From: Devosia sp. 66-14
Lineage (GTDB): Bacteria > Pseudomonadota > Alphaproteobacteria > Rhizobiales > Devosiaceae
DNA length: 64,000 bases
Direction of reading: 5' to 3'
Assembly: GCF_001899085.1 (NCBI RefSeq)
Contig: NZ_MKVB01000006.1
Location: 1,073,492 to 1,137,491, forward strand
Below the pieces are notes generated by a model. The model was not told the DNA's origin and made no database searches. It was given only the letters and a program-made list of their open reading frames with translations. Shown piece after piece: positions 1 through 64,000 of the stretch. Positions within the stretch are counted from its first letter, which is position 1; each line of letters begins with the position of its first letter. The position numbers and the translations under genes are program-made.

Positions 1-474
1 TACAGGGCCTTGTCGAAGCGCAGCGGCGGGGTGAAGCTCGCCGGCGGTGAAGGCGCGCACAATGTGCACATGGCGCGTCACCTGATCGATTTCGGCGGCG
101 TGGGCTTCGTGCAGATCGATTGCGGCCGCATCGGCGGCATCGCCCCGGCCAAGGCGGTGGCCGACTATGCCGCTGGCAAAGGCGTCACCTATGTGAACCA
201 CACCTTCACCTCGCACCTGGCGCTGTCGGCGTCGCTGCAGCCTTATGCCGGAGTGGAGGCGAGCCGGATCTGCGAATATCCGGCAGCGCCCAAGCAGCTG
301 GCGGTGGATATCACCAGCACGCATCTCAGGCCCGACGCCAATGGCGAAGTGCATGTGCCTGACGCGCCGGGGCTTGGGCTCGAGGTGAACCGCGACGCGC
401 TCGGGCGCTACCAGCGCTCGGTCGAGATCCGCGTCTCGGGTCAACCCCTATACCAGAGCGAGGCGATCGCCTGA
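1..474 (+). CDS. Mandelate racemase/muconate-lactonizing (enolase superfamily) enzyme, C-terminal part, truncated by the window edge
   Basis: ORF 10..474 contains GEG, 'VQIDCGRIGGI' and 'HTFTSHL...CEYP...GEVHVPDAPGLGLEVN', typical of the MR/MLE C-terminal barrel. The frame is open from the window start. Confidence 0.8.
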   Translation, partial: YRALSKRSGGVKLAGGEGAHNVHMARHLIDFGGVGFVQIDCGRIGGIAPAKAVADYAAGKGVTYVNHTFTSHLALSASLQPYAGVEASRICEYPAAPKQLAVDITSTHLRPDANGEVHVPDAPGLGLEVNRDALGRYQRSVEIRVSGQPLYQSEAIA

Positions 475-1283
475 TGCCGGCTGCAAAACCCAATGCCGAG
501 AGCCAGAGCAAGCGTCGCCCGCGGGCGACGAAAGCGACGGCGCGAGCTGCCACCCTCGGCGCCGGCTACTCGATGCGCGGCCAGCAAGGTCGGGTGATCG
601 AGGCGCTGGGCCGCGACATCGTCGGGGGCCGCTACGCGCCGGAAACGCTGCTGCCGAAAGAGGCCGAGCTGATCGCCAGCTACGGCGTCAGCCGCACCTC
701 GGTGCGCGAGGCAATGAAAGTGCTGGCGGCCAAGGGATTGATCGAGATCCGCCAGAAGATCGGCACCCGAGTGCGGCCACGCGACCTGTGGAACGTGTTC
801 GACAGCGACGTGCTCAACTGGCAGCACCAGCAAGGGCTGAGCGAAGCGGTGATGCGCGACCTGATCGAGCTCAGGCAAGTGATCGAACCCGCCGCCGCCC
901 GCTTCGCCTCGTCGCGCGCCACGATGAGCGACCTCAGGCGGATCGAGCGGGCGCACCAGAGCATGGCGCAGCATGTCACCGATCCCGTCGGCTATGCCGA
1001 GAGCGATGTGGAGTTTCACATGGCGGTGTTCGCCGCGGCGCACAACGCGTTGCTGCTGCGCTTCGGGCATCTGGTGGCCGACTTCCTGCATATGAGCTTT
1101 GCCATGCAGCAGGATGCGGTCAGCAAGTCCGGCGTGGATTTTTCGAAGGACGCCGACGAGCACAGGCGGGTCTATGACGCGATCAACCGCGGCGAGCCGG
1201 ATGCGGCGGCCGCCGCCATGCTCAACGTCATCCTCGACGGCAAGCGCGCGCTGGGCGAGGCGATGGAAGCACTATCGCGATAA
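474..1283 (+). CDS. GntR/FadR-family transcriptional regulator (wHTH + FCD)
   Basis: 'LPKEAELIASYGVSRTSVREAMKVLAAKGLIEIRQKIGTRV' wHTH, plus FCD features 'ELRQVIEP', 'DVEFH' and 'EHRRVYDAI'. Confidence 0.92.
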   Translation: MPAAKPNAESQSKRRPRATKATARAATLGAGYSMRGQQGRVIEALGRDIVGGRYAPETLLPKEAELIASYGVSRTSVREAMKVLAAKGLIEIRQKIGTRVRPRDLWNVFDSDVLNWQHQQGLSEAVMRDLIELRQVIEPAAARFASSRATMSDLRRIERAHQSMAQHVTDPVGYAESDVEFHMAVFAAAHNALLLRFGHLVADFLHMSFAMQQDAVSKSGVDFSKDADEHRRVYDAINRGEPDAAAAAMLNVILDGKRALGEAMEALSR

Positions 1284-1284
1284 G

Positions 1285-1380
1285 GTCATATTTTTTATGC
1301 AGACCGTCAGTCAGAAGGCACCGTGCAAGATTGACCACGTCAGATAAAGTATGATTTTATTGCAAAAAAGGTCGTCATAC
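1285..1380 (+). promoter_or_regulatory. AT-rich promoter region with possible FadR operator half-sites (TCATA/TATGA)
   Basis: GTATGA (1349-1354) and TCATAC (1375-1380) form an inverted pair. TCATA-N5-TATGC lies at 1286-1300. Located between the FadR gene and the binding-protein gene. Confidence 0.3.
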
Positions 1381-1393
1381 GAGGAGGGAACCA

Positions 1394-2722
1394 ATGACCG
1401 ACACGATACCAGGCGCCGCCACCGGCGCAGCGATGCATCGCCGTCATGTCCTCGGCCTGGGGCTGGGGTTCACCGCCACGATCATGCTGGGGTCCGGCGC
1501 CCGGGCGCAGCAGACCAGTGTGAAGTTCTGGGACCCCGGCCTGTTCGCCGTCTCGGCCGACGGCATCCTGAACAAGGACCGCTCGTTCATCTACCGGGCC
1601 GTCGAGGCCTACCAGGCCGCCAATCCCGGCGAGACGATCGAGATCACCCAGAACAGCGGCGACATCACCACGACGACCAACCAGTTCCGCGCCGCTTCGA
1701 TCGCCAGGAACGGCCCGGACATGAAGAGCGCCTATGCCGGCGGCGGCGTGCTGTCGTTCAGCCAGTTCATCGAGCCGCTCGACAGCGTGTTCCCGCCTGA
1801 AGAGCAGGCCAAGATCAGCGGGTGGGATACGGTGCGCGAGGGCTATCGCACCGATGGCAGCATCCTGGCGCTGCCCTACGGAGCCGGCTCGTATTTCTAC
1901 GTGTTCTATCGTCCTTCGATGTTCCAGCAGGCCGGCGTCGAGTTCGTCGAGCCCAAGACCTGGGAGGATATGCTCAGCCTGGGGGAAGCGCTGAAGGCCA
2001 AGGGCGTCACCCCGTTCTGGGTGTGCAACCAGGAAGGCTATATGGGCGCCTGGGCGATTGCGGCGCTCGGCGGGGGCCAGCTCGGTGCCAACGCGTTCAC
2101 CGAAATGGTGCTGAAGAACCAGCCGATCAACAGCCCGGGCCTGATCGAGGCCTACAAGGCTTATGCCGATATGTTCGCGCGCGGTCTCACCAACCCCGAT
2201 GCCGGCCAGCTGCAGAACGGCGAGGCGACTTCCGGCTTCATCCAAGGCCGCGCCGCCATGACGATCAACGGCGCCTGGTCCAATGCCGAGCTGCTCGAGG
2301 CGCTGGGTGACGATGTCGGCATGTTCCCGATCCCGACGCTGGCCTCGGCGAAAGAGCCGGGCGTGCTCGCCGGCGGGCCGAACCTGGCGGTGTTCGTCAC
2401 CAATTACGCGGCGAACAAGGACGCAGCGTTCAAGTTCATCAAGTACCTGGCCGAAGCCAAGACCATGGATCTGTATGTCGAGCTCAGCCAGACCGAGCCC
2501 TCCAACCACAAGGACGCCGACCCGTCGGTGATCACCAACCGGCTGCTGCGCGAACAGGCCGAGCGGCTGAAGAGCGTGAAGACGGTCTATCCGTTCGACA
2601 ACATCATGCCGCAGCCGGTGATCGATCTGTTCTACCGCGTCAATGCCACGGTGTTCACCGGCCAGCAGACCGCCGAAGATGCGGTGGCCCAGCTTCAGGC
2701 CGAGTTCGACAAGCAAGCCTGA
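1394..2722 (+). CDS. Carbohydrate ABC transporter substrate-binding protein
   Basis: RBS GAGGAGGG. Tat-like 'MHRRHVLGLGLG' signal. Family-1 SBP motifs 'LALPYG...VFYRPSMFQQAG', 'PKTWEDML' and 'FIQGRAAMTINGAW'. Confidence 0.9.
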   Translation: MTDTIPGAATGAAMHRRHVLGLGLGFTATIMLGSGARAQQTSVKFWDPGLFAVSADGILNKDRSFIYRAVEAYQAANPGETIEITQNSGDITTTTNQFRAASIARNGPDMKSAYAGGGVLSFSQFIEPLDSVFPPEEQAKISGWDTVREGYRTDGSILALPYGAGSYFYVFYRPSMFQQAGVEFVEPKTWEDMLSLGEALKAKGVTPFWVCNQEGYMGAWAIAALGGGQLGANAFTEMVLKNQPINSPGLIEAYKAYADMFARGLTNPDAGQLQNGEATSGFIQGRAAMTINGAWSNAELLEALGDDVGMFPIPTLASAKEPGVLAGGPNLAVFVTNYAANKDAAFKFIKYLAEAKTMDLYVELSQTEPSNHKDADPSVITNRLLREQAERLKSVKTVYPFDNIMPQPVIDLFYRVNATVFTGQQTAEDAVAQLQAEFDKQA

Positions 2723-3660
2723 TGCCCAGCGCGTTGGCAGAAGCCGAAGCGACTGCCGGAGCGGCGCCCTCCCACGCCGTCTCCGGCAGGCCAGGGCGCC
2801 GGGCCGAGCGCGGCTTCGCGCTCCTCGCCATCGCGCCGGCGGCGCTGCTGGTTCTCTGCCTCATGCTGGTGCCGATGGCCGGGGCGCTCGGCATCTCGTT
2901 CTTCAAGACCGACGGGGTAACAGCGAGCTTCGTCGGGCTCGCCAATTACGCGCAGCTGCTTTCCGATCCGCTGGTCGGCGCCGTGCTGCTGGTCAACCTG
3001 CAGTTCCTCATTGCCGTGCCGCTGGTGCTGACCGCGGCGACGCTCGTCGCCGTGCTGCTCTACGAGAAGGTGCTGGGCTGGCGGGCCTTCCGCATCATCT
3101 TCTTCATCCCCTCGGTGCTCTCCACCGCGGTGATCGGGCTGATGTTCAAATCCACCTTCGCCTTCGACGGGCCGATCAACAAGCTGGTCATTGCCGCCGG
3201 CGGCGCGCCGGTCAGCTTCTTTTCCACCCCGACGCTGGCCATCGCGGTGATCATCCTGGCGCTGGTCTGGTCAGGCTTCGGCTATGGCGCACTGATCGTT
3301 CTGGCCGGCCTCTCCGCGATCGAGCCGCAGATCTACGAGGCGGCAGAGCTCGATGGCGCCGGCTGGTGGCAGAAACTCTTCCACATCACCCTGCCGCAGA
3401 TCCGCCGGGTGCTGCTGTTCGTGTCGGTGATCAACGTCATCTACACCTTCACCTCGCTGTTCGGCTTCGTCTATGTGATGACGGCCGGCGGGCCGGGCTA
3501 TTCGACCACGACGCTCGACTACCTGATCTACCAGAAGGCGTTTTCCAGCGCCGATATGGGCTCAGGCTCGGCGCTGGCGATCCTGGTGTTCCTGCTGATC
3601 GGGGTGCTGACCGTGCTGCAGGCGCTGGTCAGCCGCGAGCGGAGGCCGTCCAATGGCTGA
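2722..3660 (+). CDS. Carbohydrate ABC transporter permease (MalF-like)
   Basis: Multiple TM segments and EAA loop 'IYEAAELDGAGWWQKLFHITLP'. Confidence 0.93.
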   Translation: MPSALAEAEATAGAAPSHAVSGRPGRRAERGFALLAIAPAALLVLCLMLVPMAGALGISFFKTDGVTASFVGLANYAQLLSDPLVGAVLLVNLQFLIAVPLVLTAATLVAVLLYEKVLGWRAFRIIFFIPSVLSTAVIGLMFKSTFAFDGPINKLVIAAGGAPVSFFSTPTLAIAVIILALVWSGFGYGALIVLAGLSAIEPQIYEAAELDGAGWWQKLFHITLPQIRRVLLFVSVINVIYTFTSLFGFVYVMTAGGPGYSTTTLDYLIYQKAFSSADMGSGSALAILVFLLIGVLTVLQALVSRERRPSNG

Positions 3661-4483
3661 GGCGGCGCGCGTCCGCGGCAAGCTGCCGGCCTTCGTCATC
3701 CTGCTGCTGGTCGCGGCGACGACGCTCTATCCGTTGAGCTTCGTTTTCACCAACGCCTTTCGCACCAAGACCGAGTACCTGAAGGGGCCCTATGGCTGGC
3801 CGGCCGAGTGGTCGCTCAACAACTTCGTGCTGCTGATCGAGAATTACGACCTGTTCCGCGCGTTCGGCAACAGCGCCATGGTGATCGGCACGGCGCTGGT
3901 CATCGTGCTCGCCGCGTCGACGCTTGCCGCCTACGCCATCGTCAAGCTCGACCTGCCGTTCAAGCAGGTGTTTTCCGGCACGTTCCTCTCGGTGATGCTG
4001 GTGCCGAGCCAGGTGCTGATCATCCCGGTCTACCTGCTGCTGTCGCTGCTGCGGGTGGTCGACACCCTGCCCGGCGTCATCCTCGTCTATGCCGCGACCA
4101 ACATGCCGTTTGCGGTGTTCTTCATGTCGACGGTGATGCGCTCGGTGCCCAACGAGTTGCTCGAGGCGGCCCGGATCGACGGCGCGGGACCCTTGCGGAC
4201 GCTGGTGTCGGTGGTGGTGCCGGTGCTCCGAACCTCTATCCTGACGCTGGCGGTCCTGATCTTTCTCGCCATGTGGAACGAGCTGATCTTCGGGCTGATC
4301 CTGCTCCCCAGCGAGATGAACAGCCTGCTCACCCCGCGCATGGCGTCGATCGGCGGGCGCTTCGTGACCAACCAGCCGCTGCTGATGGCCGGGCTGCTGC
4401 TCACCTCGCTGCCACCGATCCTCGTGCTCACCTTCCTCTCAAAGTACCTGGTCAGCGGCATCGCCGCCGGCATGGGCAAATAG
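3653..4483 (+). CDS. Carbohydrate ABC transporter permease (MalG-like)
   Basis: EAA loop 'ELLEAARIDGAG', 'WNE' motif and TM pattern. Confidence 0.93.
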   Translation: MAEAARVRGKLPAFVILLLVAATTLYPLSFVFTNAFRTKTEYLKGPYGWPAEWSLNNFVLLIENYDLFRAFGNSAMVIGTALVIVLAASTLAAYAIVKLDLPFKQVFSGTFLSVMLVPSQVLIIPVYLLLSLLRVVDTLPGVILVYAATNMPFAVFFMSTVMRSVPNELLEAARIDGAGPLRTLVSVVVPVLRTSILTLAVLIFLAMWNELIFGLILLPSEMNSLLTPRMASIGGRFVTNQPLLMAGLLLTSLPPILVLTFLSKYLVSGIAAGMGK

Positions 4484-4494
4484 CGAGTTCTCAG

Positions 4495-6540
4495 ATGACC
4501 GGTTCGTTCTCGGCCGCTTCGGCCACCCTCGGCTTCGACCCCGGCAATGGCGGAACGTTGCGGCTGAGCCTCGGCCAGCGCGACCTGCTTGTGCCGGGGC
4601 CGGCGCTCAGCCTCACCATCGACGGGCGGACGGTGACCGGCTGGCGCGACGCCAGGGTCTCGGGCGGCAGCGGATTGCAGGTTACCGGCAGCGTCGCCGA
4701 CGGCATCGTCGCGACGCTGTCGATCACCCAGGTCGCCGATGGCGCGGCGTTCGAGTTTCAGATGACGTTGCACAACAACTCGGGTGCGCCGGTGCGTGTT
4801 TCGGCCGCCGACGCCTTTGCCGGAACGCTGGCGCCGGCCGACTGGCAGGCCCTCAGCTTTGCCTCGAAATGGGGTGGCGAGTTCGAGCCCGAGGCGTTCG
4901 CCCTCGATCAGCCGCGCGAGATCGAGGTGCGCACCGGTCGCTCATCGCTGGGCCAGAGCCCGTGGCTCGGCGCCACGAGCGCGCTCGGCGCCGTGGTGGT
5001 CGCACCGGTCTGGAGTGGCAACTGGCATATCGGGGTGACCCCGGGGACAGCCGGGGTTGCCCTGGCGGCGGGCCTCTCGCCGTGGAAGTTCTGGCACGAC
5101 CTGCAGCCGGGCGCGACATTCGAGGCGCCGGCGGTACTGGTCGCGGTGGGGAGCGATCTCGACGCGGCAACGCTGGCGCTGACACGCGCGGTCGGGGCGC
5201 GGCTGCCACGCTCGGCCGCCAGCGAAGCCATTCCGCTCGAGTGGAACCACTGGTGGCCCTATGAAGACAAGGAGATCAACGAGGCGGTGTTCCTCGAAAA
5301 CGCCGCCGACGCCACCGACCTGGGCTTTGCAGTCTCGACGCTGGATGCCGGCTGGTTCGGGGCGGCTGATGCCGAAACCTTCTGGTGGGACATTCGCGGC
5401 GACTTCGCCGAGGAGAACCTCGCTCGCTTTCCGCACGGCATTCAAGGCCTTGCCGACGGCGTGCGGCAACGCGGCCAGCGCTTCGGCATCTGGATGGAAA
5501 TCGAGGCCGTCGGGCTGAAGGCGCGGGTTCGCCACGAGCGCGCCGATATCATGGCGCGCCGCGACGGCGACCCGCCGGAGACGCCGCTCGACCCCGATGA
5601 TCCGGGGTTCCTGGGCTATGTCTGCCTCGGTTCAGCAGCCGGCCAGGCGCATGTGCACCAGCTGTTGGAAACGCTGGTCGAAAAGACCCGATGCGAGTGG
5701 ATCAAGATCGATTTCAACCTCGATCCCAAGGCGGGCTGCGACTGCACCGATCATGGCCACGGCGCCGGCGACGGGCTCTATGCGCATTATCGGGGGCTCT
5801 ATGCGCTCTACGACGCGTTTCGCGCCGCCCACCCCGAGATCATCGTCGAGGCCTGCGCGTCGGGCGGCCTGCGTATCGATGCCGGGTTGCTGAGGCACGT
5901 GCATTGCGCCTTTCTCTCCGATCCGGACTGGGTGCCGCATCACCTCGCGGTGGTGCATGGCGCCTCGCACCTGCTGCCGCCGGCAGCGATCCTGCACTGG
6001 CCGATGTCGGAATGGCGCGGCAAGCACCCGCGCCAGACCCTGAGCCTCCGCGATCCGGCGCTCACCGAGGACATGTTCGACACCATCATCCGCTCGGCCT
6101 TCATGCACCGGTTCGGACTGAGCTGGCGCTTGCCCGACCTGCCGGAAAAATGGCGGGTGCGGCTCAAGGCACAGCTGCGGATTTATGCCGAGGAGGTGGT
6201 GCCGCTGGTGCGGAACGGCGACCTGCGCCGGTTGAGCCCGCCGCCGCTACGCAGCGGAGGTGGCGAACGACAGCCACGCTTCCAGTTGAGTTCAGGCGAC
6301 AGGCACTTGCTGCTGGGGTTTTCGCTCGGGCCACAGGAGGAGACGCTGGGCATCCGGCCGGCGGAGGGTGGATTTGCGATTGTGCCACGCGGGCTGGAGG
6401 CCGGGAGGCGCTATCGGCTGCGGGAACTGTCGCCGGACGCGACTGGAGAACCGGTGGTACGGACCGGCGATGAGTGGATGCGCGACGGGGTCGGGTTGAT
6501 CACCGGCTCGTCGTATGCGGGAGTGCTGGAGCTGGTGTGA
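4495..6540 (+). CDS. Glycoside hydrolase family 36 (alpha-galactosidase-like)
   Basis: 'WNHWW', 'TLDAGWFG', 'RFPHGIQGLADGV...RFGIWMEIE', nucleophile region 'WIKIDFN', 'EACASGGLRID', acid/base region 'SDPDW'. Start ATG 4495 follows the permease stop; the 910-aa track ORF has a spurious 5' extension. Confidence 0.85.
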   Translation: MTGSFSAASATLGFDPGNGGTLRLSLGQRDLLVPGPALSLTIDGRTVTGWRDARVSGGSGLQVTGSVADGIVATLSITQVADGAAFEFQMTLHNNSGAPVRVSAADAFAGTLAPADWQALSFASKWGGEFEPEAFALDQPREIEVRTGRSSLGQSPWLGATSALGAVVVAPVWSGNWHIGVTPGTAGVALAAGLSPWKFWHDLQPGATFEAPAVLVAVGSDLDAATLALTRAVGARLPRSAASEAIPLEWNHWWPYEDKEINEAVFLENAADATDLGFAVSTLDAGWFGAADAETFWWDIRGDFAEENLARFPHGIQGLADGVRQRGQRFGIWMEIEAVGLKARVRHERADIMARRDGDPPETPLDPDDPGFLGYVCLGSAAGQAHVHQLLETLVEKTRCEWIKIDFNLDPKAGCDCTDHGHGAGDGLYAHYRGLYALYDAFRAAHPEIIVEACASGGLRIDAGLLRHVHCAFLSDPDWVPHHLAVVHGASHLLPPAAILHWPMSEWRGKHPRQTLSLRDPALTEDMFDTIIRSAFMHRFGLSWRLPDLPEKWRVRLKAQLRIYAEEVVPLVRNGDLRRLSPPPLRSGGGERQPRFQLSSGDRHLLLGFSLGPQEETLGIRPAEGGFAIVPRGLEAGRRYRLRELSPDATGEPVVRTGDEWMRDGVGLITGSSYAGVLELV

Positions 6541-6561
6541 GAACCAGCGGCGCCCCTACTG

Positions 6562-6740
6562 CCCCCCCTCGCCCCTCCTAGCGGACGCGAGTGCGTCCGC
6601 GGGGGGAGAGGGCGGTAGTGAGGCCGAAGGCCTCGCTGCGGGGTGAGGGGCGCCAAGCTCGCGGGATCAGGCTTGAGGGCCGGTGAGCCGGTATGCTTGG
6701 CTACCCCTCACCCTGACCCTCTCCCCAGAGGGGAGAGGGG
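6562..6740. repeat. Alphaproteobacterial REP/RIME/CIR-like palindromic element between convergent genes
   Basis: Left arm ...GGGGGGAGAGGG...GGGGTGAGGGG and right arm CCCCTCACCCTGACCCTCTCCCCAGAGGGGAGAGGGG, with internal hairpins GCGGACGC-GAGT-GCGTCCGC and GAGGCC-GAA-GGCCTC. Confidence 0.75.
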
Positions 6741-6774
6741 ACGCGAGACCAAGACTGGCGGCCAGGCAGCGCGA

Positions 6775-7638
6775 TCAGCGCCCCCCCATCCCGGCGTTCA
6801 GCGCGATCGAGTTGTAGATCAGCTTCTGCAGGAGGATCGCCAGCACGATGCCGGGGAGCATCGAGAGGGCGGCGCCGGCCATGATGTAGTTCCACTGCGT
6901 GCCCTGCTGGGTCTGGAAGTGGGTGAGGCCGACCGGCAAGGTGGCGTTTTCCTGACCGGTCATGACGATCAACGGCCAGAGGAAATTGTTCCACTGGGCG
7001 ATGAAGGTGAACAGCGACAACAGCCCGATCGCCGGCATCGACAGCGGCACGATGATGCTGATGAGGATGCGCAGCCGCGACGCCCCGTCGATCAGCGCGG
7101 CTTCCTCGAGCGAGTTGGGGATCGAGAGAAAGAACTGCCGCAACAGAAAGGCCCCGAAGGTGCCGAAGGCGACCGGCAGGATGACACCCTGGAAGGTGTT
7201 GACCATGCCCAGGCCGTTGACGATCAGGAACAGCGGGATGATCAGCATGATCGAGGGCACCATGAGGGTGCCGACATAGCCCAGCAGCAGCGTGTCGCGA
7301 CCGGGGAATTTCAGCCTGGCGAAGGCGTAGCCGGCAAGGCAGGAGACCACCACGGTGATCACGGTGACGCTGCCGGCGACGATCATCGAGTTGAGGAAGA
7401 AGCGGCCGAACGGCAGCTGCGACCAGGCCTTGGTGAAGTTGTCCCACTGGAACTCGTTGGGCAGGATGCGCACCGGGATGGCCAGCACCTCGGCATTCGA
7501 GCGCACCGCGTTCGAGACCATCCAGAAGAATGGGAACAGGAACAGCAGCGCCACGAGGATCAGCGCGCCGTGGTTCAGGATATCGAGCGCCAGGGCGGTT
7601 CGAGCGCGGAGTCTTGGGGAACGAGCCTTAGTTGTCAT
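6775..7638 (-). CDS. Carbohydrate ABC transporter permease (MalG-like)
   Basis: 'AGYAFARLKFPGR', EAA loop 'LEEAALIDGAS', 'WNNFLWPLI'. Confidence 0.95.
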   Translation of the reverse strand: MTTKARSPRLRARTALALDILNHGALILVALLFLFPFFWMVSNAVRSNAEVLAIPVRILPNEFQWDNFTKAWSQLPFGRFFLNSMIVAGSVTVITVVVSCLAGYAFARLKFPGRDTLLLGYVGTLMVPSIMLIIPLFLIVNGLGMVNTFQGVILPVAFGTFGAFLLRQFFLSIPNSLEEAALIDGASRLRILISIIVPLSMPAIGLLSLFTFIAQWNNFLWPLIVMTGQENATLPVGLTHFQTQQGTQWNYIMAGAALSMLPGIVLAILLQKLIYNSIALNAGMGGR

Positions 7639-8563
7639 AGTGCACCCACTTGCGCTGCAGCCAGAACTGGAGGGCGGTCAGCGCCATGATCAGCGCGAAC
7701 ATCACCCAGGCGATGGAAGAGGCGTAGCCCATCTGGAAGTTCTGAAAGCCGCGCTGGTAGATGGCATAGCCCAGCGTGGCGGTGGCGTTGCCGGGGCCGC
7801 CGCGGGTCATCACATAGATCTGGTCGAACACCTGCAGCGAGGTGATGGCGGTCATCACCGTACCGAAGAACAGCGTGGGCGAGATCAGCGGCAGGCGGAT
7901 CTTCCAGAAGCGATCCCAGGCACTGGCGCCATCGATCTTTGCCGCCTCGAGGTAGCTCGGCGGCACCATGTCCAGCGCGGCGTTGAACAGCACGGTATTG
8001 TAGCCGACATTGGCCCAGAGCGAGACGATGATCACCGCCTGCATGGCAAGGGTCTGGTCGGTCAACAGGTTCGGCACGCCCAGCGACAGCGACTTCATGA
8101 TGAAATCGAAGAAGCCGCCTGGTGCGAAGATCAGCATCCAGACGATGGCGACGGCGATTCCGGGTGTAAATGTGGGGAGGAAAAACACCACCCGGAACCA
8201 CCGTTGCCCTCGCTTGAGGCTCGCGATCCAGGTGGCGAGCCCCACCGAGATGATGATGTTCAGCACCAGGTATTCGGCGGTGAAGAACAGCGTATTGCGC
8301 AGAACGGTCCAGAACTGCGGGTCGGCGGTAAACAGCCGGACATAATTCTGGAAGCCGACAAAGGCCGGTTTGCCGAGCAGCTTCCAGTTGGTGAAGCTCA
8401 GTACCAGCGAGGCGATGATCGGCAGCACCAGAAAGAGGATTACCCCCAGCAGGCTGGGTAGAAGAAAGAAGAAGGCCGTGCGGCCCTCGCGCGGACCGCT
8501 GCGCCGTCGCGGGCGGGTGACCGGGGCGCTCGTCGCAACCGCGGTATCCTCGATGAGCGTCAT
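7628..8563 (-). CDS. Carbohydrate ABC transporter permease (MalF-like)
   Basis: 'FVGFQNY', EAA loop 'YLEAAKIDGAS', 'FDQIYVMTRGGP'. RBS GGAGGAGG precedes ATG 8563. Confidence 0.95.
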   Translation of the reverse strand: MTLIEDTAVATSAPVTRPRRRSGPREGRTAFFFLLPSLLGVILFLVLPIIASLVLSFTNWKLLGKPAFVGFQNYVRLFTADPQFWTVLRNTLFFTAEYLVLNIIISVGLATWIASLKRGQRWFRVVFFLPTFTPGIAVAIVWMLIFAPGGFFDFIMKSLSLGVPNLLTDQTLAMQAVIIVSLWANVGYNTVLFNAALDMVPPSYLEAAKIDGASAWDRFWKIRLPLISPTLFFGTVMTAITSLQVFDQIYVMTRGGPGNATATLGYAIYQRGFQNFQMGYASSIAWVMFALIMALTALQFWLQRKWVHYDN

Positions 8564-8649
8564 GGGCACCTCCTCCCTCGCGGCGCCGTCGGGGCACCGA
8601 TGCAGCAGAGAGCGCCCGACCGGATTCGGGGCCGGCCGGGCGCCAGGAC

Positions 8650-9864
8650 TTACGGCAGCTGGCTCTGGATATCGGCCAGCACCGCGTCCGTGGTGTTGTC
8701 GCCATTGAGCGCCAGCGGCAGGTACTGCGTGAGCAGGTTCTCGAACTCGTTCCAGCTCTCGTTCAGGCGGAACGGGGTCGAATGCTCGAAGGAATATTGC
8801 AGCGTCTCGCGGGCGCCGGCGATATCCTTGGCGGCGACGTCGTACCAGAACTTCTGCTCGGCGAGGCGGCCAGGCAGCGCGCGGCCGGCTGACGCGAGGA
8901 TCTCGGCGGCCTTGGGACCGGTGAGGACCTTGAGCGCCTTGAACGCTTCATCCTTGTGCTGGCTGGCAGCCGAAATGCCCCAGCCCGAGCCCGCCGTGAT
9001 GTAGCGCGACGGACCGTCGCCGCGCGGCAGCGGGGCGACGCCCACCTTGAAGCCCACCGAGGCCTGGGTGGTCAGCAGCGACCAGGGGCCGTCGATCACC
9101 ATGGCCGCATTGCCGGCGGCAAAGCGGCCGCTGCCGGTCTGGGCGCCGGCGCCCGAGGCAAAGACCGGCGACGCCTTGGCGACCGCCACGAGGTCGACGA
9201 GCTTGCCGACCGCCGCTTCATAGCCGGGGTTGGTCAGGTCGAACTGATTGCCGTCGTTGAAATACTCGGCGCCCAGCGCGATCGGCTGGGCGACAAAATC
9301 GAAGGCCTGCACGGCGTAGCCGTAGTCGTCGCCGCTGGTGAGCTTTTCGGCAGCCGCCTTGAAGTCGTCGAAGGTCCAGTCGGGCTTGGGTTCGGCAATG
9401 CCGGCCGCGGCGAACTTGTCGCGGTTGTAGAACATCAGCCACGGGCCGACGTCATAGGGCAGCGCGTATTGCACGCCCTCGTGCGACAGGCCGCTGATGA
9501 TCGAGGACTCGAACGCCGACTTGTCGAAATTGTCGGCCGCGATGAACGAATCGAGCGGCTCGAGCACACCGTAGAAGCTGGGCATGCGCATCGACTGCAT
9601 GGCGACGAGATCGGCGATCTGCCCGGACGAGGCCAGCACCGGCAGGCGAGTCCAATAGTCGGTCCAGCCGGAGAACTGCGGCGTCACCTTGATGTTGGGA
9701 TATTCCGCCGTCACCAGGTCGGCGAGCGACTGGAACAGCGGGGTATCCTTCTCGTCACCCCACATCTGCCAGGTCAGGTTGACCTGCTCCTGGGCGTAGC
9801 TGGCGGTGGACAGGATGGCGGTGCCGGCAAGCGCCAGGGCCGCCAGGGCGTGCGTAAACTTCAC
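8650..9864 (-). CDS. Carbohydrate ABC transporter substrate-binding protein
   Basis: Signal peptide 'MKFTHALAALALAGTAILSTASYA' (GTG 9864 after GAGGAG). 'YALPYDVG..MFYNRDKFAAAG..P..DWTFDDF', 'FAAGNAAMVIDGPW'. Confidence 0.92.
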   Translation of the reverse strand: MKFTHALAALALAGTAILSTASYAQEQVNLTWQMWGDEKDTPLFQSLADLVTAEYPNIKVTPQFSGWTDYWTRLPVLASSGQIADLVAMQSMRMPSFYGVLEPLDSFIAADNFDKSAFESSIISGLSHEGVQYALPYDVGPWLMFYNRDKFAAAGIAEPKPDWTFDDFKAAAEKLTSGDDYGYAVQAFDFVAQPIALGAEYFNDGNQFDLTNPGYEAAVGKLVDLVAVAKASPVFASGAGAQTGSGRFAAGNAAMVIDGPWSLLTTQASVGFKVGVAPLPRGDGPSRYITAGSGWGISAASQHKDEAFKALKVLTGPKAAEILASAGRALPGRLAEQKFWYDVAAKDIAGARETLQYSFEHSTPFRLNESWNEFENLLTQYLPLALNGDNTTDAVLADIQSQLP

Positions 9865-9953
9865 GATGTGTCTCCTCAATCACAGTTAGTCGTTGGGTCT
9901 TCGGGTTGTTCTTGGTCTTCCGGAGTTCCTCGGCTCCGGCGTCACCACGGCCG

Positions 9954-10748
9954 TCAGGCCGCGATCAGCACCTCCAGATCGGCGATCATGGCGATGAGTT
10001 CGGTCCGCTGGCGGTGGAAGGCGTCGGGGTCGCGCCCCGGCTCCAGGATCGCCGTCATGCGGGAAGTGAAATCGGGCGGCAGCAGCGGCAGCTCGGCCGC
10101 CATCGGCAGGTTCCAGCCATCACCCGGGTAGTAGACGCGGTTGAGTGCGAACACGACCTGCAGGATCGCGTTGCTGAGCTTGCCGGTAATGCCGACGAGA
10201 AACACCAGGTCGCGCCGATCGACCTTGCTCTCGTAGTGATAGTCGGCCGCCCAATAGTTCAGGATCTCGCGATACTGCCGCAGGACGGCGTCGCGCAGCG
10301 GCTCCGGATAGCGAACCAGCCGGCTCTTCCAGCCCGCCAGCCGCCCCTCCGGATCGTTGACGATCTGCTGGGTCGAGAGATCGGTGGGCAGGTGGTAGCC
10401 CCAGATGGTCCACTCGAAGCTCTTGGGGATGGCGATGCCGCCGAGCCAGGCGCCGAGATCGCTCTCGACGCCGGCATAGCTGCGCATCCAGACCCCATCC
10501 ATGCGCACGCCCCGCGCCTGCCACTCCGCCATGCCCGCCTCGAACCGCTGCCACTGCCTGGTGGCTTTCAGCTCGGGGCGGTAAGCGTGGGCATAGACCC
10601 GGAAGTCGTAGTCCGACTGCCGGTCCGAGCGGCCCTTGCCGCGCGACCCGGCCAGTGCCACGGCGCCGGCCCCATCCTCGGCGAGGTCGGCGACGAGCGG
10701 AGCCATCGCCGCGATCAGTTCGGCTGCCGATGCTGCTTCTTCGGCCAT
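9954..10748 (-). CDS. Pol-beta-fold nucleotidyltransferase with DUF4037-like C-terminal domain
   Basis: 'LAGSRGKGRSDRQSDYDF' matches the G-S-x10-D-x-D NTase motif. C-terminal 'VVFALNRVYYPGDGW' resembles DUF4037 proteins. Confidence 0.7.
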   Translation of the reverse strand: MAEEAASAAELIAAMAPLVADLAEDGAGAVALAGSRGKGRSDRQSDYDFRVYAHAYRPELKATRQWQRFEAGMAEWQARGVRMDGVWMRSYAGVESDLGAWLGGIAIPKSFEWTIWGYHLPTDLSTQQIVNDPEGRLAGWKSRLVRYPEPLRDAVLRQYREILNYWAADYHYESKVDRRDLVFLVGITGKLSNAILQVVFALNRVYYPGDGWNLPMAAELPLLPPDFTSRMTAILEPGRDPDAFHRQRTELIAMIADLEVLIAA

Positions 10749-10780
10749 CGCGTCACCAGGTCTCTGCTCGCCGTTCCTCC

Positions 10781-12103
10781 TCAGTCCTCGAGGATCAGCT
10801 CGACCACCGGGGTCACCACATCGGGCTTCAGCACCGGCAGTTCGAGCGTCAACATGCCGTCGCCGACGGCGACGCCGATGTTGGAATCGACCTCGGCATC
10901 GGGGTCGAGCCAGTGGATCTCGCTCGCGTCATGCAGGAACTGCGCGTATTTCACCTTGCGCCCCAGCCCCGGGATATGGACATGGCGGAACGGCCAGGTC
11001 TGGAGGTGGAGGTAGAGCCGGTTGCCCTTCTGGGTGAAGCGGGTGCCGACCGGCGCCTGGTACTCGGAGGGGCCGGCGCCGTAGATCGAACGGCCGTTGA
11101 CGTCGAGCCACTCGCCATAGGTCTCGAGCGCGGTGACGGCGCGCTTGTCGAAGGTGCCGCGAGCCGTCGGTCCGACATTCATCAACAGGTTGCCACCCAG
11201 CGCCACCGTATCGATCAGGATGTTGATCAGCTGGCCGGCATCCTTCCAGGTGTTCTCGTCACGGTGGTAACCCCACGAGCCCGAGAAGGTATGACAGACT
11301 TCCCAGCGCACCGGCTTGCCGTTGATGGTCGGCGCAACGCGCGGCGTATACTGCTCCGGAGTGGCGAGATCCTTGGGGAAGTTGCCGTCGGTGGGCAGGT
11401 CGAGGCGATCGCCGACAATGATGTTGGGCTGCAGTTCGCGCACCAGCCCGATCAGCTCCTCGGACTGCCAATCGGCACGGCCCTTACCGGGCATGCCCTT
11501 GTACTCGCGCTTGGGATAGCTGAAATCGAACCAGATCACCGAGATCTCGCCGAACCCGGTGAGCAGCTCGCGCACCTGGTTGTGCATGTACTCGGCATAC
11601 TTTCTGACGTCGCGGCTCTTGTTCATCTCGAGCGCATCGGGGTGGTTGCGCAGCGGATGGATGCCGTCGATCGGGAATTCCGGATGGTGCCAGTCGATCA
11701 GCGAATAGTAGAAGCCGACCTTCAGCCCCTCGGCGCGGAACGCCTCGACATAGGGTTTCAGCAGGTCCTTGCCATAGGGCGTGTTGGTCGCCTTGTAGTC
11801 GGTGAACTTCGAATCCCACAGGCAGAAGCCCTCGTGGTGCTTGGCGGTCAGCACCACATATTTCATCCCCGCCTCGCGCGCCCGGCGCGCCCACTCCTTG
11901 GGATCGTAGAGGTCGGGGTCGAAGTTCTCGAAATACTTCGCATAGGTTTCCGGCGCGATTTCCTCGCGGTGCTGCACCCATTCGTGGCGCGCGGCGAGGG
12001 CGTAAAGCCCGAAGTGAATGAACATGCCGAAGCGGTCATTGCTGAACCACGCCTTGCCGGCAGACGAGTCGAGGCCACCGCTGACGGTGAGTGCGCTATC
12101 CAA
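10781..12103 (-). CDS. Alpha-L-fucosidase (GH29)
   Basis: 'DRFGMFIHFGLY', 'AGMKYVVLTAKHHEGFCLWDS', nucleophile 'IWFD', 'GGNLLMNVGP'. RBS AAGGAGG. Confidence 0.93.
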   Translation of the reverse strand: MDSALTVSGGLDSSAGKAWFSNDRFGMFIHFGLYALAARHEWVQHREEIAPETYAKYFENFDPDLYDPKEWARRAREAGMKYVVLTAKHHEGFCLWDSKFTDYKATNTPYGKDLLKPYVEAFRAEGLKVGFYYSLIDWHHPEFPIDGIHPLRNHPDALEMNKSRDVRKYAEYMHNQVRELLTGFGEISVIWFDFSYPKREYKGMPGKGRADWQSEELIGLVRELQPNIIVGDRLDLPTDGNFPKDLATPEQYTPRVAPTINGKPVRWEVCHTFSGSWGYHRDENTWKDAGQLINILIDTVALGGNLLMNVGPTARGTFDKRAVTALETYGEWLDVNGRSIYGAGPSEYQAPVGTRFTQKGNRLYLHLQTWPFRHVHIPGLGRKVKYAQFLHDASEIHWLDPDAEVDSNIGVAVGDGMLTLELPVLKPDVVTPVVELILED

Positions 12104-12124
12104 TCTATCCTCCTTGGTCCGGTT

Positions 12125-12140
12125 ATCGAACCGGTTCGAT
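12125..12140. promoter_or_regulatory. LacI-family operator (perfect 16-bp palindrome ATCGAACCGGTTCGAT)
   Basis: Perfect palindrome with a central CG, just upstream of the GH29 gene in the divergent intergenic region shared with lacI. Confidence 0.75.
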
Positions 12141-12290
12141 TTTTATCCTGATGTCGACCGCGCCATGAGTCAAGGCAGATTCTGGAACAGGGCATCTCGG
12201 TGGATTTCGGTTGCACGAAACCCTGCAACTGCTAGGTATTGCAACAGAATTGTCCGCCGAGTTCCCCACCAAGCGAGCCTCCACTCCGGA

Positions 12291-12306
12291 TAGAAGCGGT
12301 TCGAGA
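12291..12306. promoter_or_regulatory. Second LacI-family operator (TAGAAGCGGTTCGAGA), probably autoregulatory
   Basis: Near-match to the 12125 palindrome, ending 8 nt before the lacI ATG. Confidence 0.55.
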
Positions 12307-12314
12307 AACAACTG

Positions 12315-13322
12315 ATGGCCACCATTCGTGACGTAGCGAGACTCGCAGAAGTCTCGGTCTCGACCGTGTCGCTGGCGCTCAGCAATCCGGGTCGGGTGAG
12401 CCAGAAAACGCTGGAGCGGATCCGCACCGCCGTGGCGGCGGTGGGCTATGTCGCCGACCCCCTGGCGCAGAGTCTGGCACGTGGCCGCTCGAAGATGATC
12501 GGGCTTGTCGTCGGCAATGTCGGCAACCCGTTCTTCGGCGATATCCGTCGCGAACTCGAGAACTACGCGCTCGAGCACGAGCACTTCGTCTTGATCGCCG
12601 ACTCCTCGGGCAAGCTCGAGCGTGAGCGGGCGCTGGTCGAGCACCTGATCGGGCTGAAGATCGCCGGCCTGGCGCTGGCGCCGTCGAGCTTCGGGCCGGA
12701 CTATGTGAAGTTCGTCGAAAGCCTCAAGGTGCCGATGGTCTGCTTCGACCAGAAGGTTGCCGGCATCGAGCGCGACTTCGTCGGCTCGGACAATTACCTC
12801 GCCGGCGCCATGCTGACCGAGCACCTGTTGCAACTGGGGCACCGGCGCATCGCCTTCATCGCCGGACCGCAGCACATGCACACCGCTTCGGAGCGCTATC
12901 GCGGCTTCATGGAGACCATGGCCAGCGCCGGAGTGGACGTGAACCCCAACTACGTGGTCGACGGTCAGTTCACCCGCTCGGCCGGCTACGAGGCGGCGAT
13001 GCGGCTGCTGATCCAGCCGGAGCGCCCCACTGCGATTCTGGGGGCCAACAACGCGGTGGCGCTGGCGGCGCTGCAGGCGATGCAGGAACTGGGCTTTGAC
13101 TGCCCGGGCGACATCTCACTGTGCATGATCGACGATGTGCAATGGAGCAACGTCATCACCCCGCGCATCACCATGGTGGTGCAGGATACGCTGAAGCTGG
13201 GCGGCATCATCGCGCGGCGACTGCTGCACCGCATCAGCACGCCCGACGCAGCGGCCGAGCCACCGCAGGATTTCGTGCTCGCGCCGAAGTTCGTGCCGGG
13301 CAATTCCTGTCGCCGGGTTTAG
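12315..13322 (+). CDS. LacI-family transcriptional regulator
   Basis: 'MATIRDVARLAEVSVSTVSLAL' HTH, hinge 'LAQSLARGRS', periplasmic-binding-fold C-terminal domain. Confidence 0.96.
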   Translation: MATIRDVARLAEVSVSTVSLALSNPGRVSQKTLERIRTAVAAVGYVADPLAQSLARGRSKMIGLVVGNVGNPFFGDIRRELENYALEHEHFVLIADSSGKLERERALVEHLIGLKIAGLALAPSSFGPDYVKFVESLKVPMVCFDQKVAGIERDFVGSDNYLAGAMLTEHLLQLGHRRIAFIAGPQHMHTASERYRGFMETMASAGVDVNPNYVVDGQFTRSAGYEAAMRLLIQPERPTAILGANNAVALAALQAMQELGFDCPGDISLCMIDDVQWSNVITPRITMVVQDTLKLGGIIARRLLHRISTPDAAAEPPQDFVLAPKFVPGNSCRRV

Positions 13323-13421
13323 TACGGCAGAGACCTCCGCCCTTCCGCTGCGGATCGCGGCATAGCCGCTTCCACCCGCTCGTCCTCGGCCTTATGGTTG
13401 GCGAAGCTGGAGGATTGCAGA

Positions 13422-14228
13422 TTGGGTTTCATTTACTGGATCGCGTCTTATCCAAAGTCCGGGAATAACTGGACTCGGGCCTTCCTGACCGACCTCATTA
13501 CGGACGGTGCGCGAAGTGCAACCGGGCAGTCGCCGCAGATCGTCCTCGATGAAACTCTTGGCCGGTTCTACAAACCGTTCCTGAAGAAATCACTCGAGAC
13601 TGCGAGCGAGATGGAACTGGCGGCGATCCGGCCGCATGCGCATCGGATGATCGCCAGGAAAGCGCAGAACTTCGTCCTGCTGAAAACGCACTCGCTGCTC
13701 GGGCTTCATCACGGCACACCCACGGTGACTTTCGACGTCACGGCAGGCGCGGTTTACCTGATGAGAAACCCGTTGGACGTTGCCGTCACCTACACCGAAC
13801 ATCGCAAGAAGGACTTGGACGATACGATCGCCGCCATGAACCACAGCGAGCGGATACCGAACCATCCGGCAACCCGCTCGTACGAGATCATCGGGTCGTG
13901 GAGTGAAAACGTCGCGTCGTGGACCAAGCCGCACGACCGGGTACTGGTGCTGCGCCATGAGGACATGCTGGCGGACCCGGCGGCAGCATTCGGCAGCATG
14001 GTGCAGTTCCTGAAAATGGACGTCAGTGCGGAGCAGCTCTCGCGCGCGCTGGAGAGCTCTCAGTCGCGGGCCGAGATCCCAGGCTTGTGGCGGAAGGAGC
14101 TGAGCGAGGAACAGGTTGCCACGCTGGTGAGACGTCACGAGGTCACCATGAAGCGCTTCGGCTACTGGCTGGATGAGTTTGATGGGCTGCTCGGGCGTTC
14201 AGCCACGCCCGCGGTCAGCTACCCGTAG
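13422..14228 (+). CDS. Sulfotransferase-domain protein (apparently shortened C-terminal region)
   Basis: 5'-PSB loop 'WIASYPKSGNNW', 'LKTH', 3'-PB 'RNPLDVAVT', 'LVLRHEDM'. TTG 13422 follows GGAGGA. Confidence 0.8.
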   Translation: MGFIYWIASYPKSGNNWTRAFLTDLITDGARSATGQSPQIVLDETLGRFYKPFLKKSLETASEMELAAIRPHAHRMIARKAQNFVLLKTHSLLGLHHGTPTVTFDVTAGAVYLMRNPLDVAVTYTEHRKKDLDDTIAAMNHSERIPNHPATRSYEIIGSWSENVASWTKPHDRVLVLRHEDMLADPAAAFGSMVQFLKMDVSAEQLSRALESSQSRAEIPGLWRKELSEEQVATLVRRHEVTMKRFGYWLDEFDGLLGRSATPAVSYP

Positions 14229-14231
14229 GGC

Positions 14232-15107
14232 TCAGAGCGCCGGCAGCGACCGGCTCATGAGGAAGCCGAGGGTCAGAAGCAATTCGTGCGAGCTGGTAAA
14301 GTGCACCCGGCTGGCGCGCGAGAGGTTCTCGGCATAGCTGCGGTTGGGAGCCGCCGCTGCGATGGTCCGCAGGCGCGCTCGGTCGCGTTGCGGCAGGTTC
14401 CCGGCAGCGAGATAGAGCAACTGGGCGCCTAGCCCCTCGAACAGCGGCGTGATCCTGACATTGGCAAACCTGGCCGCCGCTTCGGGCGACAGCAGCGCCG
14501 GATCAAAATCCAGCCCGTAACCGCCATCGACCTGACGCAAGCGACCGTCGATCAGCGGCAGTGCCCGCTGCGGCGTGAGCCCGGCGAACTCGGTGGTGTC
14601 GACCAGAAAACGCCTGGCGTCGGCAAGGGTAGCGAACCCTGCCCCGCCGGCGGCCTCCCTGACGGCATCGTCGACCGCCAGCCGCCACGGGAACCCGACA
14701 TCGGCCAGCACGAGCTTGGAGACCGTCAGTTCCTGCAGTCGCGTGAGCCCCAGGGCAAGCACCCCACCCCAGCCCTTGCCGATGACCATCAGCCGGGTGG
14801 TCCCCAGGGATTGGGCGAGCGCGAGCAACGCAACCATGTAGGTGTGGGGGTTGTAGTCGGCGACGTCGAGATAGGCGCTGGCCCCTCGCCCCGGCATATC
14901 GGGACAGACGACGCGAAATCCGTGCCCCGAAAGAACCACGGCAAGCCGCGAAAAGTCGGCGCCGTTGCCGAGAAAGTCGGGGATGCAGATGACGGTGCGC
15001 GTGGCCTTCTGAGGCTCGTATACCAGATAGGACAGCTCGGCGAAGCCTGCGGCGAGCGGCACGGCCAGCCGCCGGCGATCGGGCATTGGTGTACTGGACA
15101 TGTTCAT
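14232..15107 (-). CDS. Alpha/beta-hydrolase-fold protein lacking the catalytic Ser
   Basis: 'FRVVCPDMPGRGAS' is canonical. The nucleophile elbow reads 'IGKGWGG' instead of G-x-S-x-G. Confidence 0.75.
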   Translation of the reverse strand: MNMSSTPMPDRRRLAVPLAAGFAELSYLVYEPQKATRTVICIPDFLGNGADFSRLAVVLSGHGFRVVCPDMPGRGASAYLDVADYNPHTYMVALLALAQSLGTTRLMVIGKGWGGVLALGLTRLQELTVSKLVLADVGFPWRLAVDDAVREAAGGAGFATLADARRFLVDTTEFAGLTPQRALPLIDGRLRQVDGGYGLDFDPALLSPEAAARFANVRITPLFEGLGAQLLYLAAGNLPQRDRARLRTIAAAAPNRSYAENLSRASRVHFTSSHELLLTLGFLMSRSLPAL

Positions 15108-16309
15108 GCGCGTGTGGCGGCCTGCGCCTTGACCTCGCTGACCAGCGTCTCGAGCTGCGCGACGATCGCCGGCAAGCGCAGCGCCGGGTCATGCTCCTTC
15201 CAGCGCTCCAGCGACGCCAGGTGGTAGTGCTGGTAGGTCTCGTCGTCGGTCAGCAGCGTCCGCAATACCTCCACCCAGGGAATGGCGTCCGTCAGCGGGG
15301 GGACCAGCCAGTGGTCGCGAACGAGCGGTTCCGGCGGATCGATAACGATGCCCGCATCGCCAACCAGTTCGGGCAAGCCGCCCCTGTTCGTAACCACGGC
15401 AGGGATGCCCATCGACAGGGCCTCGACCGAGACACGCGGACCGCTATCGTGCCAGAGCGACAGCGCCAGCAGAACCTTGGTTGCGGCAAACACCGCGCCC
15501 ATGTCCTTCTGCAAACCGACGCGCGTCAGGTTGGGATAACGCGAGAGATCGATGCCGGTACGCCGCTCGGCATCGGACAGGGAGCTGCGGCTTTCGACGA
15601 CGAGGAACTTCGCCTCCGGCAAGGTCTGCGCCGCCAGCTCGACGATGCGCAGAAACAGCGTCACACCCTTTTCAGCCGCCGGGTTGATGAACGTCACATA
15701 TTGCGGCGACTGGGCATTGGCCGGCACCGTGGGTTTCTCGATGAACTTGCCGATCACCTGGCAGTTGAAGCCGAAACGTTCGGCAAACAGCTGCCGCGTC
15801 GCTTCGGTGTCGGTGAAGATGTGATCGACATGCGTGAAGGCTTCGAGCTTTTTGTAGCCTGGGTGCACCAGGTAAAAGATCGTCGCTATGCCGCGCTCGC
15901 GCGCCTTGCGCAGCAGCGATCGCTCGTAGCGGCGTGAACCGTACAGCAGCAGCACATCCGGCTGATAGGTGTCGAGCATCCGCAGCACCCGATTGTAGAG
16001 GGTCTGCTCTTCCTCGAGGGTGAACTCCCTCTGCGTCAGGTGCTCGGTGAACTCGACATAATGATGCACGTCGCCATCGACACCCAGCCAGAGCGTCTGG
16101 GGCAGCCCTGGCTCCTGAACCGGCTTGGCGCCGGTCGACATCAGGTTTTCCAGGGCATTACCGGGCCCAGGCCGATCATAGACATTGGCGCTGAAGGAAC
16201 GGCACTCGACGCCGTAGCGGCTGAGAAACTGCAGGAAAGTCTTGATGCTGATCGCGGCACCATTGCTGGTGTCGAGGGTGCAGTTGATGGCGCTGAACAG
16301 CAGCTTCAA
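15104..16309 (-). CDS. Glycosyltransferase family 4 (GT-B)
   Basis: 'FINPAAEKGV', 'QKDMGAVFAATKVLL', 'DSGPRVSVEALSMGIPAVVTNRGGLPE' (D/E-x7-E motif). Confidence 0.85.
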   Translation of the reverse strand: MKLLFSAINCTLDTSNGAAISIKTFLQFLSRYGVECRSFSANVYDRPGPGNALENLMSTGAKPVQEPGLPQTLWLGVDGDVHHYVEFTEHLTQREFTLEEEQTLYNRVLRMLDTYQPDVLLLYGSRRYERSLLRKARERGIATIFYLVHPGYKKLEAFTHVDHIFTDTEATRQLFAERFGFNCQVIGKFIEKPTVPANAQSPQYVTFINPAAEKGVTLFLRIVELAAQTLPEAKFLVVESRSSLSDAERRTGIDLSRYPNLTRVGLQKDMGAVFAATKVLLALSLWHDSGPRVSVEALSMGIPAVVTNRGGLPELVGDAGIVIDPPEPLVRDHWLVPPLTDAIPWVEVLRTLLTDDETYQHYHLASLERWKEHDPALRLPAIVAQLETLVSEVKAQAATRA

Positions 16310-16415
16310 GATGACATCTCACTGGCTTGGCAACGCCTTAGTCTGCCGCCGGCGCGCGCGGTTGTCACTCGCCAACTTGGCCTCGAGCGGCCATCACGGC
16401 ACGTCAGCATCACAA

Positions 16416-16453
16416 AACAAAGCGGCCGGGGCAGGCGCCCCGGCCGCTTTGTT
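16416..16453 (-). terminator. Rho-independent terminator of the beta-barrel gene
   Basis: 16-bp stem AACAAAGCGGCCGGGG / CCCCGGCCGCTTTGTT with a T-rich tail on the minus strand. Confidence 0.8.
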
Positions 16454-16469
16454 AGCGCCGTAACGTGAT

Positions 16470-17687
16470 TTAGAACGTGCCACCCAGCTTGATGAACGCA
16501 CCGTGGGTCAGCGTGTCGATCTTGGTGCTGGATGCCGTATCGTCACCGTTGATTTCGAACAGCTTCTCGGCCTGGTAGCCGACGGTGAGCACAGTGTTGT
16601 CGTTCAGGTAGTAATCGAGGCCGGCAGACGCCTGCAGATCGACCACTGTGGCATTGGTCTCGGTCGAGAATGTGCCGCTGCTGGCGAACGAGGAACTGCT
16701 GCCGCTCTGGTTCGATCCGAAGAACGAGTCGTACGACGAGTACGAATACTCGGACCACGAGGAATGGTAGCCGGTCGTGGTGACCTTCTTCTTGCCGAAC
16801 AGCACCGACGTCGCCACGGACCCCGACAGACCGAAATTGGTCCCTTCAAAGCGGGTCGCTGCCTGAACGCCGATCCGCGGACCGATGCCGGCAAACTTCA
16901 CCTCGGCAAGGCCGCTGAAGTACGATCCGCCCGAACTGGAGTAATAACCAGACCCGGTGTGCGAGCTGCCGTTGTAGGAGCTGAAGCTGTAGCCGCTGTA
17001 GTAGGAGTTGAAGTCCCCGGCGGATCCCTCAAACGAGCTCTTGAAGGACATGGCGCGGAGGCCGGCAAACAGCCTGACACTGAAGGTGTCGCTGAGGACC
17101 GGCGTATAGCCGACTTCAAGGTCGGCTGCCATGTAGCCGAAGGAGTGCTTTCCGCTCGCCCACGATCTGCTGAACGAACTGGTATACGACGAGTTAAAGT
17201 TCGACGAGCCGTAGTAGTAGCTGGAGGTGAAGGTTTCGCTGGTATCGCTGGCGCGCGCCGAAGCATAGCCGGTGGTGGAACCACCATTGACGACCGACAG
17301 GGTGCCGCGCACATCCCAGTTGGGATCGAGCTGCTTGCCGAAGGAAACCGAGCCGAAGAAGCCCTGGAAGCCACTCAGCCCGCTGCTGTACGAGCTGCCG
17401 TAGTGGCTCCACGAGGCCGAACTGTAGAAGCTGGAGCCACCGCTGGTGACATAGCTGCTGTTGCTGTCGGAGCTATAGCCGAGCGGCTGGGCGCCAACCT
17501 TGTCCTCGATCTCGGACAGGTATCTCTCGGAAGAGCTGAACATCAGCCCGCCGGTGACGCTGTAATAGTAGCCGTTTGCGCCAGGCGCCAGGACCTGCGC
17601 GTGAGCGGCCTGCATGCCGCCTGCGGTGGAAGCAGCTGCCGTCGCAAGCGCAGATACCGACCGCAGCAAAATCGCCTTGTTGTTCAC
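16470..17687 (-). CDS. Outer-membrane beta-barrel protein with Ser/Tyr/Gly-rich insertions (Lpg1974/BBP7-like)
   Basis: Signal peptide ending AHA-Q. Amphipathic strands ('AADLEVGY', 'VRLFAGLR', 'GIGPRIGV', 'QASAGLDYY', 'LTVGYQ') and C-terminal Phe in 'AFIKLGGTF'. GTG 17687 follows GGAG. Confidence 0.7.
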   Translation of the reverse strand: MNNKAILLRSVSALATAAASTAGGMQAAHAQVLAPGANGYYYSVTGGLMFSSSERYLSEIEDKVGAQPLGYSSDSNSSYVTSGGSSFYSSASWSHYGSSYSSGLSGFQGFFGSVSFGKQLDPNWDVRGTLSVVNGGSTTGYASARASDTSETFTSSYYYGSSNFNSSYTSSFSRSWASGKHSFGYMAADLEVGYTPVLSDTFSVRLFAGLRAMSFKSSFEGSAGDFNSYYSGYSFSSYNGSSHTGSGYYSSSGGSYFSGLAEVKFAGIGPRIGVQAATRFEGTNFGLSGSVATSVLFGKKKVTTTGYHSSWSEYSYSSYDSFFGSNQSGSSSSFASSGTFSTETNATVVDLQASAGLDYYLNDNTVLTVGYQAEKLFEINGDDTASSTKIDTLTHGAFIKLGGTF

Positions 17688-17827
17688 GTCGCCGACTCCC
17701 AAGCTCATTCTGCCCAGAAGCTAGACCGTATTCCGCGACCCGGCGAGTCCCTCCTGCAGCATTTCCGCCATCGTTCAGCAGTAATTGCGGCAATCGTGGT
17801 CGAAATGCCACAGAAAATGCTCTTTTG

Positions 17828-18298
17828 TCAGGTCTCCGAGGAGTCCTCCCCCCGTCGGGCCCGGTCAATCAGCACCGTCTTACGGGAGTCACGAAGTTGT
17901 CGGCCGTAGGATCGTTTGAAGAACCAGCGCATTTCCGGGTTCAACTCCCGCGCTCGGCGCATCAATGCTTTAGTAACGGCGGACTGCGTGCTGACAACGA
18001 TCGTCATGGCCATCGCGTCGTGGCCACGCTCCAGCACCTTCAGCGGTCCGCGATCCTCGATCCACAGTTCGGCGCTGGCCTGCAGAGTCGGCGTCCACCC
18101 GGCATAGGCGATCAGGTCATTGGTCTTGGACAGCGCCCCGAGCTGGCGCTGCTGCCGCAATTGCAGACGCACCGACCGGCTGAGCCGACTCAGCGGCCAA
18201 TCCGAAAAGGGGGGATGGCGGGACAGCAAGTCCAGCACCATGCCGTACGACTCGAAAGACCCGCTCAGGACTTCAATGCGATACTCGGTCGAGTCCAT
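17828..18298 (-). CDS. HlyC/CyaC (toxin-activating acyltransferase, TAAT)-like protein, divergent
   Basis: By-eye alignment to HlyC: 'YGMVLDLLSRHPPFSDWPLSRLSRSV..Q...LIAYAGW...G...ALMRRARELNP' versus '[26 protein letters not shown]..Q...PVAYCSW...G...ALYKYMRKKFP'. Confidence 0.5.
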   Translation of the reverse strand: MDSTEYRIEVLSGSFESYGMVLDLLSRHPPFSDWPLSRLSRSVRLQLRQQRQLGALSKTNDLIAYAGWTPTLQASAELWIEDRGPLKVLERGHDAMAMTIVVSTQSAVTKALMRRARELNPEMRWFFKRSYGRQLRDSRKTVLIDRARRGEDSSET

Positions 18299-18355
18299 CG
18301 GTGGTTTCCGTCAGGGAAGGCAACAAGAGCGACGCATGCATAGCAGCCAACGTGC

Positions 18356-19261
18356 TCAATGCAGCCCCAGATACTTCTCGAAAAACGGCCGCAGCATCTC
18401 GCGGTTCACCAGCGGCAGCAGGGCCACGTGCTTGACCTCGGTGTCGTCGAAGGCGACTTTTACCTTTTCGGCATGTGGAACAAGCCTGGTCAGCACGTCG
18501 GCCGAAACTTCGTCTTCAGGACTTTGAGCGCCGTAGGCGAGGGTGACGCGGCGGCCGGCCAGCCCCGGGGCAGCGGCCTCCATCAACTGACGCTTGCTCC
18601 GCCCATTGCCCTTGGCCCAGCGCACGTCATCAAGGCTTCCGGCGCCCACAGCCAGGACCGTGTCGGCGCCGACGATCGGCGCAGCGAGCAGTGCCGGGAT
18701 GCCGCCACTGCTGGTGCCAAGGGTCACAATGCGCGCGTAGCCGCCCGGCAGGTGTTTGCTCAGCTTCGGCAACGCCTCCTCCAGCGTGTTGCCGAGGGGG
18801 GGAATGCCGAAACGGTAGTTCGCCTTCTTCCAGTCGGGAACCATGACGACATCGACCTGCCCCGGTGAGAAGTGCTGCAGGATGATCGGCAGCGGCATCA
18901 TGAGGCGCCCGCCGTTGCCGGGGAACGCCACGATCAGGACGCGGCCGGCAGGCTCGGTCGTGCCGGCAAATATCCGGACCCCCTCGGTAAGCATGAAGCG
19001 GGTATAGCGTTCGGGCGCAGGTTTGCCGGCGTTATACATCGCGCGCACGGTGTGCGAGACAATGGCGCGGGCGTTGTCGGTGAACTCCTCGATACGTTCG
19101 GCCGGCACCTTGCCGGGAAACCGCCAGTCCTCGTGGTGCATCGCGGTCGTCATGTCGATCACCTCGGTCGGCGTCATGACGTTGAGCGCGTCGATGATGG
19201 CGAGGTTGAGCATGTTGATCGAGGTCACACGTGCAATGTGCCCGAAGAACTCGTCGATCAC
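18356..19261 (-). CDS. Alpha/beta-hydrolase-fold protein with N-terminal helical extension (putative ACP-dependent acyltransferase/thioesterase), copy 1
   Basis: Nucleophile elbow 'LGTSSGG', candidate Asp 'PEDE', His 'VKHVAL'. GTGA overlap with the upstream ACP stop. Confidence 0.6.
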   Translation of the reverse strand: MIDEFFGHIARVTSINMLNLAIIDALNVMTPTEVIDMTTAMHHEDWRFPGKVPAERIEEFTDNARAIVSHTVRAMYNAGKPAPERYTRFMLTEGVRIFAGTTEPAGRVLIVAFPGNGGRLMMPLPIILQHFSPGQVDVVMVPDWKKANYRFGIPPLGNTLEEALPKLSKHLPGGYARIVTLGTSSGGIPALLAAPIVGADTVLAVGAGSLDDVRWAKGNGRSKRQLMEAAAPGLAGRRVTLAYGAQSPEDEVSADVLTRLVPHAEKVKVAFDDTEVKHVALLPLVNREMLRPFFEKYLGLH

Positions 19262-19524
19262 TGCTGGCGCTCCAGGATGGTCGCGACCACCGCGCCGAGC
19301 GAGCCAAGTTCCACCAGTTCGGCGGGCACGACCTCGATGCCGGTGTTCACCTCGACGGCAATGCAGAGCTCCATGACGCCCATGCTGTCCATTTCCAGCG
19401 CCGCGAAGGGAATGTCGGCGGTCCCGTCGAGGAACCCTTCCATCAGCCCGGAGCGGCGCAGCCCGACGATGGTGGAACCATCGATCGCATCCACCAGCAT
19501 CTGCCGCAGGTCGCCCTCACCCAT
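19258..19524 (-). CDS. Acyl/peptidyl carrier protein 1
   Basis: 88 aa, acidic, phosphopantetheine site 'LEMDSMGVMEL'. RBS AGGAG. Confidence 0.75.
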   Translation of the reverse strand: MGEGDLRQMLVDAIDGSTIVGLRRSGLMEGFLDGTADIPFAALEMDSMGVMELCIAVEVNTGIEVVPAELVELGSLGAVVATILERQQ

Positions 19525-19566
19525 CCATTCGCTCCTGTGCCTCGAGCAACCTCGCTTCTTCGGTAG

Positions 19567-20952
19567 TCACGTCGTCCGCCTTCCTTTCTCGAAAGCCAGC
19601 GCAATTTCCCGTCGCAGGATCTTGCCCTGGCTGTTGCGGGGCAGGCTAGGCAGAATGATCACGCGACGCGGCGCCCGCAGCGCCAGATGCTCGCGCGCAA
19701 AGCGCTGCAGATCTGTCGCGGTAACCGAGGCGGCTTCCACCAGTTCGACAGCCGCCACGGGTATCTGGCCGTGAACCACGGAGTTCAACGGCAGCGCGGC
19801 GGCGACTTTCACGGCTGGGTGGCGTTCCAGGACGCGCTCGATCTCGCCGGGAAAGATATTGATCCCATTGAGGATCATCATATCGTCCTGCCGCCCCTGC
19901 ACCACGAGGCTGCCATCAGCCCGCAGCATCCCCACGTCGCCCGGCCAGAACCAGCCATCGCGAAACCGGCTGGCGGTCTGCTCACCGCCATCGAGGTAGC
20001 CGGTGGCCACACCTGGGGCCCGCAGACGGATGCGGCCGGTTTCGCCTGCCGGCAGCGGGTTGCCGTCCGGATCGACGATCTCCAGTTGCACGCCAGGCAG
20101 CGGCCGCCCCACCGATTCCATCTCGTCATGCTCGCCCGGCCCGGCCATGGCGATCGCACCGCTCTCGGTCGACGCGTAGCGCACATAGAGTAATGGAGTG
20201 ACCCGCTCCTCGATAGCGCGCCGGACGTCAATGGGGACAGCCGAGCCCCCGGTGCGCAGCTTCACCCCGTCGAAGCGACCGATGCCGCCCTGGGCCGCGA
20301 GGTCGGACGCGTGCATGCGCGAGATGTCGAGGCAGGTGACACCGTGCCGCGCACAAAACTCGGCCACATCGAACTCACCCGAGGGCCGAAAAACGTTGGT
20401 TCCGCCCATGAGGGCGCAATAGAGCCGATGGCGCTTGGAGTTGTTGTGCTCGATCGAGGCGAGGCGGAGCAGCCGTTCCGAGGCATATTCCGGATGACGC
20501 TGCGCCTGTTCCGCCAGCTGTGTCGCGGTGAAGGCGATGACGTTCATGCCGCCCGTGGTGCCTGAGGTCTTGAGGTACACTATTCCCTCTGCCCCCGACG
20601 CTTCAGATGGAACGCCGTCCCGCGCGGCCACCCCGTCGACAGTGAGAACATGAGTTGCCCGGACCCGTTCGGACAGAGCTCGTTTCGCCTCGGCCGGGTC
20701 ATGGGTGGGGCGGGTCACATGGCGAGCGCCCACCGCAATCAGGGCCAGCGACGCGATCAGGTGTTCGACCTCATCAGCAAGCTCGAGCCCCACGACGCTA
20801 CCCGAACCGACACCCCGGCTCTGCAACCCGGCAACGCGGGCTTCCACCCGGCGCACGAGTTCGCCATAGCCGAATGCCAGCCCGTCCGTCACGACAGCGA
20901 CAGCGTCGCCATGGGCCGCCAGACGGGACAAGAAACTCGATTGATCCGGCAT
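19567..20952 (-). CDS. AMP-dependent synthetase/ligase (ANL superfamily)
   Basis: 'YLKTSGTTG', 'YASTESG', 'WFWPGDVG', 'GRQDDMMILNGINIFPGEIE', 'PRNSQGKILR'. Confidence 0.9.
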   Translation of the reverse strand: MPDQSSFLSRLAAHGDAVAVVTDGLAFGYGELVRRVEARVAGLQSRGVGSGSVVGLELADEVEHLIASLALIAVGARHVTRPTHDPAEAKRALSERVRATHVLTVDGVAARDGVPSEASGAEGIVYLKTSGTTGGMNVIAFTATQLAEQAQRHPEYASERLLRLASIEHNNSKRHRLYCALMGGTNVFRPSGEFDVAEFCARHGVTCLDISRMHASDLAAQGGIGRFDGVKLRTGGSAVPIDVRRAIEERVTPLLYVRYASTESGAIAMAGPGEHDEMESVGRPLPGVQLEIVDPDGNPLPAGETGRIRLRAPGVATGYLDGGEQTASRFRDGWFWPGDVGMLRADGSLVVQGRQDDMMILNGINIFPGEIERVLERHPAVKVAAALPLNSVVHGQIPVAAVELVEAASVTATDLQRFAREHLALRAPRRVIILPSLPRNSQGKILRREIALAFEKGRRTT

Positions 20953-21157
20953 CGTCCCTCCGCGCGTCGGTTGTCGATACTGTAATCATGGGGAAATCGA
21001 CTGTCACGGGCCGGCGAGCCCCCCCGCTTCATCAATCTTGCTCGCCAGATTGCTCGTGCTGCGGCAAGCAGCTACCTATTGGGGCGGGCCAAGCCAGGTG
21101 CACGGCGCCGGCGTGGACGGATTCAAGGTCTGCGAGATTCGAACTGGAGGTGACACG

Positions 21158-21430
21158 GTGACTGCGGCCGAAGCACGAGCGATGATCGTCGACGCCCGGC
21201 ATGAGACAGCCAGGTCGTTCAACAACCCGGCCGTGTCGGAGCGCCTGCAGGTGCCCGACGGCGATGTGCGGCTGGAGGAACTCGAGCTCGACAGTCTCGA
21301 CCTCGTCGAGTGGGGCGTCGAGATCGAAAAGCGCAGCGGTGTGGTGCTCGATACCGCCGATCTTGCCAGTGCCGGCAGATTATCCGACGTCGTGGCCACC
21401 TTGATGGCGAAGCAAACTGCCGACGCCTGA
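21158..21430 (+). CDS. Acyl/peptidyl carrier protein 2
   Basis: Phosphopantetheine site 'LELDSLDLVEW'. GTG 21158 follows GGAGGTGA. 90 aa, acidic. Confidence 0.75.
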   Translation: MTAAEARAMIVDARHETARSFNNPAVSERLQVPDGDVRLEELELDSLDLVEWGVEIEKRSGVVLDTADLASAGRLSDVVATLMAKQTADA

Positions 21431-22277
21431 GGATTACATTGCCGCCCTGCGCGCGGCCACCTCGGTGTCGGCGGCGAGAAAGACGACCTTCGAGCTCGAG
21501 GACCAGCTGACGCCGCGACAACTTGTGGCGCTGTTGCCGGCGCTGCACGACCTCACCGGTCACGCCGCGGCGTGGCGAGGATCGTACATCCTCAAGGAAC
21601 TGCAGCGGCAACCTGCCCAGACCTACGAGCGTCACGACCTGGCGCCGGATGTGGCGTTCTATCGCGGCGACGGGCAGCGCGAGCAGAAGACGCTGATCGT
21701 GACATTCTGCGGGCGGGCGCAGCGCCCCAACATGAGCTGGTCGCTGTACCTGCAATACCTGCCGTCAGAACTGTTTGACGTCGCCATTCTCTGCGATCGT
21801 TCCAACAACCACTATTATGACGGTATCGCCGGCTATGCCTCCAGCATGCTGTCGCTGCAGCGCCGCCTCGCCGAGGACCTGCAGTTTTCCTCGTACCGGC
21901 GCCTGATCTGCTATGGCACCAGCAGTGGCGGGCTGCCGGCCATCCGCGCGGGCTTGCTGGGCGGGGCGCACCGCTCGATCGCGTTGGGCGGGGTATTCGC
22001 CTGGCCGATCTATCGGCTGCAGCGCGGACAGAACTTCCAGACCTTCGATCCGATCTGCGGCTGTTATGCCGGGCATCCAGGACAGGTCCTGCTGATCCAC
22101 GGCTCCAACGAACGCGACCTGATCGGGGCGAGGCAAGCCGAAAAGGCCCTCGGGGCCAAACGGATCCGCGTGACCGCCACCTCTGACCACAACGTCAGTC
22201 ATCAACTTTATCTCGCGGGCAAGCTGCTGGACTTCCACGGCAGAATGTTCGAGTTCGGCAACGCCAGGTACTTCTAG
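21417..22277 (+). CDS. Alpha/beta-hydrolase-fold protein, copy 2 (paralog of 18356..19261); start uncertain (CTG 21417, ATT 21438 or GTG 21465)
   Basis: 'YGTSSGG', 'NERD', 'SDHNV'. The frame is open from 21405, and 'PEDYIAALRAATSVS...LTPRQL' aligns with the copy-1 N-terminus 'IDEFFGHIARVTSIN...MTPTEV'. Confidence 0.6.
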   Translation: MPTPEDYIAALRAATSVSAARKTTFELEDQLTPRQLVALLPALHDLTGHAAAWRGSYILKELQRQPAQTYERHDLAPDVAFYRGDGQREQKTLIVTFCGRAQRPNMSWSLYLQYLPSELFDVAILCDRSNNHYYDGIAGYASSMLSLQRRLAEDLQFSSYRRLICYGTSSGGLPAIRAGLLGGAHRSIALGGVFAWPIYRLQRGQNFQTFDPICGCYAGHPGQVLLIHGSNERDLIGARQAEKALGAKRIRVTATSDHNVSHQLYLAGKLLDFHGRMFEFGNARYF

Positions 22278-22417
22278 GGCCAAGCCGTCGGCGGCCGTGT
22301 TCAAAATTGAGCACGAAAGGCCGACCCCGTCGCCTCCACTTGCGCTATACTCGCGCCGCTGACCCGGACGCACCGGAGCTGGTTTCGGCGTGCCTGGTCA
22401 GCCAGGGAGGTCGTGAG

Positions 22418-22825
22418 ATGGTTCGGACTGCGATTGCAATTGCCGTTCTCATGCTGAGCGGCGGTATGGCGTTGGCGCAGGGTGGCGATGCCACGTTGGG
22501 TGCGACGGTGTTCAAGAAATGCATGGGCTGCCACGCCATCGGCGACGGCGCCACAAACCGCGTCGGGCCGGTGCTCAGCGGGGTGCTGGGGCGGACCGCA
22601 GGGACTTATGCCGGCTTCAACTACTCGCAGGCGATGAAGGATGCCGGGGCCGGCGGACTTGTCTGGACGCCTGAGACGCTGGGGCAGTTCCTGCCCAAGC
22701 CGGGCGCCTTCGTCAAAGGCACCAAGATGACCTTCATGGGGCTCGGCAAGCCCGAGGACGTGGCGAACGTCATCGCTTACCTCGCGACGTTCTCACCCGA
22801 TTTCAAGCCGGCCGCGCCGCAATAG
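22418..22825 (+). CDS. Class I soluble cytochrome c (c2/c550-like)
   Basis: Signal peptide, heme motif 'CMGCH', 'VGPVLSG', 'GTKMTFMGL'. RBS GGAGG. Confidence 0.95.
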   Translation: MVRTAIAIAVLMLSGGMALAQGGDATLGATVFKKCMGCHAIGDGATNRVGPVLSGVLGRTAGTYAGFNYSQAMKDAGAGGLVWTPETLGQFLPKPGAFVKGTKMTFMGLGKPEDVANVIAYLATFSPDFKPAAPQ

Positions 22826-22834
22826 CGGCCAGCT

Positions 22835-23221
22835 TCAGTGAACCACCGGCGCGGGCACCGCAGGGCTCGCGCCGAAGAACTCCATGCGCGTGAAGAAGGT
22901 GTAGTCCGCCTCGAACGCCATGATCACGACGAAGATCAGCACCAGCACCGGCGGCACCAGGATGGCGTAGCTGAGCGCCAGGCGTTCCCATGCCATGTGC
23001 ATGAACACCGCGATGATCAGCCCGGCCTTGCCCAGCATCAGCATGAGAATCAGGCCCCAGCGCAGGTAGCCCTGGAACTGCAGCAGGTCGACCGCATAGG
23101 AGCAGGCGCTGAGCACGAACAGCCAGAACCAGACGATCAGGTAGAGCCGGATCGGGTGCTGCTGTCCTTCGGCATGCGCAGCTGGTGCGAGGGTTTGCGG
23201 GCTCATGTGTGCTTCAGCCAT
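22835..23221 (-). CDS. Cytochrome c oxidase subunit IV family protein
   Basis: Three TM helices and 'KAGLIIAVFMHMAWE'. Last gene of the cox operon. Confidence 0.8.
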   Translation of the reverse strand: MAEAHMSPQTLAPAAHAEGQQHPIRLYLIVWFWLFVLSACSYAVDLLQFQGYLRWGLILMLMLGKAGLIIAVFMHMAWERLALSYAILVPPVLVLIFVVIMAFEADYTFFTRMEFFGASPAVPAPVVH

Positions 23222-23231
23222 GATTGCTTCC

Positions 23232-23945
23232 TCACCACAGGTAGAACAGCGCGAAGATGAAGACCCACACCAGGTCGACGAAGTGCCAGTAGAGGCCGGT
23301 GATCTCGACGATCTCCCAGCGCCCTTTGCGGGAGGTGAAAAAGCCCTTCTTGCCGGTGTCGAAATCGCCGCGCCAGACCTTGCGGGCCATCAGGAGGAGA
23401 AAGATCACCCCGATGGTGACGTGGGTGCCGTGGAAGCCGGTGATCATGAAGAACACCGAGCCGAACTGCGGCGCGCCCCAGGGGTTTTCCCACGGGCGGA
23501 CGCCCTCGGAGATGAGTTTGGTCCACTCGAAGGCCTGCATGCCGACGAAAGTGGCGCCCAGCACCGCCGTCAGCAGCATCAGCACAGTGGTCTTCACCCG
23601 GTCGCGGCGGTAGCCGAAGTTCACCGCCATCGCCATGGTGCCGCTCGATGAGATCAACACGAAGGTCATGATGGCAATGAGGATCAGCGGCATATGCACG
23701 CCGCCGATCTCGAGGGCGAACACCTCCGAGGGGTTCGGCCAGGCCTCGGACGTCGACATGCGCGCCGTCATGTAGGCGATGAGGAAGCAGCTGAAGATGA
23801 AAGTGTCCGAGAGCAGGAAGATCCAGATCATCGCCTTGCCCCAGGAGGCGGTCTTGAAGGCGGTCTTGTCGGACGACCAGTCGGAGACGAACCCGGTGAG
23901 GCCGGGCTGCGGGTCGGTGTGAGTCACGGCGGGGTCGGACATCAT
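23232..23945 (-). CDS. coxP: Heme-copper oxidase subunit III-like (CoxP)
   Basis: 'WIFLLSDTFIF', 'FFMITGFHGTHV', 'GLYWHFVDLVWVFIF'. Confidence 0.85.
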   Translation of the reverse strand: MMSDPAVTHTDPQPGLTGFVSDWSSDKTAFKTASWGKAMIWIFLLSDTFIFSCFLIAYMTARMSTSEAWPNPSEVFALEIGGVHMPLILIAIMTFVLISSSGTMAMAVNFGYRRDRVKTTVLMLLTAVLGATFVGMQAFEWTKLISEGVRPWENPWGAPQFGSVFFMITGFHGTHVTIGVIFLLLMARKVWRGDFDTGKKGFFTSRKGRWEIVEITGLYWHFVDLVWVFIFALFYLW

Positions 23946-23955
23946 GGGCTCCCCT

Positions 23956-24660
23956 TCAGCTCAGCAGCTGCTGACAGAATGCGACGAAATCGCTGGCCCA
24001 ACCGGCCAGCAGGCTGAACAGCACCATCCAGACGAACAGCATGAACAGCCAGTAGGTGGCACAGAGTTCGACATTGAGCCGGACGCTCTCCACGCCACCC
24101 CTGCCCCAGGCCTTGACGCTCGCCCAGCCCAGCGCCGCGAGGCCACCGAGAATGTGCAGGCCATGCAGGCCCGTCACCAGGTAGAAGAAGCTGTTGGAGG
24201 GATTGCCGTCGACGACGTAGCCCGATGCCGCGAGCTCGCCCCAGGCGAGCAACTGGCCGGCGAGGAAGGTGACGGCGAAGACGGCCGCCGCGGCGAGGCC
24301 GAGACGGAGCTGGGTCCGGCTGCCCCGGCGCACCGCCCGCTGGGCCCATTCGAGCGCGATGCTCGAGAGCAGCAGCATCGCGGTGTTGAACCAAAGGATG
24401 GGCGGCACCGGCAGCGGCTGCCAATCGCCGAGCTCGCGGCGCATGAAATAAGCGCCGGTCAGCAGGGCGAAGAGCGAGCCGACCACGGCCAGCAAAAAGC
24501 CGAGACCCACCCGCTTGGCAGGATCGCGCGACGCGCCGAAATCGGGGACACCCTCGATCACCCCCTGCTCCAGCCACGGTTTGACGGTTAGCCGCTGGCG
24601 CGCCAGCCACCAGCCGGCGAGGGCCGCGATGATGGCAAAGAACATCACCACGACACTCAT
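23956..24660 (-). CDS. coxO: Cytochrome c oxidase subunit III-like (CoxO)
   Basis: 'FNTAMLLLSS', 'FYLVTGLHGLHI', 'ATYWLFM'. Confidence 0.85.
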   Translation of the reverse strand: MSVVVMFFAIIAALAGWWLARQRLTVKPWLEQGVIEGVPDFGASRDPAKRVGLGFLLAVVGSLFALLTGAYFMRRELGDWQPLPVPPILWFNTAMLLLSSIALEWAQRAVRRGSRTQLRLGLAAAAVFAVTFLAGQLLAWGELAASGYVVDGNPSNSFFYLVTGLHGLHILGGLAALGWASVKAWGRGGVESVRLNVELCATYWLFMLFVWMVLFSLLAGWASDFVAFCQQLLS

Positions 24661-26444
24661 GACGTGGCGCCTCCCGGCATCGCGGGAGCCTCGTGCGGCG
24701 GGTTCGGGCCGGGCTGGTTCTGCGGGATGAAATCCTCTGCCGCCCCGGGCACGCTGTAGTCATAGGCCCAGCGATAGACCACCGGCAGGTCGCGGCCGAA
24801 ATTGCCATGCGCGGGCGGTGTTTCGGGCGTCTGCCACTCGAGCGTGGTGGCCCGCCACGGGTTGCCGCCGGCCGGCTTGCCGTGGCGGATCGACCAGATG
24901 AGGTTGAAAACGAAGACCAGTTGGGCGGCGCCGACGATCAGCGCCATCACCGTGATGAAAATGTTGAGATCATGCGCCGAAGGCGGCTGGAACGAGATGT
25001 CGCCGGATTCGAAATAGCGCCGCGGCACCCCCATGATGCCGAGATAGTGCATGGGAAAGAAGATCAGGTAGGCGCCGAGGAAGGTGACCCAGAAATGCAG
25101 CTGGGCCAGCCTGTTGTCGAGCATGCGCCCGGTGATCTTGGGGTACCAGTGATAGATGGCGCCGAAGATCACGAGGATCGGCGCCACCCCCATCACCATG
25201 TGGAAATGCGCCACCACGAACATGGTGTCGGACAACGGCACGTCGACCACCACATTGCCGAGGAACAGCCCGGTGAGCCCGCCATTGACGAAGGTGACGA
25301 TGAAGGCGAGCGCGAACAGCATCGGCGGGTTCAAGTGGATGTCGCCGCGCCACAGCGTGAGCACCCAGTTATAGACCTTGATCGCCGTCGGCACCGCGAT
25401 GATCAGCGTGGTGATAGCGAAGAAGAACCCGAAATAAGGGTTCATGCCGCTCACATACATGTGGTGGGCCCAGACCACGAAGCTCAGCGCGCCGATGATG
25501 ACGATGGCCCAGACCATCATGCGGTAGCCGAAGATGTTTTTTCTGGCGTGCGTGCTGATCAGGTCGGAGACGATGCCGAAGGCCGGCAGCGCCACGATGT
25601 AGACCTCGGGGTGACCGAAGAACCAGAACAGGTGCTGAAACAGGATCGGGCTGCCGCCCTCATGCGGCAGCAGATTGCCCATCTCGACCACCGCCGGCAT
25701 GAAGAAGCTGGTGCCCAGCAGCTTGTCGAACAGCATCATGACGCAGGCAACGAACAGCGCCGGGAAGGCCAGCATGGCCATGACGGTGGCGATGAAGATG
25801 CCCCAGACGGTAAGCGGCATCCGCATCAGCGTCATGCCGCGGGTCCGCCCCTGCAGCACGGTGACGACATAGTTGAGCCCGCCCATGGTGAAGCCGATGA
25901 CGAACAGGATCAGCGACACCAGCATCAGGACGATGCCGCCCTCCTGCCCCGGGGTGTTGGAGAGGATGGCCTGGGGCGGGTAGAGGGTCCAGCCGGCGCC
26001 GGTGGGGCCGCCGGGCACGAACCAGCTGGCCACCAGCACCAGCACGGCAAGCAGGTAGGTCCAGTAGCTGAGCATGTTGACGTAGGGGAACACCATGTCC
26101 CTCGCCCCCAGCATCAGCGGGATCAGGTAGTTGCCGAAGCCGCCTAGGAACAGCGCGGTGATCAGGTAGATCACCATGATCATGCCGTGCATGGTGATGA
26201 ACTGGTAATAGGCCGCGGCATCGATGAAGGTGAGGAAGCCGGGGAATGCCAGCTGCATGCGCATCAGCCAGCTGAGCACCAGCGCCAGCAGGCCGATGGC
26301 CAGTGCCGTACTGGCGTACTGGATGGCGATGACCTTGGCGTCCTGCGAGAAGACGTAGCGGGTCCACCAGCTGCGCGGATGGTACAGTTCGGCATCCGCA
26401 AACTCGGCGGCGTGGGCATCTGGCCCGTGGGTGGCGTCGACCAT
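24657..26444 (-). CDS. coxN: Cytochrome c oxidase subunit I (CoxN type)
   Basis: 'TMHGMIM', 'WFFGHPEVY', 'WAHHMY', 'AHFH'. RBS GAGGAGG precedes ATG 26444. Confidence 0.95.
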   Translation of the reverse strand: MVDATHGPDAHAAEFADAELYHPRSWWTRYVFSQDAKVIAIQYASTALAIGLLALVLSWLMRMQLAFPGFLTFIDAAAYYQFITMHGMIMVIYLITALFLGGFGNYLIPLMLGARDMVFPYVNMLSYWTYLLAVLVLVASWFVPGGPTGAGWTLYPPQAILSNTPGQEGGIVLMLVSLILFVIGFTMGGLNYVVTVLQGRTRGMTLMRMPLTVWGIFIATVMAMLAFPALFVACVMMLFDKLLGTSFFMPAVVEMGNLLPHEGGSPILFQHLFWFFGHPEVYIVALPAFGIVSDLISTHARKNIFGYRMMVWAIVIIGALSFVVWAHHMYVSGMNPYFGFFFAITTLIIAVPTAIKVYNWVLTLWRGDIHLNPPMLFALAFIVTFVNGGLTGLFLGNVVVDVPLSDTMFVVAHFHMVMGVAPILVIFGAIYHWYPKITGRMLDNRLAQLHFWVTFLGAYLIFFPMHYLGIMGVPRRYFESGDISFQPPSAHDLNIFITVMALIVGAAQLVFVFNLIWSIRHGKPAGGNPWRATTLEWQTPETPPAHGNFGRDLPVVYRWAYDYSVPGAAEDFIPQNQPGPNPPHEAPAMPGGATS

Positions 26445-26501
26445 CAGAGTGCCTCCTCGCACTTAGCCTGATGCGAAATCGCGCCCGGAAGTCCGGCGGC
26501 C

Positions 26502-27323
26502 TCAATCGAGATTGGCCGTCTTGAGTACCTCCGGGGCGTAGAGTTGGGCGTAGGTCTGCTGGCCGGCGAGCCAGGCGTCGTAATCGGCTTGGGTGTCGAT
26601 CACGACACCGCCGCGCATATAGGGGTGTCCGGTGCCGCAGAGCTCGGCGCAGAGCACTTCGAACTGACCGGTTCGGGTGGGCGTGAACCAGAAATAAGTG
26701 ACCGCGCCGGGGATCATGTCCATCTTGGAGCGGAACTCGGCGACATAGAAATCGTGCAGCGTATCGACCGAGCGCAGCAGCATCTTCACCGGCTTGCCGA
26801 CGGGCAGATGCAGATAATCGGCCTCGATCAGCACGTCGTCGTGGCCGTTGGGATCGTCGGGCTTGATGCCGTAGGGATTGTCGGGGGCGACGAGGCGGGT
26901 GTCGGTGAGGCCAAGCTTGCCGTCAGCGCCAGGGAGCCGATAGGCCCATTGCCATTGCGCGCCCATGACTTCGGCTTCGGTGGCCTCGGCGGGCACGTTG
27001 ATGAACTGGCCCCACACGAACAGCCCGGGGATCAGCATGGCGGCGACGCCGACGGCGGTCAGCCCCATCAGCCAGCTCTCGAGCCGCCGGTTCTCGGGTT
27101 CGTAGTCGGCCTTCTGCCCCTCCTTGTGCCGGAAGCGCCAGACGCAATAGGCGACGAACAGCACCACGGCGGCGAACACGGCGCCGGTGATCCAGAAAGT
27201 GATGATGATGGTGTTGTCGATATAGCCCCAGTTGGAGGCGATCGGCGTCCACCACCAGGGGCTCAGGAAGTGGAACACCACCGAGCCGACGACGATCAGG
27301 ACGAGAACGACTGCTACGACCAT
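26502..27323 (-). CDS. coxM: Cytochrome c oxidase subunit II (CoxM type, CuA)
   Basis: 'QWQWAY', 'DTLHDF', CuA ligands 'CAELCGTGHPYM'. Confidence 0.93.
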   Translation of the reverse strand: MVVAVVLVLIVVGSVVFHFLSPWWWTPIASNWGYIDNTIIITFWITGAVFAAVVLFVAYCVWRFRHKEGQKADYEPENRRLESWLMGLTAVGVAAMLIPGLFVWGQFINVPAEATEAEVMGAQWQWAYRLPGADGKLGLTDTRLVAPDNPYGIKPDDPNGHDDVLIEADYLHLPVGKPVKMLLRSVDTLHDFYVAEFRSKMDMIPGAVTYFWFTPTRTGQFEVLCAELCGTGHPYMRGGVVIDTQADYDAWLAGQQTYAQLYAPEVLKTANLD

Positions 27324-27693
27324 CCCACTCCTCCTCCAGAGGGCAGACGATGAGGCAGTCGGCGCCTAAAGCGGCGCAAAACAGACGTCGGGCGCAGCAG
27401 GGGTTCTGCTCGTCTTCAGCCATGCGTGGCGCATCGCTACAGAGCAAACATGGCCCGGATGGTCACAGGCCAGCTAGAATCGGAGCCATATTTGCTTTAG
27501 GCACCGGCACTTAGAACTTGATGATCACATCGACACACAAGCTTGTCAATTGCGACCAATGCTCGCACAACGCCTCGGCATCTGACCGACAACGTTCGCG
27601 CGAGCAACGCTTGTTTGAGTCGCTGCCGAACAGTAAGCTGCAGCAGGACTTGCAGCCGGCCGGCTTACGTCCGATCGGCGGGTCCATCGAGAG

Positions 27694-30600
27694 ATGGCGA
27701 TGCAGACATGTTCGAAGTGCGGTTTCAGCAACCCGGACTCGGCAAGATTCTGCGCCAATTGCGGTAATGCACTCGAGCCGCCGCGCCCCGTCGAGGGGGA
27801 GCGGCGTTTTGCTACGGTGCTGTTCGCCGACGTCGCCCGCTCCACCACCATTGCCGAGCAGATGGACCCCGAGGACTGGGCAGGCATCATGAATGGCGCC
27901 TTCGCCTTCATGAATGCGGCCGTCTCGCATTATGGCGGCACGGTCTCGCGGTTGATGGGCGATGCGGTGCTGGCCCTGTTCGGGGCGCCGATCGCGCATG
28001 AGGACGATGCGGAGCGGGCGGTGCGCGCCGGGCTGGAAATGCAGGAAGCGGCGATGCGCTACGCCGCCGGGATCAAGCAGCAGCACGGCGTCGATTTCGA
28101 CCTGCGCGTCGGGATCAACACCGGCATCGCGGTGCTGGCATTCGTCGGCGACGCGATCCGTACCGAGTACACCGCGCTGGGCGACGCGGCCAACGTAGCG
28201 GCGCGGCTGCAATCGGCGGCCGAGCCGGGCACGGTGCTGATCAGCGCCGACACCCACAAGCTGGTGCACGCCCTGTTCGACTTTCGCCCGCGCGGCCGGA
28301 TCGAGATGAAGGGCAAGGCCGAACCGGTCGACTCCTACGAGGTCGCCGGCGTCAGGGCGACGCCTGGAGCAACGCGTGGGCTCGAGGGCCTGACGTCGCC
28401 GCTGGTGGGCCGCGCGCGCGAAATCGGGCTGATGCGCGACCGCCTCAGCGAACTCGGCAAGGGAACCGGGTCGGTGGTGGCGGTGATCGGCGAGGCCGGA
28501 TTGGGCAAATCACGGCTCATCGCCGAACTGAAACAGCTGCGCGACGCCCTGCCCGAGCCGCGCCCGATCTGGCGCGAGAGCCGCGCCATCTCCTACGGAC
28601 AATCGATCCCCTATTATCCCTGGCGCCAGTTGGGACGCCTCATCGTCGGGGCCGACGACATGGACGCGGCACCGGTGGTGCGCGACAAGATCGCCGCCTG
28701 GGTGGCCCGGCTGGGGCTCAAACCCACCGACGTGCCGTTCTACGAGACGATGATCGCGGTCGAAGGAGAGGCGAGCCGCATTGCATTGAGCGCCATGTCG
28801 GGTGAGGCGGTGGTCAACGGAGTGGCCGCGGCGATCGTCAACGCCATCAAGGCGGTGATGCATGCAGGGGGCGGCGTGGTGCCCTATGTCATGGTGATGG
28901 ACGACCTGCATTGGTCAGACAGCGCCACGCTGGAACTCATCGCGCAGGTCGCGACGCTGGCAGCCTTCGAGCCGATCACGCTGGTGCTGATCCTGCGGCC
29001 GGACCGGAAAGCCGCGAGCTGGCAACTGGTCGATCGCCTGCAGGCGAGCCTGGGCAGCAGCTTTGACAAGATCGAACTCGAGCCGCTCGGTGCCGCAGCA
29101 TCGGGGGAACTGCTGAGCAACCTGCTGCATATCGAGGAACTGCCCGAGTCGATCCGCCAGCAGATTCTCGAACGCTCGGAAGGCAACCCGTTCTATCTCG
29201 AGGAGGTGCTGCGCTCGCTGATCGATGGCGGCCAGGTGGTGCGCGATGGGGTGCATTGGCGGGCGACGCGGGCGATCCTCGAGGCGACGATCCCCGATAC
29301 GCTGGCCGGGGTGCTGAGCGCGCGGATCGACCGGCTGCCGGATTCGACCAAGCGCGTGGCGCAGACCGCCGCGGTCATCGGCCGGGTGTTCCAGCATCGG
29401 GTGCTGGAAACGATCTGCCGGGAGGCGCCGGCGACGGAGCGGATCGAGCATGTCGAGCCGCACCTGGCGACGCTCAGCTACGAGCAACTGGTGCGCGAGA
29501 AGGCGCGCGAACCCGAACGCGAGTATATCTTCAAGCATGCCCTGACCTGCGAGGCAGCCTATGGCCTGCTGCTGCGCTCGCGCCGCAAGGACCTGCACGC
29601 CCGCTGCGGCGAGGCGCTGGAGGCGTTGTTCGCCGAGCGCCGCGACGAGTTCGCCGCCATGCTGGCGCACCATTTCGAGGAAGCCGGCGACCTGCCGCGG
29701 ACGCTGCAATACGCGCGGATCGCGGCCGAGAACGCCCGGCGCGTCTATGCGGTGCGCGAGGAACTGGTGCATCGCGAGCGGATTCTCGCGACGCTCGACC
29801 GGATGCCGGACGCCAGCGCTGCCGACATCATCGACGCCATTCTCGAGTGGGCCTGGGTGCGCAACCGGCGCGGCCAGTATGATGGCCTGTTGCCGCAGGT
29901 CGAGCGTGCGGTACAGATCGCCCGTGAGCTCGGCGACAAGCGACGGCTGGGGCTGGCGCTGTCGTGGATGGGCAACGTGCATATGGTGACGGGCTTCCCG
30001 TCGCGCGGCTTCCCCTATCTCAAGGAGGCCCAGGGGCTGGCCACCGAAATCGGCGACGACCAGGTGCTGCTGCTCCCACTGTTCATCGCGACGTGGTCGC
30101 TGGTCGAGCGAGATGCCCGCTCCGGCGAGGAAAAGCTCGCCGAGGTGATCGAAATGGCGCGCAAACAGGATGCTCCCGACATCCTCGGCCACGCACTCAC
30201 CTACCGGGCCATGGCGCTGGCGCGGCTGGGGCAATTCGACCAGGCCAACGGGCTGATCGACGAAGCGCTGGGCATGATCTCGACGATCAGCTCGCCGGTG
30301 AAGCAGGCCGACGTGCATATCGGCGCCAGCATGGCCTATTACGACATGGGCGACATCGAGAAGGGTCTCGAACACGCGCATCTGGGCGCCGACCTGGCGA
30401 TGTCGGCCAATGGCCTCGAATGCGCCTGCGCCGGTTATTTCGGGGTCGGCCGCGGCGAACTCGACCGGCGCAACATCGACGATGCGCTGGCGCAGTTCCG
30501 CCGGTCGTTGAAGCTCGCCGATGCCGTGGGCATGGACTACTACATCAACCTGATCCGTGCCGGGGTGGCCGAAGCCGAATTCGAGAAAGGCACGACGGGC

Positions 30601-30936
30601 TCGGTCGAGCAGTTGCGCAGCGCCATCGAGAGCGCGCGATCGACCGATGACGATTTCGTGGTCGCGGCGCTCGCCATGCCATTCGCACGCGCCCTCATGC
30701 GGCTGGACCGGGCCGGCGAGGCACGGGACGCCATCGCCGCCGCCATCGCCTATTTCCGCCGGATGGCGCTCAAGCCTTATCTCGCCAATGCCTTGATCGT
30801 GCTCGGCGACGTCGCCGATGCGCAGGGCGACGGCACCGCCGCCGCGACAGCCCGCGAAGAGGCCGCAAGCCTGCGCGATGAATTCCGGCTGCCATCGCCG
30901 CCGCCCGCGACGCCCGCTCCGGTGCTGCAGGCCTAG
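27694..30936 (+). CDS. Class III adenylate/guanylate cyclase with N-terminal zinc ribbon, AAA/STAND ATPase and TPR-like C-terminus
   Basis: 'CSKCG...FCANCG', 'VLFADV', 'GDAVLALFG', 'LGDAANVAARLQ', P-loop 'GEAGLGKS', Walker B 'MDDLHWSD', 'EGNPFYLEE'. Confidence 0.9.
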   Translation: MAMQTCSKCGFSNPDSARFCANCGNALEPPRPVEGERRFATVLFADVARSTTIAEQMDPEDWAGIMNGAFAFMNAAVSHYGGTVSRLMGDAVLALFGAPIAHEDDAERAVRAGLEMQEAAMRYAAGIKQQHGVDFDLRVGINTGIAVLAFVGDAIRTEYTALGDAANVAARLQSAAEPGTVLISADTHKLVHALFDFRPRGRIEMKGKAEPVDSYEVAGVRATPGATRGLEGLTSPLVGRAREIGLMRDRLSELGKGTGSVVAVIGEAGLGKSRLIAELKQLRDALPEPRPIWRESRAISYGQSIPYYPWRQLGRLIVGADDMDAAPVVRDKIAAWVARLGLKPTDVPFYETMIAVEGEASRIALSAMSGEAVVNGVAAAIVNAIKAVMHAGGGVVPYVMVMDDLHWSDSATLELIAQVATLAAFEPITLVLILRPDRKAASWQLVDRLQASLGSSFDKIELEPLGAAASGELLSNLLHIEELPESIRQQILERSEGNPFYLEEVLRSLIDGGQVVRDGVHWRATRAILEATIPDTLAGVLSARIDRLPDSTKRVAQTAAVIGRVFQHRVLETICREAPATERIEHVEPHLATLSYEQLVREKAREPEREYIFKHALTCEAAYGLLLRSRRKDLHARCGEALEALFAERRDEFAAMLAHHFEEAGDLPRTLQYARIAAENARRVYAVREELVHRERILATLDRMPDASAADIIDAILEWAWVRNRRGQYDGLLPQVERAVQIARELGDKRRLGLALSWMGNVHMVTGFPSRGFPYLKEAQGLATEIGDDQVLLLPLFIATWSLVERDARSGEEKLAEVIEMARKQDAPDILGHALTYRAMALARLGQFDQANGLIDEALGMISTISSPVKQADVHIGASMAYYDMGDIEKGLEHAHLGADLAMSANGLECACAGYFGVGRGELDRRNIDDALAQFRRSLKLADAVGMDYYINLIRAGVAEAEFEKGTTGSVEQLRSAIESARSTDDDFVVAALAMPFARALMRLDRAGEARDAIAAAIAYFRRMALKPYLANALIVLGDVADAQGDGTAAATAREEAASLRDEFRLPSPPPATPAPVLQA

Positions 30937-30938
30937 CC

Positions 30939-32639
30939 ATGGACAAGCCGGTGATCCTTGCCGTGGATGACGAGCCTTCGGTTCTCGCCGCGGTGGCGCG
31001 TGACCTCAGGCGCCACTACGCAGCCGCATACGACGTGGAGCGCGCCGCTTCGGGAGCCGAGGCGCTGGAGGTGCTCAAGGACCTCAAGCTCGCCGGGCGC
31101 ATCGTGGCGCTGTTCGTGGTGGATCAGCGGATGCCGGAAATGAACGGCGTGACGTTTCTGAGCCGCGCGATGGAGCTCTACCCGGAAGCTCGCCGGGTGC
31201 TGCTGACCGCCTATGCCGATACCGACGCGGCGATCCGGGCGATCAACGAGGTGCGGCTCGACCACTACCTGATGAAACCCTGGCACCCGCCCGAGGAGCA
31301 GCTCTATCCGGTGCTCGACGACCTGCTCGACGACTGGCGCGCCAGCTACCAGCCGGTGTTCGAGGGGGTGCGGGTGATCGGGCACCGCTGGCTGGCCGAC
31401 GGCCATCGGGTGCGCGATTTCCTGGCGAGGAACCTGGTGCCCTATCGCTGGCTCGACATCGAGACCGATGCCGAAGCGGAAACGCTGCGCGGGCTGGCAG
31501 GTGCGGCGGCCGAGCCGCTGCCGCTGGTGATCCTCGCCGACGGGACGGCGCTGTCGCGCCCGACGATCGCCGCGCTGGCCGAACGGCTGGGGCTGCACAC
31601 CCGTGCGACGGCCGAGACCTATGACCTGCTGGTCGTCGGCACCGGGCCGGCCGGGCTGGCAGCGGCGGTGTACGGTGCATCGGAGGGTCTGAGGACGCTC
31701 CTGGTCGAGCGCGAGGCGCCCGGGGGACAGGCCGGCACCAGTTCGCGCATCGAGAATTACCTCGGCTTCCCGGTGGGGCTCAGCGGGGCCGACCTGACGC
31801 GGCGCGGCGTGCAGCAGGCGCGGCGGTTCGGCGCCGAGATCCTGACGCCGGTCGAAGCCGTGCGTCTCGAAACGCAGGACGGCTATCACCTCGTAACGCT
31901 GAGCAATGGCAACACGGTCGCCGCACAGGCGCTGCTGATCGCGACCGGCGTCTCGTACCGGCTGCTGGAGGTACCGGGCGCGGAGCGGCTCTCGGGCGCC
32001 GGGCTCTATTATGGTGCGGCGATGACCGAGGCGATGGGCACTGCCGGACAGGATGTGCTCGTGGTGGGTGCCGGCAACTCGGCGGGGCAAGCGGCACTGC
32101 ACCTGGCACGCTATGCCAGGTCGGTCACGGTGCTGGTACGGGGAAAATCGCTTGCCGACAGCATGTCGCAATACCTGATCGAACGGATCGAGGAGACCGA
32201 GAACGTCGCCGTGCAGACCGGCGCCTCGATCAATGCACTGCTCGGCGAGGAAAGCCTCGAGGCGGCGGCGGTGCTCGACAATGCGACCGGTGCGGTGACC
32301 CAGGTGCCGGCGCGGGCGGCCTTCGTGTTCATCGGCGCTTCACCACGCACCGACTGGCTCAAGGGCAAGCTGCAGCTCGACGCCCAAGGCTTCATTCTGT
32401 CGGGACCGGATCTGGTACGCGAGCCCGGCCGCCGGCCAGACGGCTGGACGCTCGAGCGCGAGCCGTTCTGGCTGGAAACCAGCGTGCCCGGGATCTTCGT
32501 GGCCGGCGACGTGCGGCGGCAATCGACCAAGCGGATCGCTTCGGCGGTCGGCGAGGGGGCGATGGCAGTGACCTTCGTGCACCAGCACCTGCGCGGCCCG
32601 GCTCCCGCGCAACGGCCGCCGCCGGCATCAGGTGGCTGA
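30939..32639 (+). CDS. Response-regulator receiver fused to a thioredoxin-reductase-like FAD oxidoreductase
   Basis: REC motifs 'AVDDE', 'VVDQRMP', 'LTAY', 'MKPW'. TrxB motifs 'VVGTGPAGLAAA', 'GGQAGTSSRIENYLGF', 'VVGAGNSAGQ', 'GIFVAGDV'. Confidence 0.9.
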   Translation: MDKPVILAVDDEPSVLAAVARDLRRHYAAAYDVERAASGAEALEVLKDLKLAGRIVALFVVDQRMPEMNGVTFLSRAMELYPEARRVLLTAYADTDAAIRAINEVRLDHYLMKPWHPPEEQLYPVLDDLLDDWRASYQPVFEGVRVIGHRWLADGHRVRDFLARNLVPYRWLDIETDAEAETLRGLAGAAAEPLPLVILADGTALSRPTIAALAERLGLHTRATAETYDLLVVGTGPAGLAAAVYGASEGLRTLLVEREAPGGQAGTSSRIENYLGFPVGLSGADLTRRGVQQARRFGAEILTPVEAVRLETQDGYHLVTLSNGNTVAAQALLIATGVSYRLLEVPGAERLSGAGLYYGAAMTEAMGTAGQDVLVVGAGNSAGQAALHLARYARSVTVLVRGKSLADSMSQYLIERIEETENVAVQTGASINALLGEESLEAAAVLDNATGAVTQVPARAAFVFIGASPRTDWLKGKLQLDAQGFILSGPDLVREPGRRPDGWTLEREPFWLETSVPGIFVAGDVRRQSTKRIASAVGEGAMAVTFVHQHLRGPAPAQRPPPASGG

Positions 32640-32642
32640 GCC

Positions 32643-34088
32643 ATGTCCGCAGTTGCAGCCGACGCTCGGCAGAGCACCGACCTGATCCGCCAGGTGCCGA
32701 TGTTTGCCGAACTGAGCGAGGCCGAAGCGAGCGAGCTCTGGCATGCCGGCCGGCGGGTCGGGCTCAGCCCCGGCGAGGTGTTCATCCGCGAGGGCGAGCA
32801 AGGCGGTACGCTCTACATTATCCTTGCTGGCGCAGTGGAGGTGACCAAGCGGGACGGCGAGCACGAGGTGACGCTGGCAACGCGCGGGCCCGGGGAGTTC
32901 CTCGGCGAGATGTCCCTCCTCGAACAGGCGCCTCGCACCGCATCGGTGCGAGCCACCGAGCCGAGCCAGGTGCTGGCCATCGGCTCGGAAGCATTCCGCC
33001 AGTTGCTGGCACGGCGACCGGAGGCGGCGGCGACGCTGCTGCGCACCGTGACCTCGCGCCTCAGGAGCACCGAGGCCTCGCTGGTGCAGGCCGACAAGCT
33101 GGCGGCGCTTGGAACGTTGGCGGCGGGGCTCGCGCATGAGCTCAACAATCCCGCCGCCGCGATCCAGCGCTCGACCGGATATCTCAGTGAAGCGTTCGAG
33201 GAGTGGCGCCGCCGGACGGTCGAACTCAGCATGCTGGAGATGACACCCGAGGAGCGGCAGGGGCTGGCGGAACTGGAGCGCAGCATCGCCGATTGCCGGG
33301 CAACGCGCTGCTCCGACGCCGAGGCGCGACGGATCGAGTCGCGGCTGAGCCAGCGGCTCGAAGGGCTCGGAATCGCCGATCCCTGGGAAATCGCCCCGGC
33401 GATGGCCGCCTATGGCTGGTCGGTCGAACGGCTGGAGCCGGTACTGGCCAGCTTTGCCGCAGCGCATGTCACCCCGGTGCTGCACTGGCTGGGGCGCGGG
33501 CTGGCGGCGCAGCAGCTGATGGAAGAGATCGAGGTCGCCTCCAAGGCGATCTCCGGCATCGTCAGGTCGGTGAAGGCCTATGCCTATCTCGACCAGGCGC
33601 CGGTGCAGGATGTCGATATCGCCATGAGCCTCGACGACACGCTGATGATCCTCAATCACAAGCTGAAGCACGGGGTAACGGTGACCCGACTGTACGAGCC
33701 GGCTCTGCCCCGGATCGAGGCCTATGCCGGCGAGCTGAACCAGGTGTGGACCAACCTGATCGACAACGCCGTGCAGGCGATGGATGGGACGGGCCGGCTG
33801 GAAGTCGGCGCCAGGCGACTGGGCGATGAGGTCGAGGTACTGATCGCCGACAGCGGGCCGGGCATCCCCGAGGACGTGGGGCGGCGGATCTTCGAGCCGT
33901 TCTTCACCACCAAGGCACAGGGCGTCGGCACCGGCCTCGGCCTTCACATCGCGCACAACATCGTGGTGAACCGGCACCGCGGGCGCATCAGCTTCAGCTC
34001 CCGCCCCGGGCGGACCGAGTTCCGCATCGTGTTGCCATTGCGGCTGGGCCGCCCAGCGACACCGGAGAAGACCCATGGCGATGGGTGA
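32643..34088 (+). CDS. cNMP-binding-domain sensor histidine kinase
   Basis: cNMP '[10 protein letters not shown]...PRTASV'. H-box 'AHELNNP', N-box '[10 protein letters not shown]', G boxes 'DSGPGI' and 'GTGLGL'. Confidence 0.92.
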
Positions 34089-34368
34089 AGGCTGCAGCCA
34101 TGGCGCGCTGATCAGCGACGTCGAGCCGAACTCGACCGACACCTGCCCCGAGTGCGTGGCGCGCGGCGACGGGTGGGTGCATCTGCGGGTGTGTCTCGTC
34201 TGCGGCCAGGTCGGCTGCTGCGACGAATCGCCGAACCGCCATGCGCGCCGGCACTTTCATGCGACCGGCCACCCGGTGATCCAGTCGTACGAAATCGGCG
34301 AGAACTGGCGCTACTGCTTCATCGACGATGTCGAGCTGCCCGCGGGCGAACCGATGCGCCGAAGCTAA
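34075..34368 (+). CDS. Standalone UBP-type zinc finger protein
   Basis: 'CSH...CPEC...WVHLRVCLVCGQVGCCDESPNRHARRHFHATGHP'. Confidence 0.88.
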   Translation: MAMGEGCSHGALISDVEPNSTDTCPECVARGDGWVHLRVCLVCGQVGCCDESPNRHARRHFHATGHPVIQSYEIGENWRYCFIDDVELPAGEPMRRS

Positions 34369-35489
34369 AGCGCAAACGGCTTGAAGTGCTTGCTGAGCTT
34401 CAGCGTCTGCGCCTGGTAGTTCGAACCGAGCCCGGTGCCGTAAAGCCGGTCGGGGGCTTCGGCCAGCCGCTCGTAGATCAGCCGGCCGATGGTCTGGCCG
34501 TGGCCGAGCAGGAACGGCACCTCGCGGCTGCGCACTTCGAGCACCGCACGGCTGCCGGTGCCGCCGGCGGCGGAGTGGCCGAAGCCGGGGTCGAAGAAGC
34601 CGGCATAGTGAACGCGGAACTCGCCGACCAGCGGATCGAACGGCACCATTTCGGCCGCATAGGCCGGCGGGACGTGCACGCTTTCGCGGGACACCAGGAT
34701 GTAGAACTCGTCGGGATCGAGGATGAACTCATCGGCGCCGCGGTTGATCAGCGGCTCCCAGTAGTCGAGGACATCGAGATTATCCTTGATGTCCATGTCG
34801 ATGACGGGGGTATGGCGCTTCGAACGGAAGCCGATCAACCCGTTCCGGTCGGCGCCCTTCAGATCGATCGACAGCAGCACGCCCTCGCCGACCTCGGCGT
34901 TGGCGTCGAACACCAGGGTTTCGACATTGTGCAGCGACTTGTGTTCGAACAGGCTCAGCCGGCTGTCGCCGACCCGGAAGCGCATCTGGCTGAGGCGCGA
35001 GCCGGTGCGAACGCGCACCGGGAAGGTGCGCGGGCTGATCTCGAGGTAAAGCGGCCCCTTGTAGCCGGAGGGCACCGTGTCGAAGCCGCGGGCGTGGTCG
35101 CCGATGACGCGGGTGAAGACATCGAGCCGCCCGGTGGAGCTCTTGGGGTTGGCGCCGGCCGATACCGGATCGGGCAGGTTCAGGCCTTCCTGCAGCGGCA
35201 CCAGGTAGACACAGCCGCGCTCGAGCACGGCGCTGCCGGTCAGGTCGAGCTCATGCAGCTTCAGCGTTTCGATGCGCTCGGCCACGGTATGCTCCGGCCC
35301 GGGCAGGAAGCTCGAGCGGATGCGATAGGCGACCTTGCCCAACCTCAGATCGAGGCTGGCCGGCTGCACCTGGTCGGCATCGAAGGGACGATCGCTGACG
35401 ATATTGCCGCGCGCGGCCAGCCGCTCGATGAAACGGGCGGGGAACACGCCCTTGGCCCAAAGCTCGCTATCCAATGACCTACCCCGCAA
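34365..35489 (-). CDS. dcd: 2'-deoxycytidine 5'-triphosphate deaminase (long alphaproteobacterial type)
   Basis: 'QVQPASLDLRLG', 'ANPKSSTGRLDVFTR', 'EFRVHYAGFFDPGFG'. Exact start uncertain. Confidence 0.88.
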   Translation of the reverse strand: MRGRSLDSELWAKGVFPARFIERLAARGNIVSDRPFDADQVQPASLDLRLGKVAYRIRSSFLPGPEHTVAERIETLKLHELDLTGSAVLERGCVYLVPLQEGLNLPDPVSAGANPKSSTGRLDVFTRVIGDHARGFDTVPSGYKGPLYLEISPRTFPVRVRTGSRLSQMRFRVGDSRLSLFEHKSLHNVETLVFDANAEVGEGVLLSIDLKGADRNGLIGFRSKRHTPVIDMDIKDNLDVLDYWEPLINRGADEFILDPDEFYILVSRESVHVPPAYAAEMVPFDPLVGEFRVHYAGFFDPGFGHSAAGGTGSRAVLEVRSREVPFLLGHGQTIGRLIYERLAEAPDRLYGTGLGSNYQAQTLKLSKHFKPFAL

Positions 35490-35610
35490 CCCGGAACGCG
35501 CTGCCGTTTCGGCGAGGCGCTCCAGAGCTTTGACCTTTCGCGCGTCGGCGACAGGAAGTCTGCAGCTTTCCTGAAGGCGCCCTAACCACCTCCCCTAGCA
35601 ACCTGAGGCG

Positions 35611-35640
35611 TTGACGCCAAGACGGCATGGGTCGTATATC
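35611..35640 (+). promoter_or_regulatory. Sigma70-like promoter for metZ
   Basis: TTGACG-N18-TATATC, upstream of the riboswitch. Confidence 0.45.
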
Positions 35641-35718
35641 CACGCTATGCGCCTTTGCGGTGACGCCAAGCTTTCGCCGTTTCGTTGAAACGGCGAAATG
35701 CTCCGGTCTCCGAAGTGG

Positions 35719-35766
35719 TCGCGCTTTCGAACCGGAAAAGTCTCACAACTTTTCCTGAAAGCGCTC
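35719..35766. repeat. Short Rhizobiales-type nested palindromic repeat, copy 1
   Basis: GCGCTTTC..GGAAAAGT-ctcaca-ACTTTTCC..GAAAGCGC. Its reverse complement matches 58376..58420. Confidence 0.65.
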
Positions 35767-35774
35767 CGGGCGCA

Positions 35775-35828
35775 TGGTGGTGATTTGGCCGGTCTGATTG
35801 CAGCCACCTAAAACAAGTCGCTAAAGAG
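35775..35828 (+). promoter_or_regulatory. SAM-II (SAM-alpha) riboswitch
   Basis: GTGGTGATTTG...TTGCAGCCAC.TAAAACAAGTCGCTAAAG matches the SAM-II consensus and lies in the metZ leader. Confidence 0.88.
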
Positions 35829-35884
35829 ACCCGTTGAGCCGGCCGCCAGAACGCGTGCCGGCTTTGTTGTTTTCGAGGCTAGAG

Positions 35885-37096
35885 ATGTCGAAGTCGAAGA
35901 ATCCGCTGAACGACGAGAAAAACCGCTCCCCCGCCACCCAGGTCGTGCATGGCGGCACGCAGCGAAGCCAGTTCAAAGAGACCTCGGAAGCGATCTTCAT
36001 GAACTCGGGCTACTCCTACCCGAGCTCGCAATATGCCGAGGACCTGTTCCTCAACAAGATCAACAAACCGGCCCATAATTACTCGCGCTTCGCCAACCCG
36101 ACGATGGACATGTTCCAGGACCGGATGGCGCTGCTCGAAGGCGCGGAAGCCGCGCGGGCCTTCGCCACCGGCATGTCGGCAGTCACCAACGCAGTGATGA
36201 GCCAGGTGCGGGCCGGCGACCACATCGTGGCGGCGCGCGCGCTATTCGGCGGGTGTCGCTATGTCGTCGAGGACCTGATGCCGCGCTTCGGCGTCAACTC
36301 CACGCTGGTCGACGGGCGCGACCCCGAGAACTTCGCCCGGGCGATGCGAGAGAACACCAAGGTGATCTTCATCGAGACGCCGACCAACCCGACGCTGGAA
36401 CTGGTCGACATCGCGGCCGTGGCGAAGATCGCCAAGGCGCATGGCGCCAAGCTGATCGTCGACAACGTGTTCGCCACCGCGCTGTTCCAGAAGCCGTTGC
36501 AGCTGGGCGCGGACCTCGTCACCTATTCGGCGACCAAGCATATCGACGGCCAGGGCCGGGCACTGGGCGGTATCGTTCTGGGGTCGAAGGAACTGATCGA
36601 GGGTGATGTACACACCCTGTTGCGCCAGACCGGGCCGTCATTGTCGCCGTTCAATGCGTGGGTGCTGCTCAAGGGCATCGAGACGCTGCCGATCCGCGTC
36701 AGGCAGATGACCGAGGGCGCGACTAAGGTGGCCGACTTCCTCGCCGGGCACCCCAAGATCGAGCGCGTCTCCTACCCGTTCCACCCCTCGCACCCGCAAT
36801 ACGAACTGGCCAAGCGGCAGATGAAGAGCGGTTCGACGCTGGTGGCGTTCGAGGTCAAGGGTGGGCGCGAGGCGGCGTTCACGCTGTCGGACTCGCTGGC
36901 GGTGATCCTGATCTCCAACAACCTCGGAGATGCCAAATCGCTGATCACCCATCCGGGCACCACCACCCATGCCCGGTTCACCGAGGAGGTTCGGCTGGAA
37001 TCGGGCATCACCCCGGGCCTGCTGCGGCTTTCGGTGGGGCTCGAGGACGCCGATGACCTGATCAAGGACCTCGAATACGGGCTGAGCCAGGTCTAG
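35885..37096 (+). CDS. metZ: O-succinylhomoserine sulfhydrylase
   Basis: 'ETSEAIFMNSGY', 'YSRFANPT', PLP lysine 'YSATKHIDGQGR', 'SNNLGDAKSLITHP'. SAM-II leader. Confidence 0.93.
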   Translation: MSKSKNPLNDEKNRSPATQVVHGGTQRSQFKETSEAIFMNSGYSYPSSQYAEDLFLNKINKPAHNYSRFANPTMDMFQDRMALLEGAEAARAFATGMSAVTNAVMSQVRAGDHIVAARALFGGCRYVVEDLMPRFGVNSTLVDGRDPENFARAMRENTKVIFIETPTNPTLELVDIAAVAKIAKAHGAKLIVDNVFATALFQKPLQLGADLVTYSATKHIDGQGRALGGIVLGSKELIEGDVHTLLRQTGPSLSPFNAWVLLKGIETLPIRVRQMTEGATKVADFLAGHPKIERVSYPFHPSHPQYELAKRQMKSGSTLVAFEVKGGREAAFTLSDSLAVILISNNLGDAKSLITHPGTTTHARFTEEVRLESGITPGLLRLSVGLEDADDLIKDLEYGLSQV

Positions 37097-37197
37097 GGCG
37101 AGGTGTCCGGCCTGACGCAATCTGCGAGTGCAGACGGCGTCGGGCCGGCGGATCGCAGCGCGGCCGGGCGCATCTTGCCGACGACGCGGCGAACGGC

Positions 37198-37779
37198 TCA
37201 TTGCGGCTCGACCGGCGCCTGCCAGAACGGGCCGCGCATCCACTGGTCGCGGAACAGCTCGAAGTTGACGAAGTCGATAATCTCGCCGGTCACCGGGTTC
37301 TGCTTATGGCGATGCCAGGTGCCGACATGGTCGAAGCCCAGACGGCGATAGCTGAAGATCGACGCGGCGTTGCGGGAATCGACCACCCCATAGAAGCGCT
37401 CGACGCCGCAATGGGCAAAGAAGTGGTTCAGCAGGCGGGCTCGCACCTCGACCACAACGTTCCTGCCCCACCAGGTGCGGTCATGCACGGCGACGGTGCC
37501 GAAGGCCGAGCGATAGCCTTGCAGCCGCACCATATGCGCGCCGATGGGCACCTGCTCACCCTTGGGGATGATGGCAAAAGCGAAACGGTTGCGAGTGCGC
37601 GGCAGCGGCCCGCGCAGCAGCCAGTGCCCAAGCGAGCGAGGCTTGGACGTCTGCATCAGGCCGGTGAGAATCTCCGGATCGTGGCGCCAGCTATTGGTGA
37701 CGCGCACGGCCTCGATCAGCCCCATGGGCTTGAGGATGAAGCGTTCGGTTTCAAGCGGACCGACGACCAGCTTGCTCAT
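37198..37779 (-). CDS. RimJ/RimL-type GNAT N-acyltransferase (last gene of the RiPP operon)
   Basis: 'LETERFILKP', 'WWGRNV', 'NAASIFSYRRLGF'. ATGA overlap with the upstream ligase. Confidence 0.8.
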   Translation of the reverse strand: MSKLVVGPLETERFILKPMGLIEAVRVTNSWRHDPEILTGLMQTSKPRSLGHWLLRGPLPRTRNRFAFAIIPKGEQVPIGAHMVRLQGYRSAFGTVAVHDRTWWGRNVVVEVRARLLNHFFAHCGVERFYGVVDSRNAASIFSYRRLGFDHVGTWHRHKQNPVTGEIIDFVNFELFRDQWMRGPFWQAPVEPQ

Positions 37780-39173
37780 TGCCGTTCGACCATGGCGCGG
37801 ACATCGGCGCGCACGATCTTGCCGCGATCATTGCGCGGGATCGCCGCCACCGCGAACAGCCTCGAGGGCACGGCCTCGTCGCGCACACGGGCCCGGCACC
37901 AGGCCTTCAACGCCTCGGGATCGAACGATGCTCCGTCAGCGAGGACGATTGCCGCGGCCACGGCCTCGCCGGCAATGGCATCCGGAATGCCGAAGGCACA
38001 GGCCTCGGCGATCGCCTCATGCCGCTCGAGCAGCATGTCGATCTCCTCGGCCTGGATCTTGATGCCGCCGCGGTTGATCTCGGATTTGCTGCGGCCGACG
38101 AGGATGAGGTTGCCGGCCTGGTCCAGCTCGCCGATGTCGCCGGTGCGGAACCAGCCATCGACGAACGCGGCCTCGTCGAGGTCGGGGCGTTGCCAGTAAC
38201 CCAGCATCATCGAGGGGCTTTGCACCAGCACCTCGCCGCGTCCCGCGGCATCGGCGGCGATGGCGACGTTGCCGCCCCAGAGCCGGCCGACATAGCCGTC
38301 GCGCGCCTCGGCCTCGTCGAGACTGCCGCCGGCGATCCAGTTGGCGGTTTCGGTCATGCCGAACATGTTGAACACCTGGCGCGTGCCGCACCACTCGGCG
38401 ATGGCGCGCCAGTGTTCGATGGAGAGCGGGGCCGAGCCGACATGGACGCGCTCCAGCACCGGGCCGGGACGCGCCGAGACGCGCAGCGCCAGCTTCCAGA
38501 ATGACGGCACCGAACTCATGAAGCTGATGCGGTTGGCCGTCAGATAGCCGGCGAGGCCGGCGAGTTCGCCGAGCGCCGGACTCGGCCACAGGTGTACCCG
38601 TCCACCGGCCAGCAGCGGGGTCAGGACGTTGCCGATCAGCCCATGGCCAAAGAACACCGGCAGCACGCAGAGGCTTTCGCGCAGGGTATGGGGGCCGATC
38701 TCGGCGCTGTTCAAAGCGGCGCGGGCAAGCAGGCTGCGCACCGAATGGACGATGCCCTTGGGCCTCCCGGTGGTGCCGGAGGTCATCAGGATAAGAGCCG
38801 GATCATCGAGGCGCAGCGGCCTCGGCTCCCCCTGCTCCGGAGCGCCGCTGGCCGGCCGCTGCGGGCCGAGCCAGATCGAGGCACCGGTGGCCTGCAGCAC
38901 GTTCTCGCACTCTTCAGACCTGAGGCCGGGATTGACCGCGACAGCGACGAGGCCGACCTCCCAGCAGGCGAAGATGGCAACGAGATAGTCGACAGGATTG
39001 GGCTCGGCCACCACCGCCCGGGCGCCTGGCCTTAGGCCGCGGCCCGTCAGTTCGGCGGCCTTGTCGCCCACCCGCCGGCGGATGCCTTCCGCGCTCAGCG
39101 CCGCGCCGCCCCTCACATCGACCAGGGTCGCGGCTGCAGGAAGCATGGCAGTGAACGAGAGGTTCCGGATCAT
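37776..39173 (-). CDS. AMP-dependent synthetase/ligase (ANL) in the RiPP operon
   Basis: 'ILMTSGTTGRPKG', 'FGMTET', 'WFRTGDIG', 'INRGGIKI', 'PRNDRGK'. ATGA overlaps at both ends. Confidence 0.9.
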   Translation of the reverse strand: MIRNLSFTAMLPAAATLVDVRGGAALSAEGIRRRVGDKAAELTGRGLRPGARAVVAEPNPVDYLVAIFACWEVGLVAVAVNPGLRSEECENVLQATGASIWLGPQRPASGAPEQGEPRPLRLDDPALILMTSGTTGRPKGIVHSVRSLLARAALNSAEIGPHTLRESLCVLPVFFGHGLIGNVLTPLLAGGRVHLWPSPALGELAGLAGYLTANRISFMSSVPSFWKLALRVSARPGPVLERVHVGSAPLSIEHWRAIAEWCGTRQVFNMFGMTETANWIAGGSLDEAEARDGYVGRLWGGNVAIAADAAGRGEVLVQSPSMMLGYWQRPDLDEAAFVDGWFRTGDIGELDQAGNLILVGRSKSEINRGGIKIQAEEIDMLLERHEAIAEACAFGIPDAIAGEAVAAAIVLADGASFDPEALKAWCRARVRDEAVPSRLFAVAAIPRNDRGKIVRADVRAMVERQ

Positions 39174-40144
39174 CCAGCGCCTCGCGGGACGATGCGCTGC
39201 AGGCCACGGAAGGTGTGGCGGCGGACCTTGGAGAAGAACGCCGTGGGGGCGGCGAGCACCGCGGCGCCATCGACCAGCCGGGTTGCAAAGCCGCTGGCAC
39301 TGCCGCCGTCGATACGACCGCCGGCGGCATGGGCGGCGGGAGCGTCGAACAGTTCGGCGATCAATTCGAGGCAGAGGCGCGCCTCGAGCCCGAGGCCCAG
39401 CCGGCGCGCCATCTCCGGCAACAGGGCGACTTCATCGGGCGAGAGGTGGCGCCAGGCCTGCAGCACGTCGACCAGCAGCCGAAGCTGGTGGAACTTGTGA
39501 CCCAGTGCGGCATGGACCACGGCGACGAAGAACTGCGGCAGGCCGGCGCTCGCGTCACCCCGGCCGCTGGCCATGAACTCGGCATAGCCGAAGCTGATGC
39601 GCCGGCGCAGGCCCTGGTAGTGCACCAGGTTGCCATGCACCTCGATCAGCAGTGCATCCATGTCGGGCTGGATCCACTTTTCTTCCTGGTTCTGTTCGGT
39701 GTGGTCGAGCAGCGGTTTCAGGAACAGCCGATAGCCGAGCCCGGTCAGCAGGTCGCCGATCGGGGCGCGGGCCGAGGGCGCCACCATGATGTCGATATCG
39801 GTGAAGGGTCGATCCGACGGTGCCGGATAGATCTGCCGGGCAAAGACCGGGCCCTTGACGATCACCGCCTCGAGGCCGTTCTCGGCGATATGGCGGTCGA
39901 CCTTGGCGGCGATGCCGCGCAGGTGCATCGACAGGCCGACCAGCAGGGTCAGCTCGCCCTGCGCCTCCCGAAGCGCGGCAGTGCTGTGCTGGGGAGCGAG
40001 CTTGCGCGTCACGACGGGCAGCACATTGTGGTCACGCGCCAGCTGCAGCAGTGGGTCGACCAGTTCCGCCGGGACGGTGGCGGCCGGCGCCTCAGGGTCG
40101 GCCAGGGTGCACACCAGCGTGTCGAGCCGGGCGATCATCATCAT
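39170..40144 (-). CDS. Nucleotidyltransferase of the type found in RiPP/lasso clusters (PF14907-like)
   Basis: 'IVKGPVFARQIYP..SDRPFTDIDIMV', 'IEVHGNL', 'HAALGHKF..LRLLVDV'. Confidence 0.8.
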   Translation of the reverse strand: MMMIARLDTLVCTLADPEAPAATVPAELVDPLLQLARDHNVLPVVTRKLAPQHSTAALREAQGELTLLVGLSMHLRGIAAKVDRHIAENGLEAVIVKGPVFARQIYPAPSDRPFTDIDIMVAPSARAPIGDLLTGLGYRLFLKPLLDHTEQNQEEKWIQPDMDALLIEVHGNLVHYQGLRRRISFGYAEFMASGRGDASAGLPQFFVAVVHAALGHKFHQLRLLVDVLQAWRHLSPDEVALLPEMARRLGLGLEARLCLELIAELFDAPAAHAAGGRIDGGSASGFATRLVDGAAVLAAPTAFFSKVRRHTFRGLQRIVPRGAG

Positions 40145-41136
40145 GCAACGATCTTTTCGATGTTGAGCGCCGCCAGCATGACCGGTGTGAGGTCGGTCGG
40201 ATCGGACCCGGCGGACAGCCGATAGGCGGGCACGGCTCGCACCAGGTCACCGAGCCGCCTGAACAGTTCGCGCTCGCCCTTGGGCACACCGACCCTGGTG
40301 GAACGCACGTTGTCGGCGGCGGCGAGGGCAAGCACCTCGGCCTTGCTGGTCGGCTCGCAGCGGCTCGTCGTCTCGCCGCTGCGCTCCAGCACGAGAACCG
40401 CCGCGATCTCGCGCGCGGCGATGCTCTCGACGCTGACCGTGGTCCTCAGCGCCGCGAGGGTCACCGGCCGCTCGTCCTCGGCGCTCCACTCGCCACTCAG
40501 CAGCGGTTTCACCCAGGGCAGCATTTCGGCGGTGCGGCGATGCACCTTGAGGTTTCGCGGCATGCCCCAGGCGGTCGGCCGGTCAGCGCCGACATTGCAG
40601 GCCATGGCATCGTCGGAGCAGAGACCCAGGCCCCCGGCGGCCAGCGCCAGGGTCGAAGTGGTCTTGCCGGCGCCACTGCGGCCGAAGATCAGCGCCACGC
40701 GACCATCAGGCAGGGTCAGCCCGGCGGCGTGGACGAGAAACTGGTTCGCGGCCAGCAGCGCCGCCTGCAAGGCAAGCTGCCCGCAGGTCATGACGATCCG
40801 CTCCTCGGCCCCCGGGGCGACGATGATGGTCGCCTCGCGCGCCGTATCGGACAGGGTGAGCGAAATGACGCCCGGAAACGCCAGGACGCGTTCCTGCGGT
40901 GCCTGCCAGAAGCAGGCCTCGCCCTCGTCGAGGATCGGCCCCTGATACAATGGGTCGGTGCCCTGCGGCATCGCCAGCGGCTCGCCCGAGGTGATGGTGA
41001 GTCCGAAGGCCAGCGGAGCGGTCGGCAGGGGGCGCGAGCGGCCGGCGAAGATACGGCCGAAGAAATCCACCAGCACCGGCTGTATGGCGGTGACCCGCAG
41101 CGAGGCGCCCTGCAGGTCGAAGAACTTCTGGATCAA
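40141..41136 (-). CDS. HPr-kinase-like P-loop kinase (RiPP Ser kinase type)
   Basis: 'VHAAGL...ALIFGRSGAGKTT...LCSDD', the HprK-like His, P-loop and DD signature. Confidence 0.82.
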   Translation of the reverse strand: MIQKFFDLQGASLRVTAIQPVLVDFFGRIFAGRSRPLPTAPLAFGLTITSGEPLAMPQGTDPLYQGPILDEGEACFWQAPQERVLAFPGVISLTLSDTAREATIIVAPGAEERIVMTCGQLALQAALLAANQFLVHAAGLTLPDGRVALIFGRSGAGKTTSTLALAAGGLGLCSDDAMACNVGADRPTAWGMPRNLKVHRRTAEMLPWVKPLLSGEWSAEDERPVTLAALRTTVSVESIAAREIAAVLVLERSGETTSRCEPTSKAEVLALAAADNVRSTRVGVPKGERELFRRLGDLVRAVPAYRLSAGSDPTDLTPVMLAALNIEKIVA

Positions 41137-41606
41137 ACTCTGGCTCCGTGCGGGTCCGCCGGCCCGACCGCCGGGGCGGCGTGCACATGAATCTGCACCT
41201 GGCCGGGGATGCGGGCATTGATGACTTCAACGCCGTCCAGCGTCACCCAGCAATGCGCTGAAAGGCTCGGCCGGCCGATGGATTTGGGGTCGACGGAAAA
41301 ATGCAGGCGTGGCTCGTAGCCGCAACGACGCAAGGCGGCGAAGCCGACCAATCCGCTGCGCAGGCACCGATTGTTGCGCATCAGGATGGGCCAGCGCGCC
41401 GCACGCCGTACCGAGCGGGCGATGTAGGAGACCGGAAAGCGCGGCCAGCTATGGGGCGGCACCGCCGAGACGTCGCTCAGTATCTGGGAGAACTCGCGGC
41501 CTGCGATACGTGCCGGAAGCGTTCGCGCCGCGATCCACAGCCGTAAACGAAATGCCAGCCGATCGAGGGACCCGGCGCCGGCCTGTTCTGCCGGCTCACG
41601 CGGCAT
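41133..41606 (-). CDS. Lasso-type B2 leader peptidase (transglutaminase-like)
   Basis: Catalytic 'RCLRSG' Cys and 'SAHCWV' His. ATG 41606 overlaps the PqqD 3' end. Confidence 0.85.
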   Translation of the reverse strand: MPREPAEQAGAGSLDRLAFRLRLWIAARTLPARIAGREFSQILSDVSAVPPHSWPRFPVSYIARSVRRAARWPILMRNNRCLRSGLVGFAALRRCGYEPRLHFSVDPKSIGRPSLSAHCWVTLDGVEVINARIPGQVQIHVHAAPAVGPADPHGARV

Positions 41607-41865
41607 GCACGATGATGCCTTCAGCAACCAGCCCGGCGATCAGTTCCGGCAGGTCGTCGGCCAGCGTGGCGGCGTCGACCTCGAACTCATCGGCCATGCG
41701 ATGCGCCACGGCTTCGACGTTGCGGACGCCGTCGAGATGCTTGAGGAAACAGAGCGAGGTGTCGTTGCACGAATAGAGCTGCCCGCTGCCAAGCAGGAGG
41801 ATGACAGCGCCCTCCCCCACCGGTTCGAACGAAACTTCGTCGCCGAGGCGGTACACTGCATCCAT
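41596..41865 (-). CDS. PqqD-family RiPP recognition element (B1/RRE)
   Basis: 89 aa. 'GEGAVILLLGSGQLYSCNDTS...LDG...VAHRMADEFEV...DDL..LIAGLVAEGII'. Confidence 0.88.
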   Translation of the reverse strand: MDAVYRLGDEVSFEPVGEGAVILLLGSGQLYSCNDTSLCFLKHLDGVRNVEAVAHRMADEFEVDAATLADDLPELIAGLVAEGIIVHAA

Positions 41866-41896
41866 TCACGCACCAGAAATTCAAGACAAACAGGGT

Positions 41897-41918
41897 CGGG
41901 GCCGGAGAGCCGGCCCCG
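41897..41918 (-). terminator. GC hairpin between the last precursor and the RRE gene (attenuator or mRNA stabiliser)
   Basis: 9-bp stem CGGGGCCGG-agag-CCGGCCCCG starting 5 nt after the precursor stop, followed by 'ctgtttgtctt' on the minus strand. Confidence 0.6.
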
Positions 41919-41923
41919 CGCAA

Positions 41924-42013
41924 TCACACCGGCGGAGTTTTGCTCGTCGCAGCAGAAATCGCTGCAAGCTTCTGCTCTTTGACGATGGTCGGCTTGGCGT
42001 AGACCTTCTTCAC
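41924..42013 (-). CDS. RiPP precursor A6, MKKVYAKPTIVKEQKLAAISA-ATSKTPPV (29 aa)
   Basis: Manually translated. GTG start 7 nt after AGGAGG, TGA at 41924-41926, YxKPxI leader. Confidence 0.88.
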   Translation of the reverse strand: MKKVYAKPTIVKEQKLAAISAATSKTPPV

Positions 42014-42149
42014 GTTCAGTCCTCCTGCAATCTGCCCCAATGCAGATTTCTGGCAGCCTATCACGATCCGGCCGCGAACTCACACCCGAACGAAAGAGCC
42101 CCGCCCCCGCGTACCGATGCGGTCGTTACGCGACGAGACGGCGCCGCAA

Positions 42150-42233
42150 TCAGAACGGCTTGCTGCTCACAGCGGTGATCGCCACGAGTTTCTGGTCCTT
42201 GACCAGCGTCGGCTTGCTGTAGTGCTTCTTCAT
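42150..42233 (-). CDS. RiPP precursor A5, MKKHYSKPTLVKDQKLVAITA-VSSKPF (27 aa)
   Basis: Manually translated. Purine-rich RBS (GGGGATGAAG) and conserved leader. Confidence 0.88.
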   Translation of the reverse strand: MKKHYSKPTLVKDQKLVAITAVSSKPF

Positions 42234-42297
42234 CTTCATCCCCAAATCGCCCAGATCGGACCGACTCGAGCCGGTCCAATTCGCCACATCCACCAGA

Positions 42298-42393
42298 CTA
42301 TTGTTGGGGCATTTTGCTGGAAACCGGCACAGCCGTAATGGCAGCCAGTTTCTGCTCTTTGACCAGAGCCGGCTTCGTGTACGTCTTCTTCAT
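42298..42393 (-). CDS. RiPP precursor A4, MKKTYTKPALVKEQKLAAITA-VPVSSKMPQQ (31 aa)
   Basis: Manually translated. GGGGGA RBS, TAG at 42298-42300. Confidence 0.88.
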   Translation of the reverse strand: MKKTYTKPALVKEQKLAAITAVPVSSKMPQQ

Positions 42394-42513
42394 GGTTATC
42401 CCCCAACCTACACGCTCACGGTGCAGATCTTCAGACTAGCAGAAGTTGCGCCCGTCCGGACAATCACTTCTTTGCTGTCATCGACAAGGGATCGGCGACC
42501 CCGAGTCTTATCG

Positions 42514-42600
42514 TCAGCCAGCCGGTTTGCTGACAACAGCAGTGATAACCGCGAGCTTCTGGTTCTTGACCAGCGTCGGTTTCGTGTAGGTCTTCTTCAT
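42514..42600 (-). CDS. RiPP precursor A3, MKKTYTKPTLVKNQKLAVITA-VVSKPAG (28 aa)
   Basis: Manually translated. GAGAGGGA RBS and conserved leader. Confidence 0.88.
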   Translation of the reverse strand: MKKTYTKPTLVKNQKLAVITAVVSKPAG

Positions 42601-42650
42601 CTGCATCCCTCTCAAGACGGCCTATCGGGTCCGGATGACACCGGACGCGA

Positions 42651-42746
42651 TCACGGAGGCGGAGCTTTGCTCGAAATCGGAGCTGCTGTGATGGAGGTCA
42701 GCTTCTGCTCTTTGACAAGAGCCGGCTTGGAATAGGTCTTTTTCAT
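42651..42746 (-). CDS. RiPP precursor A2, MKKTYSKPALVKEQKLTSITA-APISSKAPPP (31 aa)
   Basis: Manually translated. AGGGA RBS and conserved leader. Confidence 0.88.
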   Translation of the reverse strand: MKKTYSKPALVKEQKLTSITAAPISSKAPPP

Positions 42747-42874
42747 CATCATTCCCTATGCGCGCCCCCAAGGCGCGACGACGGCAGAGTAACAGAACCG
42801 ATGCAGATCGGAAAACCCGGTTGTCTTGCTGTCACCAGGAAAAGGAGACCGGAGCGATGCCCCGGCCCCTCAGG

Positions 42875-42964
42875 TCACGTCACCTTGCTGGAAATCGGCT
42901 CGGCGGTGATCGAGGTGAGCTTCTGCTCTTTGACAAGCACAGGCTTGGTATAGGTCTTTTTCAT
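42875..42964 (-). CDS. RiPP precursor A1, MKKTYTKPVLVKEQKLTSITA-EPISSKVT (29 aa)
   Basis: Manually translated. GGGA RBS and conserved leader. Confidence 0.88.
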   Translation of the reverse strand: MKKTYTKPVLVKEQKLTSITAEPISSKVT

Positions 42965-43046
42965 AGTATGTCCCAAAAATTCCCCTGCACAACCAGCAGG
43001 GTAGCAGGGAAACTACCTGAGTCGGCCGACCCCGCAACCGCTCCGT

Positions 43047-43271
43047 CTAGATTTTGCGGTACAGCATGACCCGCTGGGCGAGTCCCCTGCCCTCGAAGCG
43101 CGTCACCTCGGCCACCAGGTTGACCGGACGCCCATCGAGCGCCAGCGGCGCGTCGGTCAGCCGGCGCGCCGCCGCAATCGGTTCGGGCGCTTCGACCGTC
43201 TGCGGCAGGCTGACGCTGGGGGGCTTGGCTCGATAGTCGTAGAGCGTGACGGTGTATCGGGGCATCGGCAT
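43047..43271 (-). CDS. Small hypothetical protein (about 72-76 aa) upstream of the precursor array
   Basis: 3' part of track ORF 43047..43790, 'MPMPRYTVTLYDYR...VMLYRKI', with high GC3 codon usage. Start could be 43265, 43271 or 43277. Confidence 0.5.
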   Translation of the reverse strand: MPMPRYTVTLYDYRAKPPSVSLPQTVEAPEPIAAARRLTDAPLALDGRPVNLVAEVTRFEGRGLAQRVMLYRKI

Positions 43272-43457
43272 TCTCATCGGCTGCTGTGCGGTCGCGACGA
43301 GCGACCATAGCCTCCGGCAGCTGACAGGTTGCTGAACCCCGCGCGTCCTCACGCACCTTGCGAAGAATTCACCCACCTTACCAAGCCCTAATGCGACTTC
43401 TTGATCTCGGCGCTCTACTTTAGGTGCGATGGGTATTTGGGCTTTGCAGGTGCGGCG

Positions 43458-44681
43458 ATGAAGCGGTGGTTGAAGTGGATTGTCCTGGTGGTCCTGCTCG
43501 GCGCAGCCGGCGCGGGCTGGCTGGTGTTCAGCGCCCCCGCCAAGGATGAGGTGCCGCGCACGACGCCGGTGGCCCGCGGCAATGTCGAAGAAACCGTCCT
43601 CGCCTCGGGCGTGATCCAGGCCAGTTCGCTGGTCAGCGTCGGCGCCGAGGTCTCGGGCCGGATCAAGACGCTCAATGTCGCCCTGGGCGACGACGTGAAG
43701 GCCGGCGACGTGATCGCCGAGATCGACTCGCTGAACCAGGAGAACGCGGTGAAGGCGGCGCAGGCGGCGCTCGCCAACACCGAGGCGCAAAAGACCATCC
43801 AGACCGCCAATCTGGGCCAGGCGAGAACCGCGCTGGACCGGGCGGAAAAGCTCAGCCCGCAGAAACTGATCTCAGATGCCGACCTGCAGACGGCCCAGTT
43901 GGCGGTGCAGACCGCCGAAGGACAGCTGCAGGCGATCGACGCGCAGATCCAGCAGGGGCAGATCAACGTCGAGGCGGCGCAGCTCAATCTCGATCGCACC
44001 AAGATTGTCGCGCCGTCGGACGGCACGGTCGTGGCGGTGTCGGTGGAAGTCGGCCAGTCGGTCAATGCCAACAATTCCTCGCCGACCATCGTCAAGCTCG
44101 CCAACCTCGACAAGATGGTGGTGAAGGCGGAAATCTCGGAGGCCGACGTGCCGCGGGTGGAGCCCGGGCAGCAGGTCTATTTCACCATCCTCGGCGATCC
44201 CGACACGCGCATCAATGCGACCCTGCGGGCGGTCGAGCCGGCGCCGGATTCGATCGCCTCGGACGACACGTCGTCGAGCTCGTCGGCCACCGCGGTCTAT
44301 TACAACGGCCTGTTCGACGTCGATAATCCCGGCCACAAGCTGCGCATCTCGATGACCGCACAGGTGACGATCGTGCTCAAGTCGGTCGACGACGTGCTGA
44401 CCGTGCCCGCCTCGGTGCTGGGCCGGAAGGGTCGCGACGGCAACTACCTCGTGCAGGTCTGGGACCAGCAGAAGGGCGCGGTCGAGCCCAGGAAGGTCAG
44501 TGTCGGGCTCAACAACAACGTGACGGCCGAGGTGCTGGACGGGCTCAGCGAAGGCGACCTGGTGGTCAACGGCACCGCCGCCGCGCCGGCAGCCCGTACC
44601 GGCAACGCGCAAGGCGGCGGCAACCGGAACATCCTCACCGGCGGCGGACCGCCGGTCGGAGGGTTCGGGCGCGGAGGCTGA
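43458..44681 (+). CDS. macA: MacA-family periplasmic adaptor subunit
   Basis: N-terminal TM, 'VSVGAEVSGRIKTL', 'TKIVAPSDGTV', 'KAEISEADV', 'LRISMTAQV'. Confidence 0.9.
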   Translation: MKRWLKWIVLVVLLGAAGAGWLVFSAPAKDEVPRTTPVARGNVEETVLASGVIQASSLVSVGAEVSGRIKTLNVALGDDVKAGDVIAEIDSLNQENAVKAAQAALANTEAQKTIQTANLGQARTALDRAEKLSPQKLISDADLQTAQLAVQTAEGQLQAIDAQIQQGQINVEAAQLNLDRTKIVAPSDGTVVAVSVEVGQSVNANNSSPTIVKLANLDKMVVKAEISEADVPRVEPGQQVYFTILGDPDTRINATLRAVEPAPDSIASDDTSSSSSATAVYYNGLFDVDNPGHKLRISMTAQVTIVLKSVDDVLTVPASVLGRKGRDGNYLVQVWDQQKGAVEPRKVSVGLNNNVTAEVLDGLSEGDLVVNGTAAAPAARTGNAQGGGNRNILTGGGPPVGGFGRGG

Positions 44682-44685
44682 GGCC

Positions 44686-46638
44686 ATGACCGAGCCGCTG
44701 ATTTCCATCCGGAAGCTCCGCCGCGAGTATCCGATCGGCACCGAGAGCATCACGGTGCTCAAGGATATCGACCTCGACATCGAGGCCGGCGAGATGATCG
44801 CCATCATCGGACAATCCGGCTCCGGCAAGTCGACATTGATGAACGTGCTCGGCTGCCTCGATAATGGCTGGACCGGCGAATACCGGCTCGCCGGACGCGA
44901 CATCGCGCGGCTCAAGCCCGATGAGCTGGCCGAGCTCCGGCGCGAGCATTTCGGTTTCATCTTCCAGCGCTACCAATTGCTGGCCGATCTCGATGCGCTG
45001 GAAAATGTCGAAGTGCCGGCGATCTATGCCGGTGCGCGCAAGCAGGCGCGGCGCGAGCGGGCGCACAAGCTGCTGGAGCGGCTGGGTCTGGGCGAGCGGC
45101 TGACGCACCGGCCGAACGCCCTGTCCGGCGGCCAGCAGCAACGTGTCAGCGTGGCGCGCGCGCTGATCAATGGCGGCGAGGTGATCCTCGCGGACGAACC
45201 CACCGGGGCGCTCGATTCACGGAGCGGCAAGGAGCTCATGGCGTTGCTCAAGGAGCTCAATGCCGAAGGGCATACCATCATCATCGTCACGCACGACCCC
45301 ACGGTGGCGGCACAGGCCGACCGGGTGGTCGAGCTGAGCGACGGCGTGATCGTCGCCGACCGCCGCAAGGATGGAGTCGATGCCCCGGCCGGCCGGTCCG
45401 GCGACGCCATCAAGCGGATTCCGCGCTGGCGCGAAGCGATCGACCGGGTCGGCGAAGCCTTCCAGATGGCGCTCAGGGCGCTGTCGAGCCATCGCCTGCG
45501 CACCTTTCTCACCATGCTCGGCATCATCATCGGCATCGCCTCGGTGGTGTCAGTGGTGGCGCTGGGGCAAGGCAGCCAGCAGGCGGTGCTCGACCGGATC
45601 AGTTCGATCGGCACCAACACCATCAACATCCTGCCCGGCACCAATGCCGCAGACCGGCGACGCGACGCGATCCGCACGCTGGTGCCGGCCGATGCGGCGG
45701 CGATCGCCGCGGAAAGCTACGCCGACAGCGTGACCCCGCAGGTCTCCAGCAACGGCCAGGCGCGCTATCGCAACGTCAGCGCCGCCGCGCAGGTGCAGGG
45801 CGTCGGGCCCGACTATTTCCGGGTCAACAATCGCAGCTTCGTCGAGGGTGCGGCATTCGATACGGCCAGCACCAGCGCGCTGGCGCAGGTGGCGGTGATC
45901 GACACCACGGCGCGCGACACGCTGTTCACCAACGGCGAAGATGCGGTCGGGCAAGTGGTGCTGGTCGGCAATGTGCCGCTCAGGATCATCGGCGTGGTCG
46001 CGGCGAGCACCAACAATTTCGGGCCGCAATCGAACTCGATCAGCATCTGGATGCCCTACACCACCGCGATGTCGCGGATCCTGGGGCAGAGCTGGCTGTC
46101 GACGATCACGGTCCGTGTCGCCGACACAGCCGACGTCACCGAGGCGCAGGCGGAGATCCAGGCGCTGCTCGAGCAGCGGCACGGCACGGTGGATTTCAGC
46201 CTGCAGAACACCGACACCATTCGCGAGACCATCCAGTCGACCTCGCAGACGCTGACGCTGCTGATCTCGGCCATTGCCGTGATCTCGCTGATCGTGGGCG
46301 GCATCGGGGTGATGAACATCATGCTGGTGTCGGTGCGCGAGCGGACCCGCGAGATCGGCGTGCGCATGGCGGTCGGGGCCCGGCAGGGTGATATCCTGCA
46401 GCAGTTCCTGATCGAGGCGGTGCTGGTCTGCCTGATCGGCGGCACGGTCGGTGTGCTGTTGTCGCTGGGCATCGGCTTCGGCGTCGAGCGGCTGATGAGC
46501 GGGCTCACCTTCATCTACTCGCCGGCGACGATCATCGCGGCGTTCGTCTCGTCGAGCCTGATCGGCGTGCTGTTCGGCTTCATGCCGGCGCGTTCGGCGG
46601 CGCGCCTCGACCCGGTGGTGGCGCTGGCCAGCGAGTGA
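44686..46638 (+). CDS. macB: MacB-family ABC exporter (ATPase + permease fusion)
   Basis: 'GQSGSGKST', 'LSGGQQQRV', 'ILADEPTGALD', 'LTMLGIIIGIASVV', 'GGIGVMNIMLVSVRERTREIG'. Confidence 0.95.
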   Translation: MTEPLISIRKLRREYPIGTESITVLKDIDLDIEAGEMIAIIGQSGSGKSTLMNVLGCLDNGWTGEYRLAGRDIARLKPDELAELRREHFGFIFQRYQLLADLDALENVEVPAIYAGARKQARRERAHKLLERLGLGERLTHRPNALSGGQQQRVSVARALINGGEVILADEPTGALDSRSGKELMALLKELNAEGHTIIIVTHDPTVAAQADRVVELSDGVIVADRRKDGVDAPAGRSGDAIKRIPRWREAIDRVGEAFQMALRALSSHRLRTFLTMLGIIIGIASVVSVVALGQGSQQAVLDRISSIGTNTINILPGTNAADRRRDAIRTLVPADAAAIAAESYADSVTPQVSSNGQARYRNVSAAAQVQGVGPDYFRVNNRSFVEGAAFDTASTSALAQVAVIDTTARDTLFTNGEDAVGQVVLVGNVPLRIIGVVAASTNNFGPQSNSISIWMPYTTAMSRILGQSWLSTITVRVADTADVTEAQAEIQALLEQRHGTVDFSLQNTDTIRETIQSTSQTLTLLISAIAVISLIVGGIGVMNIMLVSVRERTREIGVRMAVGARQGDILQQFLIEAVLVCLIGGTVGVLLSLGIGFGVERLMSGLTFIYSPATIIAAFVSSSLIGVLFGFMPARSAARLDPVVALASE

Positions 46639-46709
46639 GGCGACGGCCGGAGCATTTCACCGTTTGAATGACCGTCGAATGCTCCAGGTCCTTGATCTTG
46701 TCGCGCTCG

Positions 46710-47408
46710 TCACCAGAGGCCGGGGATCCAGCGGAAGCGGACCCGTTGCATGTAGTCGGCATAGCCGGACAACTCGGCTTCGAGCGTCGCTTCTTCGGCG
46801 AGCGTCCGCAGCGCCAGGGTGATGCAGCAGATCAGCACAGGAATGACTGCCGCGAGCGAACCGAGCGCCAGCGCCGTGCCGAGACCCAGCGCGAGGCCGC
46901 CGGCATAGCCGGGATGACGAATGACGGCATAGGGACCGGTGTCGATGACCTTGTGGCCGCGATCGGTCTGGATGCGCACCGTCAGCTCGAAGTGCCGGTT
47001 GACGCCCTGCGCCCAGCTGGTGATCCAGAACCCGGCGATGAACAGCAGGTAGCCCAACCAGATCAGGGCTGCGGGGGCCTGCAGCCAGTCGAAGCGAAAA
47101 TCCAGGCCGGCGACCGGCAGGATCAGCGCGAATGCGGCAACGGTGACGGCCACATAGGCGAAGTCCCAGGATTTGCTGCCGGCCTGCGGTCGCCGTCGCA
47201 CCGCGAACAGTTCCGGATCGACGCGCCACAGATAGGCGATGGCGATAGCGATAACGACGACGAACAGCGCCAGATATCGCCATGCTGCCGCCCAATCGAC
47301 GGTGCCTGCGGCACCGAACAACAAGACAGCCATGATGAGCAGCGTGACGGCAAGCGAGCCGAGCGACCGATAGAGATCGGGGCGAAAGTCTCGTCGAGCG
47401 TCCGGCAT
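46710..47408 (-). CDS. Isoprenylcysteine carboxylmethyltransferase (ICMT/PEMT)-family membrane protein
   Basis: 'HKVIDTGPYAVIRHPGYAG', 'EEATL...GYADY...VRFRWIPGLW'. Confidence 0.88.
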   Translation of the reverse strand: MPDARRDFRPDLYRSLGSLAVTLLIMAVLLFGAAGTVDWAAAWRYLALFVVVIAIAIAYLWRVDPELFAVRRRPQAGSKSWDFAYVAVTVAAFALILPVAGLDFRFDWLQAPAALIWLGYLLFIAGFWITSWAQGVNRHFELTVRIQTDRGHKVIDTGPYAVIRHPGYAGGLALGLGTALALGSLAAVIPVLICCITLALRTLAEEATLEAELSGYADYMQRVRFRWIPGLW

Positions 47409-47461
47409 TTTCCACTCCGCGCCGATGGAGCTTAGCACCAGTGCCGCGGCGACGCGAACCG

Positions 47462-47965
47462 TCAGGGGAAGTTGGCGGCGACAATCCGGAGGGCGGCGGC
47501 ATAGTCGTCGGCGCTGCGGAAGAACTCAGGGCGGAGCAGCACCCAGCTGTTGTCCTCGGTCCGCAGGGCAACGTAGCCGGGCTGCACGACCTTGTTCACG
47601 AACAGCGGCCAGCGCATCAGGCTTTCGCCCTTCGGCGTCACAAGGCGGATACCCGTATCGCCGATCTCGACCGTCTGCGGCTTGGCGGCGATCGGGCCGG
47701 CAGTCGCCTTGCCGACCCGCCAGGCGCCGGCGGTGACGGCCAGCACGGCCCCGAGCAGGGCGCCCCAGGGAGCGGCATCGCCGAGATGCACAGCGGGACC
47801 GCCCACCAACCGCTGAACCAGGGTCGTCACGCCGAGGCCGAGCACGGCGCCCACCACGCACATGACGAGTGCGGCGGCCCATAGCGGCAGCGCCGTGGAT
47901 TGCCCGAACGCGGTCTGCAGCCGCTTCAGGTCGCTGGCATCGTAGACGATGGTGCCGGTGATCAT
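47462..47965 (-). CDS. YcxB-like membrane protein
   Basis: Two N-terminal TM helices, then 'VEIGDTGIRL...ESLMRW...LLRPEFF'. Confidence 0.6.
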   Translation of the reverse strand: MITGTIVYDASDLKRLQTAFGQSTALPLWAAALVMCVVGAVLGLGVTTLVQRLVGGPAVHLGDAAPWGALLGAVLAVTAGAWRVGKATAGPIAAKPQTVEIGDTGIRLVTPKGESLMRWPLFVNKVVQPGYVALRTEDNSWVLLRPEFFRSADDYAAALRIVAANFP

Positions 47966-47996
47966 GCGGGGCTCCGATCAGCCGGCGGCAATGCCG

Positions 47997-49010
47997 TCAG
48001 TGCTGGTGCGAGTGCTGCTCGTCGAACTCGTGCGGCTTGAAGTGGTAGTCGGCCGAGCAGAACTCGCAGACCACTTCGATCTCGCCGTCGACAACCATCT
48101 CCTGGCGCTCTTCGGCCGAGAAATTGTCGCGCAGCATCGCCTCGATGCGCTCGGCCGAGCAGGTGCAGCGCTCCTCGAGCGCGATCGGCTCGAAGATACG
48201 GACGCCCGGCTCGTTGAACAGCCGGAACAGCAGACGCTCGGCAGAAAGCTCGGGATCGGCCAGTTCGTCGTCGCCCACGGTCGAGAGATACGCCCGGGTG
48301 GTCGTCCACTTGTCGTCCTCGACGAAATCCGGATCGGCGGTCTCGGGGTTGTCGAAATTGCCGTCGCCCGGCAGGTCCGGCATCACCGACTGGCCGTGCG
48401 GCGGCAGGAACTGCACCAATGCGCCACCGGCCCGCCACTGCGGGCCACCGGCACCGCGCACGGAATGCTCGGCAACGGCCAGGCGGACCAGCGTCGGGAT
48501 CTGCTCGGATTGCTGGAAATAGGCATGCGCCACGTCTTCGAGCGTACCGCCCTCGAGCGCCACGATCCCCTGATAGCGCTCCATATGGACGCCCTGATCG
48601 ACGGTCATGGCCAGGTGCCCCTTGCCGAGCAGCTGGCCCGGCTTGGTCTCGCCGCGTTCGATCGCCGTCATCACCGCGTCGGCGTCGAAGCGGGCATAGC
48701 CGCGCAGGCCGTCGGGCGCGTCGAGGTCGACGACGATGAGGTTCACCGGCCCGTCGGTCTGGGTCTGAAGGATGAAGCGGCCCTCGAACTTCAGCGACGA
48801 GCCGATGAGGGACGCCAGCACCACGGCTTCGCCGAGCAGGCGCGCCACCGGGGCAGGATAATTGTGGCGGGTGAGGATCGCATCGAGCGCCGGCCCGAGG
48901 CGGACCACGCGACCCCGGCTGTCGAGGCCGTCGAGGGTGAACGGCACCACGACGTCATCACCCGACTCCGGGCGATCGAGGCCATAGGTGCTGAGCTCAG
49001 TCTGAGTCAT
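47997..49010 (-). CDS. hslO: Hsp33 redox-regulated chaperone
   Basis: 'QTDGPV', 'YQGIVAL', 'YFQQSEQIPT', zinc ligands 'CTCS...CEFC'. Confidence 0.95.
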   Translation of the reverse strand: MTQTELSTYGLDRPESGDDVVVPFTLDGLDSRGRVVRLGPALDAILTRHNYPAPVARLLGEAVVLASLIGSSLKFEGRFILQTQTDGPVNLIVVDLDAPDGLRGYARFDADAVMTAIERGETKPGQLLGKGHLAMTVDQGVHMERYQGIVALEGGTLEDVAHAYFQQSEQIPTLVRLAVAEHSVRGAGGPQWRAGGALVQFLPPHGQSVMPDLPGDGNFDNPETADPDFVEDDKWTTTRAYLSTVGDDELADPELSAERLLFRLFNEPGVRIFEPIALEERCTCSAERIEAMLRDNFSAEERQEMVVDGEIEVVCEFCSADYHFKPHEFDEQHSHQH

Positions 49011-49099
49011 CCAAAATCCAATCTCGCGGGAACAACCCCGGTCCTATCGGATCGGGGCCCCGCGCTGGTTCGTGTCGCGCATAACAGTATCGCAGAACG

Positions 49100-50035
49100 C
49101 TAGATGTTCTGCCGGTCCTGACCCAGTGCCCAGCACAGGATCGCCTTCTGGGCGTGAAGCCGATTTTCGGCTTCATCAAAGACCACCGATTGCGGCCCGT
49201 CTATGACCTCGTCGGTCACCTCGTCGCCGCGATGGGCCGGAAGGCAATGCATGAACAGCGCATCCTTGTCGGCCAAGCCCATCAATTGGGTATTCACCTG
49301 GTAGGGTTTCAAGGCCCGGCGGCGCTCGGCGGCATCGGTATCGCCCATCGAGACCCAGGTGTCGGTGATGATCAGGTCGGCGCCGCGCACCGCTTCCTGC
49401 GGATCCTCGATCAGCCTGACGGCCGCACCGGCCTTCTTGATGTCGGCGAGCAGGTCTTTTTCCGGGGCATATTCCTCGGGCACCGCTATGGTGAGTTCGG
49501 CGCCGAACAGCTCGGCGGCGTTGACCCAGCTGGCCAGCACGTTGTTGCTGTCGCCGACCCAGGCGACCTTGGCGCCCTTGATGCTGCCGCGGTGCTCTTC
49601 GAAGGTCATGACGTCGGCCATCACCTGGCAGGGATGGGCACGGCGGGTGAGGCCATTGATCACCGGCACGGTGGCCGCCTCGGCCAGATCGAGCAGATCC
49701 TGATGCGTGAGGATGCGGATCATGATCGCATCGACATAGCGCGACATCACCTTGGCAGTGTCGGCAAGCGTTTCCTCGCGGGAAAGCTGCATTTCCTGGC
49801 CGGTGAGGAAGATGGTTTCGCCACCGAGCTGGCGCATGCCGACATCGAAGCTGACACGCGTGCGGGTGGATTGGCGCTCGAAGATCATCGCCAGCACCTT
49901 GTCCTTGAGGAGCAGCGGTCGATCGCCCTGTTTCAATCGGTCTTTCAGTTCGACGGCCTGGCTGAGCATGCCGCGCAGCGTCGTGGCATCGAAATCGTCG
50001 AGGTTGAGGAAGTGCCTAGGTGGGGTAGCGGTCAT
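49100..50035 (-). CDS. argF: Ornithine carbamoyltransferase
   Basis: 'STRTRVSF', 'HPCQ', 'TDTWVSMG', 'MHCLPAHRG', 'AENRLH'. Confidence 0.97.
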
Positions 50036-50114
50036 TTTGGGACCTCTCCTTTTCGGAACGCGCCGAGCGGGAGCTGCTGTCTCCCGCCCTTCAGATCGCG
50101 TGCCGTGAATGGGA

Positions 50115-51323
50115 TCAGGCGGTTGCGTTACCTGAGGCCTGGCCGGCGGCCTCGGCCTCGATGGCCTCGAAGACCGCCGTGAGCTTGCCCATGGCCTCTT
50201 CGATATCGGCCTCGGTCACCACCAGCGGCGGCAACAGACGGAGCACGTTCTCGTTGGCGGTCATGGCCAGCATGTGATGCTCGTCGCGCAGCCGGACGGC
50301 AACGTCGCGCACCGGCGAGGCAATGCGGATGCCGGCGAGCAGGCCCTTGCCGCGCAGCTCGAGCACCTGGCTGGGGAAACGCTGCGCCAGCTGCTGCAGG
50401 TGCCAGTTGAGCCGCTGGCCCATCTTGTCGACGTGATCGAAGAAGCCGGGCGCCAGCATGCGGTCGAGCACGGCGTTGCCCATGGCCGAAGCCAGGGGGT
50501 TGCCGCCATAGGTCGAGCCGTGCGTGCCGGGGATCATCGACTTGGCCACCTCGCCCTTGGCGAGGCAGGCGCCGAGCGGAAAGCCGGCGCCGATGCCCTT
50601 GGCCACCGCCATGATGTCGGGCTCGATGCCGCTCCACTCATGGGCGAAGAACTTGCCGGTGCGACCGTAGCCGCACTGCACTTCGTCGAGGATCAGCAGC
50701 ATGCCGTGCTTGTCGCACAGCGCGCGCAGGCCCCGCATGTATTCGCCGGTCATGGCGGTGACCCCGCCCTCGCCCTGCACCGGCTCGATCAGGATGGCGC
50801 AGGTCTTTGGGGTGATGGCCGCCTCGACGGCCTTGAGGTCGCCGGGGGCCAGGTGCTTGAAGCCGGCGAGCGGCGGGCCGAAGCCCTCGAGATAGTGCTC
50901 GTTGCCGGAGGCGGCGATCATCCCCATGGTACGGCCATGGAAGGAGCCGGTGAAGGCGATGATCTCGTAGCGATCCGTCTCGCCCTTGGCCCAGAAATAA
51001 TGCCGGGCGGTCTTGACCGCGCACTCCACCGCCTCGGTACCCGAATTGGTGAAGAAGCACGCGTCGGCGAAGGTGTTGTCGACCAGGCGCTGACCGAGCC
51101 GCTCCTGCTCGGGAATGGTGAAGGTGTTGGCAGTGTGCCAGACTTTTTCGGCCGCCGCCTTCAGCGCCGCCACCATGTGCGGGTCGCCGTGACCCAGCGC
51201 GTTGACCGCCACGCCGGCGTGAAAATCGAGGTAGGGCGTGCCGTCCTGCGCGAACAATCGCACGCCCTCGCCCCGCTCAAAAGCGAGGTCGGACCGGGCA
51301 TACGTACCGTACAGCGCAGACAT
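50115..51323 (-). CDS. argD: Acetylornithine aminotransferase
   Basis: 'NSGTEAVE', 'SFHGRT', 'EPVQGEGG', '[11 protein letters not shown]', 'AKGIGAGFP', 'HGSTYGGNP'. Adjacent to argF. Confidence 0.93.
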
Positions 51324-51716
51324 CTTCGCACCCCTTTCATGGGCTCAATTCGGGACTGTTGCAAAAGCCCCACAAAAACCAAAAACGCGCTGCGAAAATG
51401 CGGCGCGTTGCAGGCTCTCCATATGCCTTTGTGGAGTACTTAAGTCAACGGAAACGGGGCTCGCGGCCCTCAAGTGCCTGATTTGAACAGGCTTCCGCCG
51501 ACCGCCAAATTGCAGACGCTTTTTCCCCGTGTAAAACGGCAGCGACTCTTGCACCGGATTCCGCGACCCGTGTAGTATCAAGGCATTGGGACACGATATC
51601 TCGTGTGGCGGACCCATCAGACCTACGATGCGTAGCGTATCGGGCTGTTGCTGAGGCAACGGCACGGCTGAGGAGTCTGTCAGAGTCCTGAATGGCGGTT
51701 TAGGAGCGGATAGTTG

Positions 51717-52283
51717 ATGGGCTGGACTGAAGAACGCGTCGAGCTGCTCAAGAAACTTTGGCTTGAGGGGCTGAGCGCCAGTCAGATCGCCGGGGTATTG
51801 GGTGAAGGCGTGACCCGTAATGCGGTGATCGGCAAAGTGCACCGGCTGAAGCTCTCGGGCCGCGCCAAGCCGGCGACCTCGACCCCGCGGGTGCGCAGCG
51901 CACCGCGTCCGGCCGCCCGCCGCGTTTCGTCGCCGGCCAGCACCTCGCGGTCGAGCGGGCTGGGCACGGTGATGAAGACCCGCAACTCGATGAATGTCGG
52001 CGGTGGCGGTGGTGGCGGCGCGATCCAGGGCGCGACGGCGCTGAAGATGGAAGAAGAATTCGCGGTCGAGATGGAGATGGCGCCGCAGGCGGCCGAGCTC
52101 TTCATCCCGGTCGAGCAGCGGCTGACGCTGCTGCAGCTCAGCGAACACACCTGCAAGTGGCCGATCGGCGACCCGCTGACGCCCGACTTCTACTTCTGTG
52201 GTCAGCACTCGAACGAGGGCAAGCCCTATTGCGAGTTCCACTCGCGCCGGGCCTACCACCAGATCGACAAGAAGAAGCGCTGA
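51717..52283 (+). CDS. gcrA: GcrA cell-cycle regulator
   Basis: 'MGWTEERVELLKKLWLEGLSASQIA...TRNAVIGKVHRLKL' and 'CKWPIGDP...FYFCG...YCEFH'. Confidence 0.97.
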   Translation: MGWTEERVELLKKLWLEGLSASQIAGVLGEGVTRNAVIGKVHRLKLSGRAKPATSTPRVRSAPRPAARRVSSPASTSRSSGLGTVMKTRNSMNVGGGGGGGAIQGATALKMEEEFAVEMEMAPQAAELFIPVEQRLTLLQLSEHTCKWPIGDPLTPDFYFCGQHSNEGKPYCEFHSRRAYHQIDKKKR

Positions 52284-52302
52284 GCCACGGGTTGGTTTTG
52301 CA

Positions 52303-52328
52303 AAAGGCCGGGAGCGATCCCGGCCTTT
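52303..52328 (+). terminator. Rho-independent terminator after gcrA
   Basis: AAAGGCCGGGA-GCGA-TCCCGGCCTTT stem with a GNRA loop. Confidence 0.8.
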
Positions 52329-52353
52329 GTCGTTCATGACGCAGGAGGACAGC

Positions 52354-52914
52354 ATGGCGGGCACCACTTACCTGGCGCTGCTGCGCGGCATCAATGTCGG
52401 CGGCAAGAACAAGGTGCCGATGGCGGCGCTGAAAGCGCTGCTGGAAGAGATCGGGCTCGAGGATGTCTCGACCTATATCGCCTCGGGCAATGCCATGTTC
52501 CGCTCGAAACTCGCGGCCGCGACCATTGCCCGCAAGATCGAGGACGGGTTGACCTCGACGTTCAAGCTGGATGACGAGCTGGTCAAGGTGCTGGTGCTCA
52601 GCCACGCCCAGCTCAAGGCGATCGTCGACAAACGCCCCAAGGGGTTCGGCGATGCGCCCGACACGTACCACAGCGACGCGGTGTTCCTGATGGACATCGA
52701 CCGCGACGAGGCATTCGCGGTGTTCAAGCCGCGCGACGGCGTCGACAAGGTGTGGCCGGGCGAAGGCATGATCTATTCGCAGCGGCTCAGCGCCGAGCGG
52801 ACCAAGAGCCGGCTCAGCAAGATCATGGAGTCCCCGCTCTACAAATCGATGACCATCCGCAGCTGGCAGACGACGCAGAAACTGCTGGAGCTGCTGGAGG
52901 CCGGCAGGAAATAG
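52354..52914 (+). CDS. DUF1697-family protein
   Basis: 'YLALLRGINVGGKNKVPMAAL', 'TYIASGN', 'TIRSWQT'. RBS AGGAGG. Confidence 0.88.
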   Translation: MAGTTYLALLRGINVGGKNKVPMAALKALLEEIGLEDVSTYIASGNAMFRSKLAAATIARKIEDGLTSTFKLDDELVKVLVLSHAQLKAIVDKRPKGFGDAPDTYHSDAVFLMDIDRDEAFAVFKPRDGVDKVWPGEGMIYSQRLSAERTKSRLSKIMESPLYKSMTIRSWQTTQKLLELLEAGRK

Positions 52915-52915
52915 C

Positions 52916-53281
52916 TCAGGCGGTGCGTGGGGGCACCAGCCCCAACATCGCCGCAGCCAGCACCTCGTGCACGTCCTGTCGTCCGCCATCGGCGCCCGCG
53001 ATGCGCAGCCGTTGCACGGTGTGGCCGTTGTAGAGACTGACCATGAAATCCTCGACACCGAGCTTGCCGTAGTCGGCCAGCGGCACCGCGACGGCTTCGG
53101 TGACCAGCTGGGCGCGGCCGGCGACGAGGTCGAAGATCGCGGCGAGCGCCGGGCTGGCGCCGGCCAGCCCCTCGCGAAACTCCAGCACATCGGCGGCCGG
53201 CTCGGCGCGGGCGCTGAACAAGCGATCCGCGTAAGCGTCGACCAGGTACGCCGCGAGCATCGCCTTCCGGCGCGACAGCAT
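52916..53281 (-). CDS. Hypothetical protein (start uncertain, frame extends upstream)
   Basis: 121-aa ORF with coding-like composition. The in-frame upstream sequence 'ADLARHLAYLEEALADAREA' runs into the end of the hydrolase gene. Confidence 0.55.
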   Translation of the reverse strand: MLSRRKAMLAAYLVDAYADRLFSARAEPAADVLEFREGLAGASPALAAIFDLVAGRAQLVTEAVAVPLADYGKLGVEDFMVSLYNGHTVQRLRIAGADGGRQDVHEVLAAAMLGLVPPRTA

Positions 53282-53336
53282 CGCCTCGCGGGCATCCGCC
53301 AGCGCCTCCTCCAGATAGGCGAGGTGGCGCGCCAGG

Positions 53337-54011
53337 TCAGCCGAGGTGCTTATGGAAGAACTCCAGCGAGCGCACCGAGGCCTTGGTGCAGGAGGCCTCG
53401 TCGAACTTTTCCGGCCGGTCGCTGTTACAGAAGCCGTGGTCGCCGCTATAGACGTAGATATCCGCCTCGGGGTGGCGCCCCTTGAGCTGCTCGACCTGAT
53501 CGAGCGGGATGCCCTGGTCCTTGTCGCCGAAATGCATCTCCGTCGGCACCTTGGGGGTCAGCTCGATATAGCTGGGCACGCCGCCTCCATAATAGCCCGA
53601 GGCAGCGCTGAGACCGTCGAGCCTGCTGGCGGCGATCCAGCTGACGCGGCCGCCGAAGCAGTAGCCGGTGATGCCGACCTTGCCGGCTTCGGAGGCGGCC
53701 TTGATGGCGGCCTCGACGTCGGTCATGGCGGTCTCCATCGAGAACTTCTTCATCAGCTCGCCGACCAGGGCGAAGTGATCGGGCGCGTAGTTGTTGCTCT
53801 CGAAGCCATACTCGGCGCGGTCGAACATCGCCGGGGCGATGGTCAGGTAGCCGTGACGGGCCCAGCGGTCGGCGACGCCACGGACCCAGTTGCTGAGGCC
53901 CCAGACCTCCTGGATCAGCACCACGCCGCCACGCGGCTTGCCGTCCGGTGCGGCGCGATAGGCGTTGAGGACGAAACCATCGGCGGCAGTGAGTTTGATG
54001 CGTTCGCCCAT
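53337..54011 (-). CDS. Dienelactone hydrolase family protein
   Basis: 'LIQEVWG', nucleophile 'GYCFGG', 'HFGDKD', 'DHGF'. Confidence 0.92.
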   Translation of the reverse strand: MGERIKLTAADGFVLNAYRAAPDGKPRGGVVLIQEVWGLSNWVRGVADRWARHGYLTIAPAMFDRAEYGFESNNYAPDHFALVGELMKKFSMETAMTDVEAAIKAASEAGKVGITGYCFGGRVSWIAASRLDGLSAASGYYGGGVPSYIELTPKVPTEMHFGDKDQGIPLDQVEQLKGRHPEADIYVYSGDHGFCNSDRPEKFDEASCTKASVRSLEFFHKHLG

Positions 54012-54096
54012 TGGGGCCTCCGTCAGGACTGGGTTGGTCGGCAGGACCACTCTAGCGGCGGGTTGCCGGCTGGAGCGAGCCCGGATAGCGCGATCG

Positions 54097-55137
54097 TTAC
54101 GTCAGGACCGGGGTGGCCGGGCCCGGCGCGTCGGGGTGCAACAGACCCGCGGCCCTGAGCTCGGACCACAAGGCGTCGGGGATCGCCTTGCGATAACCGG
54201 CGAGGTTGTCGTTGAACTCGGCGACGTTGGAGAAGCCGGGGATGATGGCGGTAATGGCGGCGTGGCCGAGCGGGAAACTGAGCGCGGCACGGATCAGCGT
54301 GGTGTCGTGCCTGTCGCACAGCTCCTTGATGCGGCGGGTTTTCTCGATCATTTCGGGGCTCGCCTGCGCATAGTCGTAAATGGCGTTGGGAACCGGCCCG
54401 GTGGCGAGGATGCCGCTGTTGAGTGGCGCGCCATCGACGATCGCCACGCCTTCACGCTGCACGCGCGGCAGCAGGGTGTCGATCACCTCCTGGTCGAGCA
54501 GGGTATAGCGGTTGGCGAGGAGGAAGATGTCGAAACGGGCATGGTTCATCAGCTCGTCGATGATCTGCCACTCGTTGACCCCTGCCCCGATCGCCCTCAC
54601 GGCGCCGGAGGCGCGCAGTTCCTCGAGCGCCCGGATGCCGCCGCCGTCGAGTGCCTGCGCCATGCTCTCGGCATGATGTTCGCGCTGGCTGAAGGCGCCG
54701 ATGTCGTGGAGGAACAGGATGTCGATGCTTTCGAGCCCGAGCCGCTGCAGCGAGTTGTCGTAGCTCCGCATCACCCCGTCATAGCTGAAGTCGAACTTCG
54801 GCCGGAACGGCAGGGCGCGCGGATCGCCCTGGCGCTGCATGGCGAAGGCGCGGTCGGGGACCAGCAGGCGGCCGACCTTGGTCGAGAGGACGTAGCTATC
54901 CCGCGGTTTGTCGCGCAGGAAATCGCCGATCCGGCGCTCCGACAGGCCGGCGCCATAGAAGGGCGCGGTATCGAAATAGCGGATGCCGGCATCCCACGCC
55001 GCCTCGAGCAGTTCGCGCGCCCCGGCTTCGGTGGGCGCCCGCCTGAGATCGCCGAGCGGCGCGCCGCCAAAGCCGATCCGGCTGATCTCAAGACCTGTCT
55101 GGCCGACCGGACGGGACGGGATCAGCGTGCCGCCCAC
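54097..55137 (-). CDS. Aldo/keto reductase (D-threo-aldose dehydrogenase-like)
   Basis: 'GFGGAPLG', 'FDTAPFYG', 'LSTKVG', 'DILFLHD', 'LLANRYTLL'. Confidence 0.9.
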   Translation of the reverse strand: MGGTLIPSRPVGQTGLEISRIGFGGAPLGDLRRAPTEAGARELLEAAWDAGIRYFDTAPFYGAGLSERRIGDFLRDKPRDSYVLSTKVGRLLVPDRAFAMQRQGDPRALPFRPKFDFSYDGVMRSYDNSLQRLGLESIDILFLHDIGAFSQREHHAESMAQALDGGGIRALEELRASGAVRAIGAGVNEWQIIDELMNHARFDIFLLANRYTLLDQEVIDTLLPRVQREGVAIVDGAPLNSGILATGPVPNAIYDYAQASPEMIEKTRRIKELCDRHDTTLIRAALSFPLGHAAITAIIPGFSNVAEFNDNLAGYRKAIPDALWSELRAAGLLHPDAPGPATPVLT

Positions 55138-55763
55138 AACAGCCCCCGGTGCAGGATGGTCTTGATCTCGGGCTTGTCCAGCTCGGCCGGCTTGTGGCCG
55201 AGCGCGGTGTAGAAGACGCGACCGTGACCATAGGCGGATTTGTAGACCACCGGCATCTCGGCGCCCTTCTTCCAGAAGGCGTGCTCGCCCGAGAAGGTGG
55301 TGGTGGCCAGCACTTCGACGGTGGGGTCGACATGCATGTAGTACTGCTCCGAGGTGTGCTCGAAGCTCGTTATGCCGGCCATGATCGGGTCGTCGGTCGG
55401 CTTTGGGTCGACCTGGTAGCTGATGATGTCGCCGGGATGGGTGGCGAAGGTGCAGCCGCCGAGAAAGCGCATCCGCGCATTGCCCGGGAAACTGGTGGCG
55501 AGCGCATGGTGGAAGCCGGCGAGCCCGGTGCCGGCTTCGATGGCGGCGCAGAAGCGGATGGAATTCTCGCGGTCGAGTTCGCCGCCGGTGATCTGCGGCA
55601 CGATCAGGTCATAGGAGCCGACATTCTCGCCGCCCAATGCGGTGTAGTCGGCGGTGACGTCGACCGAAAAGCCCTCGCCTTCGAGGATCTCGCGCACGAT
55701 ATGTGCGCCTTTTTCGGGCTCGTGCAGCTCGAGCCCGCCCCATACGACCAATGCAGTCTTCAT
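55122..55763 (-). CDS. ThuA-domain protein
   Basis: 'MKTALVVWGG..HEP', 'GLAGFH', 'EQYYMH', 'GHGRVFYTALGH'. Confidence 0.85.
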   Translation of the reverse strand: MKTALVVWGGLELHEPEKGAHIVREILEGEGFSVDVTADYTALGGENVGSYDLIVPQITGGELDRENSIRFCAAIEAGTGLAGFHHALATSFPGNARMRFLGGCTFATHPGDIISYQVDPKPTDDPIMAGITSFEHTSEQYYMHVDPTVEVLATTTFSGEHAFWKKGAEMPVVYKSAYGHGRVFYTALGHKPAELDKPEIKTILHRGLLWAAR

Positions 55764-55926
55764 CGTCCTCTTCCCTCGCCGCTTGCCAGCGGGAGACCTG
55801 AACAAAAGCAGCGGGTTAAGGCAAGCGCGAATTGGTATGGTAGATCGCTGCCCCTCGCCTAACGGTGCATTGTGCGGCGCGCGCTTTCCCGCCGAGTATC
55901 CGGCTCGACAGCAAGAGGGGGACAGC

Positions 55927-57408
55927 ATGCCGACGAGTGATTTTTCCTATCTGAGCGCCAGCGAAGTGGCGCAACAGATCCGTGAGCGCGAGGTGTCGCC
56001 GGTCGAGGTGATGGACGCGACGATCGCCCGGATCGAGGCGCGCAACCCAAGCCTCAATGCCCTGATCTATCTAGGCTTCGATGACGCACGACGCGCCGCC
56101 AAGGCGGCCGAGGCCACGGTGATGAGCGGCGTCGCGCTGCCGCCGCTGCACGGGGTGCCGGCGGCAATCAAGGACCTGTTCGATTTCAAGCCGGGCTGGC
56201 CGACGACGTTTGGCGGGGTGCGGGCGCTCAAGAACAATATCGCGCAGTTCCACTGCCCGTTCGCCGAGCGGATCGAAAAGGGCGGCGCCATTCTCGTGGG
56301 CAAGACCAATGCACCGGTGATGGGGTTGCGCGGGGTCACCGACAATTACCTGTTCGGGCCGACCAACAACCCCTTCGATACGACCCGCAACCCGGGCGGC
56401 TCGTCGGGCGGCAGCGCGGCGATCGTCGCCGATGGCCTGGTGTCGATCGCCGAGGGCACCGATGCCGGCGGCTCGATCCGCATCCCGGCGGCATGGTGCG
56501 GGGTCTATGGCTACAAGCCGGCCTTCGGGCGCGTGCCGGTGGTGATGCGGCCCAATGCCTTTGCCGGCGACCTGCCCTATGTGTTCGAAGGACCGATCAC
56601 CCGCACCGTCGAAGATGCGGCGCTGGCGATGAGCGTGCTCGGCGGGTACGATCCGCGCGATCCGCTGAGCCTCGACGAGACGGTCGATTATCTCGGCGCC
56701 CTGAAACAGTCGATCAAGGGATTCCGCATCGGCTACAGCCCCAATCTGGATGTGTTCCCGGTCGATCCGCGCGTGGCCGAGACAGTGCAGCGCGCAGTCG
56801 GGGCGTTCCGCGAAGCCGGGGCGCAGGTGGAAGAGATCAAGCTCGGCATCCGCCACTCGCAGCGGGAACTCAGCGATCTGTGGCTGCGGCTGATGATGCC
56901 GCTGAACCTGGGGACGCTCGAAGCGGTGAAGGCCGGTGGGCTCGACCTGCTGGCAGACCACCGCGGCGACTTCCCGCCGGAGTATCTCCACTGGATCGAG
57001 AGCTATGGGCAGACGATGACCGCGGCGGACCTGCGTCGCGACCAGGCGATGCGCACCGAGATTTACGACGCGTTCCAGGCGGCGTTCGCGACCTATGACC
57101 TGGTGATCACCCCGACCGTCGCCGCATTGCCGGTGAAGAACGAAACCGGCGGCAATACGCACGGACCGCGCGAGGTCAACGGCGAGGCCGTGGACCAGGG
57201 GATCGGCTGGTGCCTCACCTATCCGCTCAACTTTACCGGACACCCGGCCGCCTCGATCCCGGCAGGGCTGGTCGATGGCCTGCCGGTCGGCATGCAGATC
57301 ATCGGGCGCCGCTATGCCGATGCGGATGTGCTGGCGGCGAGCGCGGCGTTCGAGCGGCTGCGGCCATGGGCCGAAAGCTATCGGATCTGTGCGGAGCGGG
57401 TGATTTAA
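55927..57408 (+). CDS. Amidase (amidase-signature family)
   Basis: 'LHGVPAAIKD', 'GGSSGGSAA', 'GTDAGGSIRIPA', 'GLPVGMQI'. Confidence 0.95.
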   Translation: MPTSDFSYLSASEVAQQIREREVSPVEVMDATIARIEARNPSLNALIYLGFDDARRAAKAAEATVMSGVALPPLHGVPAAIKDLFDFKPGWPTTFGGVRALKNNIAQFHCPFAERIEKGGAILVGKTNAPVMGLRGVTDNYLFGPTNNPFDTTRNPGGSSGGSAAIVADGLVSIAEGTDAGGSIRIPAAWCGVYGYKPAFGRVPVVMRPNAFAGDLPYVFEGPITRTVEDAALAMSVLGGYDPRDPLSLDETVDYLGALKQSIKGFRIGYSPNLDVFPVDPRVAETVQRAVGAFREAGAQVEEIKLGIRHSQRELSDLWLRLMMPLNLGTLEAVKAGGLDLLADHRGDFPPEYLHWIESYGQTMTAADLRRDQAMRTEIYDAFQAAFATYDLVITPTVAALPVKNETGGNTHGPREVNGEAVDQGIGWCLTYPLNFTGHPAASIPAGLVDGLPVGMQIIGRRYADADVLAASAAFERLRPWAESYRICAERVI

Positions 57409-57465
57409 GGGGCGGTACCGCCGGCACGCACTTGGAAGCTCCAATGGAGGTCTCCAGCACCGGCC

Positions 57466-57625
57466 TGCCTTCTCCCCTTGCGGGAGAAGGTGGCGCGTAG
57501 CGCCGGATGAGGGGTACGCGTAACGAAGTGTAGCGCGCCCCGAGCGATGCGAGGGGCGATCCAGTGCGCGGAGAGATACCCCTCATCCGGCCTTCGGCCA
57601 CCTTCTCCCGCAAGGGGAGAAGGCA
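57466..57625. repeat. MITE/REP-like 160-bp element with long terminal inverted repeats (CIR/RIME type)
   Basis: TGCCTTCTCCCCTTGCGGGAGAAGGTGGC...GCCGGATGAGGGGTA is the inverted repeat of TACCCCTCATCCGGC...GCCACCTTCTCCCGCAAGGGGAGAAGGCA. Lies between convergent amidase and phoB. Confidence 0.8.
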
Positions 57626-57660
57626 CCGTGCACTACCGCCTGTGCTCCGCTCCCAATAGT

Positions 57661-58362
57661 TCAGCTCACCGCCGCAAAGCGCTCGTCAAAGGCGTAGCCG
57701 GCGCCGCGGACGGTGCGGATCGGGTCGGCGTCGCGGTGACGGTTGATGGCCTTGCGCAGGCGACCGACATGCACGTCGACGGTGCGCTCGTCGACATAGA
57801 CGTCGTTGCCCCAGACGCCGTCGAGCAGCTGCTCGCGGGAATAGACCCGGCCCGGGTGGCGCATCAGGTATTCGAGCAGGCGATATTCGGTGGGGCCCAG
57901 ATGCACCTCGCGGCCGCCGCGGCGGACCCGATGGCTGGTGCGATCAAGCTCGAGGTCGCCGGCCTTGAGCACGGCGGTGACCAGCTGCGGGCTGGAACGG
58001 CGCAGCAGCGCGTTGATGCGGGCGAGCAGCTCGGGAATGGAGAACGGCTTCACCACATAATCATCGGCGCCGGTGGCAAGGCCGCGAACGCGTTCTTCTT
58101 CCTCGCCGCGCGCCGTGATCATGATGATCGGGGTGCGGGCGGTTTCCTCGCGCGAGCGCCAGCGGCGGCAGAGTTCGATCCCCGAGAGGCCCGGCAGCAT
58201 CCAGTCGAGCAGGATCAGATCCGGCACGCCGTCACGGATACGTTCCACCGCCTCGTCGCCCGAGGCGGCCGTGGCAACCCGGAAGCCTTCGGCTTCGAGG
58301 TTGTAGCGCAGCAGGACGGCCAGATCGGCTTCGTCCTCAACGATCAGGATGGTGGCTGACAT
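57661..58362 (-). CDS. phoB: Phosphate regulon response regulator PhoB
   Basis: 'DLILLDWMLP', 'DDYVVKPF', 'HLGPTEYRLL', 'RTVDVHVGRLR'. In the pst operon. Confidence 0.96.
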   Translation of the reverse strand: MSATILIVEDEADLAVLLRYNLEAEGFRVATAASGDEAVERIRDGVPDLILLDWMLPGLSGIELCRRWRSREETARTPIIMITARGEEEERVRGLATGADDYVVKPFSIPELLARINALLRRSSPQLVTAVLKAGDLELDRTSHRVRRGGREVHLGPTEYRLLEYLMRHPGRVYSREQLLDGVWGNDVYVDERTVDVHVGRLRKAINRHRDADPIRTVRGAGYAFDERFAAVS

Positions 58363-58375
58363 CGGCTCACTCCTA

Positions 58376-58420
58376 GAGTGCTTTCAGGCAAGTCGCGGGA
58401 CTTTTCCGGCCTGAAAGCTC
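58376..58420. repeat. Short Rhizobiales-type nested palindromic repeat, copy 2
   Basis: GAGTGCTTTCAGG..ACTTTTCCGG..GAAAGCTC matches the reverse complement of 35719..35766. Confidence 0.6.
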
Positions 58421-58473
58421 TGGACATCAAAGGCTTGGATCGCCGCGCCGCTTCTGTGAAACGGCGCAGTGCA

Positions 58474-59169
58474 TCAGCGCGGCTGGCGCTGCTGTTCCTC
58501 GGCGCCGAGATGGCGGCCGGTTTCGAGATAGTAGGCGGCTTCGGCGATGTTGGTGGCGTGGTCGCCGACGCGCTCGAGGCTCTTGGTGCAGAACAGCAGA
58601 TGCGTGCACTGCGTGATGTTGCGCGGATCTTCCATCATGTAGGTGAGCAGTTCGCGGAACAGCGAATTGTACATGGCGTCGACTTCGTCGTCGCGACTGC
58701 ACACCTCGACGGCTGCAGCGGCATCGCGGCTCAGGTAAGCGTCGATGGCGCTCTTCAGCTGCCGGGCCACCAGCTCCTTCATGTGCTTGACGCCATTGTA
58801 GAATTTCGGCGCGAGGCCGAGCGACTCGATCTGCATGGCGCGCTTGGCGAGCTGCTTAGCCATATCGCCGGTGCGCTCGAGGTCGTTGGCGACCTGGATC
58901 GAGGTCACCACCATGCGCAGGTCCGCCGCCATCGGCTGGCGACGGGCGATGATCGAGACGGCAGCGTCGTTGATGCGCTGCTGCATGTCGTCGATCTTCT
59001 TATCGAACAGCCGCACATCCTGGGCCTGCTTATGGTCGAGCTTCAGCAGCGCGACCGCCGACTCGGTGATGGCCTGTTCGACCATGCCGCCCATCTCGGA
59101 GATGGCCTTGTTGAGGTTGGTGAGTTCATCCTCGTAGGAGGAAACGATGTGCTCGTTGAGCGATGCCAT
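58474..59169 (-). CDS. phoU: Phosphate signalling protein PhoU
   Basis: 'IARRQPMAADLR', 'DLERTGD', 'DDEVDAMY', 'KSLERVGDHATNIAE'. Confidence 0.97.
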   Translation of the reverse strand: MASLNEHIVSSYEDELTNLNKAISEMGGMVEQAITESAVALLKLDHKQAQDVRLFDKKIDDMQQRINDAAVSIIARRQPMAADLRMVVTSIQVANDLERTGDMAKQLAKRAMQIESLGLAPKFYNGVKHMKELVARQLKSAIDAYLSRDAAAAVEVCSRDDEVDAMYNSLFRELLTYMMEDPRNITQCTHLLFCTKSLERVGDHATNIAEAAYYLETGRHLGAEEQQRQPR

Positions 59170-59189
59170 AGTATCGATCCTCTTGGACG

Positions 59190-60008
59190 TCAGCCGATAC
59201 GGCCGGTGATGTAATCCTGCGTCTGCTTGTTGCGCGGATTGGTGAAGATGTCTTCGGTCTTGCCTTCCTCGATCAGCTTGCCGAGGTGGAAGAACGCGGT
59301 CTTCTGGCTGACGCGGGCGGCCTGCTGCATGGAGTGGGTGACGATGACGATGGTGAAGTTCTCACGCAGTTCGTCGATCAGCTCCTCGATGACCGCGGTG
59401 GCGATCGGGTCGAGCGCCGAGCACGGCTCGTCCATCAGCAGCACTTCGGGCTTGGTGGCGATGGCGCGGGCGATGCACAGGCGCTGCTGCTGACCGCCGG
59501 ACAGGCCGGTGCCGGGTTCGTTGAGGCGGTCCTTGACCTCGTTCCACAGGCCGGCGCGGCGTAGCGAGGAGTGCACGATCTCGTCGAGATCGGCCTTGTT
59601 GCGGGCGATGCCGTGGATCTTGGGGCCGTAGGCGACGTTCTCGTAGATCGACTTGGGGAACGGATTGGGCTTCTGGAACACCATGCCGACGCGGGCGCGC
59701 AGTTCCACCACGTCGATCGAAGGATCGTAGATATCGTCCTTGTCGAGGGTGATCTTGCCCACCACGCGGCAGCCGTCGATGGTGTCGTTCATGCGGTTCA
59801 ACGAGCGCAGGAACGTCGACTTGCCGCAGCCCGAGGGGCCGATCAGCGAGGTGACGTTGAACTGCTCGATCTTCAGATCGACGTCGAACAGGGCCTGCTT
59901 CTCACCGTAGAACACGCCGACCTTGTCGCCCTGCATCTTGGGCGGGGCATTCGGGCGGGCGACGGGAGCGGCAGTGGTCGCAGCGGATTCGAGGGACATG
60001 TCGGTCAT
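59190..60008 (-). CDS. pstB: Phosphate ABC transporter ATPase
   Basis: 'GPSGCGKST', 'VFQKPNPFP', '[14 protein letters not shown]', 'YITGRIG'. Confidence 0.97.
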
Positions 60009-60020
60009 CCAGGTCAGGGG

Positions 60021-61340
60021 TTACCAGCGGCGCTCAAAGCGGCGGCGGAGGAGAATTGCGGCAATGTTCATCAGGGCGAGGAAGATCAACAGCACCAGCA
60101 CGGCGCCCTGCGTGCGTTCGACGAAGGCACGTTCCGCCTCGTTGGCCCACATGTAGATCTGCACGGGCAGCGCGGTGGCGGGATCGAGCGGCGAAGTCGG
60201 GCGGTCGGCGACGAAGGCTACCATGCCGATCAGCAGCAACGGCGCGGTTTCACCCAGCGCACGGGCAAGCCCGATAATGGTGCCGGTGAGGATGCCGGGA
60301 GTGGCCAGCGGCAGCACGTGATCGAACACCATCTGCATGCGCGAGGCGCCGATGCCGAGGGCGGCGGAGCGGATCGAGGGCGGGACGGCGCGCAGGGCAG
60401 CGCGGGTGGCGATGATGATGGTGGGCAGCGTCATCAGGGTGAGGACGAGACCGCCGACGATCGGCGCGGAACGCGGCATGCCGAAGAAGTTGATGAACAC
60501 CGCCAGACCGAGCAGGCCGTAAACGATCGAGGGCACGGCGGCGAGATTGTTGATGTTCACTTCGATGAAATCGGTGAAGCGGTTCTTCTTGGCGAACTCT
60601 TCGAGGTAGATCGAGGCGGCAACACCGATGGGCAGCGCGCAGAGCAGCACGATCGCCATCATGTAGAGCGAACCGACCAGCGCCACGCCGAGACCGGCGG
60701 TTTCAGGGCGACTGGAGGCGCCGAAGGTGAGCAGGCCCCAGTTGAACGGCGTCGAGATGGCGCCCTGCTGCTTCAGTTGGTCGAGCCAGGCGACCTGCTG
60801 ATCGGAGACCTTGCGCTTGTCCTGGGGGACGGTGAGATCGATCTGCCCCTTGTTGGCGCTGTCGATATCGGCGGCCGCCAGCAGCGTGACGTTGCGGGTG
60901 GTGCCGATCACCGAGGGGTCGGCGAGGACGATCTCGCGCAGCGTCGAGCGGGAACCGTCGGAGACGAACTTGGCGATGTCGCGCATCGCTGCCTTGTCGT
61001 CGATCGAGACGCCGAGCGCCTTGGCGACGGCATTGCGGGCGACGATCGGGTAGTTGGCCGACACCAGCACACGCGGGTTGGTGGCGCGCTCGTTATCCTT
61101 GTCGATGATCGAGGCGGAGAACTCGACCGGCACGGTGATCGAGGTCTGCACAAAGGCGGTGTAGCCCTTGGAGACGATCGACACGAGCAGGATGGCGAGA
61201 AAGCCCAGGCCGATCACGATGGCCACGATGCCATAGAGCCGGAAGCGGAACTCGGCAGCGTGGCGGCGCTTCAGGCCGAAATCGCGCTTTGCCGGAGCGG
61301 CGGTGTCCACGGCAGCGTGGGGCAAGGCTGCGTCGGTCAT
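60021..61340 (-). CDS. pstA: Phosphate ABC transporter permease PstA (long alphaproteobacterial form)
   Basis: 'NLAAVPSIVYGLLG', 'RALGETAPL'. Confidence 0.96.
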   Translation of the reverse strand: MTDAALPHAAVDTAAPAKRDFGLKRRHAAEFRFRLYGIVAIVIGLGFLAILLVSIVSKGYTAFVQTSITVPVEFSASIIDKDNERATNPRVLVSANYPIVARNAVAKALGVSIDDKAAMRDIAKFVSDGSRSTLREIVLADPSVIGTTRNVTLLAAADIDSANKGQIDLTVPQDKRKVSDQQVAWLDQLKQQGAISTPFNWGLLTFGASSRPETAGLGVALVGSLYMMAIVLLCALPIGVAASIYLEEFAKKNRFTDFIEVNINNLAAVPSIVYGLLGLAVFINFFGMPRSAPIVGGLVLTLMTLPTIIIATRAALRAVPPSIRSAALGIGASRMQMVFDHVLPLATPGILTGTIIGLARALGETAPLLLIGMVAFVADRPTSPLDPATALPVQIYMWANEAERAFVERTQGAVLVLLIFLALMNIAAILLRRRFERRW

Positions 61341-62806
61341 TCGTACTGCTCCCGGTACTTGCGGACGATGTAGAGCGCGTAGACGTTCATGGCGAGCGTC
61401 AGGGCGAACAGGGTGAGGCCGAGGGCGAAGGCCACCAGCGTCTGCGGCGAGTTGAACTCGAGGTCGCCGGTCAACTGATTGACGATCTTGACCGTGATGG
61501 TGGTCATCGCCTCGAAGGGGTTGAAGTTGATGCGGGCCGCGACGCCTGCCGCCAGCACCACGATCATGGTTTCGCCGATGGCGCGCGAGGCGGTGAGCAG
61601 CAGCGCGCCGACAATGCCGGGCAGCGCGGCGGGCAGGATCACCTTGCGGATGGTTTCCGACCGGGTGGCGCCCAGCGCCAGCGAGCCGTCACGCATGGCG
61701 CGGGGCACGGCGGTGATGACGTCGTCGGAAAGCGAGGACACCACCGGGATCAGCATCACGCCCATGACGATGCCGGCGGTCAGCACCGACTGCGCCTGGA
61801 TGAAGGCAAAGCCGCCGGCCAGCGCCGCCGAAAGGTCACGGAAGAAGGGCCCGAGCGTCACCACGGCGAAGATGCCGTAGACGATGGTGGGGATGCCGGC
61901 CAGCAGCTCGAGCAGCGGCTTGACGGTGGAGCGCACCTTACTCGAGGCGTACTCGCCCATGTAGACGGCCGCCATCAGGCCGACGGGCACGGCGAACAGC
62001 ATCGAGACGAAGGCGATGTAGAGCGTGCCGGCGAGCAGGGGGATCAGGCCGAACTGGCCTTCGGTGCCGCCCGAACCGGCCGCGGCAAAGCGCGGGTCCC
62101 ACACAGTGCCGAAGAAGAAGTTGAGCGGGTTGACCTCGGAGAAGAAGTGAACGGTCTCGCTCAGCATCGACAGCACGATGCCGACGGTGGTGAGGATAGC
62201 AACGGTGGACGCGGCGAGCAGCGACCACAGCACGACGCGCTCCACCTCGTTGCGGGCCCTGAGCCGCAGGCGGATGCGGGAATAGGCGAAGGCGGCGCCG
62301 GCGAGCGACAGCAGCAGGGTCAGGCCCTGGCCGATCAGCTTGTGCACGGCAGCGTCGGCATTCACGCTGGCGGCGAGCGGCAGCATGTAGTCCTCGCCGC
62401 TGTCGGCCAGCACGATGCCGGACGACTTGGCCATGTCGCGCAGCGCGGCATAGGAGGTCGGAACGTTGGCGCCCGAAAGATCGAGCCGGTTCAGTGCCGA
62501 AGAAACGTTATGGACGATGCCGATCGACAGGCTGGCCGCCGACGTATCGGAGAGGTGAGCGCTGACCTCGGTGCGCACCCGGCTCTCGAGTATCGCGGAG
62601 GACACCGCGCTGAGGGCGAGAAACACGAGGAGCGCCGGGACGGTCGCGAAGATGAAGGAGAGCCAGCCGTGATAGGTCGGCAGGGAGTGCGGAACTTCCT
62701 TGCTGCGATCGCTGGCGTCGCGTTGGACGCGGGCGCGCTGCGCCGAGAAGAAGTATGCGATGGCACCAATGGCCAGAACGATTGCGACTACCCAGCCTGC
62801 TGACAT
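61337..62806 (-). CDS. pstC: Phosphate ABC transporter permease PstC
   Basis: 'ELLAGIPTIVYG', 'SRAIGETMIV'. Confidence 0.96.
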   Translation of the reverse strand: MSAGWVVAIVLAIGAIAYFFSAQRARVQRDASDRSKEVPHSLPTYHGWLSFIFATVPALLVFLALSAVSSAILESRVRTEVSAHLSDTSAASLSIGIVHNVSSALNRLDLSGANVPTSYAALRDMAKSSGIVLADSGEDYMLPLAASVNADAAVHKLIGQGLTLLLSLAGAAFAYSRIRLRLRARNEVERVVLWSLLAASTVAILTTVGIVLSMLSETVHFFSEVNPLNFFFGTVWDPRFAAAGSGGTEGQFGLIPLLAGTLYIAFVSMLFAVPVGLMAAVYMGEYASSKVRSTVKPLLELLAGIPTIVYGIFAVVTLGPFFRDLSAALAGGFAFIQAQSVLTAGIVMGVMLIPVVSSLSDDVITAVPRAMRDGSLALGATRSETIRKVILPAALPGIVGALLLTASRAIGETMIVVLAAGVAARINFNPFEAMTTITVKIVNQLTGDLEFNSPQTLVAFALGLTLFALTLAMNVYALYIVRKYREQYE

Positions 62807-62868
62807 CGACGCCTCACTTGCCCCGTTTAGACCGCCACGCGGACGGCAGTTCCGCTATGCGCGGAAGG

Positions 62869-62896
62869 GCGGCGCGGACCGCAAGGCCCGCGCCGC
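62869..62896 (-). terminator. Stem-loop between pstS and pstC
   Basis: GCGGCGCGG...CCGCGCCGC hairpin just downstream of the pstS stop. Confidence 0.55.
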
Positions 62897-62903
62897 ACTC
62901 ACA

Positions 62904-63926
62904 TTACATCGTGGTGCCGGCGTCGAACTTGGCGCGGATTTCTTCGCGCTCAGCGTCCGGAGCGGCCACGAGGCCATACTGAGCGAGCGGCGAGTCCGGC
63001 CCGATCATGTCGTCGGAGATGAAGAAGTCGACATATTCCTTGAGGCCCGGGATCACGCCGATATGGGCCTTCTTGACGTAGAAGAACAGCGGACGGGAAA
63101 CCGGATACTCGCCCGACGAGATGGTCTCGGTCGAGGGAACGACGCCGCCGACGGTGGCGACCTTCAGCTTGTCGGCATTGTTTTCGTAGAAGGCGAGACC
63201 GAACACGCCCACACCGGTCTTGTTGCTGTCGATGCGCGCCAGCGTCTCGGTGTAGTCGCCGTCGATGTCGACGGCCTTGCCGTCCTTGCGGACCGCGATG
63301 CAGGTCTTGGCGACGGCGTCATCGGCGACGCCAGCGGCCTTCAGGGCGTCCTTGTCGCAGCCGACGTCGAGCAGCTTGGTCTCGAACACTTCGCGGGTGC
63401 CGTGCTTCTCGCCCGGGATGTAGGCAGCGATGTCCCAGGCGGGGAACGCCGGGTTCACTTCGTTCCACTTGGTGTACGGGTTGTCGACGAGCTTGCCGTC
63501 AACCACGACCTGAGCGGCCAGCGCCTTGTAGATGTCGACGGGCTGGATGGCGAAATCCGGGCCGGCGATATCGGTGGCGAACACGATGCCGTCGTAGCCG
63601 ATCTTGACTTCCTCGACGTCGGCGACGCCGTTGGCCTTGCAGGTGTCGAGCTCTTCGGCCTTGATCGGACGCGACGAGTTCGCGATGTCGATCTTGTCTT
63701 CGCCGACGCCTTCACAGAACTGCTTGATGCCGGCGCCCGAACCACCGGACTCGACGACCGGGGTCTTGAAGTCCGGGAACGCCTCGCCGAACGACTCGGC
63801 GACGATCTTGGCATAGGGGAGAACGGTGGACGAACCGGCGACCTGGACCTGGTCGCGCGCCGCGGCCGCACCAAGGCCAGCGGCAAGCGCGATAACCGCG
63901 GCGCTCGCGAAAACTGCAATCTTCAT
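62904..63926 (-). CDS. pstS: Phosphate ABC transporter substrate-binding protein
   Basis: Signal peptide, 'VAGSSTVLPY', 'GSGAGIKQFC', 'IANSSR', 'YPVSRPLFFY'. Confidence 0.95.
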   Translation of the reverse strand: MKIAVFASAAVIALAAGLGAAAARDQVQVAGSSTVLPYAKIVAESFGEAFPDFKTPVVESGGSGAGIKQFCEGVGEDKIDIANSSRPIKAEELDTCKANGVADVEEVKIGYDGIVFATDIAGPDFAIQPVDIYKALAAQVVVDGKLVDNPYTKWNEVNPAFPAWDIAAYIPGEKHGTREVFETKLLDVGCDKDALKAAGVADDAVAKTCIAVRKDGKAVDIDGDYTETLARIDSNKTGVGVFGLAFYENNADKLKVATVGGVVPSTETISSGEYPVSRPLFFYVKKAHIGVIPGLKEYVDFFISDDMIGPDSPLAQYGLVAAPDAEREEIRAKFDAGTTM

Positions 63927-64000
63927 GATGTTGTTCCCTTTCGGAAGGATCGGCCCTTTCAGGCCAGTCGACGGTTCCGGTTCCTCCGGCCGCCCTGTCT

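Follow-up and report, generated by a model that had tools for sequence, protein, structure and literature searches.

In the paeninodin/pseudomycoidin pair of lasso systems, an HprK-like kinase (PadeK/PsmK) and the nucleotidyltransferase PsmN provide the precedent for a kinase, and then a nucleotidyltransferase, acting on Ser of a lasso precursor, and the lasso kinases known so far modify the C-terminal Ser (PMC6993621, PMC9266682). A His-Lys-Asp-Asp motif has been described for the kinase (PMC9266682), and PsmN was reported to resemble ANT(2'')-Ia (PMC6993621). Acylation of RiPPs by GNAT enzymes is known from the selidamides (PMC8784127), and a carrier-dependent GNAT from altemicidin biosynthesis (SbzI; PMC11685415); goadvionin GdvG and the lipoavitides are further cases of GNAT acylation, referenced in PMC13647313.

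Here we analysed a 64-kb window (the whole stretch of Devosia DNA, 64,000 nucleotides) and found in it what is probably a working operon of a widespread and apparently uncharacterised RiPP family, lasso-derived but without a macrolactam synthetase, for which we propose linear decorated peptides as products (Table 1). The ORF listing of the window, combined with Pfam and NCBIfam searches, yielded 12 minus-strand genes, namely six precursors (41924-42964) and six enzymes (37198-41865) in the order PqqD/RRE, B2 peptidase, PEPCK/HprK-fold kinase, NTP_transf_5 nucleotidyltransferase, ANL ligase and RimJ/RimL-type GNAT, which agrees with the cluster of six precursors and six overlapping enzyme genes described in an earlier note on this DNA. 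The end of each enzyme gene lies over the start of the next, by 4 nt (NTGA) at the B2/kinase (kinase start codon TTG), kinase/nucleotidyltransferase, nucleotidyltransferase/ANL and ANL/GNAT junctions, and by 11 or 32 nt at the PqqD/B2 junction, depending on whether B2 starts at the ATG or the TTG; the ATGA-type and 11-nt overlaps noticed before are thus real, the latter with the ATG start.

Table 1. Features of the locus, in the direction of transcription; precursor coordinates are the likely ones, and cores are counted from after T-A.
Feature	Coordinates	Strand	Basis
76-aa ORF directly upstream of precursor array	43047..43277	-	69-79% aa identity, same position, four Devosia loci
Precursor 1: MKKTYTKPVLVKEQKLTSITA + core EPISSKVT	42875..42964	-	ORF listing; inside RNA contig 41547-42962
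Precursor 2: (MM)MKKTYSKPALVKEQKLTSITA + core APISSKAPPP	42651..42752	-	ORF listing; RNA contig
Precursor 3: MQMKKTYTKPTLVKNQKLAVITA + core VVSKPAG	42514..42606	-	ORF listing; RNA contig
Precursor 4: MKKTYTKPALVKEQKLAAITA + core VPVSSKMPQQ	42298..42393	-	ORF listing; RNA contig
Precursor 5: MKMKKHYSKPTLVKDQKLVAITA + core VSSKPF	42150..42239	-	ORF listing; RNA contig
Precursor 6: VKKVYAKPTIVKEQKLAAISA + core ATSKTPPV	41924..42013	-	GTG start after AGGAGGA; RNA contig
GC-rich hairpin, last precursor/PqqD interval	41885..41918	-	9-bp GC stem, -21 kcal/mol, z only -1.8
PqqD-family RRE (B1-like)	41596..41865	-	PF05402, 4.6e-12
Lasso-type B2 cysteine peptidase, start TTG 41627 or ATG 41606	41133..41627 or 41133..41606	-	PF13471 Transglut_core3, 8.9e-12
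PEPCK/HprK-fold P-loop kinase (predicted peptide kinase)	40141..41136	-	Pfam PF27840 'ScmC' in close homologs (precomputed)
NTP_transf_5 nucleotidyltransferase	39170..40144	-	PF14907, 1.2e-23
ANL adenylate-forming ligase, accessory module	37776..39173	-	PF00501 AMP-binding + PF13193 AMP-binding_C, 1.3e-53
RimJ/RimL-type GNAT acyltransferase, accessory module	37198..37779	-	PF13302 Acetyltransf_3, 1e-9
Carrier-protein (PP-binding) gene remnant	37097..37201	-	Synteny and alignment vs intact relatives

Two elements had been overlooked in the earlier note, the remnant of a carrier gene and the conserved 76-aa ORF. The latter was seen at none of the related loci outside Devosia, and its membership of the operon is uncertain. 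The hairpin that follows the last precursor might conceivably act as a leaky terminator or an attenuator, the depth of RNA contigs dropping downstream of the array. A MacAB efflux pair adjoins the operon in Devosia; across the family as a whole, the loci have no dedicated exporter in common.

Both putative tailoring enzymes of the conserved core retain their catalytic residues. In the kinase, H136, K158, D175, D176 and the Walker A motif SGAGKTT (154-160) are conserved in an alignment of 15, and its structural model (pLDDT 91) matched PEP carboxykinases at E 3e-9, so that the designation as an HprK-like kinase is sustained by both fold and H/K/D/D signature. Against the NCBIfam models for HprK-related kinases A and B (TIGR04352 HprK_rel_A, TIGR04355) it scored 26.6 and 26.2 bits, respectively, far below the cut-offs of 200, and it therefore belongs to neither family; the kinase of one related locus (L030) reached 40 bits against an NCBIfam HprK-related kinase, again with a cut-off of 200. 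Its homologs at E<=1e-30 comprise 212 full-length clusters at 50% identity. In the nucleotidyltransferase, D116 and D118 of the DxD motif are invariant among relatives, and the model (pLDDT 95.8) has MenT1, LnuA and ANT(2'')-Ia as its closest folds, all of them weak matches (E ~0.02). No covering NCBIfam model was found for the nucleotidyltransferase, the precursors or the carrier protein.

Considering the presence of a nucleotidyltransferase next to peptides of heptapeptide size, the locus could be imagined to encode a Trojan-horse peptide-nucleotide antibiotic resembling microcin C, with a nucleotidylated Ser and with the RimL-type GNAT conferring self-immunity by acetylation. The RimJ/RimL family, to which the GNAT belongs, includes the C-terminal domain of MccE, and the neighbouring MacAB pair also speaks for this reading. 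However, the locus has no MccB/ThiF-type enzyme, as a ThiF domain was absent from all six window enzymes in the Pfam search, and among 67 related precursors only one core, in L005, ends in Asn. Moreover, the GNAT is missing from most loci and, where present, is tied to an ANL ligase and a carrier, neither of which would be needed for immunity through acetyl-CoA. We consider this explanation unlikely.

The company kept by the GNAT points in another direction. A protein database of ~5.8 billion sequences contained only 33 homologs, all of them orthologs, and at the related loci these are always accompanied by ANL and a carrier protein. ANL and GNAT were found together in 12 non-redundant loci, whereas over half of the family has no ANL; accordingly, of the six-enzyme set proposed earlier, all members are present in the window, but the conserved core is RRE-B2-kinase-nucleotidyltransferase, with ANL and GNAT as an accessory pair. 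At all 11 of the other ANL/GNAT loci the carrier gene is intact (~72-77 aa, motif AWDSLGHM) and lies 3' of the GNAT gene, and the carrier of the relatives matches PF00550 at E 1.5e-4, which passes Pfam's cut-off. Ligase, GNAT and carrier are thus encoded together at 11/12 ANL/GNAT loci and also at L063, where the triad stands alone with no RiPP genes at the locus, while the window has only ligase and GNAT intact. Here the 5' part of the carrier gene is still recognisable, ~110 nt including the Ser site of WDSL are deleted, and the remnant has no open frame; the same deletion junction was present in contigs from four DNA metagenome runs. Because the carrier gene is broken, acylation may be absent from this locus altogether.

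The closest solved structures of the ANL ligase are oxalate-CoA ligase, FadD13 and feruloyl-, malonyl- and succinylbenzoyl-CoA ligases. As ANL enzymes activate carboxylates, just as lasso cyclases do, and since Lys occurs in all six window cores, the ligase might replace the cyclase by adenylating a peptide carboxylate, with a head-to-tail or Lys-linked macrolactam as the outcome. Against this stand the absence of ANL from over half of the family's loci, its travelling with carrier and GNAT even where RiPP genes are lacking, a pattern typical of load-and-transfer chemistry, and the lack of a conserved core Lys at ANL/GNAT loci from outside Devosia (Oricola, L015, L016). ANL-driven cyclisation is in our opinion very unlikely; the association of ligase and GNAT with a phosphopantetheine-type carrier in a triad suggests instead that an acyl group is transferred by way of the carrier, and the lack of conservation of Lys makes the N-terminus the likelier acceptor. 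The suggestion of the earlier note that the peptides are acylated or cyclised on Lys or the N-terminus is thereby narrowed, with cyclisation and Lys becoming less likely and acyl transfer to the N-terminus becoming the likelier alternative.

Turning to the precursors, all six in the window share the leader KKxYxKPxLVKxQKLxxIxA and are each preceded by a purine-rich Shine-Dalgarno-like stretch. The Y-17/P-14/L-12 spacing of lasso leaders is kept in these six and in 67/67 related precursors, and Thr occupies position -2 in 48/67, the remainder having V/A/S/I/M, which upholds the YxxPxL leader with Thr at -2 recognised previously; precursor 4 also gave a weak match to lasso_cyano in NCBIfam (E 0.008). 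Ile at -2 is functional in a lasso leader (PMC10368454). The cores comprise 6-10 aa in the window and 5-24 aa (median 9) among the 67 relatives. As stated in the earlier note, none of the six has Asp/Glu at positions 7-9, and in the family a core of at least 13 aa with an acidic residue at 7-9 occurs in only 3/67. Being too short and without an acidic ring acceptor, the cores cannot give a lasso. Their single constant feature is a Ser/Thr, present in 67/67 related cores; it is internal, a terminal Ser being found in 0/6 window cores and 3/67 family cores, and judged from the sequences it would suit a role as target of the kinase and nucleotidyltransferase.

A PqqD-type RRE, very short cores and one constant residue would also be compatible with precursors that do not themselves become the final peptides but serve, as scaffold or sacrificial substrate, the making of a small molecule or cofactor; PQQ and mycofactocin are examples. 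This we regard as very improbable, since a cofactor pathway is expected to keep an invariant core, whereas the loci have several precursors each, with cores that are hypervariable around the Ser/Thr, as in a product library.

The leader-processing machinery is of the lasso type, as had been proposed. The B2 protein scored 47.8 bits against NF033537 lasso_biosyn_B2 (NCBIfam cut-off 33), its catalytic Cys (RCLRSG) and His (HCW) are invariant in 28/28, the leader spacing is that of lasso precursors, and a PqqD gene, with a dN/dS of 0.05-0.15, lies beside B2 in 28 loci. The PqqD-B2-kinase-nucleotidyltransferase core with short precursors upstream was recovered from these 28 non-redundant loci, which span Alphaproteobacteria, Burkholderiales, Planctomycetota, Verrucomicrobiota and two deltaproteobacterial lineages, the hosts being Devosia, Oricola, Notoacmeibacter, Hyphomicrobiaceae, Prosthecomicrobium, Ancylobacter, Burkholderiaceae/Oxalobacter, Phycisphaerae, Brocadiaceae, Verrucomicrobiota, Desulfuromonadales and Syntrophobacteraceae; one further such locus was found in Mesorhizobium. 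For all six enzymes dN/dS was 0.05-0.26, compared with 0.05-0.11 in neighbouring housekeeping genes. In metatranscriptomes, RNA contigs matching the window at 100% identity had a depth of 10-33 over the precursors vs 0-6 over the enzyme genes; such depth reflects expression only roughly, and carried-over DNA may have contributed to it. Cumulatively, the dN/dS values, the conserved catalytic residues and the presence of the array in metatranscriptomes indicate that the locus is not decaying. A former lasso locus on its way to losing all function after the loss of its cyclase, which the earlier note had allowed for, is extremely unlikely: all parts except the cyclase are indeed lasso-like, one gene in the window, that of the carrier, has truly decayed, and two remoter kinase relatives (L055, L056) lie near Asn_synthase-domain proteins, but an intact core, likewise without a cyclase, recurs in several phyla, its enzymes are under selection with invariant catalytic residues, and short cores are family-wide, with the precursors transcribed.

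No asparagine-synthetase-like cyclase (PF00733) was detected in the 64-kb window or within 10 kb of the kinase in the 28 related loci, where the check came partly from precomputed Pfam annotation, nor was an Asn_synthase-like gene found within that distance in Mesorhizobium, which extends the earlier observation of a missing cyclase well beyond this locus. All coding-like window ORFs of at least 480 aa have other identities, the single match of a PP-loop regex on the window was a fucosidase, and phmmer with two Asn_synthase proteins as queries returned no match. That a cyclase gene at some other place in the genome allows true lasso peptides to be made deserves hardly any credence: the genome was searched within the window, and pseudomycoidin is a case in which a lasso cluster can do without some of its parts (PMC6993621), but the cores are of the wrong length and composition and no related locus has a cyclase at close range.

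From the gene content, conservation, selection, transcription, catalytic residues, precursor features and absent cyclase we infer each chemical step and the biological role of a family that would make linear decorated peptides. The PqqD-type RRE would bind the YxxPxL leader in all six precursors, the PEPCK/HprK-fold kinase would phosphorylate the conserved core Ser/Thr, and the NTP_transf_5 enzyme may add a further group at the same residue, either a nucleotide or, by analogy with pseudomycoidin, a hexose. Cleavage by the B2 cysteine peptidase behind Thr(-2)-Ala(-1) would then leave a small library of linear decorated peptides of 6-10 residues. The subfamily to which this Devosia lineage belongs has an added module whose probable function is acylation of the N-terminus exposed by cleavage, Lys being the less likely site, with ANL predicted to load an acid on the small carrier and the RimJ/RimL-type GNAT to transfer it; in this strain, with the carrier deleted, acylation would be lost or would need another carrier or acyl-CoA. 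The likely products are short linear peptides that are Ser/Thr-phosphorylated and further decorated, and N-acylated in relatives.

No description of such peptides or loci was found in open-access papers and preprints or in NCBIfam, in keeping with the previous suggestion of a possibly undescribed RiPP class. We tentatively go one step further, with slightly more doubt than conviction, and propose a new class in which the lasso RRE and B2 are uncoupled from ring formation and permanently combined with a kinase and nucleotidyltransferase; this pair would mark an internal Ser/Thr of hypervariable peptides of 5-15 residues with a phosphodiester-type group (phospho-nucleotidyl or phospho-glycosyl), and the class would occur in at least a dozen bacterial lineages. 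If this is true, carrier-dependent N-acylation, B12-radical-SAM enzymes and a formyltransferase would be optional add-ons to the new class.

Among known systems, microcin C shares with this locus a ribosomal peptide of heptapeptide size, a nucleotide-transferring enzyme and a RimL-type GNAT nearby, but differs in its MccB/ThiF-type adenylyltransferase, its C-terminal Asn and the logic of leader, RRE and peptidase. The systems defined by TIGR04352, TIGR04355 and PF27840 'ScmC' are bioinformatic neighbourhoods whose products are, to our knowledge, not known; they likewise pair a PEPCK/HprK-type kinase with a PqqD-family protein, in putative RiPP cassettes, and homologs of our kinase carry PF27840, whereas the window kinase itself remains far under the cut-offs of HprK-related A/B. 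As in the GNAT systems that depend on a carrier or acyl donor, a GNAT, an activating enzyme and a small phosphopantetheine-type carrier are found next to RiPP genes, but here the GNAT is of the RimJ/RimL (Acetyltransf_3) type, the ANL is stand-alone, there is no PKS or FAS and the carrier is broken. Split-B1/B2 lasso systems have the exact YxxPxL...T-x spacing, the PqqD-type RRE and the Transglut_core3 peptidase above the lasso_biosyn_B2 cut-off in common with the window, which, like its relatives, lacks their macrolactam synthetase and has short cores with no acidic ring acceptor. Finally, PadeK/PsmK and PsmN resemble the enzymes described here, by motif and fold as published, in the His/Lys/Asp/Asp signature of the kinase, in what may be a comparable Pol-beta-type nucleotidyltransferase with DxD, whose weak fold matches include ANT(2'')-Ia, as reported for PsmN, and in the location of both beside B1/B2; their target, however, is the C-terminal Ser of a cyclase-made lasso, whereas here it would be an internal Ser/Thr in a core of 6-10 residues.

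The ORF listing shows a run of six small ORFs with six larger ones behind them. Across the small ORFs the N-terminal 21 residues are almost the same (KKxYxKPxLVKxQKLxxIxA), and past them the cores diverge (EPISSKVT, APISSKAPPP, VVSKPAG, VPVSSKMPQQ, VSSKPF and ATSKTPPV), and a purine-rich Shine-Dalgarno-like stretch lies 5' of each of the six, the sixth starting at a GTG (42013) after AGGAGGA. The enzyme genes are joined by 4-nt NTGA overlaps, except for PqqD and B2, which overlap by 11 nt with B2 starting at ATG 41606 and by 32 nt with TTG 41627. Since the ORF listing, the Pfam/NCBIfam assignments and the junctions agree, the cluster of six precursors and six enzymes described in the earlier note is correctly placed. 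Adjoining the precursor array upstream on the same strand, a 76-aa ORF (MRMPMPRYTVTLYDYRAKPP...YRKI) is conserved in position across four Devosia loci, with 69-79% aa identity; no counterpart was found in other genera, and RNA contigs barely cover it. The divergent MacA/MacB-type pair keeps its place across Devosia loci, whereas clusters of other genera do not have it as a conserved neighbour; it is a candidate exporter.

Features of the window and of related loci, with coordinates where applicable
Feature	Coordinates	Strand	Assignment or content
Precursor and enzyme cluster	37198-42964	minus	six short ORFs, then six larger ORFs
PqqD-family protein		minus	PF05402, 4.6e-12
Transglutaminase-like peptidase (B2)		minus	NCBIfam NF033537 lasso B2, 47.8 bits vs curated cut-off 33
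P-loop protein (kinase)		minus	'HprK-related kinase A/B' matches far under cut-off
NTP_transf_5 nucleotidyltransferase (NTase)		minus	PF14907, 1.2e-23
ANL adenylate-forming ligase		minus	PF00501 + PF13193
GNAT, RimJ/RimL-type		minus	Acetyltransf_3
Carrier remnant	37097-37201		
76-aa ORF	43047-43277	minus	
MacA/MacB-type efflux pair	43401-46638	plus	divergent from precursors
MacB-like ABC protein	44686-46638		identity from reading the translation
Three consecutive genes resembling a cyclic-nucleotide signalling set	27694-34088	plus	1080-aa adenylate/guanylate cyclase with AAA + TPR domains; response-regulator fused to pyridine-nucleotide-disulphide oxidoreductase; histidine kinase with cNMP-binding domain
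Sole SGGxDS match in window	10781-12103		alpha-L-fucosidase
RNA contig over precursor array (example)	41547-42962		
Window part found in metagenome/metatranscriptome runs X1-X31	36600-43800		
Stand-alone triad, locus L063	7655-9824		ANL-GNAT-carrier
Formyltransferase-domain gene, locus L013	8039-9064	minus	Fmt/ArnA-like
Formyltransferase-domain gene, locus L019	10760-11824	minus	Fmt/ArnA-like
Operon genes, Mesorhizobium L059/L060	8216-11849		
Precursor, Mesorhizobium L059/L060	396-521		MKKYEKPTLVKAARLQALTA | QQVSSQPPVDDNSDGSGTDVN
PqqD-containing cluster, Rhodobiaceae MAG L062	9001-15779		

The window comes from a Devosia: kinase homologs 80-90% identical to its own are annotated as Devosia, and Devosia insulae DS-56 is collinear with it at 84-89% nucleotide identity. 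A genome scan with the kinase alignment yielded 54 loci, which were then searched with the six window proteins and their neighbouring ORFs clustered. In 28 non-redundant loci, the four genes PqqD-B2-kinase-NTase form a conserved core; the loci belong to Devosia, Oricola, Notoacmeibacter, several Hyphomicrobiaceae, Prosthecomicrobium, Ancylobacter, Burkholderiaceae/Oxalobacter, Phycisphaerae, Brocadiaceae, Verrucomicrobiota, Desulfuromonadales and Syntrophobacteraceae. Complete genomes with the cluster include those of Devosia sp. A16, Mesorhizobium spp. and Oricola indica. The core is also present in Mesorhizobium, with PqqD, B2 and kinase on one strand, a convergent NTase, a PIG-L-family deacetylase and a single recognisable precursor ~8 kb from the NTase and ~11 kb from PqqD. 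An exhaustive profile search gave 212 full-length kinase clusters (50% identity) at E<=1e-30, and the family is therefore not rare. An NTase homolog occurs in Hoeflea (L061) without the remaining operon genes and another in the Rhodobiaceae MAG in a different PqqD-containing cluster, so that NTase homology alone is no family criterion. The neighbours of the latter are an HPAT-PqqD fusion, a 2OG-Fe(II) oxygenase, a second PqqD-domain protein, a 60-aa ORF and a 686-aa protein without Pfam match, which suggests a distinct RiPP-like cluster, not related to the present one, that uses the same NTase family.

Around the core, the gene content varies. In the Planctomycetota, Verrucomicrobiota and deltaproteobacterial loci (L022 and L026-L030), the gene directly after the NTase encodes a B12-binding radical-SAM enzyme with weak NCBIfam matches, P-methyltransferase families among them, and the leader ends in T-E, not T-A; L026 and L027 carry a second radical-SAM gene between B2 and kinase. 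The two Burkholderiales loci, L013 and L019, have a formyltransferase-domain protein between kinase and NTase. These add-ons are consistent with a RiPP family of fixed core chemistry and variable tailoring.

Directly 3' of GNAT, ORF clustering identified in relatives a small ORF with a WDSLGH motif which scores above Pfam's cut-off for the PP-binding family PF00550 (E 1.5e-4). A carrier HMM made from nine such ORFs detected it in 11 of 11 other ANL + GNAT loci and had no match in the window, where the distance between the stops of GNAT and the convergent metZ is only ~100 nt, vs ~200 nt in Devosia insulae. Among the operons with an intact carrier gene are those of the cultured strains Devosia insulae DS-56 and Oricola indica JL-62. 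What is left here is a recognisable 5' part followed by a ~110-nt deletion that includes the Ser attachment site, with no open frame; contigs from four DNA metagenome runs span the deletion junction with zero differences, so this is no assembly slip. The previous inventory of six precursors and six enzymes thus stands but overlooked the carrier remnant after GNAT. Homology searching with GNAT detected only 33 proteins, each an ortholog, and one locus (L063) holds a stand-alone ANL-GNAT-carrier triad (GNAT 49% identical) with no RRE, B2, kinase or NTase nearby. These findings argue that ANL, GNAT and carrier are a separate load-and-transfer module which part of the family has recruited and which is carrier-less in this strain. 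The L063 triad adjoins a serralysin-like RTX metalloprotease gene.

The nearest solved relatives of the ANL ligase act on oxalate, malonate, succinylbenzoate, ferulate and fatty acids, and a PDB sequence search with GNAT returned no match. The acyl acceptor would most likely be the new alpha-amine, since enzymes of the RimJ/RimL type acylate N-termini and the ANL/GNAT loci of genera other than Devosia do not conserve a Lys. Lys, enriched in the cores of ANL/GNAT loci (26/36 vs 6/27), was considered as acceptor and judged less likely, as the enrichment is driven by Devosia and close relatives and several other ANL/GNAT loci are without Lys. Precedents exist for both carrier-dependent GNATs (PMC11685415) and RiPP-acylating GNATs (PMC8784127). 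As to the biological role, a microcin-C-like Trojan horse with GNAT as its immunity protein is possible, although it leaves the link between ANL and carrier unexplained.

The precursor set from the 28 loci (n=67) keeps the lasso spacing throughout: position -17 is aromatic, -14 is Pro and -12 is Leu, Val or Ile. Position -2 is Thr in 48/67 (Val, Ala, Ser, Ile or Met in the remainder), and position -1 is Ala in 50/67 and Glu in 13/67. The cores are 5-24 residues long (median 9), and none lacks Ser or Thr, which mostly sits in a short motif (SSK, VSG, TSG, DSG, VTD, ISP). Just three of the 67 have at least 13 residues together with Asp/Glu at positions 7-9, and three end in Ser. Judged from sequence, this pattern is that of a product library built around one putatively modified hydroxyl residue, unlike lasso cores. 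Several hypervariable cores in each locus are at odds with the precursors being cofactor scaffolds.

No Asn-synthetase-like cyclase was found among the window ORFs of >=480 aa with coding-like GC3; the ORFs of this size encode cytochrome oxidase subunit I, an adenylate-cyclase/AAA/TPR protein, a response-regulator/flavoprotein-reductase fusion, a histidine kinase, an amidase, PstC, PstA and a MacB-like ABC protein. The PP-loop SGGxDS match in the window is not a cyclase (Table), and that in L028 is NadE. With two Asn_synthase-domain proteins from distant loci as queries, phmmer gave no match in the window, and no Asn-synthetase-like gene was found within 10 kb in the 28 core loci or the Mesorhizobium locus. 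B2-kinase gaps of 1.4-1.7 kb (L022, L026 and L027) were inspected for a cyclase and contain the radical-SAM gene on the opposite strand (L026, L027) or additional precursors (L022). Asn_synthase proteins lie near only the most remote kinase relatives, L055 and L056 (25-42% identity, partial length). The lack of a cyclase, claimed earlier, is thus borne out for the 64-kb window by ORF identities, SGGxDS and phmmer, and within 10 kb of the relatives. That a cyclase is supplied in trans is contradicted by the core features, and that ANL stands in for one is contradicted by two observations: most loci lack ANL, and it is a fixed partner of carrier and GNAT.

Compared with three Devosia relatives, all six enzyme genes have a dN/dS of 0.05-0.26, vs 0.05-0.11 for the housekeeping neighbours metZ and macA, and all 28 B2 sequences compared retain the Cys (RCLRSG) and the His (HCW). 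Alga-associated metatranscriptomes contain mismatch-free RNA contigs over the precursor array, where their word depth, a crude measure with DNA carry-over possible, is 10-33 vs 0-6 over the enzyme genes; this contrast is consistent with a highly transcribed precursor array and lower read-through. Conservation, selection and expression therefore contradict a decayed locus. Scanning for sigma-70 promoters gave no hit. Downstream of precursors 1 and 6 lie GC-rich hairpins; with an energy z of only about -1.8, and terminator-like sites no more frequent than in shuffles, attenuation is not firmly claimed. Sequence identical to the window is present in bioreactor, wastewater and alga-associated metagenomes and metatranscriptomes from several independent studies; in communities of this kind the strain is apparently common.

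Cumulatively, our findings suggest a RiPP operon that is built from lasso-derived parts and whose product is not a lasso peptide. No description of RRE-B2-kinase-NTase clusters without cyclase was found in open-access papers and preprints (subscription literature being outside this scope), so prior description is possible; literature matches were limited to lasso reviews and the pseudomycoidin paper, and 'ScmC' returned unrelated acronyms only. The kinase, NTase, precursors and carrier all lack an NCBIfam model (June 2026), family proteins are named 'hypothetical' or 'nucleotidyltransferase family protein', and Pfam PF27840 'ScmC' catalogues the kinase fold family, not the operon system. If the products are as proposed, lasso-type leader machinery is not bound to lasso formation and would be a portable recognise-and-cut module, re-used in evolution for very short, heavily decorated peptides, in an additional RiPP class overlooked by current lasso rules because these demand a cyclase. 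Since one enzyme set serves six different cores, the enzymes would be naturally permissive for making phospho-, nucleotidyl- or acyl-peptides, and a signalling or competition role would be directly testable, as the family occurs in cultured plant- or alga-associated Alphaproteobacteria (Devosia, Mesorhizobium, Oricola).

The fold models bear on what the two tailoring enzymes may do. The kinase model (pLDDT 91) matched PEP carboxykinases at E 3e-9, which have one P-loop kinase superfold in common with HPr kinase; HPr kinase was not among the fold matches listed for this model, and a PDB search with the kinase profile gave P-loop-level matches only. The NTase model (pLDDT 95.8) weakly matched (E ~0.02) MenT1, LnuA and ANT(2'')-Ia, Pol-beta-fold enzymes that nucleotidylate hydroxyl groups, and Asp116 and Asp118 are conserved. 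We infer a mechanism of five steps, in which the RRE would bind the leader, the kinase would phosphorylate the conserved Ser/Thr, the NTase would decorate the phosphorylation site with a hexose (as in pseudomycoidin) or a nucleotide, B2 would cleave after Thr-Ala and, where the triad is complete, ANL would load an acid onto the carrier for transfer by GNAT. In pseudomycoidin, a kinase and NTase pair places a phosphate and then a hexose on Ser, the NTase step being kinase-dependent, and PsmN was reported to resemble ANT(2'') (PMC6993621), as does the window NTase through its weak fold match. How NTP_transf_5 enzymes act on phosphorylated peptides is a question shared with pseudomycoidin, for which the operon, if the above is true, would be a tractable system. 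The window kinase conserves His136, the Walker A Lys158 and Asp175/Asp176, matching the His-Lys-Asp-Asp signature that PMC9266682 reports for kinases tailoring lasso peptides.

Follow-up and report, generated by a model that had tools for sequence, protein, structure and literature searches.

In altemicidin biosynthesis, SbzL performs adenylation, SbzG serves as a stand-alone carrier protein, and SbzI is a GNAT that transfers the acid to an amine, the acceptor being an azaindane dinucleotide; few GNATs of this kind have been characterized (PMC11685415). GdvG is an acyl-ACP-dependent GNAT that acylates a RiPP, the goadvionins (PMC8784127, PMC11685415). GdvG/AprG-type GNATs and the systems of N-terminally acylated RiPPs such as the lipoavitides place a carrier-bound acyl group on a ribosomal peptide after leader removal, the acyl chains being provided by PKS or FAS and the peptides bearing avionin or lanthionine macrocycles (PMC8784127, PMC11685415, PMC13647313). 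The selidamide enzymes KspN, PhaN, and NpuN are likewise RiPP-associated GNAT N-acyltransferases; their targets are Lys or Orn side chains in lanthipeptides, and the fatty acyl groups come from primary metabolism, without a dedicated ANL enzyme or carrier (PMC8784127, PMC13647313). In certain lasso peptide clusters, an HprK homologue places a phosphate on Ser, to which PsmN attaches a hexose (PMC8498205, PMC6993621).

The window analysed here, a stretch of 64,000 nucleotides from Devosia sp. 66-14 (contig NZ_MKVB01000006.1), contains an operon composed of six precursor genes, a PqqD/RRE gene, and genes for a lasso-type B2 protease, an HprK-like kinase, an NTP_transf_5 protein (NTase), an ANL enzyme, and a GNAT (Table 1). 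The sequence-only reading had placed the ANL enzyme within a RiPP operon and described it as translationally coupled. The matches to PqqD, lasso_biosyn_B2, NTP_transf_5, and GNAT families, together with the six precursor ORFs, bear out the former statement, and two 4-nt ATGA overlaps bear out the latter: the NTase stop overlaps the ANL start (ggATGAtc at 39170-39173), and the ANL stop overlaps the GNAT start (cAATGAgc at 37776-37779).

Table 1. Features of the operon and its flanking region, in positions of the window
Feature	Position	Strand	Length	Evidence or remark
Carrier-protein (PP-binding) gene relic	37100..37201	-		Degraded; alignments with L002-L004, L091-L092
GNAT N-acyltransferase (Acetyltransf_3, RimJ/RimL-type)	37198..37779	-	193 aa	PF13302, E=1e-9
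ANL (class I adenylate-forming) enzyme	37776..39173	-	465 aa	ATG start; PF00501, PF13193
NTP_transf_5 nucleotidyltransferase-fold protein, PsmN-like	39170..40144	-	324 aa	PF14907, E=1.2e-23
P-loop HprK-like kinase	40141..41136	-	331 aa	Weak matches only
Lasso-type B2 leader peptidase, transglutaminase-like	41133..41627	-	164 aa	PF13471 (Transglut_core3), E=8.9e-12
PqqD-like RRE (B1)	41596..41865	-	89 aa	PF05402, E=4.6e-12
Six tandem precursor genes	41924..42976	-		ORFs 42875-42976, 42651-42752, 42514-42615, 42298-42393, 42150-42293, 41924-42064
HlyD-type adaptor	43401-44681	+		Pfam; divergent from operon
MacB-type ABC transporter	44686-46638	+		Pfam; divergent from operon; pair with HlyD spans 43401..46638

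The B2 protein exceeds the cut-off of the NCBIfam model lasso_biosyn_B2 (NF033537; 47.8 versus 33 bits). The kinase can be assigned to the HprK-like proteins only weakly, by matches to NCBIfam HprK_rel_A and HprK_rel_B at 26 bits and to Pfam Hpr_kinase_C at E=0.037, with conserved SGxGKTT and DD motifs; a kinase-centred scan of loci was built on an alignment of 6 close kinase sequences. A faint precomputed Pfam match of the same protein to 'ScmC' was also seen, on which the literature gave nothing usable. The HlyD/MacB pair, which is kept beside the cluster only in close Devosia loci, is a possible exporter. The region is represented in two RNA-seq runs, where a 6.4-kb contig also covers the convergent neighbour gene and may be carried-over DNA.

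Several features of this arrangement are shared with the paeninodin and pseudomycoidin clusters, namely the split B1/B2, the HprK-like kinase, the NTP_transf_5-type protein, and the leader Thr at position -2 (PMC8498205, PMC6993621). Those clusters possess a cyclase and modify a C-terminal Ser, whereas here there is no cyclase and the Ser is internal; in addition, the cores, besides being too short, are missing the acidic residue, and a module of ANL, GNAT, and (in relatives) carrier protein has been added. The precursor leaders of the window follow the consensus MKKxYxKPxLVKxQKLxxITA and resemble lasso leaders weakly. A single locus may carry up to ten different precursor genes. The cores predicted in the window are EPISSKVT, APISSKAPPP, VVSKPAG, VPVSSKMPQQ, VSSKPF, and ATSKTPPV, all of which contain Lys directly after Ser. 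Among the 84 cores predicted across related loci, length ranges from 5 to 24 aa (median 10 aa), the junction has Thr at -2 in 70 and Ala at -1 in 81, and every core contains Ser or Thr; Lys occurs in 64 and is missing from 20, Asp or Glu stands at positions 7-9 in 5, and the C-termini are hypervariable.

In agreement with the sequence-only reading, no lasso cyclase was found in the operon or up to about 10 kb from it. The lasso cyclase family Asn_synthase (PF00733) had no Pfam match in the large ORFs scanned between 27.7 and 51.3 kb, operon genes included, and the sole bearer of an SGGxDS PP-loop motif in a screen of the whole window was an alpha-L-fucosidase ORF (10781-12103). The 80 loci centred on an ANL gene likewise yielded no lasso cyclase; the family was represented there by AsnB-type enzymes alone, in L028, L031, and L064, whose GATase domains are intact. 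SGGxDS candidates in five related loci were examined and set aside as AsnB, NAD-synthase, or QueC-type proteins. Of the traits of a lasso cluster, the operon has the RRE (PF05402) and a B2 protein above the NF033537 cut-off, and most precursors have the leader Thr at -2; it has no macrolactam synthetase (C), and an acidic residue at core positions 7-9 is rare. Because the predicted cores are so short, sometimes lack Lys, and rarely have an acidic residue at positions 7-9, a lasso or Lys lactam cannot, as judged from these cores, be the product common to these clusters.

The ANL protein matches both domains expected of its superfamily well above the Pfam thresholds (AMP-binding PF00501, E=1.3e-53, 182.7 bits versus cut-off 29.9; AMP-binding_C PF13193, E=2.4e-13, 51.2 bits versus 24.5). 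Its relatives number 285 in species genomes. All core motifs are present, and their key residues are invariant among 54 homologues: A3 (TSGTTGRPKG; S132-G140), A5 (FGMTETANW; G272, M273, E275), A7 (FRTGDIG; G345, D346), the A8 hinge (GRSKSEINRGGIKIQAEE; G360, R361, K363, G370, K372), and A10 (PRNDRGK; P446, G451, and the catalytic K452). An AlphaFold2 model (pLDDT 89.5, pTM 0.85) displays a complete two-domain ANL fold, so that the earlier description of intact A3, A5, A7, and A10 motifs is upheld by domain matches, invariance, and model alike. The top PDB structure match of the model is MenE (5x8f; TM 0.87), and the nearest solved structures, which are oxalyl-CoA synthetase, MenE, MatB, feruloyl-CoA synthetase, and 4-chlorobenzoyl-CoA ligase, are all carboxylic acid activators. 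The A4 region (FFGHG) has no Asp for binding an alpha-amino group, and acyl-CoA-ligase models of NCBIfam score higher (235 bits) than the amino-acid adenylation domain (139 bits).

The protein falls below the cut-off of every named acyl-CoA synthetase equivalog of NCBIfam, malonyl-CoA synthase included, the best score being that of FadD7 (235 bits versus cut-off 650) and that of MenE (TIGR01923) being 181 versus 330. FAAL enzymes carry an N-terminal domain insertion that blocks CoA use (PMC8460268); the 465-aa protein shows no large insertion of this kind when aligned with MenE and oxalyl-CoA ligase (477 columns, for a target of 485 aa). In this compact two-domain form it resembles the MenE, oxalyl-CoA, malonyl-CoA, and aryl-CoA ligases (5x8f, 5ie0, 6qjz, 4fut, 3cw9), which are its nearest relatives in sequence and fold (E=2e-47, TM up to 0.87), but identity is 22-27% and its genomic partners are a carrier and a GNAT rather than a CoA-dependent pathway. 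Naming the acid was considered and dropped, because the likeness to di-acid and aryl-acid CoA ligases does not exceed this level of identity. By its motifs and predicted fold, the protein is a real and intact acid-activating (ANL) enzyme.

Related loci reveal the acyl-transfer module to which the enzyme belongs. The GNAT gene follows the ANL gene in 76 of 81 loci, and a carrier protein of approximately 75 aa with a conserved WDS(L/I)xH site follows the pair in 81 of 83, so that the unit is best regarded as ANL, GNAT, and carrier protein. The carrier passes the Pfam PP-binding cut-off (PF00550; 22.2 versus 20.8), and the conservation of its W-D-S residues is at least 90%. This is the layout expected for adenylation, carrier loading, and GNAT transfer, and it supports the option, raised in the sequence-only reading, that the ANL enzyme provides the GNAT with an activated acyl group. 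In 37 species loci, and in several gene orders, the trio borders on the genes for precursor, RRE, B2, kinase, and NTase. Elsewhere, in at least 24 species loci with ample flanking sequence, it is surrounded by housekeeping genes, and peptide genes are absent within 10 kb; often an HTH regulator lies upstream of it and an ABC exporter downstream. A small ORF common to these loci was sought by all-versus-all comparison of short ORFs, which returned alternative-frame artefacts only. In the ANL tree, every deep-branching clade is trio-only and at least 8 changes of association with peptide genes are required. The native acceptor of the module need not be a peptide. Conversely, the genes for precursor, RRE, B2, kinase, and NTase are also found together in related clusters that lack the trio; a B12 radical-SAM enzyme or a formyltransferase is encoded in some of these. 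In 10 loci the formyltransferase and the trio occur together, an awkward combination if both enzymes shared the N-terminal amine as target. Taken as a whole, the gene distribution characterizes the trio as what is probably a conserved acyl-transfer unit, accessory to a family of very short ribosomal peptides.

In its three-component logic of adenylating enzyme, small carrier, and GNAT, the trio resembles SbzL/SbzG/SbzI. The acceptor proposed here is a ribosomal peptide instead of an azaindane dinucleotide, and the Sbz system keeps its carrier, while the carrier gene has been lost in this genome. When the GNAT family profile was compared with PDB sequences, structures of AAC(6'), SpeG, and RimJ/L were matched; AAC(6') and SpeG are small-molecule amine acetyltransferases, and their proximity counts against peptide acylation. 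SbzI and SbzG were not among the matches (phmmer E up to 1; profile E up to 0.01) in the PDB copy searched, which may or may not contain them.

A carrier-protein search of the window gave no match. What remains is a relic, overlooked by the sequence-only reading: it still overlaps the GNAT stop through ATGA, but beyond that point it carries indels and has lost about 110 nt, including the WDS(L/I)xH serine site. The adjacent carrier with a phosphopantetheine-attachment Ser, which a module of the SbzL/SbzG/SbzI type would include, is accordingly reduced to a remnant. For 23 independent contigs that encode the identical ANL, the five places given as representatives all have this arrangement, as does a strain of 98.6% identity; one further locus (L093) represents a second, independent loss. 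Relaxed selection after carrier loss was looked for by dN/dS and none was seen: pairs that include the window give 0.139 for ANL and 0.141 for GNAT, compared with 0.123 and 0.126 among carrier-positive lineages, and the overall range of 0.11-0.14, with or without a carrier, is similar to that of the kinase and NTase. ANL and GNAT are thus still under purifying selection despite decay of the carrier gene, and retention of both enzymes after two independent losses suggests that a dedicated carrier is dispensable. The local pathway may nevertheless differ or be impaired.

Considering these observations, the ANL enzyme is, in our moderately confident view, the acid activator of an ANL-GNAT-carrier module that was recruited in this clade as an accessory tailoring unit for cyclase-less, lasso-derived peptides; it most likely activates a carboxylic acid for GNAT-catalysed N-acylation. 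We infer the acyl substrate, the acceptor site, and each of the following chemical steps. The lasso-like leader would be bound by the RRE, the conserved core Ser phosphorylated by the HprK-like kinase, and the phosphate decorated by the NTP_transf_5 protein; B2 would then cleave after the Thr-Ala junction. In relatives, the ANL enzyme would adenylate a carboxylic acid other than an alpha-amino acid and load it as a thioester onto the phosphopantetheine arm of the carrier, from which the GNAT would move the acyl group to an amine of the released short peptide; both the loading and the use of an acyl-carrier donor are suggested by gene co-conservation. The N-terminal alpha-amine is the presumed target because it is the sole amine in every predicted core. 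The product would perhaps be exported by the MacAB-type pump. In this genome, the intact ANL and GNAT presumably use CoA or another cellular ACP, since the dedicated carrier gene has decayed and the closest structural relatives of the ANL enzyme use CoA. Acylation after leader removal would parallel the goadvionin and lipoavitide routes; the differences are that a single ANL enzyme here would supply the acid in place of PKS or FAS and that the peptides are short, apparently linear Ser-containing cores rather than macrocycles.

Alternative readings were weighed against the same evidence. The sequence-only reading had seen the ANL enzyme in the place of the missing cyclase and had proposed, as one of two options, that it adenylates the peptide C-terminus; in its general form, adenylation of a C-terminal or side-chain carboxylate followed by attack of Lys or the N-terminus would yield a macrolactam and make the enzyme class-defining. 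ANL enzymes do work through acyl-adenylates, one structural neighbour (TM 0.82) is the amide-bond synthetase McbA, and the lack of a cyclase and the Lys in all six window cores are compatible with such a role. The enzyme is, however, tied to carrier and GNAT in nearly all loci, the trio occurs in trio-only loci without RRE, B2, or any precursor, and precursor/RRE/B2/kinase/NTase clusters occur without any ANL, which argues against a substitute for the cyclase; hypervariable C-termini, cores of just 5-7 aa in some cases, and the inconstant Lys and acidic residues likewise fail to support C-terminal adenylation for lactam formation. This proposal is therefore very improbable: the ANL enzyme is not a cyclase replacement, and a macrocycle is not implied. 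It is unlikely, too, that the module is an independent neighbour that serves something unrelated to peptides, for example an exported N-acylated small amine. The trio-only loci with their regulators and exporters, the trio-only deep clades, and the GNAT profile resembling polyamine and aminoglycoside acetyltransferases fit such a role, but the window genes overlap by 4 nt within one operon, the association recurs in 37 species with differing gene orders, of the 38 loci with an NTase gene, 30 have it immediately beside the trio in the same orientation, and precursors directly adjoin the trio in L015, L044, and L049 (RRE was not detected in these three loci, though kinase and NTase are present in L049).

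The same module might also act on another acceptor, either a Lys side chain, as in selidamides, or an amine on a moiety installed on phospho-Ser by the NTase. The Lys that follows Ser in every window core and is found in most others, the constancy of the NTase as neighbour of the trio, the aminoglycoside and polyamine acetyltransferases that top the PDB matches of the GNAT profile, and the formyltransferase loci, which suggest two distinct amine targets, lend this some credit. Nevertheless, a selidamide-type product is at odds with the 20 Lys-free cores and with an operon that has no LanM-like gene, the PsmN precedent adds a hexose, which is amine-free (PMC6993621), and trio-only loci lack the NTase, so we give this option a low probability. 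Lastly, ANL and GNAT could be non-functional here and on the way to becoming pseudogenes after loss of the carrier. The relic recurs in the close relatives listed above and the loss was repeated in L093, but neither ORF is truncated or lacks any of the invariant residues, their dN/dS values are close to those of carrier-positive lineages and of the kinase and NTase, and the two losses with enzymes retained suggest a dispensable carrier, which makes decay quite unlikely. Recruitment of the acyl-transfer module as an accessory tailoring unit remains the preferred reading.

In a full-text literature search, neither the cyclase-less peptide family nor a RiPP-associated trio of ANL, GNAT, and carrier was found described. 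The family is thus apparently undescribed, and the acyl-transfer logic is already known but occurs here in a new variant. More tentatively, the clusters may represent an undescribed and widespread alphaproteobacterial RiPP class in which RRE and B2, without a cyclase, release linear peptides of 5-24 aa that are Ser-phosphorylated, phosphate-decorated, and N-acylated by ANL, carrier, and GNAT, the Devosia lineage of the window having switched to CoA or a housekeeping ACP. If the module does acylate peptides, it would constitute a compact gene-encoded route to N-acylated phospho-peptides, in which one small ANL enzyme picks the acid and the GNAT attaches it to cores of highly variable sequence, a combination attractive for lipopeptide and acyl-peptide engineering. 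The lasso RRE/B2 pair would then serve outside lasso peptides, and mining rules that equate RRE plus B2 with 'lasso' would therefore need correction. Furthermore, the repeated loss of the carrier with ANL and GNAT kept would offer a natural experiment on the dependence of such GNATs on a carrier protein versus CoA.

The ANL gene is an intact, translationally coupled member of a RiPP operon, as the sequence-only reading had proposed. Pfam recognizes AMP-binding (E=1.3e-53) and AMP-binding_C (E=2.4e-13) domains, the core motifs A3 TSGTTGRPKG, A5 FGMTETANW, A7 FRTGDIG, A8 hinge GRSKSEINRGG and A10 PRNDRGK are present with all key residues invariant in an alignment of 54 homologs, and ATGA overlaps join the gene to the NTP_transf_5 (NTase) stop (39170-39173) and the GNAT start (37776-37779). 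An AlphaFold2 model built from the same alignment is confident (pLDDT 89.5, pTM 0.85); it matches MenE (5x8f, TM 0.87) and also superposes on oxalyl-CoA synthetase, the amide-bond synthetase McbA, feruloyl-CoA synthetase, MatB and 4-chlorobenzoyl-CoA ligase, a set that a sequence search likewise recovers (best 5ie0, E=2.3e-47). As modeled, the enzyme is structurally MenE/oxalyl-CoA-ligase-like. It scores under the curated cut-off of all named NCBIfam acyl-CoA-ligase families (best FadD7, 235 bits vs 650) and is too compact to accommodate a FAAL-type insertion; it is outside every named ligase family, and neither a FAAL nor a lasso cyclase.

Features of the operon and its immediate neighbors
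Feature	Coordinates	Strand	Position and assignment
Six tandem precursor genes	41924-42976	-	Ahead of RRE, B2 and P-loop genes
PqqD-type RRE			Upstream, 4-nt overlaps
Lasso-type B2 protease			Upstream, 4-nt overlaps; NCBIfam lasso_biosyn_B2, 47.8 bits vs cut-off 33
P-loop protein			Upstream of NTP_transf_5 gene, 4-nt overlaps; HprK-like matches weak
ANL	37776-39173	-	ATG start, 465 aa
GNAT			Directly downstream of ANL; Acetyltransf_3 (RimJ/RimL-type) family
Carrier-protein gene relic	about 37100-37210	-	From alignment with closest Devosia loci
Cys/Met-metabolism gene	ends at 37096		Convergent neighbor
HlyD/MacB pair			Divergent from operon

Upstream of the convergent neighbor lies a run of signaling genes (27694-34088, forward strand), encoding a 1080-aa adenylate/guanylate cyclase that includes AAA and TPR domains, a 566-aa fusion of a response-regulator receiver with a pyridine-nucleotide-disulfide oxidoreductase, and a 481-aa cNMP-binding HATPase protein. 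The operon and convergent gene (36000-41884) are also covered by a 98.6% identical, 6.4-kb contig from an RNA-seq run (X26) of an unrelated organism, which could be DNA carry-over, and many metagenomes from bioreactors and wastewater contain the sequence as well.

Devosia, Hoeflea, Oricola, Kaistia and further members of the Hyphomicrobiales and Rhodobacterales have abundant ANL homologs (55-89% identity); one genome per species was scanned, and the best 80 of the 285 loci found were analyzed, with mechanical ORF calling in this 65% GC DNA. GNAT follows ANL in 76/81 loci, and an ORF of ~75 aa comes after GNAT in 81/83. Judged by its sequence, this small protein is a phosphopantetheine carrier protein, scoring 22.2 where Pfam sets its PP-binding threshold at 20.8 and bearing a W-D-S-(L/I)-x-H site that is at least 90% conserved. 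Because GNAT and the small ORF trail ANL in nearly all loci, the three form a conserved unit (the trio). ANL can be likened to the adenylation component of GNAT systems that depend on a carrier protein, such as SbzL, SbzG and SbzI of altemicidin biosynthesis, where an adenylating enzyme/carrier protein/GNAT logic is documented (PMC11685415), and RiPP acylation by the acyl-ACP-dependent GNAT GdvG (PMC8784127, PMC11685415). In Hoeflea marina (L082:12685-16409), two precursor-like ORFs flank the trio while RRE and B2 are absent from the surrounding 10 kb, and genes for a ketoacyl synthase, a second ACP, an epimerase/reductase and an FAD oxidoreductase lie beside it; these last neighbors hint that the acyl group is perhaps lipid-like in that species.

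The window itself holds no carrier-protein match, in contrast to those 81/83 related loci. The relic of the gene still overlaps the GNAT stop by ATGA; indels break the frame ~40 nt on, and a deletion of ~110 nt has taken away the Ser attachment site. An identical ANL occurs on 23 independent contigs from several metagenomes, and since all five representative places shown, as well as a 98.6%-identical strain, have the same relic arrangement, the loss is not an assembly artifact. An independent loss marks a second Devosia lineage (L093:13920-14150), where the place of the gene is taken by a palindromic, GC-rich repeat element of ~110 nt; L091 and L003 have this element, intact, downstream of their carrier-protein genes. 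A dedicated carrier seems dispensable in the Devosia clade of the window, and ANL and GNAT may work there with CoA, the partner of the nearest structural relatives, or with another ACP.

The link to B2/RRE-type genes extends to other genomes. A simple neighbor-joining ANL tree comprised 80 sequences, the window and 79 loci; association changes state on it at least eight times. In 37 of the 80, two or more of RRE, B2, kinase and NTase lie no further than 10 kb away, a definition by which split clusters would count as trio-only; 19/80 loci were too short to judge. Gene order at peptide-gene loci varies, colinear or divergent, and of the 38 loci possessing the NTase, 30 have it immediately adjoining the trio in the same orientation. 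Precursor genes flank the trio with no RRE detected in L015, L044 and L049, the last having kinase and NTase.

A kinase-centered scan of metagenome contigs served as the reverse test. Clusters of precursor, RRE, B2, kinase and NTase that have the trio were found in L090-L093, L102, L103 and L112. Among trio-less clusters, four more distant ones (L111:6237-7697, L114:3553-5466, L115:4507-6822 and L119:8503-9390) have an NTase followed by a B12-binding radical-SAM enzyme, others a formyltransferase beside the precursors (L104:7185-8195; L108:2267-3265, with a formate-THF ligase, FTHFS, at 5-1681), and L117 has none of these units. The Formyl_trans_N protein (~335 aa) occurs in 17 related loci (L104, L108, L042:15353-16360 and 14 more), 10 of which have the trio. 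Given the trio-less clusters with other units, precursor, RRE, B2, kinase and NTase constitute the family core, and the ANL module is one accessory tailoring unit of several. RRE, B2, kinase (weakly assigned here) and NTase are shared with the paeninodin and pseudomycoidin clusters; the window cluster departs from lasso clusters in lacking two features that define them, a cyclase and an acidic residue for the ring. Full-text searching, in a collection that leaves out most subscription journals, turned up no account of a peptide family of this kind.

The window precursors share a near-identical lasso-like leader (MKKxYxKPxLVKxQKLxxITA) and differ in their 6-10-aa cores around S-S-K or S-K (EPISSKVT, APISSKAPPP, VVSKPAG, VPVSSKMPQQ, VSSKPF, ATSKTPPV). 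Related loci have 1-10 copies, e.g. ten of GANFSGKK type in L052. Among 84 distinct precursors, Thr at -2 (70/84) and Ala at -1 (81/84) match, at the sequence level, the lasso B1/B2 cleavage signature; NCBIfam lasso leader models match weakly. Predicted cores span 5-24 aa (median 10), with Ser in 79/84, Ser or Thr in all 84 and hypervariable C-termini. A lasso fold is ruled out as common product, with Asp/Glu at positions 7-9 in just 5/84.

In the most likely mechanism, the weakly assigned kinase would phosphorylate the conserved core Ser, by analogy with lasso HprK homologs acting on precursors (PMC8498205), the NTase would decorate the phosphate, much as PsmN adds hexose (PMC6993621), and B2 would then cut off the leader. 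ANL would activate a carboxylic acid, a substrate suggested by its FFGHG A4 region, which has no Asp for alpha-amino group binding, and by acyl-CoA-ligase models scoring higher than amino-acid adenylation models in NCBIfam. GNAT would then move the acyl group onto a peptide amine, most simply the new N-terminus, since the alpha-amine released by B2 is the sole amine present in every predicted core. We consider it somewhat more probable than its negation that the ANL module tailors the peptide; the N-terminus as acceptor is held distinctly less firmly, because 10 loci combine formyltransferase and trio, acetyltransferases of aminoglycosides and polyamines are likewise similar to the GNAT profile, and the NTase is the trio's constant neighbor. 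These same points speak for Lys or an NTase-installed group as acceptor of the same module, an unlikely variant; Lys is present in 64/84 cores.

About as unlikely is a trio unrelated to peptides, which would suit the 24 well-flanked loci with none or one of RRE, B2, kinase and NTase (NTase alone in L037, L040 and L044), and a tree with trio-only loci in its deepest clades; such loci have housekeeping surroundings, often preceded by an HTH regulator and followed by an ABC exporter, and share no small ORF. The recurrent peptide-gene association argues the other way. Decay of the module in the window genome, which the relic might suggest, is still less probable: ANL and GNAT stay full length in lineages without the carrier-protein gene, with dN/dS of 0.11-0.14, equal to carrier-protein-positive lineages and similar to kinase and NTase. 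Least credible is ANL as a cyclase substitute or as adenylating the peptide C-terminus. No Asn-synthetase-like cyclase appeared among large ORFs scanned between 27.7 and 51.3 kb, and an SGGxDS screen of window ORFs returned only a fucosidase; nevertheless, the proposal that ANL takes the place of a lasso cyclase was not borne out, as it forms a unit with GNAT and carrier protein and clusters without ANL exist. The proposed C-terminal lactam with Lys fails as a common product, with 20/84 cores devoid of Lys and C-termini hypervariable. An AsnB-type asparagine synthase lies ~3 kb from the cluster in two loci only (L028:4569-6416, L031:4856-6718); it has an intact glutamine-amidotransferase domain and does not resemble a lasso cyclase.

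The underlying acyl-transfer logic is already known, and ANL by itself is ordinary; the interest lies in the apparently undescribed peptide pathway that it would decorate and in the fact that its carrier protein has been lost in nature.

What the first reader, a model, noticed from the sequence alone, without database searches (positions are those of the whole stretch)
41924..42964. Hidden tandem array of six paralogous 27-31 aa precursor genes, absent from the ORF track
Manual translation gives six ORFs, each with its own RBS, sharing the leader MKKxYxKPx(L/I)VKxQKLxxI(T/S)A. Predicted cores are EPISSKVT, APISSKAPPP, VVSKPAG, VPVSSKMPQQ, VSSKPF and ATSKTPPV. Leader differences are concentrated at synonymous or conservative positions while cores and spacers differ, which fits purifying selection on the leader and diversification of the cores, as in a natural peptide library.
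Basis: seen in the sequence. Interest (0 to 1): 0.9.

Follow-up and report, generated by a model that had tools for sequence, protein, structure and literature searches.

The report
Cyclase-less lasso-type peptide precursor array
Six tiny, strongly transcribed genes in a Devosia genome encode precursors of very short modified peptides made by lasso-peptide-type enzymes that lack the ring-forming cyclase; this looks like an uncharacterised and widespread peptide natural-product family.

Summary
Six 27-31 aa ORFs lie on the minus strand at 41924-42964. Each has an RBS and the leader MKKxYxKPxLVKxQKLxxITA. The leader pattern matches six times against zero expected by chance. Leader pN/pS is 0.22, and spacers have diverged to background identity. 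Metatranscriptomes show the array plus PqqD at 5-45x depth, against 0-4x for the downstream enzyme genes.

The array heads an operon encoding a PqqD/RRE, a lasso B2 protease, an HprK-type kinase, an NTP_transf_5 nucleotidyltransferase, an ANL ligase and a GNAT. The leader has the lasso recognition spacing (Y-17, P-14, L-12, T-2). No lasso cyclase is present, and the 6-10 aa cores lack the acidic residue needed for a ring, so these are not lasso peptides.

The module recurs in Devosia, Oricola and other Rhizobiales, with 2-10 precursors per locus. Of 54 Devosia-type cores, 47 contain Ser-Lys.

The inferred pathway runs from RRE binding to Ser phosphorylation and decoration of the phosphate, then leader removal, then acylation of an amine.

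RefSeq calls two homologues "putative RiPP precursor", and I found no paper describing the system. The window's strain has lost the carrier-protein gene. The "peptide library" analogy is only partly apt.

The parts
42875..42964 (-). Precursor gene P1: MKKTYTKPVLVKEQKLTSITA | EPISSKVT
   Evidence: ORF and RBS. The first gene of every Devosia-type array has an EPxxSK core. RNA contigs reach 42976-42984 and so cover its RBS.
42651..42746 (-). Precursor gene P2: MKKTYSKPALVKEQKLTSITA | APISSKAPPP
   Evidence: Fully covered by RNA contigs.
42514..42600 (-). Precursor gene P3: MKKTYTKPTLVKNQKLAVITA | VVSKPAG
42298..42393 (-). Precursor gene P4: MKKTYTKPALVKEQKLAAITA | VPVSSKMPQQ
   Evidence: The only one of the six present as a called protein in the public collection.
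42150..42233 (-). Precursor gene P5: MKKHYSKPTLVKDQKLVAITA | VSSKPF
41924..42013 (-). Precursor gene P6 (GTG start): (M)KKVYAKPTIVKEQKLAAISA | ATSKTPPV
   Evidence: Counterparts with an ATG start exist in L124 and as P0128.
41897..41920 (-). GC-rich hairpin GGGGCCGGCUCUCCGGCCCC between P6 and pqqD
   Evidence: spacer z = -2.1. High RNA depth continues through pqqD, so it is not a full terminator.
41596..41865 (-). PqqD-family RRE (lasso B1-like leader-binding chaperone), 89 aa
   Evidence: PF05402 at E = 4.6e-12; weak match to lasso_PqqD. Co-transcribed at high level with the array.
41133..41627 (-). Lasso B2-type transglutaminase-like cysteine protease (leader peptidase), 164 aa
   Evidence: NF033537 lasso_biosyn_B2 at 47.8 bits, above the cutoff of 33; PF13471. 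Invariant Cys (CLR), AHCWV and Asp across 10 orthologues.
40141..41136 (-). HprK/P-related Ser kinase, 331 aa
   Evidence: HprK_rel_A/B at E about 3e-6. Invariant H136, G155xGK158T and D175D176. The profile's best PDB hits are HPr kinases at E about 1e-4.
39170..40144 (-). NTP_transf_5 nucleotidyltransferase-fold enzyme, 324 aa
   Evidence: PF14907 at E = 1.2e-23. This is the same Pfam family that Oricola's syntenic gene matches. I did not compare it with PsmN directly.
37776..39173 (-). ANL-superfamily adenylate-forming ligase, 465 aa
   Evidence: PF00501 and PF13193. A3, A5, A8 and A10 motifs are intact. Nearest structures are oxalate-, malonyl- and fatty-acyl-CoA ligases.
37198..37779 (-). 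GNAT acyltransferase (Acetyltransf_3, RimJ/RimL-like), 193 aa
   Evidence: PF13302 at E = 1e-9. Always adjacent to the ligase in relatives.
37097..37197 (-). Remnant (pseudogene) of the phosphopantetheine carrier-protein gene
   Evidence: Alignment A1 shows the 5' end retained, the WDS serine region deleted and the frame broken. Intact carriers are present in L001, L002, L004, L007, L008, L076, L077 and L129-131.
43050..43277 (-). Conserved 76-aa ORF of unknown function directly upstream of the array; membership in the system is uncertain
   Evidence: 69-81% aa identity at the same position in all Devosia-type loci. No Pfam match. No RNA coverage in X9 or X19.
42983..43001 (-). Terminator-like hairpin plus T-run after the 76-aa ORF; the array's transcript starts at or just after it
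   Evidence: RNA contigs end at 42976-42984.
43401..46638 (+). Divergent HlyD-family adaptor (43401-44681) and MacB-type ABC exporter (44686-46638); candidate export system, weakly linked
   Evidence: Pfam. Syntenic in Devosia at 90-96% identity, but not linked to the module in L007, L008 or L130.

Best explanation
The six ORFs are genuine precursor genes of an uncharacterised RiPP pathway. The pathway is built on phosphorylated-lasso-peptide machinery (B1 RRE, B2 protease, HprK-type kinase, NTP_transf_5 enzyme), has no lasso cyclase, and has gained an acyl-capping unit (ANL ligase, GNAT and, in relatives, a carrier protein).

Shown: the genes are coding, under purifying selection, and transcribed far above the enzyme genes. 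The leader carries the lasso recognition spacing. The enzyme set is conserved across genera with intact catalytic motifs. No cyclase is present and no ring-acceptor residue exists in the cores.

Inferred, in order: (1) PqqD binds the YxKPxL leader. (2) The kinase phosphorylates the conserved core Ser, the Ser of the Ser-Lys motif, on the leader-bearing precursor. (3) The NTP_transf_5 enzyme decorates that phosphate with a hexose or nucleotide. (4) B2 cuts after Thr(-2)-Ala(-1) and releases 6-10 aa linear cores. (5) The ligase activates a carboxylic acid and the GNAT transfers it to the new alpha-amine, or less likely to the Lys. (6) The products are exported, possibly by the adjacent MacAB-like pump. 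The bioactivity is unknown.
For: Coding and selection. Transcription: contigs at 100% identity cover 41547-42962 at 17-33x against 0-3x over the enzymes in X9 and X19, reproduced in X25, X26 and X27, and at least 14 RNA libraries hold the array. Enzyme identities. Leader spacing: Y-17, P-14, L-12; Thr at -2 in 38 of 54; Ala at -1 in 51 of 54, matching the documented YxxPxL at -17 to -12 and Thr/Ile/Val/Ala at -2 (PMC10368454). Precedents: lasso kinases act on linear, leader-bearing precursors, including an internal Ser3, with help from B1, and the NTase homologue PsmN adds hexose to phosphoserine (PMC9266682; PMC10368454). Module conservation with 2-10 precursors per locus: Devosia L001-L004 and 12 metagenome loci, Oricola indica L130, Rhizobiales L007, L008, L076, L077. 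All enzymes have dN/dS of 0.05-0.26. The capping unit is tied to the peptides: in Hoeflea two precursors flank the ligase-GNAT-carrier trio alone, and a formyltransferase occupies the equivalent place in the 4-gene variant L054. Lys is not conserved in the cores of distant full-module loci, which favours the alpha-amine as the common acceptor. A carrier-dependent GNAT acylating a RiPP N-terminus is known from the goadvionins (PMC8784127).
Against: No chemistry has been observed, so every modification step is inferred from homology and gene context. The kinase match to HprK is weak outside the P-loop and DD core. I did not compare the NTase sequence with PsmN directly. The acyl substrate is unknown. 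The window's strain lacks an intact carrier gene, so the acylation step may differ or fail here, although the ligase and GNAT show no relaxed selection. The exporter link holds only within Devosia. Contig depth from Logan assemblies is only a rough expression measure, and the libraries give no strand information.
Confidence: 0.7

Rival explanations
1. The ANL ligase, with or without the carrier and GNAT, functionally replaces the missing lasso cyclase. It would activate a peptide carboxylate (the C-terminus) and form a macrolactam with the new N-terminus or the conserved Lys, giving small cyclic peptides rather than N-acylated linear ones.
For: The cyclase is absent while an ATP-dependent carboxylate-activating enzyme is invariably present in full modules. 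A Lys is conserved in Devosia cores. The ligase is unusually short (465 aa) and forms its own well-conserved subfamily at 55-57% identity across families.
Against: The distance from Lys to the C-terminus varies from 1 to 7 residues, and Lys is absent from most cores in distant full-module loci. A dedicated carrier protein plus a RimJ/L-type GNAT is the standard arrangement for transferring a small acyl group. A formyltransferase takes this place in the 4-gene variant. The nearest structures are small-acid and fatty-acid CoA ligases.
Confidence: 0.12
2. The locus is a decaying remnant of a lasso-peptide cluster that lost its cyclase and, in this strain, its carrier gene. The peptides would no longer be matured into anything functional.
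For: No cyclase is present. The carrier gene is a pseudogene in the window.
Against: The cyclase-less architecture is conserved across several genera, with all enzymes under purifying selection at dN/dS 0.05-0.26 and intact catalytic motifs. The leader pN/pS is 0.22. The array is among the most highly transcribed parts of the locus in many independent samples. The cores are uniformly too short for a lasso and lack the acidic acceptor, which points to long-standing adaptation to a different product.
Confidence: 0.08
3. These are ordinary lasso peptides, and their cyclase is encoded elsewhere in the genome.
For: The B1, B2, kinase and NTase genes and the leader motif are all lasso-type. Only 64 kb of the genome could be examined.
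Against: The cores are 5-13 aa long (6-10 aa in the window), and only 1 of 54 has Asp or Glu at positions 7-9, the ring acceptor that lasso macrolactams require (requirement stated in PMC10368454). No Asn-synthetase-type gene lies within about 10 kb of the module in any locus, including the Pfam-annotated Oricola genome. The window's only SGGxDS ORF is an alpha-L-fucosidase.
Confidence: 0.03
4. The ORFs are chance reading frames within a non-coding repeat or a structured RNA array.
For: They are very short, and most are not called by gene finders. GC content dips to 0.565 across the array.
Against: Substitutions concentrate at third codon positions in this frame (17/20 against 5/20), with pN/pS 0.22. 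Flanks and spacers are at random identity, so this is not a DNA repeat. Every copy has an RBS. No Rfam family matches. The spacers have no significant structure. The peptide family recurs across genera with different codons.
Confidence: 0.01

Closest known systems
Phosphorylated lasso peptide clusters (paeninodin PadeA/B1/B2/C/K, pseudomycoidin Psm, Bradymonas Bsf A-B1-B2-C-K-N)
   Same: They share a split B1 (PqqD RRE) and B2 protease, an HprK-type kinase with His/Lys/Asp-Asp, and an NTP_transf_5-type 'N' gene. The leader has YxxPxL at -17 to -12 and a small or Thr residue at -2, and the core has a Ser acceptor near its N-terminus, as with Ser3 of BsfA.
   Different: There is no lasso cyclase, and the cores are 5-13 aa without Asp/Glu at positions 7-9, so no ring or threading is possible. 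There are multi-copy precursor arrays (2-10 genes) instead of a single A gene. An ANL ligase, GNAT and carrier unit has been added.
Goadvionins and lipolanthines (N-acylated PK/FA-RiPP hybrids)
   Same: A GNAT is encoded with a dedicated carrier protein and an acyl-activating function next to RiPP precursors. The goadvionin GNAT transfers a carrier-bound acyl group to the peptide N-terminus (PMC8784127).
   Different: The window has no PKS/FAS genes and no lanthionine- or avionin-forming enzymes. Leader handling uses lasso-type B1/B2. Homology of this GNAT to GdvG was not tested. The window lacks an intact carrier gene.
Selidamides and nostolysamides (GNAT acylation of Lys/Orn side chains in RiPPs)
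   Same: A GNAT sits in a RiPP cluster, and the Devosia-type cores have a conserved Lys that could accept an acyl group.
   Different: Lys is not conserved in the cores of distant full-module loci. The associated core-modifying enzymes are different.
Prochlorosin-type multi-precursor systems (one enzyme set, many precursors)
   Same: Several paralogous precursors with a conserved leader and differing cores are served by one enzyme set. Additional precursor loci with the same leader lie away from any enzymes.
   Different: The cores here are far shorter and share a fixed Ser-Lys motif, and counterparts are conserved between strains. The comparison with prochlorosins rests on my own knowledge and not on a tool result.

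Membership tests
Lasso peptides | PqqD-like RRE (B1) that binds the leader | tested here: met
   PF05402 at E = 4.6e-12; best NCBIfam hit is lasso_PqqD, below its cutoff.
Lasso peptides | Transglutaminase-like Cys protease (B2) with a Cys/His/Asp triad | tested here: met
   NF033537 at 47.8 bits, above the cutoff of 33. Cys, His and Asp are invariant in 10 orthologues.
Lasso peptides | Leader with YxxPxL at -17 to -12 and Thr (rarely Ile/Val/Ala) at -2 | tested here: met
   Y5, P8 and L10 of a 21-aa leader. Position -2 is Thr in 38, Val in 7, Ala in 5 and Ser in 4 of 54. The motif is as documented in PMC10368454.
Lasso peptides | ATP-dependent lasso cyclase (asparagine-synthetase homologue, C protein) | tested here: not met
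   No Asn_synthase among the Pfam-scanned ORFs at 32.6-50 kb. The only SGGxDS ORF in the 64 kb is a fucosidase. None is present in L001-L009 or the Pfam-annotated Oricola locus. The rest of the genome was not examined.
Lasso peptides | Core with an Asp/Glu ring acceptor at positions 7-9 and a tail long enough to thread | tested here: not met
   The window's cores are 6-10 aa with no Asp or Glu at positions 7-9. Only 1 of 54 Devosia-type cores has one.
Lasso-type kinase/NTase tailoring pair | [quoted passage not shown] | tested here: met
   H136, K158 and D175-D176 are invariant. HprK_rel_A/B match at E about 3e-6. HPr kinases are the top PDB profile hits. The motif is documented in PMC9266682.
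Lasso-type kinase/NTase tailoring pair | Nucleotidyltransferase-fold 'N' enzyme encoded beside the kinase | tested here: met
   PF14907 at E = 1.2e-23, adjacent to the kinase. Direct similarity to PsmN was not tested.
Lasso-type kinase/NTase tailoring pair | Phosphorylation of a core Ser on the leader-bearing precursor | not testable with these tools
   A conserved Ser is present in the cores (47 of 54 have Ser-Lys). The modification itself needs biochemistry.
Carrier-dependent GNAT-acylated RiPPs (goadvionin type) | GNAT acyltransferase in the cluster | tested here: met
   PF13302 at E = 1e-9. Relationship to GdvG was not tested.
Carrier-dependent GNAT-acylated RiPPs (goadvionin type) | Dedicated phosphopantetheine carrier protein | tested here: not met
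   The window holds only a broken remnant. Relatives have an intact PP-binding gene with an invariant WDS serine.
Carrier-dependent GNAT-acylated RiPPs (goadvionin type) | PKS/FAS genes that build the acyl chain | tested here: not met
   None in the window around the cluster. A ketosynthase and a second ACP lie next to the trio in Hoeflea only.
Combinatorial multi-precursor RiPP 'libraries' (prochlorosin-like) | Many precursors with a conserved leader and hypervariable cores processed by one enzyme set | tested here: inconclusive
   There are six precursors here and 2-10 in relatives, with leader aa identity 0.76 against core identity 0.41. However, the cores share Ser-Lys and are conserved between strains. 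No test for positive selection was possible on such short cores.

The most novel reading that the evidence does not exclude
This would be a founding example of a new RiPP class: descendants of lasso machinery that abandoned the cyclase. They would make very short (5-13 aa) phospho-decorated, N-capped peptides from multi-gene precursor arrays, or small macrolactams if the ANL ligase turns out to replace the cyclase. The same leader would also address hundreds of 'orphan' precursor loci that are processed in trans across soil and rhizosphere Alphaproteobacteria.
Probability: 0.45. Interest if true: 0.8.

Novelty: new variant of a known kind. Interest (0 to 1): 0.66.

Why it matters
Lasso B1/B2 enzymes are normally treated as diagnostic of lasso peptides. 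Here the same leader-recognition and cleavage machinery, together with the kinase/NTase tailoring pair, is conserved across genera without a cyclase and acts on cores too short to form a lasso. That would define a separate product class that lasso-centred genome mining mislabels or misses. The 27-31 aa precursors are mostly not called by gene finders. The system offers a compact set of enzymes that tolerate diverse short cores: a leader-dependent Ser kinase, a phosphate-decorating enzyme, a protease and an N-capping unit. It is abundantly expressed in algae-associated and other environmental Devosia, which points to an ecological role, either signalling or antagonism, that can now be tested directly.

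Tried and rejected
I replaced it with a degenerate-DNA scan of metagenomes and an exhaustive HMMER search using the six window peptides.
- Single-sequence PDB searches were uninformative for the kinase, NTase, GNAT and B2. A kinase profile was needed.
- Seven literature searches were run; an eighth attempt was rejected for a too-short term. Of the seven, six looked for a description of the system and one looked for acylation precedents. None found a cyclase-less B1/B2 + kinase + NTase + ANL + GNAT system or this leader family. This is absence from the held library, not proof that no publication exists.
- NCBIfam has no model for the peptides above its cutoff; there are only weak hits to lasso leader models.
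- The PP-loop scan for a hidden cyclase turned up only a fucosidase.
- Rfam gave only noise.
- The spacer hairpins are not significantly more stable than shuffles, except marginally after P6, so I make no attenuator claim.
- I suspected a leaderless P1 mRNA because the X9 and X19 contigs stop at the P1 ATG. I rejected this when contigs in X26 and X27 reached 42984 and 42976.
- I tested whether the ligase and GNAT are decaying after the carrier loss. They are not.
- The neighbours of precursor loci with other core types show no RiPP enzymes.
- The 201-aa ORF at 36638-37243 and the 247-aa ORF at 43047-43790 were rejected as antisense artefacts.
- I did not run structure prediction or fold searches; the profile evidence seemed sufficient for the enzyme assignments.
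Full report
**1. The observation**

| Gene | Coordinates (incl. stop) | Length | Predicted core |
|---|---|---|---|
| P1 | 42875-42964 | 29 aa | EPISSKVT |
| P2 | 42651-42746 | 31 aa | APISSKAPPP |
| P3 | 42514-42600 | 28 aa | VVSKPAG |
| P4 | 42298-42393 | 31 aa | VPVSSKMPQQ |
| P5 | 42150-42233 | 27 aa | VSSKPF |
| P6 | 41924-42013 | 29 aa, GTG start | ATSKTPPV |

- Each ORF is preceded by a purine-rich RBS. The spacers are 50-136 nt long.
- A degenerate DNA pattern for the invariant leader positions hits six times in the 64 kb, against zero in 100 shuffles.
- This is not a DNA repeat. Flanks, spacers and cores are at background identity (0.56-0.61, against 0.57 for shuffled sequence), while the 63-nt leader holds at 0.75.
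- Within the leader, 17 of 20 third codon positions vary, against 5 of 20 second positions. The Nei-Gojobori pS is 0.64 and pN is 0.14, a ratio of 0.22.
- So the reading frame is real and the peptide sequence is under purifying selection.
- No Rfam family explains the region.

**2. Expression**

- At least 14 RNA libraries, from algae-associated and soil metatranscriptomes, contain the array.
- In X9 a single 1416-nt contig at 100% identity covers 41547-42962 at depth 16.9. In X19 the contigs reach depth 33. The enzyme genes (37200-41400) and the divergent exporter show depth 0-3.
- X25, X26 and X27 reproduce the profile, with the array at 5-45x and the enzymes at 0-4x. Their contigs extend to 42984 and 42976, which covers P1's RBS.
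- The abundant transcript therefore runs from about 42985-43000 through P1-P6 and pqqD, and falls off near the pqqD/B2 junction.
- Contig depth is a rough measure and these libraries give no strand information. Uniform DNA contamination would not produce this local peak, however.
- The soil run X35 comes from a diverged strain with flat coverage and was not informative.

**3. Context**

The array heads a minus-strand operon whose genes have overlapping stops and starts.

| Gene | Coordinates | Evidence |
|---|---|---|
| PqqD-family RRE | 41596-41865 | PF05402 |
| Lasso B2 protease | 41133-41627 | NF033537 above its cutoff; Cys, His, Asp invariant |
| HprK-related kinase | 40141-41136 | |
| NTP_transf_5 enzyme | 39170-40144 | PF14907, E = 1.2e-23 |
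| ANL adenylate-forming ligase | 37776-39173 | A3, A5, A8, A10 motifs intact |
| RimJ/L-type GNAT | 37198-37779 | PF13302 |

- For the kinase, H136, the GxGK158T P-loop and D175-D176 are invariant across orthologues at 31-39% identity. The profile's four best PDB hits are HPr kinases. This supplies the His-Lys-Asp-Asp motif reported for lasso-tailoring kinases (PMC9266682).
- An HlyD adaptor and a MacB-type ABC exporter are transcribed divergently.
- There is no asparagine-synthetase-type lasso cyclase among the scanned ORFs. The only SGGxDS motif in the window belongs to an alpha-L-fucosidase.

**4. The leader is a lasso-type leader**

- An alignment of 38 precursors from nine loci shows K3, Y5, P8 and L16 invariant and A21 nearly so.
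- With cleavage after A21, Tyr, Pro and Leu fall at -17, -14 and -12, and Thr at -2. This is the spacing documented for lasso leaders, where the -2 residue may also be Ile, Val or Ala in phosphorylated lasso peptides (PMC10368454).
- Among 54 unique Devosia-type precursors, position -2 is Thr in 38, Val in 7, Ala in 5 and Ser in 4. Position -1 is Ala in 51.

**5. Why these are not lasso peptides**

- Lasso macrolactams need an Asp or Glu at core positions 7-9 (PMC10368454).
- The window's cores are 6-10 aa long with no acidic residue at those positions. Among the 54 Devosia-type cores (5-13 aa), only one has such a residue.
- Together with the missing cyclase, two defining features fail. The locus should not be filed as a lasso cluster, even though a B2-based rule would label it one.

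**6. Distribution**

- The organism is a Devosia. The B2 is 76-85% identical to that of D. insulae DS-56, Devosia sp. Root413D1 and Devosia MAGs.
- In all of these the whole module is syntenic between conserved housekeeping genes, and 3-5 precursor genes precede pqqD.
  - Twelve are Devosia-type, with 1-6 precursors each.
  - L076 and L077 carry the full module at 37-55% identity.
  - L052, L054, L079 and L116 carry only PqqD-B2-kinase-NTase.
- Rhizobiales MAGs L007 (10 precursors) and L008 (4 precursors), and the cultured Oricola indica (5 precursors with cores of 5-7 aa, only one of them called), have the full module without any Asn_synthase gene.
- All six enzymes evolve under purifying selection, with dN/dS of 0.05-0.26.
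- An exhaustive HMMER search with the six window peptides finds 89 cluster representatives, nearly all 26-48 aa long.

**7. The capping unit**

- In every relative, a 70-95 aa PP-binding carrier protein with an invariant WDS serine follows the GNAT.
- The ligase-GNAT-carrier trio also occurs without B1, B2, kinase or NTase. In Hoeflea marina it is flanked by two precursors with the same leader and sits next to a ketosynthase and a second ACP. A Paracoccaceae MAG also carries the trio alone.
- In the 4-gene variant L054, a formyltransferase occupies the equivalent position.
- This suggests that the interchangeable function is capping an amine with an acyl group.
- Lys is conserved only in the Devosia-type cores and is absent from most cores of distant full-module loci. 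The alpha-amine freed by B2 is therefore the most general acceptor.
- Documented precedents are carrier-dependent GNAT acylation of a RiPP N-terminus (goadvionins) and Lys acylation (selidamides) (PMC8784127).
- The ligase's nearest structures are oxalate-, malonyl- and fatty-acyl-CoA ligases. Its substrate cannot be named.

**8. Proposed mechanism**

Shown:
- The precursor genes are coding, selected and highly transcribed.
- The leader has the lasso spacing.
- The enzyme set is conserved and catalytically intact.
- There is no cyclase and no ring acceptor.

Inferred, in order:
1. The RRE binds the leader.
2. The kinase phosphorylates the conserved core Ser while the leader is still attached. 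Lasso kinases need the leader and are helped by B1, and BsfK targets an internal Ser3.
3. The NTP_transf_5 enzyme decorates the phosphate, as PsmN adds hexose to phosphoserine.
4. B2 cleaves after Thr-Ala.
5. The ligase and GNAT acylate the new N-terminus.
6. The product is exported, possibly by the MacAB-like pump. That pump is syntenic only within Devosia.

The biological role of the products is unknown.

**9. A peculiarity of this strain**

- In the window, only about 100 bp separate the GNAT stop from the convergent cystathionine-synthase-type gene.
- The alignment shows the 5' end of the carrier gene still present, but the WDS region is deleted and the frame is broken.
- tblastn finds no other copy in the 64 kb.
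- The ligase and GNAT show no relaxed selection. The loss is therefore either recent, or compensated by CoA or another carrier.

**10. The 'library' reading**

- The paralogous cores differ: aa identity is 0.41, against 0.76 for the leader.
- However, 47 of 54 Devosia-type cores contain Ser-Lys, with the Lys at core position 4-7.
- The first gene of each array always has an EPxxSK core.
- Each window core has a near-identical counterpart in another strain, for example ATSKTPPV/ATSKTPPT, VSSKPF/VSSKPV and EPISSKVT/EPVSSKVS.
- Variation is concentrated in the tail after the Lys. This is a constrained family of variants, not a hypervariable library.

**11. Novelty**

- RefSeq names two Root413D1 homologues 'putative RiPP precursor'. 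No NCBIfam model reaches its cutoff.
- The enzymes carry generic names only.
- Six literature searches aimed at the system found no description of it, and a seventh search, for acylation precedents, did not turn one up either.
- I rate it a new variant of a known kind: known enzyme families and a known leader logic, in an undescribed cyclase-less architecture with an unknown product.

Noticed in passing
window 37097-37197 (minus strand): The phosphopantetheine carrier-protein gene that follows the GNAT in every related locus is reduced here to a frame-broken remnant lacking the WDS serine region. No other copy exists in the 64 kb.
   Followed up: yes
window 43050-43277 (minus strand): A 76-aa ORF with no family match is conserved at 69-81% identity directly upstream of the array in all Devosia-type loci, and is followed by a terminator-like hairpin. 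It is absent from distant module loci and shows no RNA coverage in X9 or X19. Its function is unknown.
   Followed up: partly
L010-L128 (for example L040 13773-14193, L034 7521-7619, L061 2626-3248, L072 6684-7246): About 90 metagenome loci carry the same leader (MKKTYEKPxLxKRxKLSxVTA) but with other core types, such as CTPSTCVN, QIVASGVILGE, NGSGSKVPV and VSSVPR. They often occur as arrays, with no recognisable RiPP enzyme nearby, so they may be orphan precursors processed in trans or by unknown enzymes.
   Followed up: partly
L054 4529-5686 (also L052): A 4-gene variant of the module (PqqD-B2-kinase-NTase) has a Formyl_trans_N enzyme between the kinase and the NTase, in place of the ligase and GNAT.
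   Followed up: partly
L129 (Hoeflea marina) 9657-16409: The ligase-GNAT-carrier trio is flanked by two precursors but has no B1, B2, kinase or NTase. It lies next to a ketosynthase, a second ACP, an epimerase/dehydratase and an FAD oxidoreductase, which may supply a modified acyl chain.
   Followed up: no
window 42001-43000: GC content drops to 0.565 across the array, against about 0.66 in the surrounding sequence.
   Followed up: no
window 42301-42735 (+), 41801-42178 (+), 43047-43790 (-), 36638-37243 (-): Long spurious ORFs overlap the array or lie antisense to real genes. Public gene calls sometimes extend or fuse the small precursors (for example P0126 at 96 aa, P0140 at 66 aa, P0168 at 201 aa), which helps explain why the real genes are missed.
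   Followed up: partly
window 39016 / 44680: RNA contigs in X19, X25 and X27 show a 'joint' that skips 5663 bases, with only 20 nt matching on each side and several hundred unmatched letters between. This is most likely a foreign abundant transcript sharing two short words, not a rearrangement.
   Followed up: no
window 42845-42869, 42601-42650, 42234-42297, 41897-41920 (minus strand): A GC-rich hairpin follows most of the precursor stop codons. The hairpin after P1 has a U-run and looks like a terminator. Only the P6-pqqD spacer is more stable than shuffles (z = -2.1).
   Followed up: partly
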